From the NCBI RefSeq assembly GCF_000189555.1, contig NC_017276.1: a DNA stretch of 64,000 nt. One strand, written 5' to 3'. Both the position numbers and the translations under genes were made by a program. The notes under the pieces are model-generated. The model had not been told where the DNA came from. It searched no databases and saw only the letters and a program-made list of their open reading frames with translations. Below, one piece after another: positions 1 through 64,000 of this stretch. This DNA is from Saccharolobus islandicus REY15A. GTDB taxonomy: Archaea; Thermoproteota; Thermoprotei_A; Sulfolobales; Sulfolobaceae. Position 1 is the first letter of the stretch, and the number at the start of each line of letters is the position of its first letter.

Positions 1-2
1 AC

Positions 3-887
3 AGAACCGCTCCAGTTGTGTTAAAGACTTCAACCGGTTATTTAGTGAGGTATGTTCCAGTGATTTCCGGAGAAGCCTTAGCTCATGCCTATCAGGCAAG
101 CCTAGTGGATATAGCTAAAAAGGAGGGATTGCCTGTAGGTAATTTATCTTCTCAATACGAGTTCATAAAGTTCTCAACTGATGAGGCGTTAAAGATTGAA
201 GGGATAAAGGAACCCAAGGATTATAACGATGCGAGGAGGTTCGAGGTAGAGGTAATGCTTAAGGACACTATCGCTGATATTGGAGGTTTCATGTACGCTG
301 GAAATGCTCCGGTAAGAAGGACGTCAAGGATAAAGTTGGGTTACATGATACCGGCCTTAAGAGGGGACGAAATACCTGCACAACTAGAAGCGCAATTTCA
401 CGTGAGGTTCTCAAATAAGCCTGTTAGGGGTTCTCAAGCTATCTTCAACGTGGAAGTGTCCTCTGCCCTCTACACGTTTTCGTTTGAACTTGACGAAGAC
501 TTGATAGCAGTTCCATCAACTGTGGGGGAAAAGGTCAAGGGTGAAGAGGAGTTAGAAAGGCAAAAGGCTCGAAGGGTTGACTCTGCAATTAAAGCTCTTT
601 ACTCTTTGCTAGCGGGTAATTTCGGAGGGAAGAGGTCTAGGTTCTTACCATCCATGAAGTTGATGTCTTTAGTAGTAACGAAGACTGATTTCCCATTTGT
701 ACCGGAACCTGGGCATGACGATAGTTACATTAAGACCACTGTTATGAGGTTAGAGAAGGCTAAAAGTGTATTGAACGGAAATGTGGCTAAGGTCTATGTA
801 ATCAACAACGAGGGTATAGAAGTGGGTGAAGGGGCCACAGTACTGTCAAGTGTTGAGGATTTGGTAGGTAAATTAAAGGAAAAGTAG
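3..887 (+). CDS. cas7: Type I-A Cascade backbone Cas7 (Csa2), 5'-truncated by window edge
   Basis: Frame is open from position 3 (RTAPVVLKTSTGYLVRYVPVISGEALAHAYQ); RRTSRIKLGY and GGKRSRFLP motifs are typical of Sulfolobales Csa2; heads a cas operon. Confidence 0.95.
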   Translation, partial: RTAPVVLKTSTGYLVRYVPVISGEALAHAYQASLVDIAKKEGLPVGNLSSQYEFIKFSTDEALKIEGIKEPKDYNDARRFEVEVMLKDTIADIGGFMYAGNAPVRRTSRIKLGYMIPALRGDEIPAQLEAQFHVRFSNKPVRGSQAIFNVEVSSALYTFSFELDEDLIAVPSTVGEKVKGEEELERQKARRVDSAIKALYSLLAGNFGGKRSRFLPSMKLMSLVVTKTDFPFVPEPGHDDSYIKTTVMRLEKAKSVLNGNVAKVYVINNEGIEVGEGATVLSSVEDLVGKLKEK

Positions 888-902
888 AGGGGCAAGAGAG
901 AT

Positions 903-3801
<2,899 letters not shown>

Positions 3802-3821
<20 letters not shown>

Positions 3822-4839
3822 TATATTTGGAGATAATTACATAATTCAAGTCGCAACGGAGGCAGAGAATTCAACTATATACAATAATAAAGTGGAAATA
3901 GACGATGAAGAGTTAAGAAATGTACTGAACTTAGCTTATAAGATAGCTAAAAATAATGAGGATGCGGCAGCGGAGAGGAGAGGCAAGGCAAAAAAGAAAA
4001 AGGGAGAGGAAGGGGAGACCACTACGTCAAACATAATTTTACCTTTAAGCGGAAATGACAAGAACCCTTGGACAGAGACGTTAAAATGTTATAATTTCCC
4101 CACGACTGTAGCTCTATCTGAGGTCTTTAAGAACTTCTCACAAGTGAAGGAGTGTGAAGAAGTAAGTGCGCCATCCTTTGTAAAGCCTGAGTTTTATAAG
4201 TTTGGAAGATCACCGGGAATGGTGGAGAGAACTAGAAGGGTGAAACTGGAAGTAGAGCCACATTACCTAATTATGGCTGCTGCTGGGTGGGTTTTAACTA
4301 GACTAGGAAAGGCTAAGGTTAGTGAGGGTGACTACGTAGGAGTAAACGTGTTTACTCCAACGAGGGGTATTCTCTACAGTTTGATTCAAAACGTTAACGG
4401 AATTGTACCCGGTATAAAGCCAGAGACTGCCTTTGGGCTTTGGATAGCTAGAAAGGTGGTAAGTAGTGTTACTAATCCCAACGTTAGTGTGGTGAGTATT
4501 TATACCATTTCTGATGCTGTTGGGCAGAACCCCACCACAATAAATGGAGGCTTCTCTATAGACTTAACTAAATTATTGGAAAAGAGGGATCTATTGAGTG
4601 AAAGGTTAGAGGCAATAGCTAGGAATGCATTAAGTATAAGTAGTAATATGAGAGAAAGGTATATCGTTTTAGCAAATTACATTTACGAGTACCTGACCGG
4701 ATCTAAAAGGCTCGAGGACTTGCTATATTTCGCCAATAGGGATTTAATTATGAACTTAAACTCCGATGATGGAAAGGTTAGAGATCTTAAGTTAATTTCA
4801 GCATATGTTAACGGAGAGTTAATAAGAGGAGAAGGATAG
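3802..4839 (+). CDS. cas8a2: Type I-A large subunit Cas8a2 (Csa4/CsaX)
   Basis: Position between cas3'' and cas6, as in Sulfolobales I-A operons; PSFVKPEFY motif. Confidence 0.8.
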
Positions 4840-5735
4840 TGCCATTAATTTTCAAGATAGGGTATAACGTTATCCCTCTACAAGACGTTATTTTGCCTAC
4901 TCCATCATCTAAGGTGTTAAAATACTTAATACAGAGTGGAAGATTACTCCCTTCGTTAAAGGACTTAATTACATCAAGGGATAAATACAAACCAATTTTT
5001 ATATCCCATCTCGGTTTCAACCAGAGGAGGATTTTTCAGACTAATGGAAACTTGAAGAGTATAACAAAGGGAAGCAGGCTTTCCTCAATAATAGCCTTTT
5101 CCACACAATCTAACGTTTTGCCTGAAGTTGCGGATGAGAGTATCTTCGAAACTGTTTATGGCAAATTTCACATAATGATTGAGAGTATAGAAATAGTGGA
5201 AGTTGAGAAGCTGAAGGAAGAGGTTGAAAAGCACATGAACGATAATATAAGAGTGAGGTTTGTTTCCCCTACATTGCTTTCGTCTAAGGTTTTACTTCCT
5301 CCTTCCCTTTCTGAAAGGTATAAGAAAATCGATGCGGGTTACTCAACTTTGCCATCAGTTGGCTTAATTGTTGCTTACGCTTATAATGTATATTGCAATT
5401 TGATTGGGAAGAAGGAAGTTGAGGTCAGAGCGTTTAAATTTGGCATTCTTTCTAATGCCTTATCTAGAATTATAGGTTATGATTTACATCCAGTTACCGT
5501 TGCCATTGGTGAGGATAGTAAGGGAAATTTAAGAAAAGCGAGGGGTGTTATGGGTTGGATTGAGTTCGACATTCCAGATAAGAGGTTGAAGAGGAGAGTT
5601 TTGAAGTATTTGTTAACATCTTCTTACTTGGGTATAGGAAGAAGTAGGGGTATTGGGTTTGGTGAGATCAGATTGGAGTTTAGGAAAATAGAGGAAAAAG
5701 AGGGTAAATATACTTCCTCAGACTTTAAAGGTTAA
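4839..5735 (+). CDS. cas6: Cas6 crRNA-processing endoribonuclease
   Basis: C-terminal G-loop YLGIGRSRGIGFG; VRFVSPTLL motif. Confidence 0.95.
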   Translation: MPLIFKIGYNVIPLQDVILPTPSSKVLKYLIQSGRLLPSLKDLITSRDKYKPIFISHLGFNQRRIFQTNGNLKSITKGSRLSSIIAFSTQSNVLPEVADESIFETVYGKFHIMIESIEIVEVEKLKEEVEKHMNDNIRVRFVSPTLLSSKVLLPPSLSERYKKIDAGYSTLPSVGLIVAYAYNVYCNLIGKKEVEVRAFKFGILSNALSRIIGYDLHPVTVAIGEDSKGNLRKARGVMGWIEFDIPDKRLKRRVLKYLLTSSYLGIGRSRGIGFGEIRLEFRKIEEKEGKYTSSDFKG

Positions 5736-5953
5736 GGTCAGCATAAGTCAACTCATAAGTTATTAGTTCACACGTTATCATTACCCAATTTTACCTTGCC
5801 CTTTATAACTTGAGCAAGTATAAACTACTGTTGGTTATTATACTAACGCAACGTTAATTATCTGATAGAAGTTTACGTTTTTCTCCTCCGCTTAAACAAT
5901 TTTCTTATCCCTCCGAATCCTTGACAAATACTTTTTATCAACCTATCTAATCT

Positions 5954-6035
5954 GGCTTCCTTATATAAAACATATTAGCGAGATCTATGTAATACAGACC
6001 TAATCGGCGTGCAGACCGTTGGTTTCCTTAGACAT
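5954..6035 (+). mobile_element. Degenerate ~80-bp remnant of an IS110-family non-coding end
   Basis: cttccttatataaaacatattag..agatct.tgtaatacaga aligns with the reverse complement of 46300-46377, the upstream non-coding end of the IS110 element. Confidence 0.65.
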
Positions 6036-6435
6036 CAACATGAGATTTCCTTTTTAGTGTAAAAAAAAAGAGATGAATAAAATATATAAAAGATCAAAGT
6101 AATAATATTTTTTGAAGAATAGATTGTATAAGCTAGAGTGGATCTAATTGTATACCACAAACTAAAGGGATCAAGCAGACTAATAGATTCCGCCCAAGTC
6201 CCCTTAAATTAATTTATACACTCCTATCATATATATACACTCTTTTTCATAATAGACCCAAAAGAGCAAAAAGGCAAGCCTAATATCTTAGAAATTATGG
6301 AATGCAACGATTTTCCAATAAATGCTCATCGAATAAGATGACTGCATCGGAACATCTCCCCTCCTATACATCAAATAAATATGTTCCTCTCATTTTGAAT
6401 ATTATTTAAAAACTGCATGACCTATACTAACTATT

Positions 6436-6459
6436 CTTTCAATTCTTTAGTTGATTAGC
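6436..6459 (-). CRISPR. Solitary CRISPR repeat-like unit (not an array)
   Basis: Minus strand reads GCTAATCAACTAAAGAATTGAAAG, a 22/24 match to the Sulfolobales repeat GCTAATCTACTATAGAATTGAAAG (recalled); no second repeat at spacer distance on either side. Confidence 0.8.
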
Positions 6460-6664
6460 ATGTTGTTGACTCTTTTCTTAGTTCGCCAGCTTTAAAGACA
6501 AAGTAAGATCCTAATCCCAAAAAACCTAAAGAAATAAGAATTACGAAGCTGTTATAGAGTAAATAGTATGAGTGATACTCTTGATTATAGCCAATACTCA
6601 CAGCCCCAATACTCCACCCTAATCCCCAAAGAATAAAGATTATACCAGAAACGAGATATAACAC
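6455..6664 (-). CDS. Small two-TM membrane protein (69 aa), function unknown
   Basis: Two hydrophobic stretches; GTG start; stop codon overlaps the 5' end of the solitary repeat. Confidence 0.55.
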   Translation of the reverse strand: MLYLVSGIIFILWGLGWSIGAVSIGYNQEYHSYYLLYNSFVILISLGFLGLGSYFVFKAGELRKESTTC

Positions 6665-6893
6665 CCATTTTTTATTGATAATCTTATATCTATATACTTC
6701 TGAGGTTTAATAAATTATTGCCTAGTTTAGGACAAAAACTTTTCCTTATATAGAGGGATTTGGATAACTTTAAGGAGTGTTAAGTCGTTATATCACTGGA
6801 ATTTTATATACATTTGGAGTTAATTTGTTCTAAACTATTTGATAAAAATTAAATCAGACAAGGAAATGAAAACTGTTGATCTCTTTCATTGAA

Positions 6894-7191
6894 GTGTTTA
6901 CCCGTGGCGTAACTTTTCCTTACTTTTAATTACTTCTAATTCCGCCACGGGCACCCCTCCTAAGGGATCATACACAGTCACCCTTAAATCATTGGGGCTA
7001 GTCGAGGGAAACACCACTACCCTCCCATCCACACTTTTATCATTCCCCAAACCTCGTGAGCAGTGCCCGTCATCAGTTAGGGAGATCATCAATAAAAACT
7101 ATTTCGGTAATACTATATAAACATAACTAATAAAAACGATATTTAGAAGTAATTAAAAATAACGAGTAGTTACGTAGAAGCGTTACAGTCT
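6894..7191 (-). mobile_element. Non-autonomous IS607/IS605-superfamily derivative (left end fused to tnpB 3' tail and right end)
   Basis: Both ends shared with 57443-57600; retains a TnpB-like C-terminal tail (VVFPSTSPNDLRVTVYDPLGGVPVAELEVIKSKEKLRHG); motif taattacttctaa occurs near both ends in inverted orientation. Confidence 0.6.
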
Positions 7192-7375
7192 CTTTTAAAT
7201 TTCATCTATTATCATAATATAGTATTTATTTTATATAATTTCTAAGTTTTTCTCTCAAATCGGAAGGAATTATAGCAACCTTGTAATTTCTACCCTTTAT
7301 ATTCATTTTTCCTACAAATACTAGGCAATAAAAACCGGTGAACAACCCCGCCCTTACGGACGTGGCATCTCCACC

Positions 7376-8581
7376 TCACGATGGAGATTTCCTGCTTCTT
7401 CCAAGAAACTTACTATACACCCCTTCTGAGAAGGGAATGTATAGCAGAGGTCCCCTGTCCACAGGCTCTAAGGGCAGTCCCGACCCCGCACGAAGAATAT
7501 TTAGAGAAGCATTATAGTCACGATCTACAGTCCAACCACATTTAGGACATACAAACACACGGTCAGCCAAAGTCAAGTCCTTCTTAACGTACCCACATTT
7601 AGCACACGTCTTAGAAGTATTCCTCGGATCTACTTTCACTACCCTCCTACCAGCTCTTTCAGCCTTGTAGGAGAGGTAGCTCATAAACTTAGAAAAGTTG
7701 GAGTGAAGGATATGCTTTCTCAAAACTTTACTTTCACTATCCTCAACCATCTTCTTCACATCAAGATCTTCCACATAGATCTTACCATACTGTTCTACGA
7801 GCCACGAAGTTACCTTATGAATATAATCACTCATCAAGTTCTTCACATGCTCGTGAAGCTTAGCTAGTTTTTCCCTGACCTTCTCGTAGTTTCTAGATCC
7901 CTTCTTCTTTCTAGATAATGATTGTTGCAAAATCTTTATCCTCCTCTCTACCTTATCAAAAACCTTGGGGTTCTCTACCACTACACCATCAGAGGTAGTT
8001 ACAAGTTTCTCCACTCCTAAGTCTATTCCAATCACTTTTCCAGTTTTTTCAAGAGGCTTCTTTTCCACCTCAACTTGAAAGATAGCATACCATCCAGTTA
8101 CACTCTTCTTTATTATAACTCCTTTTACCTCGCCTTCCAACGGTCTGTGAAAGAGAACTCTTATTTCTCCTATCTTTGAGAGGGTCAGCTTGTCTCCAAC
8201 TACCTTGAAACCAGATTGATTATAATTGATAGTCTTCATGATCTTCTTGTACCTCAGTTTCCCCACTTTCTTCCCTTTCTTCTTCAGTTCATGAAGAGCA
8301 TTGATGTTGTACCATAATTGGTTGTTAACCATTTGGAGAACCTTGGAGTAAACTAGATCCTTCCCTTCTATTTTCAAGTCTTTCAACATGTTTTGAGTAT
8401 CCTTAGGTGTTATCTTTTTCCCTTCTTTCCTCGCGTTGTTTACCACGTCTAGCAAGGCATTGTATACTTTAGCCTCAATTTGCATCACTTTGATGAGTTT
8501 CTCCTCTACTTCTCTCGTTGGGTAAATCTTGTACTTGAATGAGAGTTGGGTCTTGTCATTCTTCTCCTTGGCTCTCCACAT
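7376..8581 (-). CDS. tnpB: TnpB RNA-guided endonuclease (appears intact)
   Basis: RuvC motifs GIDLG, VEDL, DRDYNAS; Zn finger CAKC/CPKC. Confidence 0.95.
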   Translation of the reverse strand: MWRAKEKNDKTQLSFKYKIYPTREVEEKLIKVMQIEAKVYNALLDVVNNARKEGKKITPKDTQNMLKDLKIEGKDLVYSKVLQMVNNQLWYNINALHELKKKGKKVGKLRYKKIMKTINYNQSGFKVVGDKLTLSKIGEIRVLFHRPLEGEVKGVIIKKSVTGWYAIFQVEVEKKPLEKTGKVIGIDLGVEKLVTTSDGVVVENPKVFDKVERRIKILQQSLSRKKKGSRNYEKVREKLAKLHEHVKNLMSDYIHKVTSWLVEQYGKIYVEDLDVKKMVEDSESKVLRKHILHSNFSKFMSYLSYKAERAGRRVVKVDPRNTSKTCAKCGYVKKDLTLADRVFVCPKCGWTVDRDYNASLNILRAGSGLPLEPVDRGPLLYIPFSEGVYSKFLGRSRKSPS

Positions 8582-8963
8582 ATTTTTTCAGTACCTCCAG
8601 TGTTACTTGTCCGCTCGTAGCTAAGAAGTAGGAAGGTGACCAGAAGTGCCCTTTCCATAATTTTTCCTTTACTTGTGGAAATTTTCTCTGTATTTCCCTA
8701 GACGTGATGGTCTTGATTGCGTTCACGTACCTGGGTATATTTAGGGTTGGTTTTGCCTTGAATAACATGTGGAAGTGATCCTTATCTACTCCTATGTCTA
8801 TGACTTCAACTTCGAATGTTTTGCTTATTTCCTGAATTTGTTCCTTCAGGAAGTTTATAATCTCTTCATTATCGAACACCTTCCTGCGGTACTTCACCAC
8901 CTGGACATAGTGGTAATAAAGAGCGTAAACTGAATGGGATCCTCTGTCCAATCTGTACCGCAT
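8556..8963 (-). CDS. tnpA: IS200-type Y1 HUH transposase TnpA
   Basis: HFH (HUH) motif, KYRRK, catalytic Tyr in KKYVESQ. Confidence 0.95.
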   Translation of the reverse strand: MRYRLDRGSHSVYALYYHYVQVVKYRRKVFDNEEIINFLKEQIQEISKTFEVEVIDIGVDKDHFHMLFKAKPTLNIPRYVNAIKTITSREIQRKFPQVKEKLWKGHFWSPSYFLATSGQVTLEVLKKYVESQGEE

Positions 8964-9096
8964 AGTTATATCTATTTTTTAATAACTATAAAAAGGTTTC
9001 TATAAGGGGCTATCCATCCCCTCCCTCACGGAAGGGGACTTTCGCCCCCTTAACCCCCGTAAAGTTAAAAGGTGTAACATTATAGTTATCGTAACT

Positions 9097-9300
9097 GAGT
9101 GTAGATAACAATTTTGTTAATTCAGTATAAATTATATAAAGCATAATTTCAATCCACCACAAGATTTATCAGTTAATAAAATTATAATTTGTAATTTTAA
9201 CTATGTTTAAAATTTTTATTGTAAATCAGGGAGTTTAAATGGTACAACTTTAAGGAAATTTTAACCAAATTTCAAATGAATGAAATTATTGATTACACTG
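9097..9300. mobile_element. ~205-bp MITE, degenerate copy
   Basis: Clearly homologous to 38135-38344 along its length; decayed TIRs GAGTGTAGATAACAATTT / AAATTATTGATTACACTG. Confidence 0.75.
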
Positions 9301-9351
9301 TGTAAACCTGAACATAGATTTATTCAATTATTTACACTCTGGATAATTTTC

Positions 9352-9750
9352 TTAACTACGTAGAATTATTGTATTTTTATATACTCTTTCAATCTCAGAG
9401 TCCGTACTATATATTACAGCATTCTCTTTTTCAGCAAAGGCTACTATAAAACAGTCAACTATGGAAAGGTTTTGATACTTAACTTTCAGTTCACCTGCTC
9501 TTAAAGCAAGTTCCTTATTAGTACTAACAATCTTTATTGGCGAATTTAGAATTAAGGAGAGTTTAACATTAGCTTCTTCTATCCCCTTAAGTTTGCCATA
9601 AGTATAAAGGAACTCCGCTAAATTAAGATCTAGAGTATAACCTGCACTTTTACCCGTATAAACCTCTTCCACAGCTTTCTTAGCCTCGTCACTAAGCCCA
9701 GAAAAATATACGTGGAAAAAACCGGTATCAAACAGAATTCTCCTTCTCAA
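9352..9750 (-). CDS. vapC: VapC PIN-domain toxin
   Basis: ILFDTGF, LAEF, LSIVDCF, YSTD PIN motifs; overlaps the upstream antitoxin. Confidence 0.9.
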   Translation of the reverse strand: MRRRILFDTGFFHVYFSGLSDEAKKAVEEVYTGKSAGYTLDLNLAEFLYTYGKLKGIEEANVKLSLILNSPIKIVSTNKELALRAGELKVKYQNLSIVDCFIVAFAEKENAVIYSTDSEIERVYKNTIILRS

Positions 9751-9964
9751 CTTCTTCTTTCCTCAGCTTTACCAACTCCTTTACAGCAGAATCTCCCATC
9801 TCTTTATCTATGCCATATGCGTCCAGGAGGGTCATTTTACGTTTTAAAATAATCTTATCACCCTCAATTTCTAACTCTACAACAGAACCCTCTTTAATAT
9901 TAAGCCTCCTTCTAACCTCAGCGGGGATAACTATAATCCCTTTCTTGTGAACTTTTACCTCCAT
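9728..9964 (-). CDS. vapB: VapB antitoxin, AbrB/MazE type
   Basis: KVHKKGIIVIPAEVRRRLNIKEGSVV AbrB signature. Confidence 0.9.
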   Translation of the reverse strand: MEVKVHKKGIIVIPAEVRRRLNIKEGSVVELEIEGDKIILKRKMTLLDAYGIDKEMGDSAVKELVKLRKEEVEKENSV

Positions 9965-9992
9965 GAGATAGGGTTCGTTTAACGATTATTAA

Positions 9993-10018
9993 AGTTTAAC
10001 TTATGATAGAGTTAAACT
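9993..10018. promoter_or_regulatory. Inverted repeat AGTTTAACT-N8-AGTTAAACT, candidate vapBC autoregulatory operator
   Basis: Perfect 9-bp inverted repeat ~30 bp upstream of the vapB start; a third half-site follows near 10027. Confidence 0.45.
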
Positions 10019-10276
10019 ATTAGGCAAGTTTAACCTAACTAAAGAACGTTTCGGAAAAGGAAAAGTAATACTTTAAAACCATATAACCTTCGGTATTAAC
10101 GTTTTAATCCTTACTAATTCGGTCTTTTTTTTAAAGTTTTAGACAATCATTGAATATAATGACATGATCAAAAATTTATCTAATTATGTAGTAAAATGGA
10201 TTATAAAGCTTCTTATATAAAACATTTTTCTTTGAATTTAGTCAATCTGGTTGCGAGGTAGGTTTAAACTCATCAG

Positions 10277-10332
10277 ATTAGTGGAGTATATTCCACAAGG
10301 TTTAAAATATATTAGTGGAGTATATTCCACAA
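10277..10332 (+). promoter_or_regulatory. Duplicated 22-bp box containing palindrome GTGGA-N6-TCCAC, flanking a TATA-like TTTAAAATA
   Basis: attagtggagtatattccacaa occurs at 10277-10298 and 10311-10332, immediately before ATG 10333. Confidence 0.6.
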
Positions 10333-11574
10333 ATGAATGTTGAAGAAGCTAAAAGGATAGTAGCAGACCAGAAGGAGTTGGTAGAGGAAAAGTTGTCAAT
10401 GAATTACATTAAGAGGGAAGTAGGAGATGTTTCGAGGTTTTTAGTCATCCCTAACGTCTTTGCAATACTCGGAGTTAGAAGGTCTGGGAAATCCACATTA
10501 TCCTTAATGCTAATGAAGGAATTAAACGTAAAATTCGCTTATTTGAACTTTGACGATGAGAGCCTTTACGGGTTAACTACTAAAGATCTAAAGAGTATAG
10601 AACAAGCTATTTATGAGGTTTACGGTAATGATGTGAATTATTTAATCTTTGATGAAATACATAACGTTAAGGGATGGGAACTTTTCGTTTCTAGATTTAG
10701 GGAAACTAAAAGGATAGTGATAACCGGAAGTAACTCAAGAATGTTATCGGGCGAACTCGCAACTTCACTTACCGGTAAGCATTCCGATTTCATACTCTTC
10801 CCTTTTTACTTCAGAGAATACTTGAGATTTAAGAAGGTGAGCGAAGAAGTCCCGATGTCTACAAGGAGAATAGCTGAGGTAAAGGTGGAGTTAGAGAAGT
10901 ATATGGAAGTTGGAGGTTTTCCAGAAGCATTAATAATAGGTAAGGATCAGATTGACGTAATTTATAATGATATATTATTTAAGGATGTGGTCTTCAGATA
11001 TAAGATTAGGGAGTTGGAGAAGTTTAAAGACTTCTCGAAGAGCTTAATTTCGTATTACTCAACGGAGGTTTCCCTTTCTAAATTAGCGAAAGTGATAGGA
11101 GTCGATAGAAAAACAATAGACTTGTGGTCTTTCGGTCTCGAAAACGCTTACCTAATCTATTTCTTACCTAGGTACGGTGAAAATCCTAGGGAGAGGTTGA
11201 CGTTTAATAAGAAAGTATATGTAGTAGACCCTGGCTTAATTTCGAGAGTAGCTATGAGGGCTAAGGATAAGGGGAGGGTTATGGAGAATTTAGTTGCTTT
11301 AAAGCTGTTCAGAGATAACCAATTAAAAGGACTGTATTACGTTAAAGGTAAGGACTTCGAAATAGATTTTTATGACGAAATTAACTCGCGTCTGCTGCAA
11401 GTGACTTACGCTTCAGATAAGATCGAAGAGAGGGAGATAAGATCTCTTCTAAAGGCTGAGGAAATGTTAAGAGCTAAGGAGTTAATAATGATCACTTACG
11501 ATATTGAGGGCGAAGAGGAAAGGGAGGGTAAGAAGATAAAACTCATCCCCTTATACAAGTTTTTATTGACCTGA
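10333..11574 (+). CDS. Archaeal AAA+ ATPase (AAA_14 + DUF4143 type)
   Basis: GVRRSGKS Walker A, IFDEIH Walker B, ITGSNS, C-terminal EIDF..LLQV nuclease-like tail. Confidence 0.85.
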   Translation: MNVEEAKRIVADQKELVEEKLSMNYIKREVGDVSRFLVIPNVFAILGVRRSGKSTLSLMLMKELNVKFAYLNFDDESLYGLTTKDLKSIEQAIYEVYGNDVNYLIFDEIHNVKGWELFVSRFRETKRIVITGSNSRMLSGELATSLTGKHSDFILFPFYFREYLRFKKVSEEVPMSTRRIAEVKVELEKYMEVGGFPEALIIGKDQIDVIYNDILFKDVVFRYKIRELEKFKDFSKSLISYYSTEVSLSKLAKVIGVDRKTIDLWSFGLENAYLIYFLPRYGENPRERLTFNKKVYVVDPGLISRVAMRAKDKGRVMENLVALKLFRDNQLKGLYYVKGKDFEIDFYDEINSRLLQVTYASDKIEEREIRSLLKAEEMLRAKELIMITYDIEGEEEREGKKIKLIPLYKFLLT

Positions 11575-11597
11575 TTTAGGTAGACAAGAGTAAGAAA

Positions 11598-11941
11598 CTG
11601 ACGTCTCCCCGCCTTGGAAGGGACGAGGGGTGTCCCTCCCAGAGGGCTCATCGTTCCCACCATCGATTCGGGATTACATCTCTCATTTGGTGGGCAGTAG
11701 GGGGCGCCAGAACTCCCCCCCATATGAAGAGAAGGGACTTTCATAGCCGAGCTCTAGTCCCTTAAAGGAAGGAGATGCTAGATGATCCTCCCACAGTCAC
11801 ATTAAGCCCTCAATTGAGCTGGGGAGGAGCGCCATTAGCATCACTAAGAGAAAATTAGGAAAAAGAAGTATTTAAATATAAGGGGCTATCCATCCCCGCT
11901 GGCGAGGCTTTCCGCCCCCTTAACCTCCAATTTTTGTAATC
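11598..11941 (-). mobile_element. ~344-bp IS200/IS605-derived non-autonomous element (SMN1-like)
   Basis: Left-end hairpin shared with IS605 ends, tnpB 3' tail, right end GGAGACGTCAG; diverged homolog of 19907-20248. Confidence 0.8.
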
Positions 11942-12168
11942 TCACCTTTATATCGTGTAAAGACCTAATGTGAAATTAAATTCCTCTTCTCCTCTATAAT
12001 TTCCCTTTGATTAACAATAATTCTCTTTAATTCCTCAACATTCATTATGTACTATGCTACAGTAACTCTTTATAAACTTACCATATTATACTACAGTAAG
12101 TTAACGAGATCTTGTTGAAATGCGATACACAGTACAAAACTTAAAGTTTAAAATAGCAAGAGTTAAAT

Positions 12169-12942
12169 GTGATAAGCTTTATTTTAGTAGCACCTCATGG
12201 AGATGAGATAATTGATCCAAAAGATGAAAAATCATCGTTGTTAAATAAGGCAATGAGGGAAGCTGCAAGTTTAGTTAAGGCTGATAAGTACATCGTAATT
12301 ACTCCCCATAATATAAGAATTGACGATCACATGGCGGTAATATTAACGCAATACGCTGAAGGAAAGCGGGGTAAAATCAAGAGAAAGTACCTTTGTGATA
12401 GGGGATTGGCTTACGAAATATATGAAAGGGCAAAAGGGAGTGGCCTACCGGTGGTTGGTGTTAATTTCGGGGCTTTAGAAGGAAAGGAGTCAAAGATCGC
12501 GCTAGATTGGGGGTCATCGATTCCTCTTTACTTCTTGAAAAGGAGGAGAATTGTATTGTTGACTCCAGCTAGGGGAGTTAAAAGGGAGATATTGAGGAAG
12601 TTTGGAGTAGTAATTGGTGAAGTTTTAAGAGATCATAGAAAAAGGGTTGGAGTAATAGTTAGTGCGGATCACGCTCATACCCACGATCCTAAGGGACCTT
12701 ATGGTTATTCAGAATACGCTGCGGTTTACGATTCCACTATTGTAGATATTTTTGAGAGCGAAAGATTTGAGGATTTGATGAAGATTGATGATAAAGTTAT
12801 TAGTGAGGCGAAGCCAGATAGCTATTGGCAATTGCTCATAATGCTCGGAATTCTTGAGAGTAGTTATAATAAGTATGGCGTTAAGTTGATGGAATATCAA
12901 GTCCCAAGTTATTTTGGGATGATGGTTGCTCTACTCAGTTAA
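12169..12942 (+). CDS. LigB/MEMO1-like (extradiol dioxygenase subunit B fold) protein
   Basis: APHG, ITPH, DWG..IPL, SADHAH, YFGM motifs. Confidence 0.75.
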   Translation: MISFILVAPHGDEIIDPKDEKSSLLNKAMREAASLVKADKYIVITPHNIRIDDHMAVILTQYAEGKRGKIKRKYLCDRGLAYEIYERAKGSGLPVVGVNFGALEGKESKIALDWGSSIPLYFLKRRRIVLLTPARGVKREILRKFGVVIGEVLRDHRKRVGVIVSADHAHTHDPKGPYGYSEYAAVYDSTIVDIFESERFEDLMKIDDKVISEAKPDSYWQLLIMLGILESSYNKYGVKLMEYQVPSYFGMMVALLS

Positions 12943-13336
12943 TTCTTTATGGTTATATAAAAAAATTAAACTATAGAAATATTTCTAATAAAATAGAAAA
13001 TCTTTCCAAATTATAAAATTATTTTTCATAAAATAAAAGTTTTGCCATTAATCTCACTCTGAGGAGCTTTTAAATACCGTTTAGCAGTGTATGTTTTTCT
13101 CCTCTGCTTAAACAATTTCTTTATCCCTTCAGAAGTCTGATAAGTACTTTTTATCAACCTAGCAATTTTCTTGGTACCGAGGTTCAAACCCGTGAAGTAC
13201 TTGAATAAGAGAACAACCAACAAGGTACTTTGTTGATCTCTTCAATTTATTTCATAAACATAATATAATAGAGTAGACTCCTAAATATTGATTAACAAGA
13301 ATAGGGATTATTTTTCTGTAATGAGAAAACTAGCAT

Positions 13337-13753
13337 TCATACGATGGTACTTATAAATCCAGCAAATACACCGTTTAATAAATTATAAGCTATCGTTAAT
13401 CCTAAGTACGTTTGAGGATAAGACACTTGGAAGGCATATGGCAATAAGGAAAATACCAAATAAGATGATGCAGTGATTAACGCTATCTTTCTAACTTGAA
13501 TTAAAGACGACTTTTCAAGAGTTGTTCTCGTAGGGAAGACAAATGCTACTAATATTACCAATATTAAAATCTGCACTATTCCTTCCGCAGGGGAGTGAAT
13601 CATGGCTTCAATTGGTGAAATATCAAAGGTACTTGGAGGATAAAATGCCTTAACTATTAACGATACTATGGCCATAATTATAGTTAGGATAAAAGAATAC
13701 CCAATTGACGTGGCAATATTATAACCTAAAATTCTACTGTTGTGCTCCACCAC
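13337..13753 (-). CDS. Four-TM membrane protein
   Basis: Hydrophobic profile; overlaps the SPFH gene stop. Confidence 0.7.
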   Translation of the reverse strand: MVEHNSRILGYNIATSIGYSFILTIIMAIVSLIVKAFYPPSTFDISPIEAMIHSPAEGIVQILILVILVAFVFPTRTTLEKSSLIQVRKIALITASSYLVFSLLPYAFQVSYPQTYLGLTIAYNLLNGVFAGFISTIV

Positions 13754-14600
13754 TCTGTTGTTGCCCCCTTCTGCCTATACCTACTCTTATTAGGCCATCT
13801 GGTAGATTAACTATTGTTGATAAGTTTGGATAATACGGCACTCCGATTGCCATATTGACTGCTGCTGCGTTCTGCTGCTCAGCTAATATTCTAGCCAAAC
13901 CCATTCGAACTGCATCCATTAATGGTATTCCCATATCCCTTAATTGTATTATTCTTCTCAGCTCTGGATCTTGAGGCAGAAGTCTAGTTATTCTTACAGA
14001 TATTAGGTCTACACCTATTTCTGCTAAGAATTGCTTTAACGCTGCTGTAACTGCAGTAGAAATTTCAGAGAACTTCTTGAAAACATCAGTTAGATTTACA
14101 CGATTAAGTACTGAACTAACTTCTTGATCTACAATTGGTGAAATATAATGAGCTAGATCTGCGTCTTTGAAATATAGGGAACCGAACTGGACATTTGTGA
14201 CTAAGGCTGCAGGGTTTTGAACTCTAAAGTATATTGCGGTCTCATACTCTAAGGGCACTAAATCGTCTGTCTGGCTAACACCCGCTACTCTAACCTCATG
14301 TCTAGTGGTCGAGATGAAATAAACTATAGTATCATATGGTAACGTGTTATACCTAAACTTAGATAGAAAAGCTGAAACCGGATTTCCTGGAGTTTGAATA
14401 TTATGACTACCGGGAGGTAAATCTGCAACAATTTGTCCTTGTATTAAAACTATGGCTCTCTCTGTGGGTTGTACTATTATAAGTGATTTCGAAGTAATTG
14501 CCTCCTTCGGATATTTGAAAATTATAGCATCAGCTGTCATAAAACTTGATCCATCTTCTTTTTCTGTCGAAATAACTTGACCTCTAATGGTTAAAGACAT
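13734..14600 (-). CDS. SPFH/band-7 domain protein
   Basis: SLIIVQPTERAIVLIQGQIVADLPPG N-terminus, YFRVQNP, GVDLISVRI motifs. Confidence 0.8.
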   Translation of the reverse strand: MSLTIRGQVISTEKEDGSSFMTADAIIFKYPKEAITSKSLIIVQPTERAIVLIQGQIVADLPPGSHNIQTPGNPVSAFLSKFRYNTLPYDTIVYFISTTRHEVRVAGVSQTDDLVPLEYETAIYFRVQNPAALVTNVQFGSLYFKDADLAHYISPIVDQEVSSVLNRVNLTDVFKKFSEISTAVTAALKQFLAEIGVDLISVRITRLLPQDPELRRIIQLRDMGIPLMDAVRMGLARILAEQQNAAAVNMAIGVPYYPNLSTIVNLPDGLIRVGIGRRGQQQSGGAQQ

Positions 14601-14643
14601 ATCTTAGAATTATTCTAGTGTTGGTATTTAAATTTTTTCGTAA

Positions 14644-15120
14644 CTATTTTCTAAGTTCTGGAGGATAAAATAATTTCATTCTATCATAAAATACTGCTCT
14701 TAGGTCATTAAGTAATGGTTCGAACTCTTCAATTCTATTATTCTTAGCAAGCTCAACTAATTGTGAAGCAATATCAATCATTTTCATATCATGATTAACT
14801 ATTTGATCCAACTCCTCAGTTGTAACTTTCCACCTGGCGTAAATATCCGCACCTCCACCCTGACTTGACATTATATTGTTTATTAGCTCCCTGATTTTAG
14901 AGATCAAAAACTCCATTACCTTAAGTTGGGGTGAAAATGGATCAGTTGAGGCAATAAAGCTTTCCTTTTCTGAGATTATCCTTATCGTTTGTTCTAATCT
15001 ATCAATAACTGCTCTTCTAACTAGGAAATCGTCTTGTCTAATTAGATCTTTTGCTTTATACCCCCTATAACCTGGTAAAAGTAATTGTAACTGCTCAATG
15101 GGGGTTAACTCTCTTGGCAT
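14644..15120 (-). CDS. Conserved helical hypothetical protein upstream of SPFH gene
   Basis: PGYRGYKAKDLIRQDDFLVR motif; co-oriented with 13734-14600. Confidence 0.7.
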   Translation of the reverse strand: MPRELTPIEQLQLLLPGYRGYKAKDLIRQDDFLVRRAVIDRLEQTIRIISEKESFIASTDPFSPQLKVMEFLISKIRELINNIMSSQGGGADIYARWKVTTEELDQIVNHDMKMIDIASQLVELAKNNRIEEFEPLLNDLRAVFYDRMKLFYPPELRK

Positions 15121-15216
15121 AATTGAATATACGCCTAGGAGATTATAAAATTATTTTATGCTAAATATATTTTAGAACGATAATCATAAAAGAGAGATTT
15201 AACTCATTGTCATTTT

Positions 15217-16341
15217 GTGTTAAGAAATATAATAGTGAGTTGGATTGGTACTTTTCTTCAGTTGTTTTTAAGGTTCAGTTGGGGAGTCATATCATTGCCA
15301 ATAGCCTTACTTTTTCACTTAAACTCCATACAGATTGGGCTAGTTGCCACAGTCTTTTACATAGGTTATGTAGTTTCCTCAATCCCTTGGGGTTTGGTTA
15401 TAGATAGAATAGGCCCAAGTAGTGCTGTGGAGTACGCATCGATTCTCTTAGTAGGAATGAATCTATTACTCTTTCTCTTCCTTACAAGTTACGCTATTCT
15501 ACTCGTAGCCTACCTCATAGAAGGACTAATAACAGCTGCCATATTTCCATCAGCCATGAAAATAGTGGCAGTTAGTTACTCAAACAGCTCAAAGTTCACA
15601 TTTTACGTGGCTTTAGTGGAAAGTGCAGGACCAATAACTATCATCACCTTGGGTATAATAGCAAGTTTTCTGTTGCATTTATGGAGATTTATTTACCTAA
15701 TCATGGCCATAAGTTTCGGGCTAATTGCAATTTTCAGTCATTTCAATAGGATAGATGTCAATAGGACTGAAATCAAGAGGTCGTTTAAGATAATCCTTGA
15801 TAGAAAAATAACAATTGCAACAATAGTTAGATTAGGGGAGCTGTGGTCCACGTGGGGTACAACAACGTGGATTTTCCCAATGCTAGTACTTTATAGAAAC
15901 ATCTCTCCGACTTTATCAGGCATATTTCTTCTTCTTTTCGGAGTTGGTCAGCTAGTAGGGATTTTAAGTGTGGAAAGGTTAGTGGAAAGATTTGGTGATA
16001 GAACCGTTATCTTAATAAATCTGATAGGATTCATCTTACTAACGTTTTCAATAATTTTCTCAAATAACATCGATATATTACCCGAGGCCTTCTTATTGGG
16101 GATTTTCTCGTTCTCATATAGACCTCCAACTGATTCTCTAATAGTGAGAATAGCTGGGCAATCTAGTGCGGGAACTTCAATAGGTTACGCCAACGCCGTA
16201 TCCCAAATCGGGACTATGATCGCTCCATCATTTGTAGGTTTGACACTGTATTTGACCCATAGCTTCTCTATTTCAATGTTAGCCTTGGACGTTGGGTGTA
16301 TAATATCTATCATATCACTTTTATCCTTGAAACATTTATAG
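15217..16341 (+). CDS. MFS transporter
   Basis: About 12 TM segments; GLVIDRIG and LVERFGDR motif-A-like repeats. Confidence 0.85.
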   Translation: MLRNIIVSWIGTFLQLFLRFSWGVISLPIALLFHLNSIQIGLVATVFYIGYVVSSIPWGLVIDRIGPSSAVEYASILLVGMNLLLFLFLTSYAILLVAYLIEGLITAAIFPSAMKIVAVSYSNSSKFTFYVALVESAGPITIITLGIIASFLLHLWRFIYLIMAISFGLIAIFSHFNRIDVNRTEIKRSFKIILDRKITIATIVRLGELWSTWGTTTWIFPMLVLYRNISPTLSGIFLLLFGVGQLVGILSVERLVERFGDRTVILINLIGFILLTFSIIFSNNIDILPEAFLLGIFSFSYRPPTDSLIVRIAGQSSAGTSIGYANAVSQIGTMIAPSFVGLTLYLTHSFSISMLALDVGCIISIISLLSLKHL

Positions 16342-16364
16342 TGGTTTTCATATAATATTAAAAC

Positions 16365-16775
16365 GTGGATTTAGGTAAAATCATAGGTTTAATAGTGTTC
16401 ATTTCAGTACTAATCGTTCAGTTTGCCATCATTAATAACTTCAACGGTTTATTTCAAACAACTTTGAACCAAATCAACTCCACCATACTCATATTATTCA
16501 CTTCGCAACCAAAAATAGGTCTAGTTATTTCCAATAACCAGTTAATCTTAACTTTTAACAATACTCTCAACTTCCCAATAACCTTACTAAACGTAACTGG
16601 GGATTACACTTACTTATCAAAACCGGTAACAATTAACCCTAATGAGGTAAAGAACATTAGTGTGGTTGTGACCAATTTGGAAATGTTCCAGAGGGCTATT
16701 CACGATAATTCATATAACTTGACGATAGTGATGAAGATGTTCAACACAACTTTTTCACAAAGTGAGATGATATGA
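16365..16775 (+). CDS. Membrane-anchored hypothetical protein
   Basis: N-terminal TM, Asn/Thr-rich beta region. Confidence 0.6.
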   Translation: MDLGKIIGLIVFISVLIVQFAIINNFNGLFQTTLNQINSTILILFTSQPKIGLVISNNQLILTFNNTLNFPITLLNVTGDYTYLSKPVTINPNEVKNISVVVTNLEMFQRAIHDNSYNLTIVMKMFNTTFSQSEMI

Positions 16776-17311
16776 TAGTTACAAAAAGAACGTTAATATT
16801 GACTATAAGCATGTTACTAAATGTACTTGTAGCGTTATTACCGGGTTATTGGTGGTATTATTCCGCAGGAGGAATGGTAGTAATTAAGGATAGCCTCTTC
16901 TCATTTTATCTAGAATTTCTAGGTAAAGAGTTGGAAATAGGTATAATAATAAACTATATTTTGTTCGCATTTAGATTTTATGTGATAAGTGTTTCCCTCT
17001 ATTACATTTATCTCGCCTTGAAAAAGGACGTAATCAGCAACTACCTATTAATAACTTGGATAAGCTATCTTTACTTGTTGGACCCTCTTTTATTTTACTT
17101 ATTATTTAATTACGTGGTAGGGTATATTACTCCAACGAAATATCCATTATTTATAATAGGGAGCCAGAACATGACTGTATTTTACAAAAACGTTATGGTA
17201 ACAATTTTAGTTGAAAGTTATCCCACAACTTATTACTGGATCGCCCTTTTTGCAGGTACCTTTAACTTAATTTCAAGAATAATAATTAATAGGCTATCTA
17301 AGCTTTCGTAA
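16772..17311 (+). CDS. Polytopic membrane hypothetical protein
   Basis: Hydrophobic segments; ATGA overlap with previous gene. Confidence 0.6.
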   Translation: MIVTKRTLILTISMLLNVLVALLPGYWWYYSAGGMVVIKDSLFSFYLEFLGKELEIGIIINYILFAFRFYVISVSLYYIYLALKKDVISNYLLITWISYLYLLDPLLFYLLFNYVVGYITPTKYPLFIIGSQNMTVFYKNVMVTILVESYPTTYYWIALFAGTFNLISRIIINRLSKLS

Positions 17312-18031
17312 AATGTAGTCTTGTGCTTTAAGGTAAGTTTTCGTGTATAGAATTTTCCTAAACGGAGAATAATATACTCTTAATTTTATTAAGGAGAGGA
17401 ACATTAGAATTATGACTTTTATTAACTTTTTAGATATCTTACTATCACTCTCATCATGAATATAATTTATTTCAACTTCTTTAACTTTATAATGTCTACG
17501 TTTAAATCCGTAAATTAAGTTAATGTCGAATAAAAAATCGTTAATTATTAACTCGTCTAATATATTTAAAACCTTTTCCCTGTTTACTAGCTTAACACCA
17601 GCTTGGAAGTCCGAAAACTTTGCTAGCGACGGAAAGAGTATCTTCGTAATTATTATAAATGCCTTATGTAGGAACCTCCTCTTTAATGGCATCCCCACAA
17701 TTTTCCTCTTAGGTATGACTAGGTCAGCGTCAGTGCTTAAGATTTTATCTAATTCCTCCTCAGTTATGGGAAAATCGGCATCTAATAACAAAACTCTCTG
17801 GAAATTACTTTCATTAATTCCTCTCTTTAACGCTCCCCCTTTACCAAGTCTGCTCTCACTTTTTAGGAGCTTTACGGGAAATTTCTTAACAACCTCTGGC
17901 GTATTATCATGTCCATCAAATACTACAACTACTTCAGCATTAGGTAGTGTTAATGATATTTTCTCCAACGTCCTACCAATTCTCCTTTCCTCATTAAATG
18001 CCGGTATGATAATCGAAATCAATCTAACCAA
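17294..18031 (-). CDS. GT2 glycosyltransferase (dolichol-phosphate glycosyltransferase-like)
   Basis: IIIPAFNEE, VVFDG, GKGGAL, LDAD motifs. Confidence 0.88.
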   Translation of the reverse strand: MVRLISIIIPAFNEERRIGRTLEKISLTLPNAEVVVVFDGHDNTPEVVKKFPVKLLKSESRLGKGGALKRGINESNFQRVLLLDADFPITEEELDKILSTDADLVIPKRKIVGMPLKRRFLHKAFIIITKILFPSLAKFSDFQAGVKLVNREKVLNILDELIINDFLFDINLIYGFKRRHYKVKEVEINYIHDESDSKISKKLIKVIILMFLSLIKLRVYYSPFRKILYTKTYLKAQDYILRKLR

Positions 18032-18155
18032 CTAATTAGAAGTTAAAAATAAAAGGATTTTGGGCAAAGATCTATAATACTTATATAATGTATTTCCTAA
18101 GTAAAATAGATGGAAATAATTTCATATATTTATATGAATAACCACATCTTCTATT

Positions 18156-18635
18156 CTATATAAATTTGCACGTGATCTTAAACTCCTGCATAACTTCTTC
18201 TACGACTTCATGAAATTCTGAGTTAATTAACTCACATAGGAAAGGCGAATAGCTAAGAACTTCTCCTAGACTTACCACATTCATTTCTAGTAGGGGTTTT
18301 AACGTAACATACCAAGATAGCGCCCTTACGACCTTATTGCTATCTTTTAGCATTTCAAGGAAATGTTCTTTTCTTTTGATAACCTCTTCCAAAGTTAATA
18401 TACCCCTCTCTACGAACTTAGGAACACTATTCCACGCTCTATACCTAGTCCCAGTATCGTGAAATGATAAAAGTTCCAATAGGAATTCCTTGTCCCTTAC
18501 ATTCGAAATAACATAATTCCACGCTTCGTGTTTAATATCCTTATCCTTGTCTGAAAGGAGTCTCCTAATCAAATCTAAGGGTAAGTTTGAGGAATTCCTC
18601 AAAATATTTAGAACCTTTTCCTTATCCATTTCCAA
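18156..18635 (-). CDS. Hypothetical protein with HEAT-like helical repeats
   Basis: Repeated D..IK.EAW / DTGTRYRAW / VVRALSW helices. Confidence 0.6.
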   Translation of the reverse strand: MEMDKEKVLNILRNSSNLPLDLIRRLLSDKDKDIKHEAWNYVISNVRDKEFLLELLSFHDTGTRYRAWNSVPKFVERGILTLEEVIKRKEHFLEMLKDSNKVVRALSWYVTLKPLLEMNVVSLGEVLSYSPFLCELINSEFHEVVEEVMQEFKITCKFI

Positions 18636-18658
18636 TAATCACTTAATTATTGAATCCT

Positions 18659-19840
18659 TTATTTATTACTGAATTTTATTGCCAATAATGCATGGGCTAA
18701 AGCACCTAGTTTCAACACATCCTCATCTACGCAGAACTTAGAGCTATGGTTGGGATATATGCAACCTTTCTTCTCATTTCTAGTTCCTAGGAAGAAATAC
18801 GTACCGGGGGCTTTCTGTAGGAATCTAGAGAAATCCTCAGCTCCTAGAACTGGCTCAGTCTCAACGACTGTGGATATTGAAGATAGAATTTTCATCACCT
18901 CATCAGTTACTTCTGGGTTATTTACTGTAATTGGATAGACGTCCTCCATGAATTTGACCTCACAAGTTGCACCATAAATTCCGCATATTGATGAAACTAT
19001 TCTCCTCATGTAATCCTTAGCCTTACTCCTAACATTCTCGTCTAGACTTCTAATCGTTCCCTGCATTTCAGCGTCATCTGGTATTATATTATCCTTTGTC
19101 CCAGAATGTATCGTAGTTATGGATATGACGAAGGGTTGAACGGGATCGATTTGCCTAGCTGTTATACCGTAAATTGCGTTGGCTATTTGCAAGGATATGA
19201 AAATTGGGTCTATGGTCTCATGAGGAGCAGAACCGTGACCACCCTTTCCGTGAACCACAATCTTAAACGCATCTGGCGTAGCCATTATTGGACCTTTTCT
19301 AGTTGCGAAGACTCCAGATGGATAGCTACTGGATATATGTATACCAAATACGTAATCTACACCATTCATGACTCCAGCCTCGATCATTGGTTTCGCTCCT
19401 CCTAATCCTCCATCCTCCTCTGCGGGCTGAAATATTAACCTAATTTCGCCACTGAGTAAATCTTTATTTTTAACCAAGAGATAAGCTCCACCTAAGAGCA
19501 TTGCTACGTGAGTGTCATGACCACACGCGTGCATTACCCCTTTAACCTTGGACTTGAACTCTACGTCACTAGTCTCCTCTACGGGGAGGGCATCCATATC
19601 CGCTCTTAAGGCAACTGTCTTCCCGGGTTTATTTCCCCTAATCTTACCAACTACTGCAGTGGGCAATCCAACGCCCTCCTCTACTTCTATTCCCAATTTC
19701 CTTAACGTTTCTGCCACTAGTTTAGAGGTGCTATACTCTTTATAGGAAAGTTCAGGATTCTCGTGAATTTTCCTCCTAATTTGAATTATCCAATCGTCTA
19801 TTTCCTTTACGTCGTTCTTCAACTTCTCAACTAAATCCAT
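18659..19840 (-). CDS. cpsA: Thermostable carboxypeptidase, M20D amidohydrolase
   Basis: HENPEL, LRADMDAL, HACGHD, QPAEE, GGH, AEDF motifs. Confidence 0.92.
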   Translation of the reverse strand: MDLVEKLKNDVKEIDDWIIQIRRKIHENPELSYKEYSTSKLVAETLRKLGIEVEEGVGLPTAVVGKIRGNKPGKTVALRADMDALPVEETSDVEFKSKVKGVMHACGHDTHVAMLLGGAYLLVKNKDLLSGEIRLIFQPAEEDGGLGGAKPMIEAGVMNGVDYVFGIHISSSYPSGVFATRKGPIMATPDAFKIVVHGKGGHGSAPHETIDPIFISLQIANAIYGITARQIDPVQPFVISITTIHSGTKDNIIPDDAEMQGTIRSLDENVRSKAKDYMRRIVSSICGIYGATCEVKFMEDVYPITVNNPEVTDEVMKILSSISTVVETEPVLGAEDFSRFLQKAPGTYFFLGTRNEKKGCIYPNHSSKFCVDEDVLKLGALAHALLAIKFSNK

Positions 19841-19906
19841 AAGAGATATAGTGAGCTAAGAATAAAAAGCTAATTCGTTAATAAAAGTTAACCGTAAACC
19901 TTTTCA

Positions 19907-20248
19907 CTTTACAAAAATTGGAGGTTAAGGGGACGGAAAACCTCGCCAGCGGGGATGGATAGCCCCCTTATATTTAAATATTAGTTATTCTAAATTTCTT
20001 TTAGTGATGCTAACGACGCTTCTCCTCAGCTCGATTAAGGGCTTAATGGAACTGTGGGAGGAGCATCTAGTATCTCTGTTTAAGGGACTAGACGTTATGG
20101 ATGAAAGTCCCCTTCTATTCAGATGGGAGTGGATCTCTGATCCACTCGACTGCCCACCAGATGAGAGATGTAAACCCGAATCGATGGTGGGAACGATGAG
20201 CCCTCTGGGAGGGAATCCTCGACCTTTTCAGGGCGGGGAGAAAGTCAG
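19907..20248 (+). mobile_element. 342-bp IS200/IS605-derived non-autonomous element (SMN1-like)
   Basis: Left end CTTTACAAAAATTGGAGG after TTTCA, right end GGAGAAAGTCAG, retains TnpB C-terminal frame (PESMVGTMSPLGGNPRPFQGGEKVS). Confidence 0.8.
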
Positions 20249-20265
20249 CTAGGTGATATATAATA

Positions 20266-21264
20266 ATGAATAAATTATATATCATTATAGTTCCAATAAT
20301 TGTAATAATAGTTGTGGGCGCAATTGGTGGAGCTATTTACCTACACCATCAGTCACCTAATGTCAAAACATTATCGATAACTGTCACCACTAACGAAACC
20401 ACAACTTTAATGAGCATAACAACCAATACCGTACCTACAACAGTAACGCCTACTACATCCTCTATTCCTCAGCTAATCTATGTTACATCCTCTGCTAGTT
20501 CACCAACTCCAGTTTATCTAAATAACTCAACTGTACCGTTATTTTATCTTGAAGTGAACATGTGGAATGCTAAAACTTGGAATGGCAACTATACCATGGT
20601 CTTTAACCCGCTTACTCGTACGCTCTCTGTTAGTTTCAACTTAACTCAAGTTAATCCATTACAGTGGACTAATGGCTATCCAGAAATTTACGTGGGCAGA
20701 AAACCTTGGGATACTTCATATGCAGGTAACATATTCCCAATGAGGATAGGCAATATGACACCGTTTATGGTATCGTTTTACATAAACTTAACTAAGCTAG
20801 ACCCGTCAATAAATTTCGATATTGCGTCTGATGCTTGGATAGTTAGGCCTCAAATAGCATTTAGTCCCGGAACTGCTCCCGGTAATGGGGACATTGAGAT
20901 AATGGTCTGGTTATTTAGTCAGAATTTACAACCTGCTGGACAACAAGTTGGAGAATTAGTAATCCCAATATATATTAATCACACTCTAGTCAACGCCACT
21001 TTCCAAGTGTGGGAGATGAAGAGCGTCCCATGGGGAGGTTGGGAGTACATAGCATTTAGACCAGATGGCTGGAAAGTCACAAATGGTTACGTCGCATATG
21101 AGCCCAACTTGTTCATCAAAGCGTTAAATAATTTCACAAGTTACAACATTACAAACTATTACTTAACGGATTGGGAATTCGGTACGGAATGGGGAACAAT
21201 GACTTCCAATGGTACAGCCTACTTCTCATGGACAATATCGAATTTCTCTGAAACTCTCCTCTAA
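20266..21264 (+). CDS. Extracellular GH12 endoglucanase with signal anchor and Thr/Ser linker (SSO1354-like)
   Basis: N-terminal TM, T/S-rich linker, NGYPEIYVG, EIMVWL, WEFGTE GH12 motifs. Confidence 0.88.
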   Translation: MNKLYIIIVPIIVIIVVGAIGGAIYLHHQSPNVKTLSITVTTNETTTLMSITTNTVPTTVTPTTSSIPQLIYVTSSASSPTPVYLNNSTVPLFYLEVNMWNAKTWNGNYTMVFNPLTRTLSVSFNLTQVNPLQWTNGYPEIYVGRKPWDTSYAGNIFPMRIGNMTPFMVSFYINLTKLDPSINFDIASDAWIVRPQIAFSPGTAPGNGDIEIMVWLFSQNLQPAGQQVGELVIPIYINHTLVNATFQVWEMKSVPWGGWEYIAFRPDGWKVTNGYVAYEPNLFIKALNNFTSYNITNYYLTDWEFGTEWGTMTSNGTAYFSWTISNFSETLL

Positions 21265-21323
21265 TAATTTTTAAACAACGAAAACTCTAAACCTTTTTTA
21301 CCTTATTATTCAAATAACAAGAC

Positions 21324-23309
21324 ATGGTTAAATGCACTGACAAGGATAGGATAGTGGCTGGAGTTCCACTGGGAGGAATTGGCACTGGAAAACTGGAAAT
21401 CGACAACAAGGTGAGAATAGTCAACGTTACGATAAGGAATAATTGGGGCAATCCCATTAAGCTTTTAAGAGGATTCCACGTATTCATAAAACCTAAAGAC
21501 AAGAGGGGATTCCTCTTCCAAAAGGACGGTGGAATATATAAGGTAAGTGAGTTTCCAGGCGAAATTATTTATGAGGGAAAATATCCAGTTGTCAAAGTAA
21601 TGGGAAAGAGTAATGAAGTTGAAGTGGAATTGGAAGCGTTTTCGCCAATAATCCCTAATGACTTGAAGAACTCATCCTTACCTGCAATAGGAATTAGTTT
21701 AAAAGTTAAGGGTATTAAGGAGGGAAAGGTAGCAATATCCTTCCCAAATATTGTTGGTAGTGTGAGTATTGGGAGGGTAAATGAAAGTATAAGGAATGGC
21801 GTTATTCATAAGAACTTAAAGGCAAACGATTACGATCCGGCAAAGGGAAATACTACGTTAATATCAAACAACGTGAGTGATATTATAACGCAATACAACC
21901 TTAAGAGGAAACCAAGCGAAACGATGAACTTTTGGCTATCACAATACGAAAACGAGGAGCCTTGGGTTAAATTGAATAGGGGAGAGGAAATTGAGGACAA
22001 TCCTCACGAGGTAACTGGTCATAGGGATGATCCGGCAAGTATTATAATATCAGAAGGGGAGGAAATGAGATATGTGTTTGCATGGTATTTCAATGGTAAA
22101 CACGTCTTTTACCCCTATGGGCATTACTATGAGAACTTCTTTAAGGATTCCTCAGAAATTGCGAAATATTTTTTGGACAACTTTGATCACTTGAGAAAGG
22201 ATATATTTCACAATATTGTAAATGTGAAGGAGGAGTGGTTAAGGGATGCAATAATAAATAGTTCATACATTCTATCCTCCAATACTTGGTTAGATGAGAA
22301 GGGTAGATTTGCAATTTATGAAGCCCCGCAGAATTGCCCATATTTAGGTACAATTGGTACCTGTTATGAGTTTGGCTCCCTACCAGTGATTTTAATGTTC
22401 CCAGAGTTGGAGAAGTCGTTTTTGAAACTATTGATTAGTTACGTAAGGAATGATGGTTATGTTCCCCACGATTTGGGTTTTCACTCCTTGGATTCTCCCA
22501 TTGATGGTACTACTTCTCCACCAAAGTGGAAGGACATGAATCCGAGCTTAGTATTATTGGTTTATAGGTACTTTAAGTTCACTAACGATATCGACTTCTT
22601 GAAAGAGGTTTACCCAACTATAGTTAAGGTTATGGATTGGGAGTTAAGACAGTGTAGAGACGGCCTGCCCTTCATGGAAGGAGAAATGGATAACGCATTT
22701 GACGCTACCATAATTAAGGGCCATGATAGTTACACCTCTTCACTTTTCATAGCTTCTTTAATTGCAATGAGAGAAATTGCAAAGTTAGTTGGCGACAGCA
22801 ATTATGTTGGTTTTATTAATGAAAAGTTAAGTGTTGCCAGAGAAGCTTTTAGGAAAATGTTCAACGGTAAGTATTTCAAGGCATGGGACGGTGTTGATAA
22901 GGCTTCATTTCTTGCCCAACTATACGGTGAGTGGTTTACTACTTTATTGGAATTGGAAAATATTGCCGATGAAAATATGATAAAGAGTGCTTTAGAAAGT
23001 ATTATAAGACTTAATGGTAATGCCTCCCCCTATTGTGTTCCCAACCTAGTTGATGAAAACGGTAAGATTGTTAACTTGAGTGTTCAAACTTACTCCTCTT
23101 GGCCTAGACTAGTATTTGCCATTTGCTGGTTAGCTTATAAGAAGGGTGTCGGTGATCTAAGCTTTTGCAAGAAGGAATGGGATAACTTGGTGAGAAACGG
23201 TATGGTATGGGATCAGCCGTCCAGGATAAATTGTTATACTGGGAAGCCTGAAATTAACTATCTAGACCATTATGTAGGCAGTCCTAGTCTTTGGAGCTTC
23301 CTATTTTAG
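21324..23309 (+). CDS. GH116 beta-glucosidase/xylosidase (SSO1353-like)
   Basis: GVPLGGIGTG N-terminus, FAIYE, VPHDLG, WKD, DNAFDA motifs. Confidence 0.88.
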   Translation: MVKCTDKDRIVAGVPLGGIGTGKLEIDNKVRIVNVTIRNNWGNPIKLLRGFHVFIKPKDKRGFLFQKDGGIYKVSEFPGEIIYEGKYPVVKVMGKSNEVEVELEAFSPIIPNDLKNSSLPAIGISLKVKGIKEGKVAISFPNIVGSVSIGRVNESIRNGVIHKNLKANDYDPAKGNTTLISNNVSDIITQYNLKRKPSETMNFWLSQYENEEPWVKLNRGEEIEDNPHEVTGHRDDPASIIISEGEEMRYVFAWYFNGKHVFYPYGHYYENFFKDSSEIAKYFLDNFDHLRKDIFHNIVNVKEEWLRDAIINSSYILSSNTWLDEKGRFAIYEAPQNCPYLGTIGTCYEFGSLPVILMFPELEKSFLKLLISYVRNDGYVPHDLGFHSLDSPIDGTTSPPKWKDMNPSLVLLVYRYFKFTNDIDFLKEVYPTIVKVMDWELRQCRDGLPFMEGEMDNAFDATIIKGHDSYTSSLFIASLIAMREIAKLVGDSNYVGFINEKLSVAREAFRKMFNGKYFKAWDGVDKASFLAQLYGEWFTTLLELENIADENMIKSALESIIRLNGNASPYCVPNLVDENGKIVNLSVQTYSSWPRLVFAICWLAYKKGVGDLSFCKKEWDNLVRNGMVWDQPSRINCYTGKPEINYLDHYVGSPSLWSFLF

Positions 23310-23321
23310 AAAGTATTTTAC

Positions 23322-24587
23322 GTGAACAACCCCGCCTTACCGGTAGACCCAAAATCATATTAGAAAAAATATTTCTGGTAGGATAATATCGAATTTATAA
23401 AAGATAAAGAAATTTATAAGAGTATAAAGAATTCAATTGAAGAAAGGGTTTAAGGTGAGGGAGATGGCGTATTACCATGTGAATAACCAAGATGGTAACA
23501 CCAATTCTCCCTCACCAAAATAACATTCAACAAATAGGATATAAATTACTTTCCATGCTAAACTTCCAAGGGAAAGAAAGGAGAAGAGGTAGCGAAAACT
23601 CTCATCCCCGCGTGTTTGTGGAACGACTCTGTAGAGAACAAGTCCAGAGCGTATGACGTATCCCCACAGACCGTGAGGAATTACGTAGAGAAACAAGGGA
23701 TGGAAGTGACTGAAAAGCTATTGGAAAGAGCTAGGAAAATATCCTTGGAGATATTAAAGGGAGTGAATGAGATAGATCTTTCAATAGACTGGACAACCAA
23801 GACGTGGTACGGGAAACCAGTGAAAGGGCTCGGGAGCTCTGAAAAAGGAAACTCGTGGAACTACGCAACTGCAACAACCAAGTATAAGGGGAAAGTGCTT
23901 TTACTTGCCGCAAGTGAACGGTATGACTAAAGACGAGATAGTGAAGGTTCTTGTGGAGCAAGTAATGGGATTCAAGATAAGGTTGATAACTCTTGACGCT
24001 GGTTTCTATACTGTTGACGTGCTCAACTTCATTTCACAGTTTAAGTACATAATTGCTGTTCCGGTTGGGGACGTGAAGGTGTACGAGGAGTTTGACGGGG
24101 ATTACACAACTAATAGTAAGAGGCATAGGAGGGATGAGCAGGTCAAGTTCAGGCTTCTCGTGTACAGCAAGGAAAAAGTGGGGAGAAAGAAGAAGAGTCT
24201 TGTTTATTTTGCTAGGGCTACTAACCTCAAGATACCAAAGAGGGAAGTGTTGGATTTGTACAATAAGGTAAGAGGTCCCATAGAGACCTCTTATAGGAAC
24301 ATTAAGGCTTTTCTTCCATTTACTAGTTCTACTAAGTTTGTTTTCCGCACGTTGATCTTCGTGCTGGCCCTTGTACTCTACTCCTTATATACCATATTCA
24401 AGGGGGAGGTGGGGAGAGAGGAGTTTAGATTATTATTAATTCTTTTATTTCCTGATTTATTCAATCCAGAGAATTTTACATTTAATGTAATTGAAACGCT
24501 TATTTATACTATAGATTTATTTTTAAGGAGGTGATTTTGGGTCTACCGTCACGGAAGGGGACTTTCGCCCCCTTAACCCCCGTAAAG
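23322..24587 (-). mobile_element. Hollow ISC1733-like shell (both ends only) around a nested ISH3 element
   Basis: 23322-23340 matches the IS605 right end at 7338; 24549-24587 matches the left end near 9027-9064, again with TTTAA outside. Confidence 0.8.
23341..24548 (+). mobile_element. ISH3-family IS (ISC1200/ISC1225-like), transposase frameshifted
   Basis: Perfect 17-bp TIR CGGTAGACCCAAAATCA; transposase from ATG 23492 split into three frames; DWT and LDAGF DDE motifs; no TSD. Confidence 0.85.
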
Positions 24588-24659
24588 TTAAACCTTGTAG
24601 TAGTTCTGGGATATCTTCCACATCACTTAACATTTCGTCTACTAAATTCCTAAGTATTT

Positions 24660-24821
24660 CATTAGCGTTAATATCCATAATAAGTATTGAAAGGAAGTGA
24701 AAGGGTTAATGCTAATGCCTCTAAATATTGCCGGTAATGAGATTAGTGCTATTCTACCATTTATTGAAGCCATTAACACTCCAATTGTCGTATTGCTTAA
24801 GGCAATCCATTTATACTACAT
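24660..24821 (-). pseudogene. 5' fragment of a DHA2/EmrB-type MFS gene
   Basis: Reads [40 protein letters not shown]; stop at codon 2, then truncated. Confidence 0.55.
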
Positions 24822-25045
24822 AATTAAAAATGAATATTTAACTATTTAATTTTTTTTATTTCTCATTGTATAGGAGATTAATTTTTAAACTCTTAACCTT
24901 TCATATAGAACGAAATGCCATCTAGTAAGATAGTTAATAGATTTAGGGAAAAAATAGTTGAGTTAATAATCTCATTATGCTGTTAGTGTTTATATGATAT
25001 AATTTGATAAAAATATCAGTTTTCGTTATAAATATAGTAAGTTAC

Positions 25046-25850
25046 CTATTCTTTGGATAGCAAGATCTTCAACACCGTTTTACCTATCTTATCCCCAGTA
25101 TATTTTCCCTCTAAGTTATTCATCTCAACCCAAGTTCTCAAATCATTATCCCCACTTGTTTAATGCTTGCCTTATTTGGTTCTCATAATCCTTAACGTTA
25201 ACCATCTCCTCTTCTATAAAAGTAGCTAACCATAAGTCCAGAAGCCTTTCCAGATCCTTTAAGGGATCTTGACTATCATCAACTCTTAAGTCTACATACT
25301 TCCCTACAATCAAGGGATCAATCTCCTTCTCGCTTTTATCAACAGTTTTAACAACAATGATTGCAGCACTCTGCTTTCCCCTCCTATCTCCACCCTTACT
25401 TTCCCCAGCCTTTAGCGCTCTAAGAATTTTCTCGTAAATTTTGCCCTTACTTTCTGCCTCCTTTGCCATCGCCTCTAGAACCTCTTCTCCGGCCAATATA
25501 TTGCCTTGTACAGTGAAGTTATTTCCAACAATATGTCCAGCATATGAATAGCATTCTTTTCCCGTAAATGCTGCCGCACTTCCCTTAGTGTCGACAATAC
25601 CGACTTGCCTCTTTTCCCTTAAAGGGTCAGACTCAGTTAGAACTCTTATGGTATCTGATGCACTATAACCCTTTTCTAGTAATGATAAACCATCTACACC
25701 ATAAGTTAAATTGGCTAAGGCTTGAGTAGCTATTGCACCAACATTCGGTCTCAACCAAGGTACGAAAGCTCCTACAGCTAAGAATTTGCTTGCTACTCCC
25801 ACTCCCCAAGCCTTTTCCTCTGGGTCGTAAATGACTATAGAGAAGGTCAT
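25046..25850 (-). CDS. DUF1028 Ntn-hydrolase-like protein; C-terminal ~33 aa out of frame
   Basis: TFSIV..GVGVASKF..GAIATQA signature; ORF stops at 25146, another frame continues NDLRTWVEMNNLEGKYTGDKIGKTVLKILLSKE to 25046. Confidence 0.8.
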
Positions 25851-25974
25851 AATGTATACTTAACTTATACATATTTAAACAATTATCTTATGGTTGCTTT
25901 GTTGATTCGTTCAATTTATTTCATTAAAACGATATCGTATAACGGAAATCTTTCAGTAATTAATATTTATTTCA

Positions 25975-26905
25975 ACGTTATTCTCAAGCTCACACCCTAA
26001 TACCCGGAGTCCTACCGACTACAGAATTAGCCAAGTGGATCATCCACGCGTAAGCCCAGAACTTGGCCTCAACCACTTGTCCTAAAAAACTTGTAGCCCT
26101 AACAGATTCCCCAAAAGTTAACAGCAGAGAATAAGGACTCAATTCTCCACCTAACACCATAACCCTCCAACGATTATAACCCAATTTCTTGAACTCCCTT
26201 ACAGCCTTCCTCCTAGCAGGATGACCGTGTTTAGTAGAAGCGTTCTTCCTAGGTGGGACACAACCTCAACCCCAGTCTTGTAAACCTCGTTGGCATCATA
26301 AGCCTTATCCCCATAAAACCTTCTTTCCCTTATCTTGTAAATCCTTAACCGTCTTAACTGCAGTCTCAACCTCGTTGCTAGTTACTTCAGCGTTTACCAC
26401 GTTGAACTCGTCCTTATCCATTATTATCTCGATCTTGAGGAATTTTGAGTCCTTGGTTTTACCCCATTTTGCTATTGTCCTCCCTTGTTTGTGCTTATTC
26501 CCGTTGCGTCTGCTTCTAGTTGGTCATTTGCCTCTGGGAAGGTTATGTCCATGTTTCTTACTCTTTCCCATATTGTTGAGTAGTCTAGGCTTGTTGGGAT
26601 GATTTTCAGTCTTTCTAATGCTCTCGATACTCCTTCTATGGCCCTATAAGGTAGGAAGATGTGGAGGAATGCTAGGAATTCGTTGAACTCCTTTGGTGCT
26701 TTATACTTTGTCCTAGCGTACCTATTCTCCTCTGCTAGTTGACTAGTGTTCGAAGACGTAGAAGGGGAACATTAGGGTATATCTCGTTATGACGTTCTCG
26801 TCGTATTTGCTCCAATCCCTCTTGTACTTACTCTTTCCCATGGGTAATACTTAACGGAATAATCTATAAACTTTTTGTACAATTCTGAAGCAACCCACAA
26901 AGCAG
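25975..26905 (-). mobile_element. Degraded IS5-family element (ISC1058-like); boundaries approximate
   Basis: Minus strand from ATG ~26842 reads MGKSKYKRDWSKYDENVITRYTLMFPFYVFEH*, followed by multiple stops and shifts; D-motif GDKAYD further on. Confidence 0.7.
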
Positions 26906-27718
26906 CATAAAGCTTATATATGTTTTCCCAATCAACTGGGAAAACAATTTTTCTCCTTAAACTGGGGAGTTAATTCAATGAGAGGTTTTTAAATAAATTT
27001 ATAACATTATGAGTAAGAAACTCTTCTCATCATTTCTTTTATCTTTATAAGTATTATGATAACTATTTCTGCAATACTTACGCACACGTATATTTCAATT
27101 ACACAGATTTGCCTAACTATAGAAATAATTAACTCAATTCAGATACATTATCACATTTCAGTTTATTATAACGAATGCATAACGTATTTGTGCTGCATTA
27201 TATCACTCCTTGCCTGCATTTATTGTATATTATTAGCTAATAATGCAAAGTTGAATGAGATTAAGAAATTAGGGGCGATTCAAGTTTACATTGCGAATTC
27301 ACTATATTTCAAAAACTATGACGAATTTAATTGGATGAAAACGGTTTATAAATGAAATATATGCTTAATCGTTTTACACTTTTATATTTATATCATTCGC
27401 AAATTACAATTCGCAATGGAGCCGTGAATCGCCCGAAATTAGAAGAAAGAGTTTTTGTAAACTAAACTGGGTAGTTTTTACAATTTTTCTAACGCATAAA
27501 CAAAACATAGGATCCCATATATGTGCTTATACTGCTTACTTAACAATTTTCCAAAATTCTATGAGAAGAAGCTCGATTAACACATTGTTTTAATAACCTC
27601 TGTGAGAAGTTTATACATATGAAGACTGGTAAAGACGGAGAATATTATTATGCGGAGTTAAGCAAAGAGGAAGTAATTAAGCTTAAGGAGATTGTGGAAA
27701 AGAAAACTAAGGAAAAGA

Positions 27719-28051
27719 CTAACGTCTGTAAACCTTCTTATGGGACCCGACCTCCCAAATGAAAACTATACAATTTTTTGAATCCACGCTATAAAGTATT
27801 CTTATATCTCCAGTTACTTCAATGGAAAACATAGGATTACCGTGTATATTCTTTCCTAACTTCTCCCTAGAATATTTGAAGGGATTATCTAGTAATAATA
27901 GCACCTTATCTAAGATAAGCATAACTAACTTATCACTTGCAAAATTATCTAGAAGATAATCCGCTAATTCATCAAGATTATTTATCCTCTTACTTAACAT
28001 TATCCTTAACTTCCATTCTCTGCAGACCACGATAAAAGATATAGAAAACAT
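27719..28051 (-). CDS. RelE/ParE-like toxin (true start probably internal)
   Basis: LLDNPF..EKL, FSIEVTGDIRILYSVD..VFIWEVGSHKKVY RelE-type pattern. Confidence 0.7.
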   Translation of the reverse strand: MFSISFIVVCREWKLRIMLSKRINNLDELADYLLDNFASDKLVMLILDKVLLLLDNPFKYSREKLGKNIHGNPMFSIEVTGDIRILYSVDSKNCIVFIWEVGSHKKVYRR

Positions 28052-28096
28052 ATTTAAAAACTTTTTCGTTTCTATCTTTATATTATAATTATCTCT

Positions 28097-28651
28097 TCAG
28101 AAATCATAGTTGTAATAGTGATAGTTATGTAAATAAAGTGCTGCTAACAGCATTATAACTCCTAAGAGGATTGCTAAACCGTTTGCTAAGGGGTTATCAT
28201 ATCTGAAATGTGCTAGGGCAAATCTTTTCCACCTACCGTATTTTTTAACGTAAATTCCCCTTTCCGTAAATACGTCCAAGAGCAAGTGAGAGGGCCCAAC
28301 AACTACACCATTTAACAATATTAACATCAGTACTTTATTGCTAAGGGAGAAATAGTACTCGTGATAGCTAAACCCATAATAATAAATCAATAAGAGGATA
28401 AAGACTGGGATTATAGAGACAATACCCCAAACTACACTTCTAGGAATTGTATGGGTTAAAGGTGTCCTTACCGGAATATACCCATACCTAGTGGCAATCT
28501 CCTTATGGCCAATCCTATCAATCAAGGAATTACCTATTACCGAAACCATTCCGCTCAAGATTAAAGCGTAATAAAAATATTCATGAAAGAGTACAGAGTC
28601 CAGAAACGTCAATAAACCAGTTGAGAAGATGTAATGGGTTCTTAACTTCAT
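28097..28651 (-). CDS. DUF1286-like membrane-bound metal-dependent hydrolase-type protein
   Basis: KLRTHYIF, DRIGH, RTPLTHT, SHLLLDVFTERG motifs. Confidence 0.7.
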   Translation of the reverse strand: MKLRTHYIFSTGLLTFLDSVLFHEYFYYALILSGMVSVIGNSLIDRIGHKEIATRYGYIPVRTPLTHTIPRSVVWGIVSIIPVFILLLIYYYGFSYHEYYFSLSNKVLMLILLNGVVVGPSHLLLDVFTERGIYVKKYGRWKRFALAHFRYDNPLANGLAILLGVIMLLAALYLHNYHYYNYDF

Positions 28652-28720
28652 TAAAACCTCCTCAAAGCATCTAACAAACTTTTTAACAATTCTATAATTA
28701 TAAAAACTTTTATAAAAAGA

Positions 28721-29575
28721 TTATAATTCCTTTAATACTTCGGCCAAGCTTATTTCTTGATGGGATGTTATGACAATACTATAATTCTCTTGTTTATTTA
28801 TCCCTATCATTACGAATAGGCTCCTATTGTCATAAGTTGCATTTATTGAATAGACTACAACAGTAGCATTCTTAAAAACGACTTTCCCGGCTACAGTAAA
28901 GTTACCTATGGTTATGTTAAAGTACTTTAAAAGTTTGGTCACGCTACTAAAGTTACCGGTACTCTTCAATATTAGTTGGCTATCTGACGAGAATAATTGA
29001 AAACTACCATAAGTTGTATTACCATAGGCTATTACATTAATAGATGGTTGAGATGTAAAGATTTTCTGTGAGGTGTAAAGGTACTTTAGGAGAGAGAAAG
29101 TAGTGCTAAAACTTGCGTTATCCTTGACAATATAAAAGTAATGTCCATCAAATCCAAAAGCACTAGTGTTTTTATAATCATAAAGTAAGGTATTATATTG
29201 GCCGTATACAAAGCCATGTTTCACTAAAGTTTTATTTATTATTGTGAAGGCAAATGATGACAGGGGACTAGAAGCCTTAAAATAGCCTATTATTGCGAAG
29301 GTGTTATTGAACGATATGAAATTTATTGTACCATTACCAATTATTTGAGATGCTAGTGACAATGCTAGTGTTGCATTAGTATTATTAACATAGTATGAGA
29401 TGAAATTGGTTATGGGTGAAATATTATACGTATGTATTTCATCTAATGTGGAATAGTGGAATGTATCGGTTGTAGAACCACTCTCTTGAGTAGTTGGATG
29501 TGTGCTGGCCAAGACGACGATAAACGCAGATATCAAAACAATAATTGTTAAAATAATGGGTTTTTTTGCATTCAT
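28721..29575 (-). CDS. Secreted or membrane-anchored hypothetical protein
   Basis: Signal-like N-terminus; rich in N-x-S/T sequons. Confidence 0.65.
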   Translation of the reverse strand: MNAKKPIILTIIVLISAFIVVLASTHPTTQESGSTTDTFHYSTLDEIHTYNISPITNFISYYVNNTNATLALSLASQIIGNGTINFISFNNTFAIIGYFKASSPLSSFAFTIINKTLVKHGFVYGQYNTLLYDYKNTSAFGFDGHYFYIVKDNASFSTTFSLLKYLYTSQKIFTSQPSINVIAYGNTTYGSFQLFSSDSQLILKSTGNFSSVTKLLKYFNITIGNFTVAGKVVFKNATVVVYSINATYDNRSLFVMIGINKQENYSIVITSHQEISLAEVLKEL

Positions 29576-29803
29576 ACACTATAATCTTTTGGTTAACAAA
29601 TAAACTTTTTGCAAACCCGTGCTTTGTTGAATACTTCAATTTTCTAAGAGTCAATCTCATCAATTTTTCTTAAATTCGAAATCAAGCGTTGATTTAAAAG
29701 TAAGTTCCACGTTAACTCAGATAAAAATTGAACTAATCCACAAAGCAGCAAACCCGCTATCATACACGCTTTTAAACAGGGATATAAATTATTATACAGT
29801 AAA

Positions 29804-30697
29804 ATGATCGTTGTAAGCAGTATTGTCAAGAAATACGGCAATAAAATAGCATTGGATAACGTCTCATTAGAGGTTAAGAAAGGGGAATTCGTCTCACTTA
29901 TAGGCCCTAACGGTGCGGGAAAAACTACACTTATCCGAATCCTACTAACTCTAATGAAGCCAGATAAGGGGGAAGTGCAAATACTAGGAGAAAATCCTTT
30001 TAGAAACAAGAGAATCTTTAAGGCGATTGGCTACGTCCAAGAGATCCCCAATTACCCACCATTTCTTACTGGAAGGCAAGTGTTAGAACTTTCAGCTAAG
30101 ATAAGAGGAGTGGATAAAAGTGAGGTGAAGAGGGTTTTAGAATTTGTTGAAATGGAGAACTACGCTAACAATCCCATAATTAAATACAGTAAGGGAATGG
30201 TTCAGAGAATAGCAATAGCCGAATCCTTACTTGGGAATCCATCCATTCTAATAATGGATGAGCCGAACATGGGAATTGACCCTATTTTTTCTTTGAAGAC
30301 AAGAGAGTTACTAAATAAGTTGAAGAGAAAAGATAACGTATCGATTTTGATGACATCCCACGAATTAGAGGATGTAAAGAAGTTATCTGATAGAATATTC
30401 ATGATATATAAGGGGAAGATAGTTTTTAGCGGTACCGTTGAGGATATGATTAAGGAGTTTTTAGGTATACAAGTAATAGTTGAAACTGATGAAATTGAAA
30501 ATGCTGAAGAGGCACTAAAGGGGATAGAGTATGTTAAAGGGGTATTCAACGATGGGAATAGGTTAATAGTTAAACTTAACGAGGATAGAAGAGAAGATCT
30601 GTTAAGGGATTTGGTTACAAGTGGTGTTAAGGTAAAGGGTTTCTATATTGACCTAAACTTGGAAGAGGCTTACATGAGGGCGTTGAGGAATGTTTGA
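29804..30697 (+). CDS. ABC transporter ATP-binding protein (exporter type)
   Basis: GPNGAGKT, YSKGM signature, MDEP, SH. Confidence 0.92.
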   Translation: MIVVSSIVKKYGNKIALDNVSLEVKKGEFVSLIGPNGAGKTTLIRILLTLMKPDKGEVQILGENPFRNKRIFKAIGYVQEIPNYPPFLTGRQVLELSAKIRGVDKSEVKRVLEFVEMENYANNPIIKYSKGMVQRIAIAESLLGNPSILIMDEPNMGIDPIFSLKTRELLNKLKRKDNVSILMTSHELEDVKKLSDRIFMIYKGKIVFSGTVEDMIKEFLGIQVIVETDEIENAEEALKGIEYVKGVFNDGNRLIVKLNEDRREDLLRDLVTSGVKVKGFYIDLNLEEAYMRALRNV

Positions 30698-31523
30698 GAT
30701 AATGCTTTATGAATGGAGAAGGGCAATAGCTAGGAAGAAGGTTATAGTACTATCTATAATAACGTTTATATTTGAGCTTGGGACTTATTTAGCAATATAC
30801 TTAGCACCTTCACACTCACTTAAGACCTTAATAATCCCTCTCTCTCCTTATTTATGGGCTCTTGGAGTATTATTACCACAAGTGCTCCTAATACACTTCT
30901 TAGCAATATCAATAGCTTCTGGATCGATGGCAGAGGAGTATGAACAAGGAACAGTGGATTATTTCATATCAAAACCAATAACGAGGTTGAGGTTTATTAT
31001 GGAGAAGTGGCTTGGTTCATTCTCCTTACTTTTAATCATTTACCTATTCATGGTAGTGCTTGCCTTAATCCTTTCATCTCTTCTCTTTGGAGTACAAAGT
31101 GAGTTAATAGTATTACCTGAGCTTTTCTTTTCGATAATATTCTCAACACTAGTTTTCCTCAACATTGCCTTTGCAATAGGTGAAATACTAAGGAGGAGCA
31201 ATCTATCCTTTACAATTAGTGGATTTATCTTAATAGCCTCAATAATAGTATCTGACGTACTTATCTTCGTGTCTGTAATAACGCACAACAGCAACTATGA
31301 AACGATTTCTGAGTACTTACCAACTTGGGGTTCCACGGAGTTACCATTTATGCTATTACAGAACTCTCCATTATCAGCAATAGCTAGAGGACTGAACATT
31401 TTACCTTCCATAAGCAATAATGTGAGTTTAGCAATTGTGTCGATTGTTGTCTACTCCCTTCTTCCCTTAGTTTTATCGATAATAAATTTTCTGGGAAGAG
31501 ACATATCGAAGAAGGTAAGTTAG
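30690..31523 (+). CDS. ABC-2 type permease
   Basis: EEYEQGTVDYFISKPITR..KW motif; six TM segments. Confidence 0.88.
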   Translation: MFEIMLYEWRRAIARKKVIVLSIITFIFELGTYLAIYLAPSHSLKTLIIPLSPYLWALGVLLPQVLLIHFLAISIASGSMAEEYEQGTVDYFISKPITRLRFIMEKWLGSFSLLLIIYLFMVVLALILSSLLFGVQSELIVLPELFFSIIFSTLVFLNIAFAIGEILRRSNLSFTISGFILIASIIVSDVLIFVSVITHNSNYETISEYLPTWGSTELPFMLLQNSPLSAIARGLNILPSISNNVSLAIVSIVVYSLLPLVLSIINFLGRDISKKVS

Positions 31524-31613
31524 TGAGATCATCTGGCAATCCAGTATTGATTAAAACGTACTTGTTATCCTCGGGTTCTTAAAAGAAAAGAGTAGAATGA
31601 TAATCCATACCAC

Positions 31614-32653
31614 TAGTATTTCCGAAAAGTTTATAGCCTAGTATTACCAAATTGAATTATGCAAGATTTAGTTAAAGCTTACGAGGAAGAGAAGGACGCG
31701 AGGATTAAGGAGAGGATTCTTGCGGTGAAGCTGCATGTGGTTGACGGTAAATCGGAGAAAGAAGTTTCGAAAATGCTGAACAAGGGTTATTCCACAATAA
31801 AATTGTGGGTTGGCAAGTACAAGAAAGAAGGTCTTGACGGACTAAGAGATAAACCTAGATCAGGAAGACCAAGAAAAGCTGAGGAAGAAAAAATAAAACA
31901 AATACTAGAAGACTAGCCTCAAAAATACGGAATACAAGAAGAGTACTGGACAATGAGAACACTAAAAATAAAACAACAAGGAATAGAGTACAAGAAATCC
32001 AGGCTATACGAGATAGTTCACGAACTAGGATACAATCTAGTAAAACCTAGGCCTACTAACGTTCAAGCAAGAAAGGACATGTGGGAAGACTTTAAAAAAA
32101 ATAAAGAAGTTGGAAGAAGAGGCTCTCTTCTTTCTAGACGAGAGTAGGGCAGTAATTAGCACGTCGATCCGGAAGGTTTTAAGATTGGTAGTAAGCCCGT
32201 AATGCACGTCAATATAGGTTTTTCTTCGATCTATGTCATTCTTGCTGTAAACGCTTGGACTGGTGAAGTAGTTGTTTCTCTTGTTAGGAGGCCTAATTCT
32301 GAGTCTGTTAAGTACTTCTTGAGGTACTTTAAGAGACGTTTTGGTAGTGGAAGGGTCTACATGGTTATGGATAATTATTCTCCTCATAAGACTAAGGGTA
32401 CGCTTGAGGTTTGTCGTAGGAAGGGCATTCATCCCATATTTACTCCTCCTTATTCGCCCGAGCTTAACATGGCCGAGGCAGTCTTCAAGTCCCTCAAGGA
32501 ATACATGAGCAATAAAATATTTTATACGATAGAAGACGTTAAAAAACTGTATTAAGCAGTTCTTTGAGGAAAATAAGTATAAGTTTAATCTTAATGCAAT
32601 AACATACTTAGAATTAGATAAAACTGAACGCTAAGAACTTCCCGGAAATACTA
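31614..32653 (+). mobile_element. IS630-family element (ISC1048-like), transposase inactivated
   Basis: TIR TAGTATTTCCG..AAGTT at both ends with TA; HTH and DDE parts (LDE, MDN, PPYSPELN); in-frame TAG at 31914; A8 tract at the usual frameshift position. Confidence 0.88.
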
Positions 32654-33409
32654 GTGTTAATTTATCCCGAGCATAGGTATATAGATTTAGACAGAAACGG
32701 AAAACAGAAAAGTGGTATAATTCCTCCTAACGTGGTAGTAGGGAATGCATTTAACTCTTTTAGCTTTTTCCTTGAAGCTCCAAGACCTATAAGTTGGGAG
32801 GACGGTAGAGATTTGGAAAAGGTCTGGAAATTTTATTCCCTAGTTAGACCAGATATGCTAATTTATGAAGGAATTGAGGTAGATATTGTAGATTTTAACG
32901 GTGATATTCCCATAAAGAGGCCACATTATATAGTTGAATTTAAGGAGTTGGAGAACTGGTGGAAAAGGTGGAGATATCTTAAGGACTATAAGCCATTAAG
33001 CGGTAATGAGTGGAGAGCTAGATGGTTAAAGGGACTCTATGAGGGCTTAGCTGAGGTATTGGGCGTTAAGGAAAAAGAATTACCGTCCTTCTCTGAAGGA
33101 GAGACTAAAAGACTTAAGGAATATAAGGTGATAGAGTTATATAAGGCTATCTATAGGCCTAAGAAGGGTATGGTAATAAGTAGAGTGAGTGTCGATATTA
33201 CTGTAAAAGATGATTTAGGTGAAGGAATTATCTTAGTGGATGACGTTAGATTCGATTATAATAAACTTAAGGATATTGTAGACGAGTTAACTAACACAAA
33301 TAGTGTAGAAAACGTTGATATTAGGGAGTTAGCTTATAAGTTCGCGTTAAGTAAAAGAGATGAATTCATAGCGTGGTTAAAGTCACAAGGGATTTCCTTA
33401 AGTTTATAA
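32654..33409 (+). CDS. PD-(D/E)xK nuclease-like protein, possibly 5'-truncated by IS630
   Basis: RPDMLIY...IVEFKE pattern; ORF begins exactly at the IS end. Confidence 0.55.
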   Translation: MLIYPEHRYIDLDRNGKQKSGIIPPNVVVGNAFNSFSFFLEAPRPISWEDGRDLEKVWKFYSLVRPDMLIYEGIEVDIVDFNGDIPIKRPHYIVEFKELENWWKRWRYLKDYKPLSGNEWRARWLKGLYEGLAEVLGVKEKELPSFSEGETKRLKEYKVIELYKAIYRPKKGMVISRVSVDITVKDDLGEGIILVDDVRFDYNKLKDIVDELTNTNSVENVDIRELAYKFALSKRDEFIAWLKSQGISLSL

Positions 33410-33776
33410 TAAATTCATGAAATGATTTTAAATTATATAAAATAGTAAAGTGCTAAAATCTATACCAATTATTTTACACCATATTAACAATACTGTTTAT
33501 GGACTAAAAGTTAATTTGATAACTAATTTGAAAGTGTTTACATTTAGCTACATTTATGAGAATTTCACGCAAAGTGTAACGATAAGTAAGTTTTTATAAC
33601 TACACTTATTCATTAGTAACTTAATATTTCACTATCATTAGTTCATGAAAAATTATTTATATAAAAAATTAATTAAAATTATATGCATAATAAATTAAAG
33701 AATACTGTATTTAATTACTATCAAGCACTGATCATCACCAAAAAATTATTTACCTTAAAACCAAAATTAATAACTG

Positions 33777-35030
33777 ATGTTAATCCTTGCCACGTTAGGA
33801 TCTGATAAATCAGTTACCACAATTAACGCAATATTAACGGAAATTTTTACTGGATTGAATCCAAATAAGATTATAATATTTAGGGAGGATCCTCAAAAAA
33901 AGGACATTAAAGGGATGGAAAAAGCATTAGAGTATTTGGGCGTGAATACATTGATAGAGGAGAAGGTCATAGGAGAGGGTATTAAGCTGTGGAGAGAGAA
34001 GATAAGAAACGAGGAGATTGACATATTTGATATTACACCAGGGAGAAAATATATGGCATTAAGTGCAACCTATTACAGTAGGGCTGAAGAAATTAGATAC
34101 GTTTATTTAAAGGACGAAAGGGAGGGTTATAATATATTTGGTTACGTTCCCTTCGAACAATTAAAAGTCATAAACGTTAGGATTGGGGATGAAATACCTT
34201 ACGATCCACCTTTAACGCAAAACGTGAACGAGGCTGAGAGTTTATTAGATGTTGATTCACTTAGAGCCTTCATAAATATTTTAGGACTTCATGGCAAAGT
34301 AGAGATAAATGGCATAGATCTAGAAAATCCTGACCAGGTTGAAGAGATTTGTTTATTTAGATCTGGAAAATATAAATACGAAGAGGAGAAGGACATAATT
34401 AAAGAGGCAGAGAGAGGAAGTTTATTCTTAGCTGACACCAATGTTTATATTAGACTAGGTAATAGGTTAAGGAGTTTAGTTTATAATAGAAAATATGGTT
34501 TTAGACTACTTTCATCTAAGAACACATTTAATGAGCTTTATAATCATACTGCTCAAGATACTCAGAAAATTGACGAAAATAAGGTAAAATTCATTTTAGG
34601 AATGTTAAGTTATAGGTCACTTCACGTCCCTCCTATAACATCACAAGTTAGATCATCAGGAGATATGGGATTAATAAATGAGGCGTTAGAGATAAAGAAA
34701 AATGTAGAGGATAACGTGGTATTAATAACTGCAGATAAGGCTTTAGGCCTTACAGCGCAAAGTAAAGGACTAAGGACTATAATTCTGAGTAAGGTAAGAA
34801 AGGAAATTGGAGAATGGGATATAGGTGAATTATTATTCTGTCTCAGTTTCTATAACGATTATCGTAACGGCATTAGGAGAATGATAGAAATAAGCCTTAA
34901 CGGAAGTAAAATTGCAGAGCTGCACTCTTATTATCATCTCCAAGAGAGAAGGGTAAAAGTTAGAGTAGTCGATAAAAGATATAATTATCCTAAAATTCTA
35001 GAAATTTTATCAGAAATTTTAGCTACTTAA
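33777..35030 (+). CDS. CARF domain + PIN RNase domain protein (putative cOA-activated effector)
   Basis: N-terminal LATLGS and FDITPGRKYMAL CARF motifs; C-terminal LADTNVY, NE, GDMGLINEA, ITADKAL PIN motifs. Confidence 0.8.
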   Translation: MLILATLGSDKSVTTINAILTEIFTGLNPNKIIIFREDPQKKDIKGMEKALEYLGVNTLIEEKVIGEGIKLWREKIRNEEIDIFDITPGRKYMALSATYYSRAEEIRYVYLKDEREGYNIFGYVPFEQLKVINVRIGDEIPYDPPLTQNVNEAESLLDVDSLRAFINILGLHGKVEINGIDLENPDQVEEICLFRSGKYKYEEEKDIIKEAERGSLFLADTNVYIRLGNRLRSLVYNRKYGFRLLSSKNTFNELYNHTAQDTQKIDENKVKFILGMLSYRSLHVPPITSQVRSSGDMGLINEALEIKKNVEDNVVLITADKALGLTAQSKGLRTIILSKVRKEIGEWDIGELLFCLSFYNDYRNGIRRMIEISLNGSKIAELHSYYHLQERRVKVRVVDKRYNYPKILEILSEILAT

Positions 35031-35220
35031 TAAGGAATAATAGTATAGATAATATTATTATCACTACACTTATTATTATTATTAGAGGTAACATTTGAAT
35101 AGGAACAGTAGACGATAATATCATCTCTACATCATACGATATTATTGTAAGGTAAACAAGCGTTGCTCCACTTATAAGTAATACTATTAGTATTACGATA
35201 TTTTTATCGTTAAGTTTCAT
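35023..35220 (-). CDS. Small two-TM membrane protein
   Basis: 65 aa, almost entirely hydrophobic. Confidence 0.5.
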   Translation of the reverse strand: MKLNDKNIVILIVLLISGATLVYLTIISYDVEMILSSTVPIQMLPLIIIISVVIIILSILLFLIK

Positions 35221-35222
35221 AT

Positions 35223-35690
35223 GTGATTGTATTACCCAAGGGATATTTAAATCTAGGCGGATATACGATCAACTCTTCAGATAATGATGGCGTAGTTCCA
35301 GGAGAATTCGCTTTCAGTTTCTACAGAAGTACTTTACCAGATGAGAAAAACGTCGAGGATGAAATCAGAAGTATAGTAAGTAAGGCTGCAAATAACGTAA
35401 ATGTCAAATACGAAATGGAGGTTAAGTCTTATGTTCCTGGATCACTTACCCCCAAGGATTCTAAGTTAGTAAAAGTAGCGGAGGAATGTGTATATAGGGT
35501 TATAAACGTATTACCGGAGACGATAATAGCACAAATCAGATATGATGGTGTTTTCTTCAGACCTTTCGCTGAGGTCATAAATATAGGACCCGGGGATAAC
35601 GCACACATACCTAACGAGAGTGTAAGTAACATAGTTAAAACTAGTAGGATATATGGTTGTATTATCTCTACGTTATTTCTAAGGGATTAA
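35223..35690 (+). pseudogene. C-terminal fragment of an ArgE/DapE (M20A) peptidase
   Basis: Dimerisation-domain NxVPG-like segment and C-terminal IGPG.NAHIPNE; N-terminal metal-binding half missing. Confidence 0.65.
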
Positions 35691-35912
35691 TCTTTTGTCA
35701 ATTAACTAAATAACTGAGAAAATTAATATATACCAAAAATTAAGAATATTTTATAAAAAATTTTATAAATTATTTTTAAATTTTAGATTAATATGGAAAA
35801 TATATTAATAAGAGTTAAAATAGGTAAAACGAGGTCTAAGCTATTGCAGTAGCCAATAGTGCCAAGTTAATATAGATAAGCTTTTAATATAAGTTTAAAC
35901 ATAAGTTTAAAC

Positions 35913-36122
35913 ATGGCAAAGACTATAACTATATCAAACAAAGCATATGAAGCCCTTCTTAAGGAGAAGAAAGAAGGGGAAAGTTTTTCAGATGTAATAA
36001 TTAGGTTAACATCTAGTGGAAATAAGGAGAAATTACTTAAATTTGCAGGAATTTGGAAAGACGCCAAAATAGACGATGTAATGAAAGAATTAGAAGAAAT
36101 GTGGTCCAAATGGAATGTTTAG
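35913..36122 (+). CDS. vapB: VapB antitoxin (DUF217-type)
   Basis: KTITISNKAYEALLKEKKEGESFSDVIIRL signature. Confidence 0.88.
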   Translation: MAKTITISNKAYEALLKEKKEGESFSDVIIRLTSSGNKEKLLKFAGIWKDAKIDDVMKELEEMWSKWNV

Positions 36123-36502
36123 ATAGTGATATCATAATAGACTTCTTGAAGGGAAGAGACGAGGCAGTAAATTATATAAAAAAGAGTAAAGAAGAATTAG
36201 CTATAACTTCTATAAATGTTTTTGAGGTTTATTTTGGAGGATATAAGATAGGTAAGACGAAATGCCTAGAAGACTTCTTTTCCTCGCTTAAAATCTTAAC
36301 GTTAGATTATAACGCGTCAAAGAAAGCTGCGGAAATTGGAACTAAATTATCGAATGAAGGAAGGCAAATTGAAGTAAAAGATTTGCTTATCGCATCTATT
36401 TGTATAGTTAATGGTTGCACACTAGTTACATCTAATATTAAACATTTCTCGAGAATAAACGAATTGAAGTTAAAGAATTGGAGAAATGAAGTTTTTTATT
36501 GA
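36110..36502 (+). CDS. vapC: VapC PIN toxin
   Basis: LDSDIIIDF, FEVYFG, DLLIASI, LVTSNIKHF motifs. Confidence 0.9.
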   Translation: MECLDSDIIIDFLKGRDEAVNYIKKSKEELAITSINVFEVYFGGYKIGKTKCLEDFFSSLKILTLDYNASKKAAEIGTKLSNEGRQIEVKDLLIASICIVNGCTLVTSNIKHFSRINELKLKNWRNEVFY

Positions 36503-36650
36503 GGTTATAAAACAATAACTTTTACTCCTTCTTTCTCAGCAAATTCCTTAACCTTATCAGCTGCAGTTATTAAATAATAGTTAAGGTCTTTAGCCAAAAG
36601 TACTGCTTCAGTTTCCTCAACGCTTAACCCTTCTAAAGGTTGGAATTTAT

Positions 36651-37968
36651 CTTAACAAGGGGTTCAAAGGGGGCGAAAGACCCCTTCCGTGAGGGAGGAG
36701 ATGGATAGCCCCCTTATTTAAATAATTCTTTTTCAAATATTCTATTAATGTCTGACGTAGGGTTACGCTTTAGAGCTTACGCTGACGAACAAACATTGAG
36801 GGCGTTAAAAGCCCAATTGAGGTTAGCGTGTGAAGTGTACAACACCCTACGTTGGGCAGACATCTATTTTCATGAGAGAGACGGAAAAGGACTCACTAAG
36901 ACGGAGTTGAGACAACTAGCTCTCGATCTAAGAAAACAGGATAAACAATATCAACATCTATATTCCCAAACACTACAACAGATCGCAGACAGATTCTACG
37001 ACGCTAGACAGAGGTTCTTCGAAGGGTTAGCACACTTCCCCAAGGAAAAGAAAGCACACAAGTGGTACTCACTAGTATACCCTCAGTCAGGTTGGAAAGT
37101 CATGAAGGTGAGAGAAATAAGGACGAAAAGCAAGAAGAACAAGAAGAAGGTAATGACGCTTCAGCTTTCAAACCTAGGTATCTTCAACGTCGTTGTTCAT
37201 AGGGATTTCCAACTGGAAAAAGTGGAGAGGGTAGTAGTCAAGCTGGCACCTTCAGGCAGATTGTACATCACTTTCGTTGTGGATCAAGAGTATCCTCAAC
37301 TCCCCAAGACAAACAAAGTTGTTGCTGTGGACGTTGGTGTAGAGAAACTTCTCACTACCTCTGACGGGGAATACGTGCCAAACATGAGGCCTTACGAGAA
37401 GGCACTCAACAAGATGAAGAGGCTTCATAAAGCTCTTTCAAGGAAGAAGTTCTTGTCACACAACTGGTTTAAGGCAAAGGTTAAGCTTGCAAGGGCTTAT
37501 GAGCACTTGAAGAACCTGAGGATGGATATGTACATGAAACTGGGGAAGTATTTTGCTGAGCATTATGATGTTCTCGTAATGGAGGATATTCATGTTAAGC
37601 AAATTGTTGGTAAGTCTCTCAGAAGGCTGAGGATGAGGTTGCACGATGTTGCTTTTCATGAGTTTAGGAGTATTATGGAGTATCAAGTTGGGAAGTATGG
37701 TAAGGAGATTCGTTTTGTTAATCCTGCTTTTACTTCAATGATTTGTGCTAGGTGTGGTTACGTTAAGAAGGACTTGGCTTTGGCTGACCGTGTGTTTGTC
37801 TGTCCTTCCTGCGGTTGGACTGTAGACCGTGATTATAATGCTTCTCTTAATATTCTGAGTAGATCGGGGTTGGAACGACCCTTAGTGCCTGTGGAGCTGA
37901 GACCTCTACCTTTGGCAAGCCTCGGCTGTGAAGCAGGAAGCCACGTCCGTTAGGGCGTGGTAGTTCAC
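36651..37968 (+). mobile_element. tnpB-only IS200/IS605 element (IS1341/ISC1316-like, 1318 bp)
   Basis: Left end CTTAACAAGGGG after TTTAT, right end GTGGTAGTTCAC; boundaries confirmed by reconstituting the interrupted gene with no TSD. Confidence 0.9.
36748..37953 (+). CDS. tnpB: TnpB RNA-guided endonuclease (appears intact)
   Basis: AVDVG, MEDI, DRDYNAS RuvC motifs; CARC/CPSC Zn finger. Confidence 0.95.
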
Positions 37969-38134
37969 GAGAGTAAACCAAAACCTTGACTCCTTCATCC
38001 AAAGCCTTATTAACATCTATCCCTTCCTTTAGTGCAAGAGATAAGCCAGAGGTCGTAATTATTAAGGAATATTTTCTTTTAAACTTTTCAACAATCTTGT
38101 CCAATCTTTTAAAAAAGATTTGGAGATATAACCG

Positions 38135-39680
<1,546 letters not shown>

Positions 39681-39843
39681 AGAAGAAGGAAGTATATTGT
39701 ACAAATACGATTTTAGATTGCAAGTTATAACTGCTATCTAAATCTTACTTTTTATGTGAAAAAGAAGCCTATTTCTATCAATAATTTGCAGACAAAAGAG
39801 TTAAGCGCGGTATCTTTATTATTCTAAAAGGAAACTTAGTAAT

Positions 39844-40095
39844 ATGATTAATAAAATAACAATAAGGAACTTTAAGAGCCTTGAAAGCGTAGATGTTGAT
39901 CTTAAGAAAATTAATGTTTTGATAGGGCCTAACGGTTCGGGCAAGACAGCGTTTGTCGAATCTCTTTTATTATCGAGAAATATAATTTCTAAGCTTTTAG
40001 GCTATTCACCGTTTGGCATGTGGTGGGGTTATGAAAACGTAGTTTATAAAAGAGATACATCAAGAAGTATAGTCATAGAGTTTAAAATTTTCTAG
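39844..40095 (+). pseudogene. N-terminal fragment of an AAA_21/ABC-type ATPase
   Basis: ITIRNFKSL, GPNGSGKT Walker A; no Walker B half. Confidence 0.75.
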
Positions 40096-40250
40096 AATTA
40101 ATACGCCATGGGTCAGCTAATTTTCTTAAATTAATATGAGAAGGATGAGCTCTAAGTTCAACATTTAATTAAAAAGTTTAAGCTTATTCTAGCCAACTAA
40201 ATCCTTACTAAAAAGCGCTAGAGAAAATGATTTATTACAGTCAAATATTG

Positions 40251-40440
40251 TGTTTACCGTGGCGTAATTTCTCCTTAATTTTTAATACTTTCAATTACTC
40301 CATGGATTTACATGCATCCATGAAAGATTGGGGTTATCCCGCTAAGGGGCGGAAGGGTAACGGAAGTTACTCTGGTAAAGCCCAAGGGCTAAGAATTGAT
40401 ATGTAATCCTATGAAGTCCAAACCCCTAAGTTACAATGTT
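40251..40440. mobile_element. IS607/IS605-superfamily end remnant
   Basis: gtgtttac.cgtggcgtaa end resembles 6894 and 57600; followed by tnpB-tail-like sequence in the opposite orientation. Confidence 0.5.
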
Positions 40441-40760
40441 AGATAATAAATATATATTACGGTCTTTCGGTAAAGTTAGCAAAATTTCTTAATTGTTGAC
40501 GGTTTATTAGTAGGAAATAATGTGATAATTCTTCTTTTATTATCAGACTGGACAAAAACCACGATAAGATATAAACAATTAAAGCTTAATTTTTTACAAT
40601 AACTTTCCTCATCATTAAGTTTTTTGGCAAATACTTTCTCATCTTTACAAAACTCATCAATTACTCTCCGAATTTCACCTACTATTTCTATCCCGTAATT
40701 TTTGCTTAGTTCTTCTAACCTAAGTCTTAGCCTTTCTTGGGCATGTATTGAAATTCACAT

Positions 40761-41150
40761 TTAATATAGAACCACCGTTGAGACCATTACGCATGGCGAG
40801 CCAAATGAATCCCTATAATCTGGATAAATTGAAATATTAGTAACATTTACTATAATGTTGAAAATTTTCTCATCTATTTTCAACACAATCTTAGGCTCAT
40901 TTAAAACCTCAGTCTTCCTAATCCGTGCAGGCCTGGAATTTAAAGTATTACTAGAACAAAGAGGGCCAAATCTTGGTTTATCAGTATTCACAGATATAAT
41001 GTTCTGAACGACGAAAGAGTATTTATCATCCTTCTTGAACACTTTGAGCAAAACAGGGTGGAGAATTAACTCTAAGTTTTCTTCATCGGTTTCTATCTTG
41101 TACTTCCCCTCATGAATTTCTTGTAAGGTATAGTTTAGGACTTCACTCAC
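40761..41150 (-). CDS. Hypothetical protein
   Basis: 129-aa ORF coupled to the upstream ORF; no recognisable motif. Confidence 0.55.
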   Translation of the reverse strand: MSEVLNYTLQEIHEGKYKIETDEENLELILHPVLLKVFKKDDKYSFVVQNIISVNTDKPRFGPLCSSNTLNSRPARIRKTEVLNEPKIVLKIDEKIFNIIVNVTNISIYPDYRDSFGSPCVMVSTVVLY

Positions 41151-41409
41151 TTTTAATTCCCTTTATACCTTCTTTTAGATCTTTATCCAACGGTTCTATT
41201 GAGATATAAGATATCCTACCGTTCTCGTCGACTCCAATAGTGACAAAAGCCTCACCTTCAAAGCTTTTCTCAACACTTCTCTTGAATTCAACTATAAGAT
41301 TACCAAAATCATTATCTACTAGCACTTGAAAAGGAGCGCTAGAGAAGGATAAGGACTGAAAATTCGTGGAAATCTGAGAACCGGATTGACTAATTCCCCA
41401 CTCTTCCAT
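41143..41409 (-). CDS. Small protein, DUF2283-like C-terminus
   Basis: VTIGVDENGRISYISIE pattern. Confidence 0.45.
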   Translation of the reverse strand: MEEWGISQSGSQISTNFQSLSFSSAPFQVLVDNDFGNLIVEFKRSVEKSFEGEAFVTIGVDENGRISYISIEPLDKDLKEGIKGIKSE

Positions 41410-41694
41410 AATTCCTATTATGTACTCTAGGTATTAAATTGTTTTGAGCATAATGTTGTCGTTGACAAATTAAACACAAGCTCAATTGTCTTAACAGTTT
41501 GCGTAAATTTCCAATCAATAGAGTAAACTCATTTATTTTACACAAAAATATTTAATTAATAGTTAAATAATTGAATCATCACGCGAGAGTTTCAAACTTT
41601 TTAGACAGCTCAAAGGCTTCTCTTTATTCGTACTAATTATGTAAGCACTACTAGACTAAAATAATTTATTAATTATCTATCACAATTCTCACAT

Positions 41695-42165
41695 ATGGAG
41701 GAGCTAATAAAGAAGGCCGAAGATATAGGAATTAACGTTGAAGACGTACTGATAAGCTTGATAAGCAAGAATGATCCTAAAGAGGAGATAAAGCTTAGGC
41801 TTGATCTTGCTAAGAAGTATATGAAAGAATGCGAGGAGTACTTAAAGAAGAACGACCCAGTTCAAGCTTCTGAAAAGGCTTATAAAGTTGCGGAAGAGCT
41901 AATTAAGGCTTTGTCTGAGAAGTTTAACCTTGAAGAATATCAAAAAACCTTGAAGGAAGGCAGATGGTATGCTTACCTCCTCGTGTCGGCTTCTAGTAAG
42001 CTCTCTCAGAAATTGGGAGACTGGGTATTGTCAGGCTGGGACGCTGGGTACTCACTTCACGTATGGGGTTTTCATGAGGCGAAGCTTGCAATAAATGACA
42101 TTTTACCGAGAGTAGAAAAGGTAAGAAAAATGCTTGAAGAAAGTGAAAAAATACTTGCCAATTAG
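41695..42165 (+). CDS. PaREP1 (HEPN-like) family protein
   Basis: DPVQASEKAYKVAEELIKAL, LHVWGFHE motifs. Confidence 0.88.
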   Translation: MEELIKKAEDIGINVEDVLISLISKNDPKEEIKLRLDLAKKYMKECEEYLKKNDPVQASEKAYKVAEELIKALSEKFNLEEYQKTLKEGRWYAYLLVSASSKLSQKLGDWVLSGWDAGYSLHVWGFHEAKLAINDILPRVEKVRKMLEESEKILAN

Positions 42166-42370
42166 TCATTGCTTATCTAAAGTCATGGATATCTAAATGA
42201 TATTTGATTAAGTAATCTAATTAAAAGGCAAGAATTATTAATATTATATAAACCATACTAGTACAGATAACTTTATTAATTTCATACAAATTTTTGTAAC
42301 TAAAGAGATAAAAGAGTTATTATTTTCAAATAAAATAGTTATTGACGGTTATCTTGCCCTACATATGTTA

Positions 42371-42784
42371 TTATATGTTTACACGCTTTGCGTAATCCTT
42401 TAGCCTATCCCAATCCTTATCGTTAGATAGAACATTAACTCCTTGCCTTTTAGCAATTACAGCAAGAACTGCATCAACAGCGTCTACGTCTTTATCTTTC
42501 ATCACTTCAAATGCCTCAACAAAATCCTTTATGTTCGGATATTCTAATTGAACATTTTGCTGATATAACATCTTCAAAAATTCTCGACCGAACGCTAAAT
42601 ATTTATTGGCGACTTCCCGTTTATTTTTCTTCATAGCTTCAAGTGCATTTTTCCTTATTACCTCCATCACTTCTACAAGGACAAGATCCGAATATACTGG
42701 ATCATAGCTCCCAAGTAAGTTAAATAGTTTATTTCTCTTTTCTATAATTATATTGGTATCAACTAGTACTTTCAATTTCACCAC
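42371..42784 (-). CDS. PIN-domain (VapC-like) protein
   Basis: VLVDTNII, LVEV, DAVDAVL, LSNDKD motifs. Confidence 0.88.
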   Translation of the reverse strand: MVKLKVLVDTNIIIEKRNKLFNLLGSYDPVYSDLVLVEVMEVIRKNALEAMKKNKREVANKYLAFGREFLKMLYQQNVQLEYPNIKDFVEAFEVMKDKDVDAVDAVLAVIAKRQGVNVLSNDKDWDRLKDYAKRVNI

Positions 42785-43296
42785 TACTTAGAAAGCCAGT
42801 ACAGTTGTTGCGAGAGGTGCCCCTTGTATTTATCCATCGTGAACTCCCCGCATACTGGAATAATTTCCTCACCTAAGCCGTTAATCAGAGTCAATGAAAG
42901 GACAATGTACTCCACTCTCTTTACTAAGCTGCAATCGCTCAAATAGATGATCTTTGCCTCCTGATCTACAGGAGTTAGGTTATGCTTTATTTCTATTTTA
43001 TATTCCCAACCAAGGTCTTTCATTACTTCTTCCAGATCCAAAGAATTAACGTCAGGCAAAACTGTCTCTTCTAAGTTAGAGTCCCTCACGTATTTCAACC
43101 AGTCTCCATACGTCGTAAAATATATTGGATTCCCTTCATTATCATATTCTATACGCAATACTCTGAAAGGTGGTGCATATAAACTACTAATAGGATATAA
43201 AGATTGTAAATATGTAGTAGTCATTAATAATATATTATTTAGTATTTCAGTTGTAGATCTTAAAGACTCTATCTCGCGCAACTTTTCTCTAGTCAA
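42784..43296 (-). CDS. Hypothetical protein coupled to PIN gene
   Basis: Stop abuts the PIN start; no confident family. Confidence 0.65.
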   Translation of the reverse strand: MTREKLREIESLRSTTEILNNILLMTTTYLQSLYPISSLYAPPFRVLRIEYDNEGNPIYFTTYGDWLKYVRDSNLEETVLPDVNSLDLEEVMKDLGWEYKIEIKHNLTPVDQEAKIIYLSDCSLVKRVEYIVLSLTLINGLGEEIIPVCGEFTMDKYKGHLSQQLYWLSK

Positions 43297-43298
43297 GC

Positions 43299-43898
43299 TT
43301 AAGCTAATTTTTCATCACCTCTTACTATCTTCTCTATCTCATTTATTAGACTTTTAATTACATCTACGCTTACTTGCCTATTCCTATAAATTATTTCGAC
43401 TAAGGATTTCCTCGTGTCGAGAACATAAGGCAAAACATTTATTGACGATAGGTATTCAGACTCCCTCAAGTCGCCTTCGTTACTATAGTCCAATAACACG
43501 TAGCCTGCCTTTTTATATTTAGATAATCCGCGTAATTCTACGTCCAAGACGTAAATTAACATAACCTCAATTAAATAGTCTATATTTAACAATTTTCCTA
43601 GCTCAGATAACTTCAAAATAGCGTCCTCAACTTTCTCATCAGTAGTTTTACCTAATGCTGCCTGCAAAATAATTTTCTTCTTCTCTGTAAAGGAAACCTC
43701 ATATATCAGTAATTGTAAGTCGTCATAAGTTATAGTAGTAAGAAGGGAAGAAGGAACGGGGACGTTAGGATATAATGACTCACTTACAGAAATTAAAGGC
43801 AATTTTAGGTTTACTTTATCATTAGACAGTACCTTCAAAATTGCATCCTTACTAGAATTAGTAATAAGCGAGACGGAAGCGTAACGAAACTCAGTCAT
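43299..43898 (-). CDS. Hypothetical protein, first gene of a three-gene operon
   Basis: 199-aa ORF ending 2 bp before the next start. Confidence 0.65.
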   Translation of the reverse strand: MTEFRYASVSLITNSSKDAILKVLSNDKVNLKLPLISVSESLYPNVPVPSSLLTTITYDDLQLLIYEVSFTEKKKIILQAALGKTTDEKVEDAILKLSELGKLLNIDYLIEVMLIYVLDVELRGLSKYKKAGYVLLDYSNEGDLRESEYLSSINVLPYVLDTRKSLVEIIYRNRQVSVDVIKSLINEIEKIVRGDEKLA

Positions 43899-44009
43899 AA
43901 TTAAAGTTTAGAGTCAATTCTAATAAAGGTTAATTAGATCCATATCGACGTTATTTGTATATTCATTATCTGAAGCAACGTAAGTAATTTACACTAACCG
44001 AATTTACCT

Positions 44010-45237
44010 GAGAATGTCCGGAATGTAATTATCTGAATGAATATATAAATGGAATGATAAATATTAATATTATCAGAAGTATAAAACCTGGTTAATCTGG
44101 AAAAACTTGATCATGGAAAAATATCAAGTTAAGAAGATTTATTTGTCATGCATGGTGATGCTTGAGTGCGTGATGACGTTTCTTAGAGTTGAACTATTCG
44201 ACGTCCTGGAGGGGTTCTCCGTTGGACGGCTAGGAACATCCTGATATTGTAGAAGACTCCCAGGACGTGGAGGAAGGCTTCGTTCCTCCACACCGTGGTC
44301 CCATAGGGCCTCCAGAACTTGTACAGGAAGGTACCGAAGAACTCCACGTGGGCCCTCAGAGTCGTGAAAGGTTTCTCCATAGCTATGAGCTGGGTTGGGG
44401 AGGGCGAGAAACCCCTATCAGCTATCTTAATCCCCTTGAGCGGGGACTTAAATCTCTCATCCGAGAAGTTGGCAGGCTTCACCGTGATGGACCTTACGAA
44501 GAGGGAAGTGGAGATAACTATTAGGGCCTTCAGCCCGAAGTGAGAGACTCCCCTCTTCTTGGTCCACTTCCCCTTGAATCTCCTCTTAGTTCTCCCCAAG
44601 GAGAGCAGCTTCTTGGCCTTCTTCAAGTTACCTTCCTTCTTCTCCAGCTCTGCCTTCTCTCGGAAGGTCTCCACGCTCCTCTTCCCAAAAGGTAAGTCTA
44701 GAAGGAAGGAGTCAACGAGCCACGCAATGAAGTCCAGGAAGTGGGCACTGGCAGGGAGGTAACTGGGTAGGCACTTCTCCTCAAGCTTGAAGGAAATTTC
44801 CAGCAACTTCTTCCTTACTTCGTATACTCTTCCCACGAAATCGTGTAATGTGCTCTTGCCCACTTTCCTCCCAACGAACTACGCCACAACGACGTTCACG
44901 TTGACCATCTTTACCGCGTCTCTATAGGAACAGGAGTAGAGTACCATGACGATTAGTAACTTCAGGTAAATCAGAGTGCCTTCTCCTAGAACTCTTTCTA
45001 AATCTAGGGTGTCTAGCACGGGTTTGATATCCGTTAACCATTTTTCCCTCCACGGCATATCCTCTCTTGGGGGGAGAGAATAGTACACTAAGTTTGGGAT
45101 GCGTCTTAGTGTACGTGCCATGGTACTACTCTCTCCTCCCATAACTTAAGTATTACTACAATTTAATCCAAGATAATGCTAAGAATCAATTTATTCTCAA
45201 AAATTAAAATTCAGTTTTTTACATTCCGGACACTCTC
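44010..45237 (-). mobile_element. 1228-bp IS (IS5-like, ISC1234/ISC1212 type), copy 1; transposase has a nonsense codon
   Basis: 19-bp TIR GAGA(A/G)TGTCCGGAATGTAA; TGG>TAG at 44879-44881 relative to copy 2; flanks ACCT / TCGA. Confidence 0.85.
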
Positions 45238-46380
45238 TCGAGCATAGTCCACACTACTTACGCAAGTGATGAAACCTGCTTTACTCACTAGCGTCAAAGG
45301 GCTTATTATAATACAGCACAGCCCAAGTAATAACAGCCTAGCACAAGCAGTAATCAACTTCTTACCCCTAAGCCTACCCTTATGATCCTCATAAAAACGC
45401 TTAATAATAGGATTAACCTTGATAGCAGTCAAAGCTGCAAGATAGAAAGCCCTCCTCAAAACAGCATCACCCCTCTTAGAAATACCTCTCAATACAACAC
45501 TCTTACCACTAGACTCAACAACCGGGTCAAGACCACAATAAGCAACAAACCTCTTCTTATCACTAAAGCGCCTAATATCACCAACCCTAGCCAAAATAAT
45601 ACAACCCAAGGTTTTACCAATACCCGGAATAGTGAAAATCAAACTATCCTTGGGAACAAAATTCTCAAGCTCCTTCTCAATCTCCCTCTTCCTAGCTTCA
45701 AGCCTCTCCAACTCCTCCAAAAGAAACCTCAGACAACACTATACCATCTCCACTCCTCAAAACCTCCTCCAAATTCTTCCTGGACAGACTATCCCTATAG
45801 CCTAAAAGTACCAAATCCCTCCTCAGCCTATTCTTAACCCTAGCAATACTCCTAGTAACGAAATCCCACTGGCTAGTCAACTCCCTAGCATCACTTGTTG
45901 TAAACCCACTACCCATACTTACAACTATTTCTGCTAGCTTTTTAGCATCATTCTTATCACTCTTCTTACCCCTAAAATCCTTAAACTTCTTGAGAATAAA
46001 GGGATTAATAATCCTAACTCACCCATTAAGTACTTTGCTAGGTTAACGTGGTAAACTCCAGTACTTTCAATACCCACTTTGCAACCCTTAGGCAAAATCT
46101 TCCTTATCTCCTCAAACCCTTGCCTATCATTAGGAAACTCGTAGTATTTACCTTGAAAATACATGATTAATTTATCTTTTGATACATCTATTCCTGCAAC
46201 TGGGGCCTCCATGTATACTCACCCTTATGTTTTATTCGGGCTTCAAGCCCAACTTCCGGTTTGAATTGGAGGCTGCCAAGCTAACAACCGAGCTTTAAGC
46301 CCAAAGAGGTCAACGGCCTACACCCCAGTCAGATCTGTATTACACAGATCTGACTAATATGTTTTATATAAGGAAGTCAG
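45238..46380 (-). mobile_element. IS110-family element (ISC1190-like), frameshifted, downstream end cut by the 1228-bp IS
   Basis: GIDVSK and IESTG DEDD-RuvC motifs, IPGIG, SG.S..RGISKRGD, KRFY in three frames; ~170-bp non-coding end upstream of the ORF. Confidence 0.88.
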
Positions 46381-46436
46381 TTACGGAGACTGTTATTCAT
46401 GTTGTCGAGTAACTTATGATACTATTTCCTAAGTTA

Positions 46437-47141
46437 CTATTCCATCTTCTTTCCTACTACTAATACTCCTATTACTGCCTCACCCTCCTTCAGGTTAAGT
46501 GCCGTATTAAGAATATAGTCATTAAAACCGCCAACGGCACATATACCCAGGCTGAGTGCTGTAGCTACTAGATATAAGTTCTCCATGACTATTCCCGCAT
46601 CAATCAACGCAAACCTCGCACCTCTGTTACCATACTTTACCAAGACTTTCCAATACCTCGTCGTTAAGATGATAAGCAACGGAATTGTATTAATATCTGG
46701 AATAGAACTAACAATATTTGACTTAAGAATTTCTAACTGAATCTCGTTATTAAGCTTCTCTAGAGAGTGATACAACGGATTATAGTGATATACACCTATT
46801 TCCAAGTCGGATATAAAAGGAATTAAATACACCTCGGTCTCTGCTAAACCTCCTGCTGAAGGAAACATTCTATATATAATCTCACTGTCTTTCTTCCTAA
46901 CTCCGACAGAGTAATAAAGTAAGTCAGAAATCGTATGAATGTCTACCTTTTCTTCCTTAAACTTTCTCGTTGAAGACCTAGAAGTGATTACTCTCTGAAA
47001 GTTTTCTCTTATCTCCCTAGGTTTAGGTAGGGATATAACCTTAACCCCTTCATAAACTTTCGGATAATTATCTGGAATTAACGTAAAAGTAAAATTCTGT
47101 GTCTTTAGGTAAAATTCCTCAAATACATCCATCACGACCAC
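46437..47141 (-). CDS. SagB/McbC-type azoline dehydrogenase (FMN nitroreductase fold)
   Basis: SRSSTRKF, PSAGG, YHYNP, Lys-Tyr motif KYGNRG, DAG..MENLYL..GG. Confidence 0.9.
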   Translation of the reverse strand: MVVMDVFEEFYLKTQNFTFTLIPDNYPKVYEGVKVISLPKPREIRENFQRVITSRSSTRKFKEEKVDIHTISDLLYYSVGVRKKDSEIIYRMFPSAGGLAETEVYLIPFISDLEIGVYHYNPLYHSLEKLNNEIQLEILKSNIVSSIPDINTIPLLIILTTRYWKVLVKYGNRGARFALIDAGIVMENLYLVATALSLGICAVGGFNDYILNTALNLKEGEAVIGVLVVGKKME

Positions 47142-48440
47142 CTAAGGGAATGGTACCGGTTCTTCGGTAAATAGTTCAACCTCACTAAGTCCTATCTTCT
47201 TCCTTATAGTATAATATCTCTGGTGACCTAAGAAAGGCATGTCTGGAGTATGGGCTGGGGTTAGGTCAGGAACCATCACCCTAACCAGTTTTCCCCTACC
47301 TATATACTTCTCCACGTTAAAGTCCTTGTAAATTATCTTATATTGGCTTAGTACCTCTCCAATAAGTTCCTTGTAACTTAACGACTCTTCCCTTTCTAGC
47401 TCCTCGTAATTAATGCTTTTAAGGCTGCTTAGATAATTCAACAGAAAGTCTTTCCTAACATACGTGTAGTAAAGCGGGACTAACCAGAAATCAATTAAAA
47501 GATCTGGGGTGAGCTTCTTTGCAAGTTTAACCTCCTCTTCACTTATTTTACTGAAGGACGAAATTGACTGATAAACTTCGTAAATTGCTCTCCTTAACGC
47601 ATTTTCAACAGTTATATCTGCAGACGCACCTCCGACATAAAATCCGTTGATAAAACCTAAACAACCTATGACGAAAAGGCCCTTAAACTCGTTAATAAAG
47701 CGTAAGCAAATAACATCTTCGTTTTCAAGTACTTTATACTTCCTTTTTAGTCTCTCTGGGATCCGTATTCTCAAAGGGCTTATACGTGAAATCCATGAAA
47801 TATTTATTGCATCCCTCTCCAAGTATTCTAACAATCCATGAATAAACGCTTTTTCGAAATCTTCATGATATGATAATCCTCCGGTGGTAGAGTATGCTAT
47901 TAGATCTTCACCGGGCTTTATCAAATCTGTTAAGTAAATTATCTGCGAGGGTACGTAAACTGTTTTATTGTCTTTATAGGATGTAGCTCTGGTAAACGTT
48001 ATAACTGCCTCATCTGAATAGTCCTTGAAAAAGAATAACTTCTTGAGTTGTTCTCTTGAAAAGAACTTGTAACTCGTAGGGAGGATATCAAACTTCTCTT
48101 TTATTTCTGCAACTTTTCCGAAAATAGATGTGTTATCGTCAAAAAAAGTCATATAACCGTAAAATCTTTCTAAGAACTCTCCAATAGCACCCTTAAGACT
48201 CTCTTCCTCTTTTTCCCCCTTACCTCCTGCAGGCACGATATCTTTTAAGTACCTTAAAAGCGGTGTAAATTCAACAGGGAAATTTTTAGTATATCTAGCC
48301 TTAATATATTGAGTAGCTAATTCAGATTCTAACAGCTCATAGTTTACATAGTTTAAAAGTTTTGTAATTATAATATTATCATATTTTTCTATGGTATAAC
48401 CGAAAGCGGGTCCTAAAAATTCATTAATTAAATCTTGCAT
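47142..48440 (-). CDS. ycaO: YcaO cyclodehydratase (D protein)
   Basis: STTGGLS...GLLEYLERDA ATP-binding motifs, GASA, RAIYE; C-terminal PVPFP (PxPxP) typical of azoline-forming YcaOs. Confidence 0.92.
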   Translation of the reverse strand: MQDLINEFLGPAFGYTIEKYDNIIITKLLNYVNYELLESELATQYIKARYTKNFPVEFTPLLRYLKDIVPAGGKGEKEEESLKGAIGEFLERFYGYMTFFDDNTSIFGKVAEIKEKFDILPTSYKFFSREQLKKLFFFKDYSDEAVITFTRATSYKDNKTVYVPSQIIYLTDLIKPGEDLIAYSTTGGLSYHEDFEKAFIHGLLEYLERDAINISWISRISPLRIRIPERLKRKYKVLENEDVICLRFINEFKGLFVIGCLGFINGFYVGGASADITVENALRRAIYEVYQSISSFSKISEEEVKLAKKLTPDLLIDFWLVPLYYTYVRKDFLLNYLSSLKSINYEELEREESLSYKELIGEVLSQYKIIYKDFNVEKYIGRGKLVRVMVPDLTPAHTPDMPFLGHQRYYTIRKKIGLSEVELFTEEPVPFP

Positions 48441-49098
48441 TTAGGGCACCCTGGAATCTTTAATGGTGTATTTATTATTAATTCCCCCTCCATTACGTCT
48501 ACATATACTAATTTACCGCCAAATTTGTCGCTGTTAAAAAGCATCTTAGAAAATCCCAATAATAACAACTCTGAGAAATCACTTAGGGCAGGTGTAGCTT
48601 CTTTTATCATAACGCCATCAACTTTTACATCCAGAATTAACCTAGAATTCTTTAGCCATAAGTATATCTCATACATACAAGGGATGGCTTTCTTATTGAC
48701 AACGTATATGAAAAACCTATAGGGATCCATTATGTACGCTATAAGGACTTTTTTAAACCTTGTTAAGTCAATTGGCTGACTGACGAGAAAGTGAATACTA
48801 CTCGAGACAATTAATACCTTTTCGTTCTCTGGCACCTCTTCAATTGAATTAAAGACATTAACGAACTGCGGATAATGAAATCTTATTCTATTAATTACTG
48901 CATTTATTTTCTCCTCCTTTTCCGGTACTAACATTCTAATTTCTTTCAACTCCTCCGTGTTTAATGACATTAAGTTGTTAAATTCATCTTCACTAAACTC
49001 TATTAAACCTGAAGCTTCCGAATATGCAAGATACTTATTATAATTTTTAAATATTAAAAAAAAAAGGTGATATGGTTAGGGTAGGATGCATAGTACAT
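48428..49098 (-). CDS. E1/ThiF-like cyclodehydratase partner (C protein); true start probably ATG 49098, interrupted by an A10 homopolymer frameshift
   Basis: C-terminal KIPGCPKC; overlaps the ycaO start; ATG 49098 has a GAGGT SD and joins the 48970 frame if the T10 run is read as T11. Confidence 0.7.
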
Positions 49099-49102
49099 GA
49101 CC

Positions 49103-49210
49103 TCATTTTTTCCCCAACCAACAACCTATCCAACAGCCAATCCAACTAAAAACTACTTTATTATCTCTGCTTATTTCTATCGCCTTTCTATAGGTGTAAT
49201 CTATCTGCAC
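49103..49210 (-). CDS. Candidate RiPP precursor 1: (M)QIDYTYRKAIEISRDNKVVFSWIGCWIGCWLGKK (alternative ATG 49258 gives 51 aa)
   Basis: Hand-translated; directly upstream of and co-oriented with the C-YcaO-B genes; GCW repeats. Confidence 0.7.
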   Translation of the reverse strand: MQIDYTYRKAIEISRDNKVVFSWIGCWIGCWLGKK

Positions 49211-49310
49211 GTTCTTTCCCCATTCTTTTTCCCCACTTTCTAAAATAAAAATAAACATTATAGTTAAAACTTTTTAACAGTATACACTATTAATATTATT
49301 ATTAGAGTAT

Positions 49311-49973
49311 TTGAGTAGATTGATGAAGAGTCTTTTAACTTACTTTCTCAAACAATTAATATTTAGCGAACCGGCTGTTTACAATATTTTGTTAGGCTTT
49401 ATTATAGCCTTAATTATTTCAAGTACTACAAAATTTGATATTAGCTTAAATGTCTCTGAAAATCTAATACTTAGTATACTTTCAGTTGGGGTGAGTTTTA
49501 TATTTCTTTACAACTTTTCTTCTCTTCTATTCTTTATTAAGTTCGGAAGATTAAGATTGGGATTATACTTAATATTACTTTACCTTTCTGGGGAAATAGC
49601 AGCGCTATTTTACACGTTGTTGTTTATTATCTTATACCGCTTCCTTTTTAGTAATCCTGCGACTTTTAGTATTCCATATTTTCTCATTATGACCCTTTTA
49701 TTGTTTCTATTTTTAGTATCCATTTCCACGTTTTTATCGTTTATACTGACTAATGGAAGGCTGGACTGCCCTATAATTATGACAATTTACCCTATAATAG
49801 TTGTACCAACATTTATATTCTCCTTTTACAAGAGTGAGATAAATCCTCTTTGGATATTTGGGATGGTGAGTGAAAATATTTCAATTCCTCTTACCTTAGG
49901 CATTATTTTCTTGGTATCTCCAATCATTTTCATATATTTGCTAATATTTTTGATAAAAAAGTTTCTAAGCTAG
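49311..49973 (+). CDS. ABC-2-like permease / membrane protein
   Basis: Six hydrophobic segments; inside the RiPP locus. Confidence 0.7.
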   Translation: MSRLMKSLLTYFLKQLIFSEPAVYNILLGFIIALIISSTTKFDISLNVSENLILSILSVGVSFIFLYNFSSLLFFIKFGRLRLGLYLILLYLSGEIAALFYTLLFIILYRFLFSNPATFSIPYFLIMTLLLFLFLVSISTFLSFILTNGRLDCPIIMTIYPIIVVPTFIFSFYKSEINPLWIFGMVSENISIPLTLGIIFLVSPIIFIYLLIFLIKKFLS

Positions 49974-49974
49974 C

Positions 49975-50076
49975 TCATATTTTCTTGCAGCAACACCAGC
50001 AACCAAACCAGCAACCAAGCATTATCGGATTAATTTCGGTTAGATCTTTTGATTTTCTATTGGTACTTACTATCAC
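49975..50076 (-). CDS. Candidate RiPP precursor 2: MIVSTNRKSKDLTEINPIMLGCWFGCWCCCKKI
   Basis: Hand-translated; GGTGA SD 9 nt upstream of GTG; GCWxGCW core plus CCC. Confidence 0.75.
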   Translation of the reverse strand: MIVSTNRKSKDLTEINPIMLGCWFGCWCCCKKI

Positions 50077-50187
50077 CAATTTTTATCACCTTTACTACGT
50101 TAGTAAATTATAATTAAAAAGAATTTGCTTGGTTAATGAGTTTTAACTCTATTCATCGTTTTTATTACTTTTTACGGGATTTAAATT

Positions 50188-50925
50188 ATGGAATTAGAGA
50201 AATCTATGATAAAGAGGTTTTCGTTCTCACCAGCTGCAATATCTTATTTACTCGGAATGATGTTACTGGACTCATTAGGACTTTATTTTGCATTAAATAG
50301 TATTAGAAACATAGATGCAGGAATAATATGGTACAGTGTTGCGATATTACTGTTGGTAGCTAGCTTATCAACAGGTTTTAGCATTACATTAATCTACCAG
50401 TCCTCTGCATTAGCTTACTATGTAAGATTTAGTAGACTTAAAATGTCTAACTACATCCTGAGTTTATTCATAGGTTCACTGATCTCTGCGACTATATACT
50501 CGGTAACTTTCGCAGCTCTCATTACACCATTAATAACTAAACTAACACTTGACCATTTTTACGAAATTATCAGGCTTGATAATATTTTACCCTTCATAGC
50601 CTCAGCTCTAATCTCAAGTCTCTTCATTCTATCCTTAACCTTTACAATCATTGCAACATTACTGGTTAAGGTTGGGGCTAAAGCGTCAAACTATGCTTAC
50701 TACATCTTCTTTGTGTTGTTAGCAATTTCAGACCTCTCGCCTTCAGCCTCATCGTCACTTAACCCCTTCTACGAAGCTGAAAATATAATTTCGTACTCCC
50801 TCATCCACGATAGCATAAGTATTTACTCCATTGAAGTAGCATTACTGGCGATAGTCTTATTGTTATTAGGGAATTGGATTTTGAAGAAGATCAAGGCACT
50901 AAGACTGGAAGAGGTTGTGTGGTAA
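50188..50925 (+). CDS. ABC-2-like permease
   Basis: Six TM segments; stop overlaps the ATPase start. Confidence 0.75.
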   Translation: MELEKSMIKRFSFSPAAISYLLGMMLLDSLGLYFALNSIRNIDAGIIWYSVAILLLVASLSTGFSITLIYQSSALAYYVRFSRLKMSNYILSLFIGSLISATIYSVTFAALITPLITKLTLDHFYEIIRLDNILPFIASALISSLFILSLTFTIIATLLVKVGAKASNYAYYIFFVLLAISDLSPSASSSLNPFYEAENIISYSLIHDSISIYSIEVALLAIVLLLLGNWILKKIKALRLEEVVW

Positions 50926-51557
50926 TGTTGGAGATTAAAGATTTATCTATCAATTTCGAGGACTTTACGATCTTAAAAAACATTAACTTAAAACTTGAAA
51001 ATCAAGTGTGTGTAATACTGGGTCCTAATGGTTCCGGAAAAACTACCTTGCTAAGAGCTATATCTGGAATAATTCCATACAAGGGTTCGATAAAGATAAA
51101 CGGTAAGGAGGTTAGGAGTGCTAAGAGGATTTTAGAATACTCCACAAATCTTCAAGAGGTATACACTATAGGTAACTCCGCATGGGATACTGCGAAAATA
51201 ATAGCGGAGATTAAGGGCGGAGATTTAAAAGAATTCACAAACATCTTAAGCTATCTGGACGTAGACAGAAAGGTGATACACAAGCCTATTTATAAGATGT
51301 CTACTGGACAGAGGAGTTTAGTATCGTTAGCATTGGCACTTTTTATGAAGCCTCAAATAGTTACTATCGACGAGCCGATAGAGAATGTGGACGTCAATAG
51401 GAGGGATAGGGTGATATCGTTATTACGTGAAAGAGTGAATGAGGGTTTAATTGTAACACACCAGAAGGAGTTAATCAAGATGTTAGAGAATAATAAAAAG
51501 GAAGTGATAATTTATACGATAGTTAACGGTGAGCTTGTTGAAGGTGATAAAATGTAA
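50925..51557 (+). CDS. ABC transporter ATP-binding protein (start ATG 50925)
   Basis: GPNGSGKT, MSTGQ signature, IDEP, TH. Confidence 0.9.
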   Translation: MLEIKDLSINFEDFTILKNINLKLENQVCVILGPNGSGKTTLLRAISGIIPYKGSIKINGKEVRSAKRILEYSTNLQEVYTIGNSAWDTAKIIAEIKGGDLKEFTNILSYLDVDRKVIHKPIYKMSTGQRSLVSLALALFMKPQIVTIDEPIENVDVNRRDRVISLLRERVNEGLIVTHQKELIKMLENNKKEVIIYTIVNGELVEGDKM

Positions 51558-51651
51558 TAGGAAAGCGAGGGGAAGAAAAGATGTATATATTGCATGCTGG
51601 GTTGGTTGCTGGTTCAGTTGTTGGACTTCGAGTGAGGTTAAAAAATCTTAA
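51544..51651 (+). CDS. Candidate RiPP precursor 3: MIKCNRKARGRKDVYIACWVGCWFSCWTSSEVKKS
   Basis: Hand-translated; shares NRK leader motif, xCW repeats and C-terminal KK with the other two; overlaps the ORF-track ORF 51581 in another frame. Confidence 0.6.
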   Translation: MIKCNRKARGRKDVYIACWVGCWFSCWTSSEVKKS

Positions 51652-52306
51652 CTATAATCTAAGTTTAAATCCATTGTCAGGAAAATTAGTAAAGGGTGAA
51701 AGAATTATTAGTAAAGAAATAGATGTTCAGAAATCCGTAGAAATAAGCGAGAAGCTTTATCATCGTGTTATGCTTAATGCATCAAAGACAATATTAGATT
51801 TCATAGGGCTTGGAAGTCTTACTACTTTTTTATTAACAAGCCTTATCTCAAACCCTCTTACTTTTAACATTAGCATAATAGTCTTTTCCACCATATACGT
51901 GTTTATCTCTTGGAGGATGAGTAGGTTTGTATATCCATTTATTAAGACATTTAACTCTCACAAATCTTCGTTAATTGTCAAAAAATTTCCCTTACTTGTT
52001 AAGCTAACCTACACACTTTCGCTCATAATACTTTACGTCCTATTTCTACTCTCATTTCGAATTCACTTCCTATCTAATTTACCAATTTTTCTTGTAGGTG
52101 CATACATATCTTTCATTGGGAGTCAGTTAATTACTACCATAAGATTTCTGAAAGAGAACTCTATAGAGTACGTTCTAGTTACATCTTATATTCTTTCAGG
52201 AGTAGCTATCATAATATCTCCTTTCCATATAATAACCCTCTTAATCCCGCCACTATCAGCCTTTTTGTACAAATTGATAAGGGGGCTGAGGAATGGAGCT
52301 AGATAA
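51581..52306 (+). CDS. Polytopic membrane protein (possible immunity factor); real start may be downstream, e.g. ATG 51770
   Basis: About six TM segments in the C-terminal 180 aa; 5' part overlaps candidate precursor 3. Confidence 0.6.
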   Translation: MYILHAGLVAGSVVGLRVRLKNLNYNLSLNPLSGKLVKGERIISKEIDVQKSVEISEKLYHRVMLNASKTILDFIGLGSLTTFLLTSLISNPLTFNISIIVFSTIYVFISWRMSRFVYPFIKTFNSHKSSLIVKKFPLLVKLTYTLSLIILYVLFLLSFRIHFLSNLPIFLVGAYISFIGSQLITTIRFLKENSIEYVLVTSYILSGVAIIISPFHIITLLIPPLSAFLYKLIRGLRNGAR

Positions 52307-52589
52307 ATTAATAAAACTGTTGAAGGATAATAAGGAGTTAAATGTTGGAGTTAGGTTAGGGATTCTACTAGGTCTTTATTATACTAGGTCTGCATGGTTT
52401 AAGGAATTGTTAGAAGCCACCAGGTTAAATAAGGCTGAACTGTATCAGCATCTTAAGATCTTGCATAAGAGTGGATACGTAGAGATTAAATATATCCCTA
52501 CAGTTGAAGGTAAGAGGTTGAAGGTTTTTATAACTAAAAAGGGCGATGAATTAATAAAGCAAGTCGTTGAACTATTAAGGGAGAAGTAA
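52293..52589 (+). CDS. Winged-HTH transcriptional regulator (ArsR/MarR-like)
   Basis: FKELLEAT.LNKAELYQHLKIL..GYV...ITKKG pattern. Confidence 0.85.
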   Translation: MELDKLIKLLKDNKELNVGVRLGILLGLYYTRSAWFKELLEATRLNKAELYQHLKILHKSGYVEIKYIPTVEGKRLKVFITKKGDELIKQVVELLREK

Positions 52590-52730
52590 TTTTATCGTTT
52601 TAAGGAGTTTTAACCTTATGGGAGCAAAGGAAGAGGAAAGCCCTGCCTTTTAGGGCTAAAGGAAAGTCAGTGTAGATCTAAACGGTAACTTTTCTAAAAA
52701 TTTTAATAATTAATTATCTTATTTCAATCC

Positions 52731-53308
52731 ATAATTAAGATAGAAGAAATTACAAAGTACTTTGGAAAAAGAAAAGTTCTTGATAATGTCACTTTCACAG
52801 TTAATGATGGGAAATCGTTGGATTTGTTGGACTGAATGGTGCAGGGAAAACCACGACTATCAGGATCATTGTTGGAACAATAGAACCCAACTCAGGCGAT
52901 GTATTTATAGACGGTTATAGTATAACAAAAGGAACGCTTCAAAAGAAGTAGGCTGGGTACCAGAACTACCGATATTCGAATTAGATGCTAGAGCGCTTGA
53001 CTATTTCATCTACATAGCAGGATATTACGGTATAGGGAATAAAGAAGCTAAGGAAATGGGAATGAAGCTATTTGAAGAAGTGGGACTGTTGGGTAGGGAG
53101 AATGACAATCTCAAAAGTTATTCCCAGGGTATGAAAAAAAGGTTTGCCCTCGCTGTTTCCCTCATATCTAATCCAAAAAATTTTGTGTTCGACGAAGTAC
53201 TTAACGGCTTGGATCCACAAGGGATACAGTTCTTTAGAAATTTAGCACTTAAGATGAAAAAGAAGGGAAGGCTGTACTCTTCTCCTCTCATATCCTCTCT
53301 GAAGTCGA
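52731..53308 (+). pseudogene. ABC ATPase pseudogene (frameshifts; cut by IS)
   Basis: GLNGAGKTT, YSQGMKKR and FDE in different frames; SH-loop region abuts IS copy 2. Confidence 0.8.
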
Positions 53309-54536
53309 GAGAATGTCCGGAATGTAATTATCTGAATGAATATATAAATGGAATGATAAATATTAATATTATCAGAAGTATAAAACCTGGTTAATCTGGA
53401 AAAACTTGATCATGGAAAAATATCAAGTTAAGAAGATTTATTTGTCATGCATGGTGATGCTTGAGTGCGTGATGACGTTTCTTAGAGTTGAACTATTCGA
53501 CGTCCTGGAGGGGTTCTCCGTTGGACGGCTAGGAACATCCTGATATTGTAGAAGACTCCCAGGACGTGGAGGAAGGCTTCGTTCCTCCACACCGTGGTCC
53601 CATAGGGCCTCCAGAACTTGTACAGGAAGGTACCGAAGAACTCCACGTGGGCCCTCAGAGTCGTGAAAGGTTTCTCCATAGCTATGAGCTGGGTTGGGGA
53701 GGGCGAGAAACCCCTGTCAGCTATCTTAATCCCCTTGAGCGGGGACTTAAATCTCTCATCCGAGAAGTTGGCAGGCTTCACCGTGATGGACCTTACGAAG
53801 AGGGAAGTGGAGATAACTATTAGGGCCTTCAGCCCGAAGTGAGAGACTCCCCTCTTCTTGGTCCACTTCCCCTTGAATCTCCTCTTAGTTCTCCCCAAGG
53901 AGAGCAGCTTCTTGGCCTTCTTCAAGTTACCTTCCTTCTTCTCCAGCTCTGCCTTCTCTCGGAAGGTCTCCACGCTCCTCTTCCCAAAAGGTAAGTCTAG
54001 AAGGAAGGAGTCAACGAGCCACGCAATGAAGTCCAGGAAGTGGGCACTGGCAGGGAGGTAACTGGGTAGGCACTTCTCCTCAAGCTTGAAGGAAATTTCC
54101 AGCAACTTCTTCCTTACTTCGTATACTCTTCCCACGAAATCGTGTAATGTGCTCTTGCCCACTTTCCTCCCAACGAACCACGCCACAACGACGTTCACGT
54201 TGACCATCTTTACCGCGTCTCTATAGGAACAGGAGTAGAGTACCATGACGATTAGTAACTTCAGGTAAATCAGAGTGCCTTCTCCTAGAACTCTTTCTAA
54301 ATCTAGGGTGTCTAGCACGGGTTTGATATCCGTTAACCATTTTTCCCTCCACGGCATATCCTCTCTTGGGGGGAGAGAATAGTACACTAAGTTTGGGATG
54401 CGTCTTAGTGTACGTGCCATGGTACTACTCTCTCCTCCCATAACTTAAGTATTACTACAATTTAATCCAAGATAATGCTAAGAATCAATTTATTCTCAAA
54501 AATTAAAATTCAGTTTTTTACATTCCGGACACTCTC
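53309..54536 (-). mobile_element. 1228-bp IS (IS5-like), copy 2; intact 319-aa transposase (53482-54441)
   Basis: Same 19-bp TIRs; flanked by 4-bp TSD TCGA; near-identical to 44010-45237. Confidence 0.9.
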
Positions 54537-54731
54537 TCGATTGTGATTGAGATAAAATGGGAATGAAAGTGTAGGGACAAACAGTTTAACAAATTATGAC
54601 CGTTATTGCTGAGGCTCCTCGCCCAAGATTTCGTTTACATTCTCCCTTAACAACTTAAATGTTATGTTAAACAATTCTGGATTGCCGATAAAAGGGATAG
54701 TTATATTAAATTCGCAAGTGATTATAATTAG

Positions 54732-55771
54732 TATGATTAATGGGCTTGAGATTCAGAACTTTAGAGGAATAAAGTATTGTAAACTTGAGGATCTCTCACA
54801 AGTTAACATACTCGTAGGGAGGAATAACTCGGGTAAATCGACAATCCTTGAGGCTATTTACTTTATTTCTTCTCTCGGCGAAAATTATGATGAGATTAGA
54901 AAAATACAGAAGATAGATTATTTAATACGTAGGCGGTTGGAGGAGAGAATTAAGGAAAAAATAGAGAAAAGTATTACAAGTATTACCAAGATGAATAATA
55001 ATATAGTTAATTTGACTTCACTAATACCAAATATTAGACATTGATGTTTTTTCTCAATTTTTTTATAATTTTGATAAAAATGAAAAAATAATTTTCAATA
55101 TAAATATTGATAATTTTACTTATTTTGTTGAGGTCACTCATAAGAACTATAATCAAATAGAGTTAAAAACTAACGTTAGCGACTCTATTTCAGAAATATT
55201 TAAAAACGTTGTTTTCATAGACCGCAATCTATCCTTATCCCAACTGTACGATATAATAGGAGATTTGAAAAGGGAGAAAAGAAAGGACAAGGAAATTGTC
55301 AAACTATTAAAAGAGGAGTTCGAAGTAGACGTTGAAGGGATAGAATTTTCGCGTTATTTAGGCGGTTTTGTACTATCATTAACCCTTAAGGACACTTCGA
55401 TCCCAATTGACCTTTTGGGTGATGGGGCTAAATTGGCAGTACTTATATCTTCAATACTATTATACTTAGAAGGGAAGGGGATCGCTTTAATAGAAGAGCC
55501 TGAGCTCCATGAACACCCTGGGGGCATATATACCCTTCTAAATTTCGCTTTTAAAATAGCTAAAGAGAAAGGTATCCAGTTATTTATAACTACACATAGC
55601 TCTGATGTAATAAAATACTCGTTTAAAATAGCTAAAGAGAAAGGTTTAAAGACTCAGCTAGTGTATTTGAGGAAAGTTAACGGAAGAGTTAACTCTGTTA
55701 ATTTAACAGAAAATAATATGAATCTTCTAGAGGAAATAGGAATGGACGTAAGAGTGCTGGATGTACTGTAG
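54732..55771 (+). pseudogene. AAA_21/ABC-type ATPase split by one frameshift near 55022-55044
   Basis: IQNFRGI and GRNNSGKS in frame 1; second frame open from ~55025 through LGDG, LIEEPE, TTHS. Confidence 0.75.
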
Positions 55772-56255
55772 GCGAATAGTTTTGGAGAAGTGCCTAATTT
55801 TTTACAGGATCAAGAACGTTAACCCGACGATAAAATCGAAGTTTGACGAAATAGTACTATGTGAAGGGAAAACTGAAGTGGAAGTAATAAAATCCTTATA
55901 CGATAGACTGGAAAAGTTTATTTGTGAACGTGCAGAGAAGCGTAAGAGAATCGGAGTAATTAATATGAAAGGTATCGGAAACTTAAACAAGTTTATTGGA
56001 TTCTTTACTAACCTATATGACCGCGGAATCGTTGAGAATAACACGTTGTACATTATAATGGACAAGGATTTATTTGACATGTTTAGTTTTAGAAGTCAGT
56101 GTAATGGTGAGGGAAAGCTGTTAGAGTGTCGTTCAGGACCTTTGCGATTAATTATTGCTCTAAATTATAACAAGATTGAAGACGAAATACAAGTCTTTAC
56201 TGATGATAGGATTACTCATGGAGATTTAACTCGATTAAAGTCTCAGACTATTTAG
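55761..56255 (+). CDS. TOPRIM-like (OLD/DUF4435/DUF3226-type) partner protein
   Basis: VLCEGKTE, KGIGN, IMDKD motifs; overlaps the ATPase stop. Confidence 0.65.
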   Translation: MYCRRIVLEKCLIFYRIKNVNPTIKSKFDEIVLCEGKTEVEVIKSLYDRLEKFICERAEKRKRIGVINMKGIGNLNKFIGFFTNLYDRGIVENNTLYIIMDKDLFDMFSFRSQCNGEGKLLECRSGPLRLIIALNYNKIEDEIQVFTDDRITHGDLTRLKSQTI

Positions 56256-56535
56256 GCAAAAATTACACTGTAGGAATAGGTTGAACAAATAATCTTAATC
56301 CTTTGTTAAGAAAAGGTTAGTATAATTTATTCATATACTTATTATAAACCTTTAAAAGCTCCACAAGTCCTTGATATAAATAATAGAATTTCAACTAATA
56401 GCTCTGTCTCCATTATAATGATATATTTGCATTTATAAAAAATATAGAGTTTTTGCTAGTTTTTCTCATTATTGTGATATAGACTCGAATATCTTGATTA
56501 ACTTACTGAATTTACCGAAATATAGCTTCTGATAT

Positions 56536-57324
56536 CTACAAAAGCTCTCCTAACAAGAAAGGAATCCCCCTCGCAAGATAAAGCATGTATAAGGCAACTC
56601 TATCGTAAATACCTCCCTTGCATATCTCCCTCCTTTTCCTACTTATAGATGTCATAAACGAGTAAGGAGTGTCCTTCAGCACTTTTAAACTCTTACCATA
56701 ACGATAATACTTTCTTATAATGTCTCTAAGACTAACGTCACCGTAATGATAAATCAACTCCTCCTTGAAGACGAAAATGTCGCTAGAAAGAAGGGAAGCC
56801 TCATAATAAATTAACTCGTGATCGGGAAAAATAACTTGAGTAAACTTCTCACCGAGTCCCTCTCTTAGCCTCTCTAATGCGGTAGTCAATAAATCTCTCT
56901 TAAACAGCCTAGGCAAAGCAAAACCCTTAATTGCTTCTGGCGAGTTACAGTACATTATATTATCCTTATCTAGTTGTGCAGCCTTAACCCAAAAAGAGTT
57001 CCCTAACTCTCTCTCACCAATTATAATCATATCGTGGAGATTCTTAGAAAGGACCTCAAGCGCATCCTTCCTCAAAGGCCTTGTCTCATCAAGCAAAAGA
57101 GCATAATCTCCCTTACTTTCCCTATTTGCTAAATAGCGAGCTTCCAAAAGTTTAACGTCTTTCCTAACCTCTTTAAAACCGTACTCACGAACAAGGTCAG
57201 TAATTAACCCGCCTCCAGAGTTAACTACAACTACTTCATAATCTTGAAAGGTTTGCCCTCTTATAGATTCAAAGATCTCCCTTAAGTACTTACCGTGAAG
57301 TGCGGGGATTTGAATTGAAAACAC
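56536..57324 (-). CDS. GT2 glycosyltransferase
   Basis: FSIQIPA, YEVVVVN, LEAR, LLDETR, DH motifs. Confidence 0.8.
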   Translation of the reverse strand: MFSIQIPALHGKYLREIFESIRGQTFQDYEVVVVNSGGGLITDLVREYGFKEVRKDVKLLEARYLANRESKGDYALLLDETRPLRKDALEVLSKNLHDMIIIGERELGNSFWVKAAQLDKDNIMYCNSPEAIKGFALPRLFKRDLLTTALERLREGLGEKFTQVIFPDHELIYYEASLLSSDIFVFKEELIYHYGDVSLRDIIRKYYRYGKSLKVLKDTPYSFMTSISRKRREICKGGIYDRVALYMLYLARGIPFLLGELL

Positions 57325-57442
57325 ATGAGAAAGTAAGTAACCTAAATAAAGAGTTTTTACTCGATTACCCTTGTTTAATACAACAGTCCTACTAGAGATT
57401 TCTAACGACTGTTTACGTGCACATTGCTTGTTCCTGACTTCA

Positions 57443-57600
57443 AGACTATAACTCTTCTACGTAACTACTAGATATTTTTAATTACTTCTAAATTTGTTTT
57501 GACAAGTTATGTTTATATAGGTGTTTCCCTCGAAGGGTGAGTGTGTATGATCCCTTAGCCAGTGGCGGAAGTAAGGAAAAGTTACGCCACGGGTAAACAC
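57443..57600 (+). mobile_element. Internally deleted copy of the 6894-7191 non-autonomous element
   Basis: Shares left block (gactataactcttctacgtaactac..agttatgtttatatag) and right block (..gttacgccacgggtaaacac). Confidence 0.65.
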
Positions 57601-57886
57601 TCTTTACTGAAGTCCCAAGTATAGCAACTGATATTAAAACTTGAGGTTTAAATCAGAATATTACGGAGATTGTAAATTAGAAGTATATTCCTAAGATTTT
57701 TGATAGGCTAGAGTATATTATCAACTTCACGAAATCCGTTTAAATTCTCTTATGCTAGCGCTATTAACATACAAATTTGGAAAAATTTGAGCGAAGTAAA
57801 ATTTGATTTATTTGTTTAAAACAATATTTAGTTATCAACACTTCATCTCTTAAAAGCTTTTTACACTGATCTCTGAGATTGTTATT

Positions 57887-59275
57887 ATGGAAATAGCAGT
57901 ATACTGTGGCAAAGTATATAGTTGGACGGACGAAATCTGTAAGTACAATTCGGGATATCCTATTCTTGATTATAACTCAGTAGTTGGGTGGGTTAGCTCT
58001 CGTGGGGAAGGATCTTTCCTTATTTTCGGTACTGATGTTATACCTTACACATTGTACGATTACCCGAACAAGCCGATAGACATGACGGAAATTTTCAAAT
58101 TTATGGAAAGAGGAGGTACGGTAATTTGGGTAGGAGACACTCCCTTCTATTACGTAGATAAAAACAACGGTGTAAAAAAGGCGATATTCAGCAAAGGAAA
58201 TCCTTTCCCCTTTTTGCCTATAAACCTTGGGCACAAGCCCGTGTCTGAGAATAGTGAAAACACTATAGTGGGAGAAATGCTAGAATACAACCCTAAGGAT
58301 TCTTGGAGACCGGTGGAAGCTAACCCGTCACTGATACCAATAAGTATAATAAAACAAGGTGGAGGAATACTTTACTCAACGTGGATTTATAAGTACGGAA
58401 AAGGTAGATTTGTAAGGGTTTACGATTCCCCTTACGTTAACGTTAACTACGTGTTATCATTACCGGAAAAACTTAGCAAGTTGGGAATCGGTATAAGGAT
58501 AAGGAATTATAGGAAGCTAAATGACTTTAAGATGATTTTACCTAGTTTTAAAATCGGCGTAATTTTGGGTAAGAATAACGTTGGTAAAACTAGTATATTG
58601 GAGGCAATAGCAATGCTAGATAAAAATAACGTAAGCAAAATAAGGGAATTCAGAGGTAGGATATCTAGTCAAGTTGCGGAAACTGAATTATTTTTAAATG
58701 AATATTATAGGGTTGAGTTTTCAGATAATACCTCATCACGAATTAAAGACGCTAAAGTACTTTTAATATATTCTCACAATGCCAACCCAACTACTACTTT
58801 TGACGTATCGATTTTACGTAAAGTTACTGATCTATTAAGCAAGTTTGACCCAAATATTTTCTACGTTTACCTATCTGCGGGTAATGAGGTTAGAGTATTA
58901 TTTAATGATAAGACTGACGTTTCAATTAATGAGTTAGGTTACGGATACAAGAGCTTACTAAATTTCATATTGTCTTATGCTGTTTATCAGCCTAAGATTA
59001 TTCTCATTGACGACTTAGAAGGATTTGCCCTACACCCGGAATTGCTTAAGCAGTTTTACGACTTTTTATTGAGACTAGATGTAGACTTAATATTAATTAC
59101 AACGCAGAGCAGTGACGTTTATGCGTACTTAGCTGAAAAGCGCTCTGATAACGTTAGGTTTATACTAATTAATGACGGTAATTACGAGGTTCTGTCTTCG
59201 GAAGAAGTTTTGAATAGGATGAATTATGAAGATTTAAGATATACTGCACTTAAATTATCTGGTGAAGTTCACTGA
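57887..59275 (+). CDS. Fusion: ~200-aa N-terminal domain (GATase1/ThuA-like fold, inferred) + AAA_21 ABC-type ATPase
   Basis: FMERGGTVIWVGD and YGKGRFV in the N-part; IRNYRKL, GKNNVGKT, LGYG, LIDDLE in the C-part (H-switch position reads TTQ). Confidence 0.75.
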   Translation: MEIAVYCGKVYSWTDEICKYNSGYPILDYNSVVGWVSSRGEGSFLIFGTDVIPYTLYDYPNKPIDMTEIFKFMERGGTVIWVGDTPFYYVDKNNGVKKAIFSKGNPFPFLPINLGHKPVSENSENTIVGEMLEYNPKDSWRPVEANPSLIPISIIKQGGGILYSTWIYKYGKGRFVRVYDSPYVNVNYVLSLPEKLSKLGIGIRIRNYRKLNDFKMILPSFKIGVILGKNNVGKTSILEAIAMLDKNNVSKIREFRGRISSQVAETELFLNEYYRVEFSDNTSSRIKDAKVLLIYSHNANPTTTFDVSILRKVTDLLSKFDPNIFYVYLSAGNEVRVLFNDKTDVSINELGYGYKSLLNFILSYAVYQPKIILIDDLEGFALHPELLKQFYDFLLRLDVDLILITTQSSDVYAYLAEKRSDNVRFILINDGNYEVLSSEEVLNRMNYEDLRYTALKLSGEVH

Positions 59276-59879
59276 AAAAGCTAAAATTGAAATAATTTTT
59301 GGAGACGGTCAGTTTGATAGGCAAGTAATTAAAGAGGCTCTTGAAAAAAACAAAGATAAGTATTGTCAAATCTCATTGTTCATTCCGGAAAGCGGTGGAA
59401 AAGGTAAGGGAAGGATTATCAACACGGGAATTGATGGGGTATTAAAATTCGTTAAAGATGACGTTACAAGATTTTCCTTAAGCTATATAGTATTTATTGA
59501 TAAGGAGCATTGCTACTTTGACTACGAGAATTGTATTAGGACAGTGGCAAATAAATATGGTATTTCAATCTCTGCCCTACAAAAGATTGCTGAAAATTTC
59601 GACGCATATAAGGTAACGTGCAAAGTAGGGGATAAGAAATTTTTTATATATTTTATCTTTCTGGGCTTTTACTGTTGTCTCGAAGATTTTATTTTAATAA
59701 AAATCTGCAATAGTAATGTGAATAAGTTCACAGGGGAAGGATGTTGTAAAAAATATAAGGAAATATTTAAGCGCGTACAAAAAGAAGTAAAAGAGTCGTG
59801 CATTGAAAAGACGTATGATGAGTTATTCAAAGTAATTGCTTGTGTCTTAGAAGAGCTTACCACTCTTGAAACGTTTTGA
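59262..59879 (+). CDS. TOPRIM-like (DUF3226/DUF4276-type) partner, Cys-rich
   Basis: IFGDGQFD, VFIDKE, CLED; overlaps the ATPase stop. Confidence 0.55.
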   Translation: MKFTEKAKIEIIFGDGQFDRQVIKEALEKNKDKYCQISLFIPESGGKGKGRIINTGIDGVLKFVKDDVTRFSLSYIVFIDKEHCYFDYENCIRTVANKYGISISALQKIAENFDAYKVTCKVGDKKFFIYFIFLGFYCCLEDFILIKICNSNVNKFTGEGCCKKYKEIFKRVQKEVKESCIEKTYDELFKVIACVLEELTTLETF

Positions 59880-60206
59880 CGGGGAATAGAGATACTTCGC
59901 TTACTACTATTTTATGATTAGAACTAACATTTATTAAATGATAGTGAAATATCCTGAGCATTTAACTCAAGAGCCACGATGGATAATAATAGTGAAGCAA
60001 GCCTAGCCTTTATAAGATCACTTTTAGCTTCGTTAGAACTCCTTGCTACTTGTACTATTAAAGGATCTTTATTAGGAATTTTAAGAATGCAGTCAATCTC
60101 CAACCTCGTTAAGTCTGGCCCCTTAATTTTGTTCCGATTAATAATATTATCTTCGTTTATTATGTCGTCTAGTTTTAACGACCTAGTGTCATTTACTAAA
60201 AAGAAA

Positions 60207-60374
60207 TTAAGCCAGCAGATTTCCTACCATAGCTGCTATTGACATTATCGTTCCAAGCTCCTGTAAAAGTGTTATATACTGTTTTAGGTTTTCCGGTCCA
60301 CCAAATATGTATATAAGTACGCCTATGATTATGATTATTATTAATCCTCCCACTATCGCTTCTAGCAGACTCAT
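60207..60374 (-). CDS. Small membrane protein (55 aa), not in the ORF track
   Basis: Hand-translated MSLLEAIVGGLIIIIIIGVLIYIFGGPENLKQYITLLQELGTIMSIAAMVGNLLA. Confidence 0.5.
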   Translation of the reverse strand: MSLLEAIVGGLIIIIIIGVLIYIFGGPENLKQYITLLQELGTIMSIAAMVGNLLA

Positions 60375-60546
60375 AATAACAAATACTTTACATTATAGTT
60401 AAAAAGTTTTCTTAAATAAATAATAGTATTTTCAACGTAATATTGTTGTTCTGTATTATTTACATTTGGTACTAGCTAATTTTTTCTCAATATTAACCTT
60501 GCAATTTCTACACTTATGGGAAGAAATCTGTCTATCAAATACCTTT

Positions 60547-61488
60547 TTACTTCCACGGCTCATCTTCCTTAAAGAACTTATCGTCAATTAATGGCCTCCA
60601 CCACCACTCATTACTAACATACCACTCATAAGTCCTCCTCAAACCCTCCTTAAGAGGAGTCGTTTCGTAAGAAAGTGAAGTATTCATACAATACCTCCTA
60701 TCGTGACCTGGCCTATCGGAAACAAACTTTATTTTAATCTCCTTACCCATGACTTCTCCTAACAGTTTTAGTAAATCAAGATTAGTCACTCTCTGCTTAC
60801 CGGGAATATTATAAACTTCACCCTTCCACTCAGCCCTCTCTAGTAAGTCAGCTATTATCCTCGCAGTATCTTCCACAAATATCCAATCCCTCTCTTGTTT
60901 ACCATCACCGTAAACTGGAACGTGCAAACCGAGCAAAGTCCTAATAATCGCCTTTGGAATGAACTTCTCTGGGAATTGCCTAGGCCCGTAATTATTAGAA
61001 GGCCTCACAATTATAGCCTTAACGTTATAAGTCCTAACATAAGCCTTAACGAAAAGATCTGCAGAAGCCTTAGCTGCACTGTAAGGAGAAGAAGGGTTAA
61101 GAGGAGAGTTCTCATCAGCGCATTCTTCACCGTAAACCTCATCAGTCGAAATGTGAACGTATTTAAAGCCGAAAAGTCTTGACGCCTCTAAAACGTTTAT
61201 TACGCCTAAGACGTTGGTAGTAACGAAGTCTTGAGGTTTATAAATCGAGCGGTCTACGTGAGTCTCTGCAGCGAAGTTAACCACTACGTCAACTTCCTTT
61301 AGCACCTCGTAAATAGATTGATCCCTAACGTCGGCTTTTATAAACTCGTGGTCTGTTCCCTTTAAGTTCTCAACTCTGCCGGCGTAAGTTAAAAGGTCTA
61401 CGACTACTGGTTTTATTCCTCTCTTATTTAATTCCCTTACAAAGGCAGAACCTATAAATCCGGCTCCTCCTAATACCGCAATCTTCAT
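60547..61488 (-). CDS. rmlB: dTDP-glucose 4,6-dehydratase
   Basis: GGAGFIG, DLLTYAG, FAAETHVDRS, STDEVYG, YSAAK, NNYGPRQFPEK. Confidence 0.95.
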   Translation of the reverse strand: MKIAVLGGAGFIGSAFVRELNKRGIKPVVVDLLTYAGRVENLKGTDHEFIKADVRDQSIYEVLKEVDVVVNFAAETHVDRSIYKPQDFVTTNVLGVINVLEASRLFGFKYVHISTDEVYGEECADENSPLNPSSPYSAAKASADLFVKAYVRTYNVKAIIVRPSNNYGPRQFPEKFIPKAIIRTLLGLHVPVYGDGKQERDWIFVEDTARIIADLLERAEWKGEVYNIPGKQRVTNLDLLKLLGEVMGKEIKIKFVSDRPGHDRRYCMNTSLSYETTPLKEGLRRTYEWYVSNEWWWRPLIDDKFFKEDEPWK

Positions 61489-62525
61489 ATTTCAACCCTC
61501 GAGTTCTCTCCTATTATTAACTTAACCCATCTCTTTCCCTTTACTACGTTTGAATTATTACCTATTAAGGAATCCATCATAGACACACCGTCAACCTTTA
61601 CGTTATCTAAAATTACGCTGTATTCTATTTCACTATTCTTTACCTCACAGTTGTCTCCTATAGACGTAAAAGGACCTATGTAAGAATTAACTATCTTACT
61701 CCCCTTTCCTATAAAGGCAGGTCCTCTAATAGTAGAGTTCTCAACTAATGCTCCTTCTTCTATTACTACTCTACCGTCAATTGATGATTCCCTAACCTCT
61801 CCTTCAATTTTTCTTTCCGCATACCTATCTAAAAGGAAAGAGTTAGCCTCGAGTATATCCTTAGGAGTTCCAGTATCCTTCCACCAGCCGTCTATTATTC
61901 TGTAGTCAACTTCTCTACCTCTGTCGATCAACCCTTGTATTGCGTCAGTTATCTCCAATTCACCCCTCCATGAGGGCTTAAGGTTTTCAATAACATCAAA
62001 TATCTCCTTCGTAAAAGCGTAAACTCCAACTAAAGCTAAATCGGAAATTTTCTCCTTAGGCTTTTCAACTAGCTTAACCACTTTACCGTCTTTTATTACA
62101 GCTACGCCGAAGCGGTTAGGGTTATCTACTTTGGCTAAAAGTATAGATGCCGAGCCTTTGAAGGAAAGGAAGGACGGAAAACGATCGTAAGGAACTATAT
62201 TATCTCCTAAATATACCAAAAATTTATCGTCAGTTATTAGATCTTTCACTTTATATACTGCATCAGCCAATCCCCTAGCCTTACCTTGATAAACGTATGT
62301 TATGTTAACTCCGAAACTCGAGCCGTCACCGTAATACTCTACCACCTTATTCGGATTATTATCACCAAGAATTATTATAATATCGTGAATACCGGAATCC
62401 CTTAACTGCTCTAAAACCCACTGGGACACAGGCTTTCCTGCAATTTTTATCAACTGCTTAGGCCCGGTATGAGTTAAAGGCCTTAACCTAGTACCCTGAC
62501 CACCGTGTAAGATTACTCCCTGCAA
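61485..62525 (-). CDS. rmlA: Glucose-1-phosphate thymidylyltransferase (long form)
   Basis: GGQGTRLRPLT..PKQL, EKP, RGELEITD, WKDTG; C-terminal left-handed beta helix. Confidence 0.95.
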   Translation of the reverse strand: MQGVILHGGQGTRLRPLTHTGPKQLIKIAGKPVSQWVLEQLRDSGIHDIIIILGDNNPNKVVEYYGDGSSFGVNITYVYQGKARGLADAVYKVKDLITDDKFLVYLGDNIVPYDRFPSFLSFKGSASILLAKVDNPNRFGVAVIKDGKVVKLVEKPKEKISDLALVGVYAFTKEIFDVIENLKPSWRGELEITDAIQGLIDRGREVDYRIIDGWWKDTGTPKDILEANSFLLDRYAERKIEGEVRESSIDGRVVIEEGALVENSTIRGPAFIGKGSKIVNSYIGPFTSIGDNCEVKNSEIEYSVILDNVKVDGVSMMDSLIGNNSNVVKGKRWVKLIIGENSRVEI

Positions 62526-63350
62526 TTAAACCACCATATAACGCAAATTCTCATCTAAAGAATAAAAGTCAACTGAAAGGATTTTCTTAGCTTTAGAAAT
62601 GTCCAAAGAGGAGTCAAAGGGCCTCTTAGCTACCCAGCCTTTAACGTCATCGACTTCCTTTACGCTACCGCCTAGATTGAACTTCTCCTTAATCTTCATT
62701 GCCAAATCCACTCTTGAAATCCTCTCGCCCGCAACGTTCAATATCCCCGTTTTCCTATAATCGATTAATTCAGAAATTGCCTCAGCTAGTTTTCTGGCAG
62801 AAATTGGTGAATAGTAACCCTTAAATGCGGAAACCTCCTTGCCTTCTTTCAAAGTCTTATAAACGTAAATGGGAAAACCTTTATGTCTAAATACTCCGGA
62901 AGTCCTTAATACGAGGGTATCATCGTAAGATAATGCGTAGGTTTCGCCAAGAAGCTTACTTAGGCCGTAATAATTAATAGGATTAGGCAAGTCATCTTCC
63001 TTGTAAAGCCCCTTTTCGCCGTCAAATACGTAATCAGTACTTATGTGAATGAGGTAAGCCTCAACAACGCGGGAAGCTCTAACAATGTGCTTTACTGCCT
63101 CAGCGTTTACCTTAAAGGCTAAACCCCTCTCTATCCCACACTTATCTACGTCAGTTAGTGAGGCTGTGTTTATTATAACGTCCGGCTTCTTTTTAATAAT
63201 GAAATCCTCGACGGCCGAATAATTGGTTAAATCTAGCTTATAACCGCCCTGCACTTCCTTCGTGTTGTACACCTTGATGAGATCACCTTTTAAGACTTCA
63301 GAAAGCTCAATGCCCAACTGCCCAGACGCACCAGTTATTAATATTCGCAT
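62526..63350 (-). CDS. rmlD: dTDP-4-dehydrorhamnose reductase
   Basis: GASGQLG, ISTDYVFDG, YGLSKLLGE. Confidence 0.93.
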   Translation of the reverse strand: MRILITGASGQLGIELSEVLKGDLIKVYNTKEVQGGYKLDLTNYSAVEDFIIKKKPDVIINTASLTDVDKCGIERGLAFKVNAEAVKHIVRASRVVEAYLIHISTDYVFDGEKGLYKEDDLPNPINYYGLSKLLGETYALSYDDTLVLRTSGVFRHKGFPIYVYKTLKEGKEVSAFKGYYSPISARKLAEAISELIDYRKTGILNVAGERISRVDLAMKIKEKFNLGGSVKEVDDVKGWVAKRPFDSSLDISKAKKILSVDFYSLDENLRYMVV

Positions 63351-63389
63351 GATATAAAATGATACAAAATTAATATAATTAAGGTTTTG

Positions 63390-63500
63390 GTATCCAATAT
63401 CTCGTTATAACGTTCTCGTAGTACCTGCTTCCATCCCTAGTGAACTTCCTATATGTAATACTTAACTGTCTCTAAACTTTTTGTAAAATTCTGAAAAATT
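63390..63500 (-). mobile_element. Short remnant of the ISC1058-like element 5' region
   Basis: atatctcgttat.acgttctcgt..gtaatacttaac..taaactttttgta.aattctgaa matches ~26778-26890. Confidence 0.6.
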
Positions 63501-63703
63501 CATAGAGCAGATATCCAATGCTTTGCGGAATTCCTCAGCTTTTCTCATGGAAAGTACAACTATCTTTTACTCGAGGTTTATTTTTCCTCCTTCCATTCCG
63601 CACTAATTGCTCTACTCCGTTTTACTACTATTAATGTAAAGCACATATCCCTAACATGACCTAACTGAATCAATTGAGGAAAGTGTCAAAGCTTTATGTT
63701 TTA

Positions 63704-64000
63704 TTACCAATCCTCAAATACTTCTGCTTTTTCTAATGGTGGGCATTTTGCATCTTTTTCGCTGATTATTACGCTTTTTATAGGCCAGTCGATCATTGTG
63801 TAATTTATGCACCTCTCGTGAGGTGGTGAATACTCGTTATGCGTTACGAAATATAACACAGTAGACTCTTCTAGTGCTTGGAAGCCGTGTGCAAATCCTG
63901 GTGGTATCCATAACATGTAATGGTTATCCTCACTTAGTTCGGCATAAACGTACTTACCGAAGCTTTTAGATTTCTTCCTTATGTCTACTGCTACGTCTAT
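63704..64000 (-). CDS. rmlC: dTDP-4-dehydrorhamnose 3,5-epimerase, 5'-truncated by window edge
   Basis: Frame open from 64000 (IDVAVDIRKKSKSFGKYV..LWIPPGFAHGFQAL). Confidence 0.93.
   Translation of the reverse strand: MDVAVDIRKKSKSFGKYVYAELSEDNHYMLWIPPGFAHGFQALEESTVLYFVTHNEYSPPHERCINYTMIDWPIKSVIISEKDAKCPPLEKAEVFEDW

Follow-up and report, generated by a model that had tools for sequence, protein, structure and literature searches.

The 64-kb window of Saccharolobus islandicus REY15A DNA analysed here, by which we mean the whole stretch, probably carries a LAP/TOMM biosynthetic cluster of the thermoacidophisin family. Its core, at positions 46437-49210 on the minus strand, consists of the genes for a precursor peptide (A1), an E1-like partner protein (C), a YcaO cyclodehydratase (D) and a SagB-type dehydrogenase (B). 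Adjoining the core is a transport and regulation set made up of two probable ABC-2-fold permeases, an ABC ATPase, a further membrane protein and a winged-helix regulator. In the reading that we favor (probability about 0.72), C would bind the leader, D and B would make thiazoles on A1 and on two additional precursors (A2 and A3), the ABC-2 system would export the products or protect the producer, and the winged-helix protein would regulate the locus. Direct support comes from the placement of D and B above the cut-offs of their enzyme families, the predicted fold of a C orthologue, the adjacent Cys-Trp precursors, all three conserved and under purifying selection, and an operon layout with overlapping genes. 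A preliminary description of this DNA had proposed a C/D/B azole-forming RiPP cluster with transporter and regulator, and all the ORFs that it named were found where it had placed them.

The family is already known. It was named from genome mining in S. acidocaldarius and S. islandicus REY15A (Cox, Doroghazi & Mitchell 2015, BMC Genomics 16:778; PMC4603692), which bears out the statement in the preliminary description that TOMM mining had noted Sulfolobales clusters; the present cluster may itself be among those listed there. Literature searches yielded no paper characterizing the product of any family member; the product is uncharacterized and the cluster is well suited to experiments. Family membership is indicated by the homology of A1 here (...KVVFSWIGCWIGCWLGKK) to the precursor listed by Cox et al. 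for S. acidocaldarius (...RVLFSWFGCWFGCWFGGGGRVSG) and by the orthology of D, B and C to their counterparts in that species (65%, 55% and 47% identity, respectively), where the gene neighborhood is the same. The published systems share the Sulfolobales hosts, discrete C and D proteins, B, an ABC transporter, a regulator and hypothetical membrane proteins. They differ from the present description in that one precursor is listed per cluster, whereas we find three conserved precursor genes, and the two overlooked genes are an addition to the known family. Moreover, the text of that paper calls the precursors Tyr/Gly-rich, whereas the sequences in its table, like those here, are Trp/Gly/Cys. It reports neither a frame-split C gene nor a modular exchange of the transporter half, both of which are described below.

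The D gene (47142-48440, minus strand) encodes a 432-aa SagD-type YcaO cyclodehydratase. The protein matches the Pfam YcaO family over the full model (PF02624, 134.7 bits) and narrowly passes the SagD-type model TIGR03604 (222.8 bits; cut-off 219.25), while scoring only 46.6 bits against the thioamidation model TIGR03266, whose cut-off is 365. The ERD motif and the PVPFP tail to which attention had been drawn are both present: the motifs GEFLER and LEYLERD and the tail, which closes the protein as ...EEPVPFP, are invariant in the alignment, with P430 and P432 unchanged across 11 homologues. MusD and McbD are among the relatives of known structure. Immediately adjacent, the B gene (46437-47141, minus strand) specifies a 234-aa predicted FMN-dependent azoline dehydrogenase. 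Its assignment as a SagB-like flavoprotein holds well, with 153.7 bits against TIGR03605 (cut-off 78.4) and an additional match to the Pfam nitroreductase family (PF00881). Its Lys-Tyr motif, KYGNRG, aligns with the KYG of BmdC, and comparison with PDB sequences identifies the azoline oxidases BmdC, CyaGox and McbC as the closest solved relatives. Orthologues of B, 55-93% identical, adjoin the YcaO gene in every related locus.

The third enzyme gene, C (48428-49091, minus strand), encodes a small E1-like, candidate leader-binding protein and is split between two frames, the ATG at 49091 lying in one frame and the remainder in another. Thus, the 180-aa ORF previously taken to be the E1-like protein (48428-48970, minus strand; C-terminus PGCPKCKI) represents only the 3' part of the gene, although the proposed fold was recovered in an orthologue. 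Intact orthologues measure 215-223 aa (about 220 aa). Since no Pfam or NCBIfam model matched C, its E1-like nature was taken from structure. The AF2 model of the orthologue from L018 (pLDDT 70.7, pTM 0.69, with low values of 48-60 over the first 60 residues, which leaves a complete RRE putative) gave McbB, LynD and TruD as best structural matches (E 1.6e-7, probability 1.0), followed by MccB, MoeB and ThiF. With modest confidence, therefore, C is predicted to adopt an E1-like fold resembling that of McbB, LynD and TruD. The window protein also aligns with longer C proteins (330 aa) over their C-terminal half; these long homologues give only sub-threshold matches to TIGR03882 and TIGR03603. An unusual character of the thermoacidophisin C protein, unlike other C proteins, was pointed out by the original authors (PMC4603692).

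The frame change maps to a T homopolymer near the 5' end of C (49056-49065, minus strand), which the A1 stop codon precedes by 38 nt. DNA alignment shows that the length of this run differs in six relatives, each of which has one continuous C ORF. In one assembly (L030, Logan SRR27475873), C is intact and a single gap at the T-run is the sole difference over 6,993 nt (window positions 46353-53337). Existence of an otherwise identical assembly with an intact gene suggests that the break probably reflects either an error of sequencing or assembly or a tract of variable length.

The trio has a counterpart in the McbBCD enzymes of microcin B17 (PDB 6GOS/6GRI), which follow the same division of labor among an E1-like leader-binding protein, a YcaO protein and an FMN-dependent dehydrogenase. 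No structure matched the C model better than McbB, and McbD and McbC were found by sequence. However, C is shorter than McbB (about 220 versus 295 aa, with 12-13% identity) and the zinc tetrathiolate of the latter is not evident in C, which has only three Cys residues (one plus the C-terminal CxxC). The precursors differ as well (G-C-W repeats instead of the Gly-Ser/Cys tracts of microcin B17), and the locus has no McbEFG-type immunity set and no known requirement for TldD/E. Discrete C, D and B proteins and a small linear precursor are also features of the plantazolicin/helicobactin-type LAP clusters, next to whose D proteins those of the thermoacidophisins were placed (PMC4603692). In contrast to those clusters, the present one lacks a methyltransferase and a CPBP protease, has a different core chemistry and resides in an archaeon.

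Gene arrangement fits a single enzyme operon, with C and D overlapping by 13 nt and D and B abutting. In the opposite half of the locus, stop/start overlaps join the permease, ATPase, A3, membrane protein and winged-helix genes. A YcaO-TfuA thioamide system could be ruled out: no ORF of the locus matched TfuA, the C and B partners are present and, as seen above, D scores as a SagD-type protein. This disposes of the concern, voiced at the outset, that the YcaO might group with thioamide/TfuA enzymes. A cluster for a streptolysin S-like cytolysin was likewise rejected because there is no SagE-type CPBP protease and because the cores are made of G-C-W repeats as opposed to a contiguous Cys/Ser/Thr tract. 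None of the membrane proteins matched the CPBP/Abi protease family at E<=10, and no leader protease is encoded in the locus, as had been noted before.

A single Trp/thiazole-rich peptide had been anticipated; Cys-Trp precursors are indeed present, yet they are encoded by three genes. In the six-frame translation of the window, the pattern CW.[GSAC]CW occurs three times, always within the locus, against 0.005 occurrences expected from shuffles. A1 (49103-49210, minus strand; core ...VVFSWIGCWIGCWLGKK) is 35 aa long if translated from the GTG at 49210, the longest ORF extending to 49258; the 35-aa and the 51-aa forms are both found in public protein collections. A2 (49975-50079, minus strand; core ...MLGCWFGCWCCCKKI) is a 34-aa peptide with a TTG start, adjoining the 3' end of the gene for the 220-aa membrane protein and preceded by a conserved TATA-like sequence, TTTTTAATTATAA. 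A3 (51529-51651, plus strand; core ...IACWVGCWFSCWTSSEVKKS) is 35-40 aa long, depending on a start within 51529-51544, and overlaps the final codons of the ATPase gene. The exact A2 ORF was not found among 15 billion public proteins, nor was the exact A3 ORF found in the public protein collection; both genes appear to be unannotated.

All three peptides carry G-C-W repeats and are under purifying selection, with pN/pS values in the peptide frame of 0.36 for A1 and 0.38 for A2. In A3 the value is 0.08, as against 2.2 in the overlapping frame of the presumed membrane ORF, which is interrupted by stop codons in relatives. Their positions are maintained in S. acidocaldarius, Acidianus infernus and metagenomic relatives: A1 lies upstream of C in L014, L016, L018, L020-22, L031 and L032; A2 keeps its place in L018, L016, L032, L014 and L033; and A3 directly follows the ATPase gene in L014, L016, L018, L031, L032 and L033. 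A leader motif is common to the three peptides and to the precursors of distant clusters (YcaO 32-39% identical, some from bacteria of 64-66% GC), which themselves display G-[CS]-W repeats.

Location of A2 and A3 with the transporter genes and away from the enzymes makes another role possible for them. A1 might then be the only true substrate; C/D/B would leave A2 and A3 unprocessed, these being duplication relics or else small peptides with a membrane or regulatory role. A1 is the sole precursor in the enzyme operon and the sole one reported by Cox et al. (PMC4603692), A2 is missing from Stygiolobus, and distant clusters have a single precursor. We nevertheless consider such a restriction to A1 unlikely, given that A2 and A3 possess the core repeat and leader motif found in A1 and in the distant precursors and that selection has preserved them, in the same positions, across four genera.

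The transport genes are all on the plus strand. The first (49311-49973) encodes a 220-aa membrane protein, conserved in all Sulfolobales loci, that is a candidate second ABC-2-type permease subunit: it is a paralogue of the 245-aa permease encoded at 50188-50925, with 19-28% identity over the full length and a tblastn cross-match of E 9e-17. Modeled with AF2 (pLDDT 67.7, pTM 0.70), the 245-aa protein matches ABC-2 (type V) structures, the top Foldseek hits in the PDB being NosY, ABCG25, PmtCD, ABCG2/5/8 and CcmB (TM 0.55-0.60, weak E of about 1e-2). For the 245-aa protein, the earlier designation as an ABC-2 permease agrees with the modeled fold; no family model, ABC2_membrane included, matched either protein even at E<=10. 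The permease stop codon overlaps the start of the ATPase gene (TAATG). The ATPase ORF spans 50874-51557 and was correctly recognized (PF00005 ABC_tran, 79.9 bits); its true start is probably the ATG at 50925, giving a protein of 210 aa, and orthologues are 207-212 aa long.

Downstream lies the gene for a conserved membrane protein about 200-210 aa long (51674-52306; longest ORF from 51581), whose orthologues measure 175-203 aa. It had been listed as a 241-aa ORF, whose opening stretch of about 30 codons is spurious; this DNA encodes A3 in another frame. The protein has no family match, and hhalign detects no similarity to the two permeases. The 3' end of its gene overlaps the start of that for the 98-aa winged-helix regulator (52293-52589), which stands last in the transporter operon of every Sulfolobales locus and whose identification agrees with its scores against HTH_34 (PF13601, 46.3 bits; cut-off 27) and HTH_5 (27.3 bits). 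One ATPase of about 210 aa combined with two paralogous 6-TM permeases of 220-245 aa recalls the LanFEG immunity transporters and the PmtCD exporter, an analogy in line with the matches of the permease model to PmtCD and NosY. Sequence-family membership is not detectable, however, and the present system is set apart by its further conserved membrane protein, about 200 aa long.

Taken as a pathway, these components suggest the following model. A1, A2 and A3 would each be made with a basic leader some 20 residues long (M-x-[IV]-x-x-x-[NY]-[RK]-K-[AS]...) and a short, hydrophobic core of G-C-W repeats. The E1-like C protein would bind the leader and pair with D, which, using ATP, would cyclodehydrate each Cys to a thiazoline (in A3 possibly Ser/Thr too), and the SagB flavoprotein would oxidize the thiazolines to thiazoles. 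The resulting Trp-thiazole-rich, C-terminally cationic peptides would be exported by the LanFEG-like transporter, which may also or instead protect the producer, under the control of the winged-helix protein.

As had been suggested, the products might be secreted, have anti-archaeal activity and be distinct from the sulfolobicins; in our reading they may act antagonistically as membrane-active archaeocins. Sulfolobicins (SulA/SulB of S. acidocaldarius and S. tokodaii), which are also candidates for antagonism within the Sulfolobales, are described in the literature as membrane-vesicle-associated proteins and not as RiPPs; the locus encodes nothing in their size class. Alternatively, the modified peptides could be made but serve in the cell's own membrane, as signals or as metal ligands, the ABC system merely placing or exporting them. 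The very short, hydrophobic cores with a Trp in each repeat would suit such functions, and there is neither a protease nor a dedicated immunity protein of recognizable family. Besides, the low pN/pS of A3 and its predicted co-transcription with the transporter, and not with the enzymes, would be unusual for a diversifying toxin. On the other hand, loci for bacteriocin-like antagonism typically show just this picture: a patchy, mobile-looking distribution, flanking IS elements and a transporter module exchanged on its own. The set of one ATPase plus two paralogous permeases also looks like that of immunity/export systems, and a non-toxic function seems improbable to us.

Modularity is suggested by Sulfurisphaera ohwakuensis, where the half comprising transporter, A3 and regulator is intact and shows 93% DNA identity to its counterpart here, against 70% for the biosynthetic half. 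The latter is decayed there: an IS interrupts the YcaO gene, B is missing, the core of A1 no longer contains Cys and A2 is shortened. Judging from the DNA identities, this disparity points to the transporter half being a separately exchanged export/immunity module, and its survival beside decayed enzymes fits a module useful alone, for example in immunity. A more daring version of our model would have three Trp-thiazole peptides as the first azole RiPP antimicrobials (archaeocins) of Archaea, the two overlooked precursors traveling with a module that passes between genera independently of the enzymes, and the long T-run between A1 and the enzyme genes setting or phase-varying production through changes in its length, as a switch or attenuator; we put it forward tentatively and regard it as rather doubtful.

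IS copies lie on both sides of the locus, which, along with its position in a variable region, raises the possibility of decay. The left copy (44010-45241, minus strand; 1232 bp) has its DUF772-type transposase gene split into two ORFs and adjoins a degraded IS110-family element (45242 to about 46400) that abuts B. Together with the frame change in C and the S. ohwakuensis precedent, these elements could mean that the cluster in REY15A is a remnant that makes no product, its transporter module being kept as an orphan immunity system. We find this distinctly unlikely: D, B, A1, A2 and A3 are full length and intact, the homopolymer difference from L030 is typical of an artefact or variable tract, and the in-frame ATG at 48970 could in any case give a 180-aa C protein missing only the N-terminal strands. 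The right IS copy (53309-54540, minus strand), with an intact 319-aa transposase, is 99.8% identical to the left one and in the same orientation; it truncates a degraded second ABC ATPase gene (52762-53394).

The interval between 46437 and 52589 is filled by two divergent gene sets, in agreement with the preliminary description. On the minus strand, the order is A1 (a precursor peptide), the gene for the presumptive E1-like partner (C), that for a 432-aa YcaO protein (D; 47142-48440) and that for a 234-aa SagB-like protein (B; 46437-47141). The C and D genes share 13 nt; those of D and B are abutting. The plus strand encodes two membrane proteins, one of 220 aa (49311-49973) and one of 245 aa (50188-50925), the stop codon of the latter overlapping the start of an ABC ATPase gene (TAATG, 50923-50927), a further membrane protein of about 200 aa following the ATPase, and a 98-aa winged-helix protein (52293-52589). 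The proposal that these genes form an azole-RiPP cluster is supported by the curated cut-offs that D and B pass, by the McbB-like model of an intact C orthologue and by the presence of adjoining Cys/Trp precursors.

D covers the whole Pfam YcaO model (134.7 bits) and lies narrowly above the curated cut-off of TIGR03604, the SagD-type TOMM cyclodehydratase model (222.8 vs 219.25). Its score with the McrA-thioamidation model is far under the cut-off (46.6 vs 365), and no TfuA was found at the locus. Thus, D does not appear as a YcaO of the thioamide/TfuA type, a finding that would have spoken against azole formation. The GEFLER and LEYLERD motifs of D, along with its PVPFP end, are invariant in 11 homologues. 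B scores 153.7 bits on TIGR03605 (cut-off 78.4); among proteins of solved structure, its nearest sequence relatives are BmdC, CyaGox and McbC, which are azoline oxidases and with whose Lys-Tyr site the KYGNRG motif of B lines up. Such enzymes would be thermostable azole-forming catalysts working with an unusually small C protein, and as such of interest for RiPP engineering.

Re-examination of the locus yielded the full list of predicted substrates, comprising three precursors. The longest ORF of A1 spans 49103-49258 on the minus strand, its conserved form being a 35-aa peptide that begins at GTG 49210 (MQIDYTYRKAIEISRDNKVVFSWIGCWIGCWLGKK). The same core repeat recurs in A2 (minus strand, 49975-50079; ...NPIMLGCWFGCWCCCKKI) and in A3 (plus strand, 51529-51651; ...VYIACWVGCWFSCWTSSEVKKS). 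Translated in six frames, the 64-kb window contains the pattern CW.[GSAC]CW exactly three times, always within this locus, against an expectation of 0.005 (200 shuffles). The relative positions of the three genes (A1 preceding C, A2 lying at the 220-aa gene's 3' end, A3 overlapping the end of the ATPase gene) are kept in related locus L018 (90% YcaO identity), in L016 and Acidianus infernus (77-79%) and in S. acidocaldarius (65%); A1 and A3 are present in Stygiolobus. Pooled pairwise pN/pS values in the peptide frames are 0.36 for A1, 0.38 for A2 and 0.08 for A3. Across A3, the frame of a 241-aa "membrane ORF" gives a pN/pS of 2.2 and contains stop codons in the relatives, so the membrane protein that follows must start downstream of A3, probably at TTG 51674. 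A leader motif, M-x-[IV]-x-x-x-[NY]-[RK]-K-[AS], is common to A1, A2, A3 and the single precursors of distant clusters. The latter include bacterial contigs of 64-66% GC, with cores such as GGFG[SC]WGGA[SC]WVGSFGCW. G-(C/S)-W thus appears to be the unit of the substrate that is conserved. Public protein collections contain the exact A1 sequence. No exact entry was found there for A2 or A3, whether from the window, S. acidocaldarius or L018; hence, these genes appear to be unannotated.

A fourth, A3-like Cys/Trp peptide ORF (...IEIAYWACCWSRCWSKSEV...) was noticed in the S. acidocaldarius locus (L014, CP046615) at 14638-14781, downstream of the cluster by about 4 kb. Integrase and TraG-like genes lie beside it, which suggests that its surroundings are an integrated element.

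The C gene calls for caution, as it is frame-split at a homopolymer in the reference sequence. The frame of the 180-aa C ORF is open upstream of ATG 48970, and this upstream stretch encodes ...FKNYNKYLAYSEASGLIEFSEDEFNNL, homologous to the N-terminus of the relatives' longer C genes. The conserved start of C is ATG 49091 (MHPTLTISPFF...), in a different frame from the 180-aa ORF; the frame changes inside a run of T residues at 49056-49065. In all six relatives included in the DNA alignment, the T-run has another length and C is one continuous ORF. Intact orthologues of 215-223 aa are found in Stygiolobus caldivivus, Acidianus infernus, A. brierleyi, Sulfurisphaera ohwakuensis and metagenomes. 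Moreover, a contig of the Logan assembly (L030, run SRR27475873) is identical to window 46353-53337 over 6,993 nt except for one gap at the T-run, and carries an intact C gene of 223 codons. This leaves two explanations for the break in C: an error of the sequence (homopolymer miscall or assembly artefact) or a truly length-variable tract.

The T-run occupies the same site, just past the A1 stop codon and within the first C codons (Pro-Phe-Phe), in every Sulfolobales relative (L014, L016, L018-L021 and L030), while its length varies among the relatives, the window and L030. Archaeal transcription is terminated by oligo-T tracts; because of this, one might entertain the idea of the T-run being an attenuator between the precursor and enzyme genes, or else a length-variable switch.

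The 180-aa C ORF matched no Pfam or NCBIfam model, and nothing usable was obtained for the membrane proteins; structure prediction was therefore used. For C, natural intact orthologues were used. AlphaFold2, run on the L018 orthologue with a 14-sequence alignment, gave a model with a pLDDT of 70.7 (48-60 in the N-terminal 60 residues) and a pTM of 0.69. Its best PDB match by Foldseek is the microcin B17 synthetase component McbB; the cyanobactin heterocyclases LynD and TruD, with their E1-like/RRE part, are also among the top matches, followed lower in the list by MccB, MusD, MoeB and ThiF (E-values from 1.6e-7 downward, probability 1.0). Distant clusters, whose YcaO is 32-39% identical to D, encode C proteins of about 330 aa that give sub-threshold matches to TIGR03882 and TIGR03603. 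The Sulfolobales C aligns to the C-terminal half of these longer forms and shares with them an invariant Cys, E, W and N, as well as the ...IPGCxxC end. Because of the McbB/LynD/TruD-like model and this alignment, C is predicted to be a very divergent, shortened E1-like partner. The E1-like label originally given to C thus finds no backing in family models, yet agrees with the fold of the modelled orthologue. The N-terminal beta-strand segment of about 40 residues, together with the helices that follow, may be a candidate full RRE. The C family is tiny (searching 1.84 billion representative proteins with a profile gave only 7 clusters), in agreement with the thermoacidophisin C proteins being set as a group apart by Cox et al. 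(PMC4603692).

In the plus-strand set, the ATPase is a standard ABC_tran protein (Pfam). The 245-aa and 220-aa proteins are paralogues, with 19-28% identity over their full length. Family models gave no usable match for these two proteins or for the conserved protein of about 200 aa, leaving the "ABC-2 permease" label initially proposed unsupported on that side; it was partly restored by the model of the 245-aa protein (pLDDT 67.7, pTM 0.70). In Foldseek, this model matches almost exclusively ABC-2/type-V permeases (NosY, ABCG25, PmtCD, ABCG2/5/8 and CcmB), with TM-scores of 0.55-0.60 and weak E-values around 1e-2. One ATPase and two permease paralogues form the layout of LanFEG-type immunity transporters, to which the locus could be likened by analogy. 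Weak tblastn matches had raised the idea that the protein of about 200 aa was a third permease paralogue; this was dropped because hhalign comparison of its family with both permeases found no similarity. Similarly, reading the winged-helix protein as a stand-alone RRE was rejected as a first choice, since this protein passes the HTH_34 DNA-binding model (46.3 bits). A scan for bacterial-type promoters and terminators returned the same counts as shuffled sequences, such signals being uninformative for an archaeon.

Comparison with the Sulfurisphaera ohwakuensis locus (L033, CP045484, 3686-10154) revealed a mosaic. Window positions 49261-52622, spanning all of the half that holds the transporter, A2, A3 and the regulator, show 93.3% DNA identity, whereas positions 47958-49278 (A1, C and the 5' part of D) show only 69.7%. 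The break falls in the intergenic region between A1 and the 220-aa gene. The biosynthetic half of S. ohwakuensis is decayed: a DDE transposase (IS) interrupts its YcaO gene, there is no B, the Cys residues of the A1 core have been lost and A2 is shorter. In contrast, its transporter/A3/regulator half is intact and nearly identical to that of the window. Because the two halves differ in this way, we infer that the export/immunity module may have been exchanged and retained independently of the enzymes, which hints at a transporter half that is mobile on its own and possibly protective.

Clusters of this kind have been predicted before. A TOMM family named "thermoacidophisin" was defined by Cox, Doroghazi and Mitchell (2015; PMC4603692) from S. 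acidocaldarius and S. islandicus, with four related bacterial clusters added. As they described them, the clusters have discrete C and D proteins, C being unrelated to other C proteins, plus B, ABC transporters, a regulator and hypothetical proteins. The precursor in their supplementary table, MRAYYTVRRANLIYQAYSEGRVLFSWFGCWFGCWFGGGGRVSG, is plainly homologous to A1, and S. islandicus REY15A is included in their list (PMC4603692); the very cluster of the window may thus have been catalogued already. We noted that the text of this paper describes the precursors as Tyr/Gly-rich, the sequences in its own table being Trp/Gly/Cys-rich, and that the table gives REY15A the peptide of S. acidocaldarius, a sequence different from A1 of the window (PMC4603692).

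What appears new is in the detail: two additional conserved precursor genes, the frame-split of C at a homopolymer, the McbB-like fold predicted for a minimal C protein, and the modular mosaic. In the literature searched, "thermoacidophisin" had no characterised product or follow-up and its name was absent from other papers; nor was any chemically characterised azole-containing RiPP found from any archaeon, archaeal antagonism being known there only from halocins, sulfolobicins and, recently, lanthipeptides. The hosts of the predicted archaeal azole RiPP are genetically tractable model Sulfolobales (S. acidocaldarius and probably S. islandicus REY15A), so the function of the enzymes, the structure of the product, self-immunity and the part played in ecology can all be tested directly.

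On each side of the locus lies a copy of a 1232-bp IS (44010-45241 and 53309-54540); the two share their orientation and are 99.8% identical. The transposase of the left copy is split into ORFs of 226 and 87 aa, although this copy differs by only two bases from the intact right one. A degraded IS110-family element, broken into ORFs of 92, 72 and 169 aa, abuts B (45242 to about 46400). Just downstream of B, at 46327-46355, lies a perfect 12-bp inverted repeat (AGTCAGATCTGT...ACAGATCTGACT) that coincides with the end of the L030 contig and may mark where the adjacent IS element ends. On the other side, positions 52762-53394 hold the frameshifted remnant of a second ABC ATPase gene, which the right IS copy truncates at 53309. 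Further out, the gene content is typical of a variable or defence region. It includes a TnpB (OrfB_IS605/Cas12f-like TNB), a Csx1-like protein (Cas_APE2256 plus SSO1393-like winged helix), PaREP1 and a PIN-domain protein (36748-39373 and 41695-42784), as well as OLD-family-like defence genes at 54664-56255 and 57887-59275. The OLD-like genes comprise an AAA_15 ATPase split into ORFs of 126 and 168 aa, followed by a TOPRIM ORF, and a second, 462-aa AAA_15/AAA_21 protein. Rfam and tRNA scans of the window returned nothing. A tblastn search with the YcaO protein had no matches among 72,556 plasmids (PLSDB) and therefore lends no support to plasmid carriage.

A YcaO profile search of genome contigs recovered only distant YcaOs, missing those of the Sulfolobales through a limit of the scan rather than their absence; the Sulfolobales loci were recovered by exact-protein look-ups and a metagenome scan. 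Distant relatives of the cluster (L024, L025, L027 and L035) carry two extra genes absent from Sulfolobales: one for an amidohydrolase, between the precursor and C (L025, L027, L034 and L035), and one, lying between D and B, for a second SagB-like protein, which is degenerate and has about 230 aa.

What the first reader, a model, noticed from the sequence alone, without database searches (positions are those of the whole stretch)
48971..49098. A10/U10 slippery tract hides the probable leader-binding N-terminus of the cyclodehydratase C protein
Seen: ATG 49098 (SD GAGGT, right after P1) reads MYYASYPNHITFFF then UAA across a U10 run (A10 at 49056-49065). Reading the run as 11 nt gives MYYASYPNHITFFFLIFKNYNKYLAYSEASGLIEFSEDEFNNLMSLNTEELKEIRML.., continuous with the 180-aa ORF, for 223 aa total. 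The -1 frame has no stops and no alternative start before 48970. Inference: the added beta-beta-beta/helix segment resembles a RiPP recognition element. Three readings are possible: a phase-variable ON/OFF switch by slipped-strand mispairing; a programmed -1 frameshift on U_UUU_UUU before a stop (programmed -1 frameshifting is established for S. solfataricus fucA1); or a sequencing error or recent inactivation.
Basis: partly seen in the sequence, partly recalled or inferred. Interest (0 to 1): 0.75.

Follow-up and report, generated by a model that had tools for sequence, protein, structure and literature searches.

The report
Unstable T-run switches archaeal peptide-maturase gene
In the model archaeon Sulfolobus islandicus REY15A, a run of ten T's near the start of a peptide-modifying gene puts it out of frame, and near-identical sequenced cultures carry 9 to 18 T's, so the gene looks switched on or off by repeat-length changes, as in bacterial phase variation.

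Summary
A T10 run (window 49056-49065, minus strand) cuts a conserved 40-residue N-terminus off the 180-aa ORF next to the YcaO gene. The window is S. islandicus REY15A.

Orthologs in four genera start M-x3-L-[TK]-[IV]-SPFF, which is ATG 49091 in the third frame. That frame is restored by T9/T12/T15/18, not T11.

Public assemblies 100% identical over up to 6.5 kb carry T9, T10 (commonest), T11, T12, T14, T15, T17 and T18. Hot-spring relatives carry T7, T8, T10 and T14; other genera only T6. An unrelated A9 run is A12 in one of the same samples.

Best reading: a recently arisen, hypermutable homopolymer acting as a slipped-strand ON/OFF switch, with the reference strain OFF. It is probably a by-product of general tract instability rather than an evolved switch. 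Programmed frameshifting and a one-off assembly error are not supported.

A fold search matches the protein to E1-like cyclodehydratase partners (McbB, LynD). The claim that the N-terminus is a leader-binding RRE remains unproven.

The parts
49056..49065 (-). T10 homopolymer (A10 on the + strand) in codons 9-12 of the C-protein gene; the length-variable site
   Evidence: Read directly. Lengths 9, 10, 11, 12 and 18 seen in DNA of otherwise identical loci. Lengths 14, 15 and 17 implied by proteins P0013, P0015 and P0017.
49089..49091 (-). ATG, ancestral start of the C protein (MHPTLTISPFF...). In frame with the body when the tract is 9, 12, 15 or 18.
   Evidence: Orthologs start M-x3-L-[TK]-[IV]-SPFF. 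Alleles P0012, P0011, P0015 and P0001. SD spacing of 8 nt.
49096..49098 (-). In frame with the body when the tract is 11, 14 or 17. Seen only in the REY15A lineage among the sequences read.
   Evidence: Alleles P0010, P0013 and P0017. Hot-spring relatives have no ATG in this frame (P0020 starts at a TTG). Only 1 nt from the SD.
49100..49104 (-). Shine-Dalgarno-like GAGGT, overlapping the stop codon of precursor P1
   Evidence: Sequence. GGTGA sits at the same place upstream of the ATG in orthologs.
49047..49091 (-). Stub left in the ancestral frame at T10: MHPTLTISPFFFNI then a stop
   Evidence: Part of ORF 49047..49145.
48428..49075 (-). Body frame of the C protein (E1-like partner of YcaO). 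Open from 49075. Annotated only from ATG 48970 as 180 aa; the stop overlaps the YcaO start by 13 nt.
   Evidence: Foldseek on the model of the intact T9 allele: McbB E = 3e-7, LynD E = 5e-5, then MoeB/ThiF/MccB. No Pfam or NCBIfam hit.
49103..49258 (-). Precursor peptide P1 (...DNKVVFSWIGCWIGCWLGKK)
   Evidence: Conserved in Stygiolobus and Acidianus loci. Same motif as the S. acidocaldarius precursor listed by Cox 2015.
47142..48440 (-). YcaO / SagD-type cyclodehydratase (D protein), 432 aa, intact
   Evidence: PF02624 E = 6e-39. TIGR03604 at 222.8 bits against a cutoff of 219.25.
46437..47141 (-). SagB-type FMN dehydrogenase (B protein), intact
   Evidence: PF00881. TIGR03605 E = 3e-45.
49975..50079 (-). 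Second candidate precursor (...NPIMLGCWFGCWCCCKKI)
   Evidence: conserved in hot-spring relatives and Acidianus.
51529..51651 (+). Third candidate precursor (...VYIACWVGCWFSCWTSSEVKKS)
   Evidence: conserved in Stygiolobus, Acidianus and Sulfurisphaera.
49311..52589 (+). Divergent operon: two membrane proteins, an ABC ATPase, a third membrane protein and a winged-helix regulator
   Evidence: The same gene order is found in Stygiolobus, Acidianus and Sulfurisphaera.

Best explanation
The gene at 48428-49091 (minus strand) encodes the roughly 220-aa E1-like 'C' partner of a YcaO cyclodehydratase. It belongs to the thermoacidophisin-type azole-peptide cluster of S. islandicus REY15A.

How the tract arose (inferred from comparison). 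In this lineage two substitutions, TTC to TTT and TCA to TTA, fused a short T6 run in the conserved motif S-P-F-F-S into a run of 9 or more T.

How it works. Such a run gains and loses units during DNA replication by slipped-strand mispairing. The organism has no MutS/MutL, and indels dominate its resequencing spectrum. Three states result:
- Tract 9, 12, 15 or 18: full-length protein from the ancestral ATG 49091 (ON).
- Tract 11, 14 or 17: full-length protein with a substituted first 11 residues from the lineage-specific, poorly placed ATG 49098 (probably weak ON).
- Tract 10 (and, by frame arithmetic, 13 or 16, lengths not observed): both upstream frames stop just after the tract (OFF). At most a 180-aa protein remains, lacking the first 40 residues.

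The reference genome and most lab stocks are OFF, so they are expected not to mature the three Cys/Trp-rich precursors.

Shown versus inferred. Shown: the frames, the allele series, the conservation of the N-terminus, and the E1-like fold. Inferred: that the changes are in DNA rather than RNA, that the N-terminus binds the leader, and that OFF abolishes maturation. The instability looks generic to long A/T runs, so the switch is more likely an accident of sequence drift than an evolved contingency locus.
For: - Allele series. Among sequences otherwise identical to the window over up to 6.5 kb: T10 x10, T11 x7, T12 x4, T9 x3, T18 x1 in DNA. T14, T15 and T17 are implied by proteins.
- Specificity within the loci. 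The tract is the only indel in all 25 loci, and 11 A/T runs of 6-7 nt in the same loci never vary.
- Neighbouring SRA accessions differ: SRR33004410 T9...429 T11...430 T10; SRR27475872 T11...873 T18.
- Assembled alleles as long as T14-T18, in contigs that are otherwise exact, point to fixed DNA alleles rather than read noise.
- Natural populations. The CCT haplotype carries T8, T10 (out of frame) and T14. The CCC haplotype with only T7 is invariant in 7 of 7 sequences.
- Other genera carry T6 in a single in-frame ORF.
- The N-terminal 40 residues are conserved, with dN/dS about 0.11 against about 0.22 for the rest.
- Fold: McbB and LynD are the top PDB matches.
- Literature: REY15A wild-type resequencing found 19 indels (13 insertions) against 8 substitutions, with indels unchanged in the endoMS knockout (PMC7736090).
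- Control: an intergenic A9 run is A12 in SRR33004429, as the only difference in 5.6 kb.
Against: - I could not learn whether the SRA runs are DNA or RNA libraries, so part of the series could reflect transcript heterogeneity or library stutter.
- The control tract also varies, so the behaviour is not specific to this gene.
- The long tract is absent from other genera, which argues against selection for switching.
- No lineage tracing shows reversibility.
- T13 and T16 were not seen, though they would be hidden in the 180-aa class, of which only 10 loci were read.
- No expression or product data exist for any state.
Confidence: 0.65

Rival explanations
1. Transcriptional slippage. The DNA is stably T10. 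RNA polymerase stutters on the run and makes mRNAs with 9, 11, 12 or more U, so some full-length protein is made from the 'broken' gene. On this view the length series in public assemblies comes from RNA-seq runs.
For: - Runs of 9 or more A/T are the classic slippage substrate in bacteria (Baranov 2005, PMC1088944; review PMC5009743, listed).
- Expansions dominate the series, as expected for stuttering.
- Logan assembles every kind of SRA run, and the library type is unknown to me.
Against: - A stuttering ladder should leave T10 or T11 as the most abundant species, yet T14, T15, T17 and T18 were assembled as the contig path.
- T9, T11 and T18 sit in contigs of about 6.98 kb that run across both divergent operons up to the flanking IS copies.
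- The YcaO gene has low read counts in a published REY15A transcriptome, assuming SiRe_0824 is this gene, which I inferred and did not verify.
- JGI contigs that I take to be metagenomic DNA (library type not checked) show T8, T10 and T14.
- An intergenic A9 run is A12 in the same sample.
- Slippage could still operate on top of DNA variation.
Confidence: 0.15
2. Sequencing, library or assembly artefact. The real tract is one fixed length and the variants come from homopolymer errors or arbitrary bubble resolution by the assembler.
For: - Homopolymers of 10 or more are error-prone.
- Plus-or-minus-one variants (T9, T11) make up 10 of the 15 variant loci whose DNA was read (11 of the 18 variant contigs).
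- An unrelated A9 run also differs in one of the same runs.
- The YNP site 19 assemblies are of visibly lower quality, with a split YcaO.
Against: - Changes of +2 to +8, and +3 at the control, are far outside normal Illumina error for a consensus path.
- Everything else in 25 loci is identical, including 23 of 23 copies of a T7 run.
- Variant lengths recur across unrelated accession series.
- T14 occurs in an independent JGI metagenome.
Confidence: 0.1
3. Programmed ribosomal frameshifting on the U run: -1 from the ATG 49098 frame on U_UUU_UUU before UAA, or +1 from the ATG 49091 frame.
For: - The heptamer U UUU UUU followed by UAA is present in the 49098 frame.
- -1 frameshifting is established for S. 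solfataricus fucA1 (PMC1616953).
Against: - No ortholog keeps a frameshift. All are single ORFs with T6-T8.
- There is no stable downstream structure (MFE -8.6 kcal/mol, z = +1.0).
- The SD is 1 nt from ATG 49098.
- In-frame alleles of the same strain exist, so the shift is not a fixed feature of the gene.
Confidence: 0.04
4. Plain decay. The cluster is being lost in REY15A and the T10 frameshift is simply the first pseudogenising hit, with no functional switching.
For: - T10 is the commonest state (36 contigs).
- The cluster lies between IS copies.
- The Sulfurisphaera ortholog cluster is clearly decaying: YcaO is cut by an IS and the precursor has lost its Cys residues.
- Expression in the laboratory appears low.
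Against: - No second lesion is present anywhere. The precursor, YcaO, SagB and transport genes are intact, and the 40 hidden codons have no stop.
- About a third of the contigs on record carry an in-frame length.
Confidence: 0.06

Closest known systems
Homopolymeric-tract phase variation in organisms without MutS/MutL, e.g. the 7C tract of glpK in Mycobacterium tuberculosis (10.1101/717272; PMC10334774)
   Same: A mononucleotide run inside the coding region gains and loses units, which toggles the frame. The host relies on NucS/EndoMS, which does not correct indel loops; REY15A indels are unchanged in the endoMS knockout.
   Different: This case is in an archaeon and in a RiPP maturase. No phenotype or switching rate has been measured, and the run is longer with a much wider range (9-18).
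Translational phase variation with start codons in two frames, as in the Haemophilus influenzae lic loci (from my own knowledge, not checked here)
   Same: Repeat number near the 5' end places the body in frame with one of two ATGs or with neither, giving strong, weak and off states.
   Different: Those loci use tetranucleotide repeats with conserved, evidently selected tracts. Here the run is mononucleotide, recently arisen, and the second ATG was seen only in this lineage.
McbB of the microcin B17 synthetase McbBCD (PDB 6GRI, 6GOS) and the E1-like half of LynD (4V1T)
   Same: Best structural matches of the intact allele (E = 3e-7 and 5e-5). Like them, the gene sits directly upstream of a YcaO and beside a SagB-type dehydrogenase and the precursor. 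In those enzymes the N-terminal domain holds the leader peptide (established knowledge).
   Different: No sequence similarity is detectable. The protein is only about 220 aa. [quoted passage not shown] The N-terminal domain is not confidently modelled.
Thermoacidophisin TOMM clusters (Cox, Doroghazi and Mitchell 2015, PMC4603692)
   Same: The REY15A D protein F0NHA0 is listed in this class. The listed S. acidocaldarius precursor ends ...VLFSWFGCWFGCWFGGGG, the same motif as P1.
   Different: That survey does not mention the truncated C protein, the tract, or the two further precursor candidates.
fucA1 -1 programmed frameshift of S. solfataricus (PMC1616953)
   Same: A Sulfolobales gene split into two frames at a slippery run.
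   Different: fucA1 keeps its split as a fixed feature and was shown to frameshift. Here orthologs and sister alleles are in frame and no stimulator is present.

Membership tests
E1-like 'C' protein of azoline-forming YcaO cyclodehydratases (McbB/SagC/BalhC type) | Encoded next to, and co-oriented with, a TOMM-type YcaO (D), a SagB dehydrogenase and a Cys-rich precursor | tested here: met
   The C stop overlaps the YcaO start by 13 nt. YcaO matches TIGR03604 and SagB matches TIGR03605. The same order is found in four genera.
E1-like 'C' protein of azoline-forming YcaO cyclodehydratases (McbB/SagC/BalhC type) | ThiF/MoeB (E1)-like fold | tested here: met
   Foldseek on the model of the T9 allele: McbB E = 3e-7, LynD E = 5e-5, MoeB/ThiF/MccB about 1e-2. 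Model pLDDT is 64 overall and 73-90 for residues 61-130.
E1-like 'C' protein of azoline-forming YcaO cyclodehydratases (McbB/SagC/BalhC type) | Match to a curated sequence model of C proteins | tested here: not met
   No Pfam or NCBIfam hit at E <= 0.1-1. No PDB sequence hit. Only 2 clusters at 50% identity among 1.84 billion proteins.
RiPP recognition element (PqqD-like winged helix, three strands then three helices) | Strand-strand-strand-helix-helix-helix topology at the N-terminus | tested here: inconclusive
   The full-length model gives E12-16, E19-24, E28-32, H34-40, H46-52, but at pLDDT 31-52. The 88-residue fragment gives three strands and one helix at pLDDT 59 and has no PDB match (best E = 0.58). 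No PF05402 hit.
RiPP recognition element (PqqD-like winged helix, three strands then three helices) | Binds the leader peptide | not testable with these tools
   Needs binding assays or a co-fold of C, D and the leader.
Simple-sequence-repeat phase-variable (contingency) locus | Repeat within the 5' coding region whose unit number sets the reading frame | tested here: met
Simple-sequence-repeat phase-variable (contingency) locus | Length polymorphism among otherwise identical genomes | tested here: met
   Lengths 9-18 in 25 loci that are 99.8-100% identical apart from the tract. Caveat: the library type of the runs is unknown.
Simple-sequence-repeat phase-variable (contingency) locus | High, reversible switching rate | not testable with these tools
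   Both contraction (T9) and expansion are seen relative to the commonest T10, but no pedigree or rate is available.
Simple-sequence-repeat phase-variable (contingency) locus | Tract maintained by selection (conserved among relatives) | tested here: not met
   Stygiolobus, Acidianus and Sulfurisphaera have CCT TTT TTC, i.e. T6. Many hot-spring relatives have a stable T7. A control A9 run is also unstable.
Programmed ribosomal frameshift site | Frameshift conserved in orthologs | tested here: not met
   All orthologs are single ORFs.
Programmed ribosomal frameshift site | Downstream stimulatory RNA structure | tested here: not met
   The 96 nt after the tract fold at -8.6 kcal/mol, z = +1.0, and 172 of 200 shuffles fold at least as well.

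The most novel reading that the evidence does not exclude
This is a true archaeal contingency locus: a heritable, reversible three-state switch built from one T-run and two start codons in different frames (ancestral N-terminus ON, substitute N-terminus ON or weak, OFF). On this reading it lets subpopulations of S. islandicus turn production of an azole-containing peptide (thermoacidophisin) on and off, and the second ATG at 49098 arose because it widens the ON fraction. It would be among the first documented cases of repeat-mediated phase variation in Archaea, and it would explain hidden heterogeneity among stocks of a major model strain.
Probability: 0.2. Interest if true: 0.7.

Novelty: new member of a known kind. 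Interest (0 to 1): 0.5.

Why it matters
- REY15A and its derivative E233S are workhorse genetic strains. If their stocks differ silently at this tract, some can mature the cluster's peptides and most cannot. That matters for anyone looking for the so far uncharacterised thermoacidophisin product or comparing strains.
- Homopolymer phase variation has been predicted for Archaea in silico (PMC2831843, PMC3315296). My literature searches found no worked archaeal example.
- The locus gives a ready, naturally occurring allele series for measuring tract instability in an organism without MutS/MutL.
- The annotation needs correcting. The real protein is about 220 aa and starts at ATG 49091; the 180-aa entry in the databases is a truncation.

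Tried and rejected
- Two genome-contig scans for orthologous loci (alignment A1, then the window protein) returned nothing. I used exact-protein look-ups instead.
- The first metagenome DNA pattern found nothing because relatives read AATTTTT after the tract where the pattern required AATATTT, and most also carry CCC-T7, too short for its eight-T run. A relaxed pattern gave 4 loci.
- Pfam, NCBIfam and PDB sequence searches found nothing for the C protein. An exhaustive profile search found only one further cluster, so a deeper alignment for folding was not possible.
- Folding the 88-residue N-terminal part alone gave a low-confidence model with no PDB matches. This says nothing either way about an RRE.
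- The control look-up around the A9 run was collapsed by the tool to 3 places, of which 2 covered the run. The control therefore rests on one variant.
- The three A/T runs of 8 nt in the window are not in solid genes, so no coding control was possible.
- Literature searches did not reveal what kind of libraries the SRA runs are, nor any report of this tract. The indel positions of Ahmad 2020 are not in the held supplement.
- I did not build a repaired version of the window's gene. All full-length sequences used are natural alleles returned by the databases.

Full report
**Where the window comes from.** The window is S. islandicus REY15A, CP002425.1 positions 744001-808000. Two fetched pieces of that record are exact substrings of the window.

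**What is in the sequence.**
- On the minus strand there are ten T at 49056-49065.
- Three frames meet at the run.
  - The frame of the annotated 180-aa ORF is open from 49075 (PYHLFFLIFKNYNKYLAYSEASGLIEFSEDEFNNL-M...). It has no ATG/GTG/TTG before ATG 48970.
- The run is not surprising by composition. Shuffles give 2.8 such runs per window.

**Gene context.**
- Downstream and co-oriented lie a YcaO of the TOMM SagD type (PF02624; TIGR03604 above its cutoff) and a SagB dehydrogenase (TIGR03605).
- Upstream lies the precursor ...VVFSWIGCWIGCWLGKK.
- A divergent operon carries three membrane proteins, an ABC ATPase and a winged-helix regulator.
- The same layout is found in Stygiolobus caldivivus, Acidianus infernus and Sulfurisphaera ohwakuensis.
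- Cox et al. 2015 list the REY15A D protein in their 'thermoacidophisin' class and note that its C proteins resemble no others.

**The hidden N-terminus is real, but its start is not the one proposed.**
- A search with the unaltered open frame found homologs, the full-length ones of 215-223 aa (one 167-aa hit is cut at its C-terminal end).
- All orthologs begin M-x3-L-[TK]-[IV]-S-P-F-F-[ST]-[IV]-[FY]-[KR]-N. They keep 17 invariant positions in the 40 residues upstream of the Met at 48970.
- That start is the ATG 49091 frame.
- GAGGT at 49100-49104 lies 8 nt from ATG 49091 and 1 nt from ATG 49098. Orthologs have GGTGA at the matching distance.
- Against hot-spring relatives, codons 12-40 have dN/dS about 0.11, compared with about 0.22 for codons 41-220.

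**The allele series.** The 90%-identity cluster around the window's protein holds proteins identical apart from the tract.

| Tract length | Protein start | Protein | Length | Contigs on record |
|---|---|---|---|---|
| T9 | MHPTLTISPFF-LIF | P0012 | 220 aa | 3 |
| T12 | one more F | P0011 | 221 aa | 4 |
| T15 | two more F | P0015 | 222 aa | 1 |
| T18 | three more F | P0001 | 223 aa | 1 |
| T14 | one more F | P0013 | 224 aa | 1 |
| T17 | two more F | P0017 | 225 aa | 1 |
| T10 | 180-aa truncation | P0009 | 180 aa | 36 |

- I fetched DNA for 25 loci: T10 x10, T11 x7, T12 x4, T9 x3 and T18 x1.
- All align to the window at 99.8-100% over 0.9-6.5 kb. The tract is the only indel, and three loci have one substitution each.
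- Eleven other A/T runs of 6-7 nt never vary, for example T7 in 23 of 23 loci.
- Runs with neighbouring accession numbers carry different lengths.
- So two of the three length classes give a full-length protein, each from its own ATG. The reference carries the third class.

**Natural populations and evolution of the tract.**
- Hot-spring relatives (90% identical protein) read TCA-CCC-T7-CA in 7 sequences, all in frame.
- With CCT instead of CCC they read T8 (in frame), T10 (out of frame; two assemblies of Yellowstone site 19) and T14 (in frame, SPFFFFS).
- Stygiolobus, Acidianus and Sulfurisphaera read CCT TTT TTC, i.e. T6.
- The long run is therefore derived. TTC to TTT, and in REY15A TCA to TTA (Ser to Leu), merged short runs. 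Variability appears once the run reaches about 8.
- ATG 49098 is absent from the hot-spring relatives. Their product in that frame had to be called from a TTG.

**Is the instability special to this gene?** Probably not.
- The only other run of 9 or more in the window is an intergenic A9 at 6061-6069.
- It is A12 in SRR33004429, the run whose C-gene tract is T11. That is the sole difference in 5.6 kb.
- REY15A lacks MutS/MutL. In published resequencing of the wild type, indels (13 insertions, 6 deletions) outnumbered substitutions (8) and were not increased by deleting endoMS (PMC7736090).

**DNA or RNA?** I could not determine the library type of the SRA runs.
- For DNA-level alleles:
  - Long expansions were assembled as the contig path.
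  - The T9, T11 and T18 alleles each occur in a contig of about 6.98 kb that runs from one flanking IS copy to the other.
  - The YcaO gene has low transcript counts, if SiRe_0824 is this gene, which I inferred.
  - JGI contigs that I take to be metagenomic DNA carry T8, T10 and T14.
  - The intergenic control tract also changed.
- Transcriptional slippage on a U10 run remains plausible as an additional source of in-frame mRNA from T10 DNA.

**Frameshifting.** No ortholog retains a shift. The 96 nt after the run have no structure (z = +1.0). In-frame sister alleles exist. I rate programmed frameshifting as unlikely.

**What the protein is.**
- It has no Pfam, NCBIfam or PDB sequence match.
- The family has only two 50%-identity clusters in 1.84 billion proteins.
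- An AlphaFold model of the natural T9 allele (pLDDT 64; core 73-90) matches McbB of the microcin B17 synthetase (E = 3e-7) and LynD (E = 5e-5), then MoeB, ThiF and MccB. The E1-like C-protein assignment is thus supported by fold.
- In the model, residues 12-52 form three strands and two helices, as an RRE would begin, but at pLDDT 31-52.
- The first 88 residues folded alone reach pLDDT 59, show three strands and only one helix, and match nothing in the PDB.
- The RRE reading is reasonable by analogy with McbB and LynD but is not demonstrated.
- The 180-aa form would lack all three strands and the first helix.

**Verdict.**
- The most likely account is a recently created, hypermutable T-run that toggles the C protein between a full-length and a truncated form. 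REY15A's reference state is OFF.
- It works like bacterial homopolymer phase variation. It fails the one test that would mark it as an evolved contingency locus, namely conservation of the tract.
All intact forms used are natural alleles from the databases.

Noticed in passing
window 49975-50079 (-) and 51529-51651 (+), besides P1 at 49103-49258 (-): Two further small ORFs carry the same [GA]CW-x-[GS]CW motif as the precursor (...NPIMLGCWFGCWCCCKKI and ...VYIACWVGCWFSCWTSSEVKKS). Both are conserved outside REY15A: the first in hot-spring relatives and Acidianus, the second also in Stygiolobus and Sulfurisphaera. The cluster therefore probably has three substrates. The third overlaps the junction of the ABC ATPase gene and the next membrane-protein gene.
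   Followed up: partly
window 6061-6069: The intergenic A9 run downstream of cas6 is A12 in the assembly of SRR33004429, as the only difference in 5.6 kb. Long A/T runs seem generally unstable in REY15A-derived data.
   Followed up: partly
window 44107-46353 and 53335-54441: The single-copy TOMM island (about 46353-53335) lies between two copies, in the same orientation, of one IS. Its transposase is 319 aa and intact at 53482-54441 but split into 226 + 87 aa at 44183-45142. A further transposase-like element sits at 45211-46212. Public contigs end at these repeats. Recombination between the copies could delete the cluster.
   Followed up: no
L041/L042 (Sulfurisphaera ohwakuensis) 5870-8240: The orthologous cluster is decaying. 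YcaO is cut after 166 aa by a DDE transposase insertion, and the P1-like peptide has lost its cysteines (...AVFSWIFRWIVGYK).
   Followed up: no
L027 (Yellowstone site 19 metagenome) 3678-5548: In the contig whose tract is T10 and out of frame, YcaO is also split (317 + 141 aa) and SagB is reduced to 49 aa. This is either a decayed copy or a low-quality assembly.
   Followed up: no
window 1302-5735: Type I-A CRISPR-Cas genes are present: a Cas3-like helicase, CsaX (3802-4839) and Cas6 (4839-5735). CsaX of exactly this sequence is on record on 140 contigs, which shows how often this strain has been sequenced.
   Followed up: no
window 48428-48440: The stop of the C gene overlaps the YcaO start by 13 nt. 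Premature termination at the tract may therefore also lower YcaO translation through loss of coupling.
   Followed up: no
PMC7736090 supplement: Many SiRe_08xx genes, including SiRe_0824 annotated YcaO, rise together when EndoMS is overexpressed in REY15A. A whole chromosomal neighbourhood around this cluster may be co-regulated.
   Followed up: no

Follow-up and report, generated by a model that had tools for sequence, protein, structure and literature searches.

Three paralogous Cys-Trp-repeat peptide genes in a predicted azole peptide cluster of Saccharolobus islandicus REY15A

Around a YcaO gene in the genome of Saccharolobus islandicus REY15A lie three short reading frames with repeated Cys-Trp units. 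Are these frames genuine genes, and do all of them encode substrates of one synthetase? An earlier note on the 64,000 nucleotides analysed here (from contig NC_017276.1, referred to as the window) had read them as three unannotated precursor peptides, P1, P2 and P3, that possibly form a small combinatorial library. Its three translations were reproduced from the reading frames, whose starts we refined by comparison with homologues. P1 (49103–49210, minus strand) has 35 aa, a GTG start and the core SWIGCWIGCW, and it opens a P1-C-D-B operon. Its relatives start with ATG; a 51-aa form of P1 was dropped because the upstream extension is not conserved. P2 (49975–50079, minus strand) has 34 aa, a TTG start and the core GCWFGCWCCC. 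The Shine-Dalgarno sequence GGTGA that the note had pointed out for it is present at 50086–50090, 6 nt upstream of the TTG, and a T6 run lies 13 nt past the stop. P3 (51538–51651, plus strand), with 37 aa, a TTG start and the core ACWVGCWFSCW, lies within a transporter operon and is preceded by GGTGA at 51528–51532. Its TTG start is kept in all eight P3 copies, which come from seven loci. As the note had stated, the peptides are found on both strands and in three transcription units.

The claim that all three are unannotated was right for two of them. P2 and P3 are not annotated in this genome, and neither was found in a collection of 15 billion proteins with all start variants tried. The exact 35-aa sequence of P1, however, is already in NCBI/UniRef for this genome, and its type has been published as a thermoacidophisin precursor (PMC4603692, Table S2). 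Pfam and NCBIfam gave no match for any of the three.

A chance origin of the repeats seems untenable, as had been argued before: the six-frame translation of the window contains the pattern CW..CW four times, far above the mean of 0.005 in 200 shuffles, and three of the four matches are clustered next to the YcaO gene in a stretch of 2.5 kb. The fourth match (25525–25542) is off-frame inside a 234-aa ORF; we therefore attribute it to chance and rejected it as a peptide gene.

The codon-level comparison that had been suggested as a check revealed purifying selection on all three frames. Between the window and locus L003, dN/dS was 0.10 for P1, 0.10 for P2 and 0.11 for P3, with pS of 0.57–0.68. 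Synonymous sites of the cores have reached saturation (pS about 1.0) at a pN of 0.048, and the P2 core displays six synonymous and no non-synonymous differences from that of L003. Variable columns fall mostly on third codon positions (28/35, 25/34 and 28/36 for P1, P2 and P3). Indels in the three frames come in multiples of three throughout, and no stop interrupts the frames. The sample is small, about seven independent loci in all. P1, P2 and P3 are thus confirmed as genuine coding sequences under purifying selection as proteins.

The three transcription units share a palindrome, GTTAA-N6-TTAAC. It is found upstream of P1 (49263–49278), between P2 and the divergent transporter operon (50132–50147), and over the last codons and the stop of P3 (VKKS and stop; 51637–51652), ahead of membrane protein and regulator genes. 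The window contains four exact sites against 0.27 expected, three of them at these units, and the sites are kept in position in other loci; the one at the P3 end has the same position in L003, L010, L020, L021 and L022. This arrangement suggests that the peptides are co-regulated with the enzymes. The palindrome also raises the question of whether P2 and P3 owe their conservation to an effect at the DNA or RNA level (an operator, a gene overlap or a promoter), or are relics of duplication, and are not translated. P3 does share 20 nt with the 3' end of the ABC ATPase gene and its last 15 nt with the palindrome, and the S-to-P change at the C-terminus of P3 in L010 falls in the palindrome spacer, with both arms retained. 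However, the middle 79 nt of P3 and the whole of P2 overlap no conserved ORF, and these non-overlapping parts show synonymous saturation, almost no amino acid change, enrichment of changes at third positions and in-frame indels only. Since the start codons and GGTGA sequences of P2 and P3 are conserved as well, an untranslated origin of the conservation is hardly credible.

An alignment of P1, P2 and P3 covers their full length and shows no change in M1 or in either CW unit, which makes them paralogues. The leaders comprise about 20 residues each and carry an N-terminal basic motif. The RK(A/S) motif given for the leaders in the earlier note is retained in the wider form (R/K)(R/K)(A/S/T); it is absent from the P2 variant of L022 and shortened in P1 of L003. 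A KK at or near the C-terminus is not a common feature, as the tails differ between orthologues. In the cores, every Cys comes after Gly, Ala, Ser or Cys, all of them small, which would fit thiazole formation, and most Cys are followed by Trp.

Among orthologues, the leaders are more variable than the cores. A combinatorial library would combine a conserved leader with hypervariable cores, as in the cyanobactins and prochlorosins, which likewise have one enzyme set for several precursor genes. Here we find near-invariant cores and diverging leaders: each of the three fixed types is an orthologue group of its own, with a core pN of 0.05 at saturated synonymous sites. The library reading is therefore unsupported.

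We then ask what the neighbouring genes encode. The D protein (47142–48440, minus strand) is a YcaO cyclodehydratase (PF02624, 6e-39; TIGR03604, 222.8 against a cut-off of 219.25) of the SagD type. It ends in EEPVPFP, a PxPxP terminus whose E-P-V-P-x-P is invariant in nine homologues, and along its entire length (100%) it shares 65% identity with its S. acidocaldarius counterpart. The B protein (46437–47141, minus strand) is a SagB-family FMN dehydrogenase (TIGR03605, 153.7 against a cut-off of 78.4; PF00881). Together with short precursors that adjoin the enzymes (P1 directly upstream of C, P2 and P3 within 2.5 kb), these are features of a LAP cluster.

The C gene (48428–49091, minus strand) encodes a putative E1-like, McbB-like YcaO partner. 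Its conserved ATG is at 49091, 11 nt past the P1 stop, not 4 nt as had been noted before; the ATG at 49098 that this spacing implied was ruled out, as its frame closes after 14 codons. In this genome an additional T in a T10 run (49056–49065) shifts the reading frame at about codon 13. The pathway may therefore be inactive in this strain, unless the extra T is a sequencing error or is bypassed. C (about 220 aa) had no match in Pfam or NCBIfam. A structural model of the intact 220-aa orthologue (L011:582–1244; pLDDT 67.9), of moderate confidence, gave McbB, TruD/LynD, ThiF and MoeB as best PDB matches, with E-values down to 3.6e-6 (for McbB) at a TM score of about 0.42. Its N-terminal beta-beta-beta-alpha-alpha region is of low confidence. 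This part of C, a possible leader-binding region, is the one affected by the frameshift, which the earlier note had missed. The C proteins of the family align with invariant Cys residues and an LKIPGCxxC motif. In sum, D and B are bona fide azole synthetase enzymes, and C is assigned at the level of the fold only.

The transporter operon is headed by the gene for a polytopic membrane protein of 245 aa (50188–50925, plus strand), which is kept in all loci. It is followed by the ABC transporter ATPase (50925–51557, plus strand; about 210 aa from MLEIKDL; PF00005, 3.5e-22), by P3 and by a membrane protein of about 200 aa (51700–52306, plus strand; 203 aa in L003). The true start of the latter lies past the P3 stop at an uncertain exact position; a 241-aa form overlapping P3 was rejected because the upstream extension is not conserved and contains stops in L010. 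A winged-helix regulator of the HTH_34 type (52293–52589, plus strand; PF13601, 4.8e-12) comes last. Another polytopic membrane protein of 220 aa (49311–49973, plus strand), encoded convergently with P2, is a distant paralogue of the 245-aa protein and has an orthologue in S. acidocaldarius. None of the membrane proteins of the cluster matched Pfam or NCBIfam.

No leader peptidase was found in the cluster, and the conserved set (A, C, D, B, transporter, regulator) contains no radical-SAM enzyme, P450 or other tailoring enzyme. This bears on the chemistry. The peptides could be substrates in which Cys-Trp cross-links, or disulfides in the CCC run of P2, replace or add to alternating thiazole and Trp. 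P2 does have three contiguous Cys, and the known preferences of cyclodehydratases do not, to our knowledge, account for the strictly conserved Trp behind Cys. With no conserved enzyme at hand for such cross-links, we consider this quite improbable. L003 does encode a P450; it lies about 4 kb outside the cluster, on its regulator side, and 6.5 kb from P1, the nearest biosynthetic gene, and is not conserved.

Orthologues of the peptides come from S. acidocaldarius, Stygiolobus, Sulfurisphaera and metagenome contigs. P1 was found in L001, L003, L004, L005, L010–L014 and L020, and P2 in L001, L003, L010, L021 and L022. All three types occupy the same positions in L010, L003 and S. acidocaldarius (L001/L002). 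Stygiolobus (L020) has P1 and P3, L022/L023 have P2 and P3, and Sulfurisphaera (L021) has P2, P3 and a decayed P1. The proposed linkage to ycaO held throughout: each copy with a readable contig context is located inside or next to a cluster of this kind. The contexts were taken from exact-protein look-ups and a metagenome scan. The distribution is restricted: among 1.84 billion representatives, searched exhaustively with a profile, only eight true peptides were found. The profile matches P0053 and P0054 were taken as spurious; they are long repetitive translations that match the SWLGC unit only. Scans of a genome-contig collection with the YcaO protein and its alignment gave no Sulfolobales locus and one unrelated match of 23%; this collection is uninformative, since S. 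acidocaldarius does carry the cluster. A plasmid collection (protein mode) and a phage collection (DNA mode) gave no match.

This distribution also bears on whether all three peptides are substrates. P1 alone might be modified, with P2 and P3 as translated paralogues that are not heterocyclised and might belong to the ABC transporter as a small subunit embedded in the membrane or as its immunity factor, or act as an inducer or a decoy. P3 always comes after the ATPase and has a coupled TTG start. An IS element interrupts the YcaO gene of L021, where P1 has lost its two Cys and the core of P2 is shorter; this decay alongside the enzyme favours a link of the peptides to YcaO. P3 is intact there and could have a role independent of modification. 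P2, in turn, moves with the gene of the 220-aa membrane protein as a convergent pair, whose two members are inverted together in S. acidocaldarius. Against this, the cores of P2 and P3 retain the units of small residue, Cys and Trp seen in P1 as their most conserved part, and their leaders are homologous to the P1 leader. Azole clusters with several precursors are also common. A restriction of modification to P1 is thus rather unlikely.

We prefer the reading, at a probability of about 70%, that P1, P2 and P3 are paralogous precursors in one TOMM/LAP cluster of the Sulfolobaceae 'thermoacidophisin' family and that all three are modified. Translation, modification chemistry, export, regulation and biological activity of the three peptides are what we infer from the genes. 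The E1-like C protein would bind the leader, and the YcaO D protein, using ATP, would cyclodehydrate core Cys residues to thiazolines, which the SagB-type B protein would oxidise to thiazoles. The predicted products are three fixed, Trp-rich, hydrophobic peptides with two thiazoles in P1, up to five in P2 and three in P3. The ABC ATPase and the paralogous membrane proteins may export them, protect the producer, or both. The winged-helix regulator probably acts on GTTAA-N6-TTAAC at the three transcription units.

Several known systems resemble this proposed pathway. Microcin B17 (precursor McbA, synthetase McbBCD, export and immunity by McbEF) also has a YcaO protein, an FMN dehydrogenase and an ABC-type pump encoded alongside; its E1-like partner would correspond to C, and its heterocycles at Gly-Cys sites to those predicted here. 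Microcin B17 differs in that it is bacterial and has a single precursor with a Gly/Ser/Cys-rich core without Trp. The C protein also differs, with its length of about 220 aa and no sequence-family match; McbB is the best structural match of its model. In heterocycloanthracin (BalhA1/A2 with BalhCD), Cys residues recur periodically after small residues, and more than one precursor gene depends on a single synthetase, as proposed here. However, the precursors of heterocycloanthracin and of other multi-precursor LAP systems are adjacent tandem genes, whereas here they are distributed over three units on both strands, one of them inside a transporter operon, and most Cys residues stand before a Trp.

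The closest relative is the thermoacidophisin TOMM family itself, named by Cox, Doroghazi & Mitchell (2015) from genomes only (PMC4603692). Its clusters have the same make-up as the one described here, with discrete C and D proteins, B, an ABC transporter and a regulator. The family is marked by a D protein that groups with the YcaO proteins of S. acidocaldarius and S. islandicus and by a C protein of a family-specific group; membership is indicated here by the YcaO identity of 65% and by the shared Cys pattern of the C proteins. P1 aligns with, and is orthologous to, the published precursor (...FSWFGCWFGCW...; PMC4603692). That study gives one precursor per cluster, assigns the S. acidocaldarius sequence to S. 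islandicus REY15A and describes the peptides in its text as rich in 'Tyr and Gly'; its T. mathranii precursor is also C/W-rich. Neither P2 nor P3 is mentioned there, nor the layout in three units, nor the palindrome. The P2 and P3 types thus appear to be undescribed in the literature searched, while the P1 type was predicted in 2015. Given the well-known chemistry and enzyme family, the finding refines a known system and does not define a new kind.

Two of the three precursor genes are invisible to standard annotation. Three conserved candidate substrates in the cluster alter the targets for mass spectrometry and the choice of deletions, and since both S. acidocaldarius and S. islandicus REY15A serve as thermoacidophile models amenable to genetics, the prediction is directly testable. 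The literature searched contains no report of an azole-containing ribosomal peptide isolated from Sulfolobales or any other crenarchaeon. More speculatively, the three types could be components of one thiazole/Trp archaeocin, comparable to two-peptide bacteriocins, with P3 made from the immunity/export operon and one regulator switching all units through GTTAA-N6-TTAAC, including the site in the P3 stop region. We regard this as unlikely; if it were true, Crenarchaeota would gain their first characterised azole RiPP. Should the products prove active, they would be peptides stable to heat and acid that take part in the competition between archaea.

The translations of the three short Cys-Trp-repeat peptides P1 (49103-49210, minus strand), P2 (49975-50079, minus strand) and P3 (51538-51651, plus strand) were reproduced exactly as given in the earlier note. 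Its view that they are not chance occurrences also held: a six-frame scan of the 64 kb returned four CW..CW matches versus a mean of 0.005 in 200 shuffles, and three of the four fall inside the 2.5 kb adjoining the YcaO gene. The remaining match (25525-25542) sits off-frame within a 234-aa ORF and is due to chance.

P1 is the first gene of a minus-strand series that continues with C, the E1-like YcaO partner (48428-49091), D, the YcaO cyclodehydratase (47142-48440), and B, a SagB-type FMN dehydrogenase with a nitroreductase fold (46437-47141). P2 is convergent with the plus-strand gene of a 220-aa membrane protein (49311-49973). P3 belongs to a plus-strand series: it follows the genes for a 245-aa membrane protein and an ABC ATPase, and after it come those for a roughly 200-aa membrane protein and a winged-helix regulator.

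The codon-level conservation that the earlier note had proposed as a check was found for all three peptides. Between the window and L003, a homologous locus at an informative divergence (pS 0.57–0.68), dN/dS was 0.10 for P1, 0.10 for P2 and 0.11 for P3. Most variable alignment columns are third codon positions, and every indel is in frame, including the loss of one 4-residue repeat in a P1 variant with a single GCW unit (FRWIGCWFAGNNR; locus L011, 474-575). Start codons align (GTG for P1 in the window and ATG elsewhere, TTG in 8/8 P3 copies), and the GGTGA Shine-Dalgarno sequence ascribed to P2 is indeed present, with another preceding P3, each at 5-6 nt upstream of the start. An extension of the downstream membrane ORF overlaps P3 in the window, but it is interrupted by stops in locus L010 and thus is not a competing frame. 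The three types can be aligned over their whole length, which identifies them as paralogues.

Among the contigs of retrieved YcaO homologues, all three types occur in L010 (YcaO 90% identical), L003 (77%) and Sulfolobus acidocaldarius (L001/L002, 65%), where the 220-aa membrane gene and P2 are inverted as one unit. Stygiolobus caldivivus (L020) has P1 and P3 but no P2, and L022 and L023 carry P2 and P3 on contigs too short to include P1. In Sulfurisphaera ohwakuensis (L021, 12700-12798 and 13457-15039), a transposase/IS truncates the YcaO gene, the P1-like gene next to it ends in SWIFRWIVGYK with both Cys gone, the P2 core is shortened and P3 is intact. Distant clusters (YcaO 32–39% identical) have one precursor each, with cores likewise made of GCW, SCW or ASW units. 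Two distant relatives of the cluster (L017, 390-1700; L019, 6681-8249; YcaO 32–38% identical) encode an Amidohydro_1-family protein between precursor and C, and their D and B genes are separated by one for an additional protein of about 230 aa; the Sulfolobaceae clusters have neither. S. acidocaldarius also carries a fourth, P3-like paralogue (L001, 14650-14781; core AYWACCWSRCW) about 4 kb past the cluster. It follows a duplicated 3' end of an ABC-ATPase gene and has integrase and conjugative-plasmid-like genes nearby.

A profile built from 14 peptides and searched against 1.84 billion representative proteins recovered only eight true peptides; two further matches were spurious repeat proteins. 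Membership of this small family does not extend beyond the Sulfolobaceae and a few relatives from metagenomes. The earlier note had called all three peptides unannotated. This stands for P2 and P3, which were absent from a 15-billion-protein collection in every start variant tried, but not for P1, whose exact sequence is in NCBI/UniRef for this genome. NCBI annotation of P2-type genes is limited to S. ohwakuensis and one other assembly (P0022), and a few metagenome contigs have P2- and P3-type genes called.

D and B score above the curated cut-offs of TIGR03604 (SagD-type maturase) and TIGR03605 (SagB dehydrogenase), respectively. D ends in EEPVPFP, and its PxPxP motif is unchanged across nine homologues. 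Sequence-family searches gave no match for C; when a model of an intact orthologue (pLDDT 67.9) was compared with the PDB, McbB of the microcin B17 synthetase ranked first, ahead of cyanobactin heterocyclases, ThiF and MoeB. In the window, a T10 run (49056-49065) in the C gene carries one extra T compared with 8-9 nt in four close relatives, which encode an intact 220-aa protein. The frameshift breaks C at about codon 13 and leaves a 180-aa ORF without the N-terminal beta-sheet region. It could be a sequencing error, a true inactivation or tolerated slippage.

The palindrome GTTAA-N6-TTAAC has four exact sites in the window versus 0.27 expected (0/100 shuffles reach four). One lies upstream of P1, one in the gap that separates P2 from the divergently oriented transporter operon, and one covers P3's closing codons with its stop, before the genes for the membrane protein and the regulator; selection on the DNA sequence itself may therefore account for part of the constraint on the P3 C-terminus (VKKS and stop). 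Other loci have the palindrome at the same positions, and in S. acidocaldarius a divergent P1/P2 pair shares a single site. We infer that it is the putative operator of the cluster's winged-helix protein. The fourth site (19877-19892) precedes, by 37 nt, a 393-aa minus-strand ORF (18659-19840) that by eye resembles an amidohydrolase/peptidase. With 0.27 such sites expected per window, this one may be a chance occurrence, or it may point to a peptidase under the same regulation.

The whole locus is bracketed, in the manner of a composite transposon, by two direct IS copies of about 1233 bp (44010-45242 and 53309-54541) differing at two positions. A stop splits the transposase of the first; the second encodes an intact 319-aa protein and adjoins an ABC-ATPase-like fragment (53056-53394) whose ORF continues into the element.

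The earlier note's observation is thus confirmed and its interpretation partly supported. It had suggested a small combinatorial library; this reading fails, as conservation is stronger in the cores than in the leaders: the cores have a pN of 0.048 with saturated synonymous sites, and the P2 core differs between the window and L003 by six synonymous and no non-synonymous changes. Most likely, the locus encodes a pathway that makes azole peptides from three fixed substrates. C would bind the leader, D would cyclodehydrate the Cys residues and B would oxidise the product, and the ABC system with the paralogous permeases would serve in export and/or immunity. Each Cys is preceded by a small residue, in line with known cyclodehydratase preferences. 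The cluster contains no gene for a leader peptidase.

The name "thermoacidophisin" was coined for this cluster family by Cox, Doroghazi and Mitchell 2015 (PMC4603692). Their Table S2 lists, for S. acidocaldarius, a peptide of the P1 type; S. islandicus REY15A is assigned an identical string there, apparently through a copying mistake. Their text calls the precursors rich in 'Tyr and Gly'; in the sequences of the table the abundant residues are Trp (W), Gly and Cys, and their T. mathranii precursor is also C/W-rich. In the literature searched, we found no other paper using the name, no characterised Sulfolobales azole peptide and no mention of P2 or P3. The cluster is therefore of a known kind, and its family had already received a name on the basis of genome data; the apparent novelty lies in its three types of conserved precursor, spread over three transcription units that carry the same palindrome.
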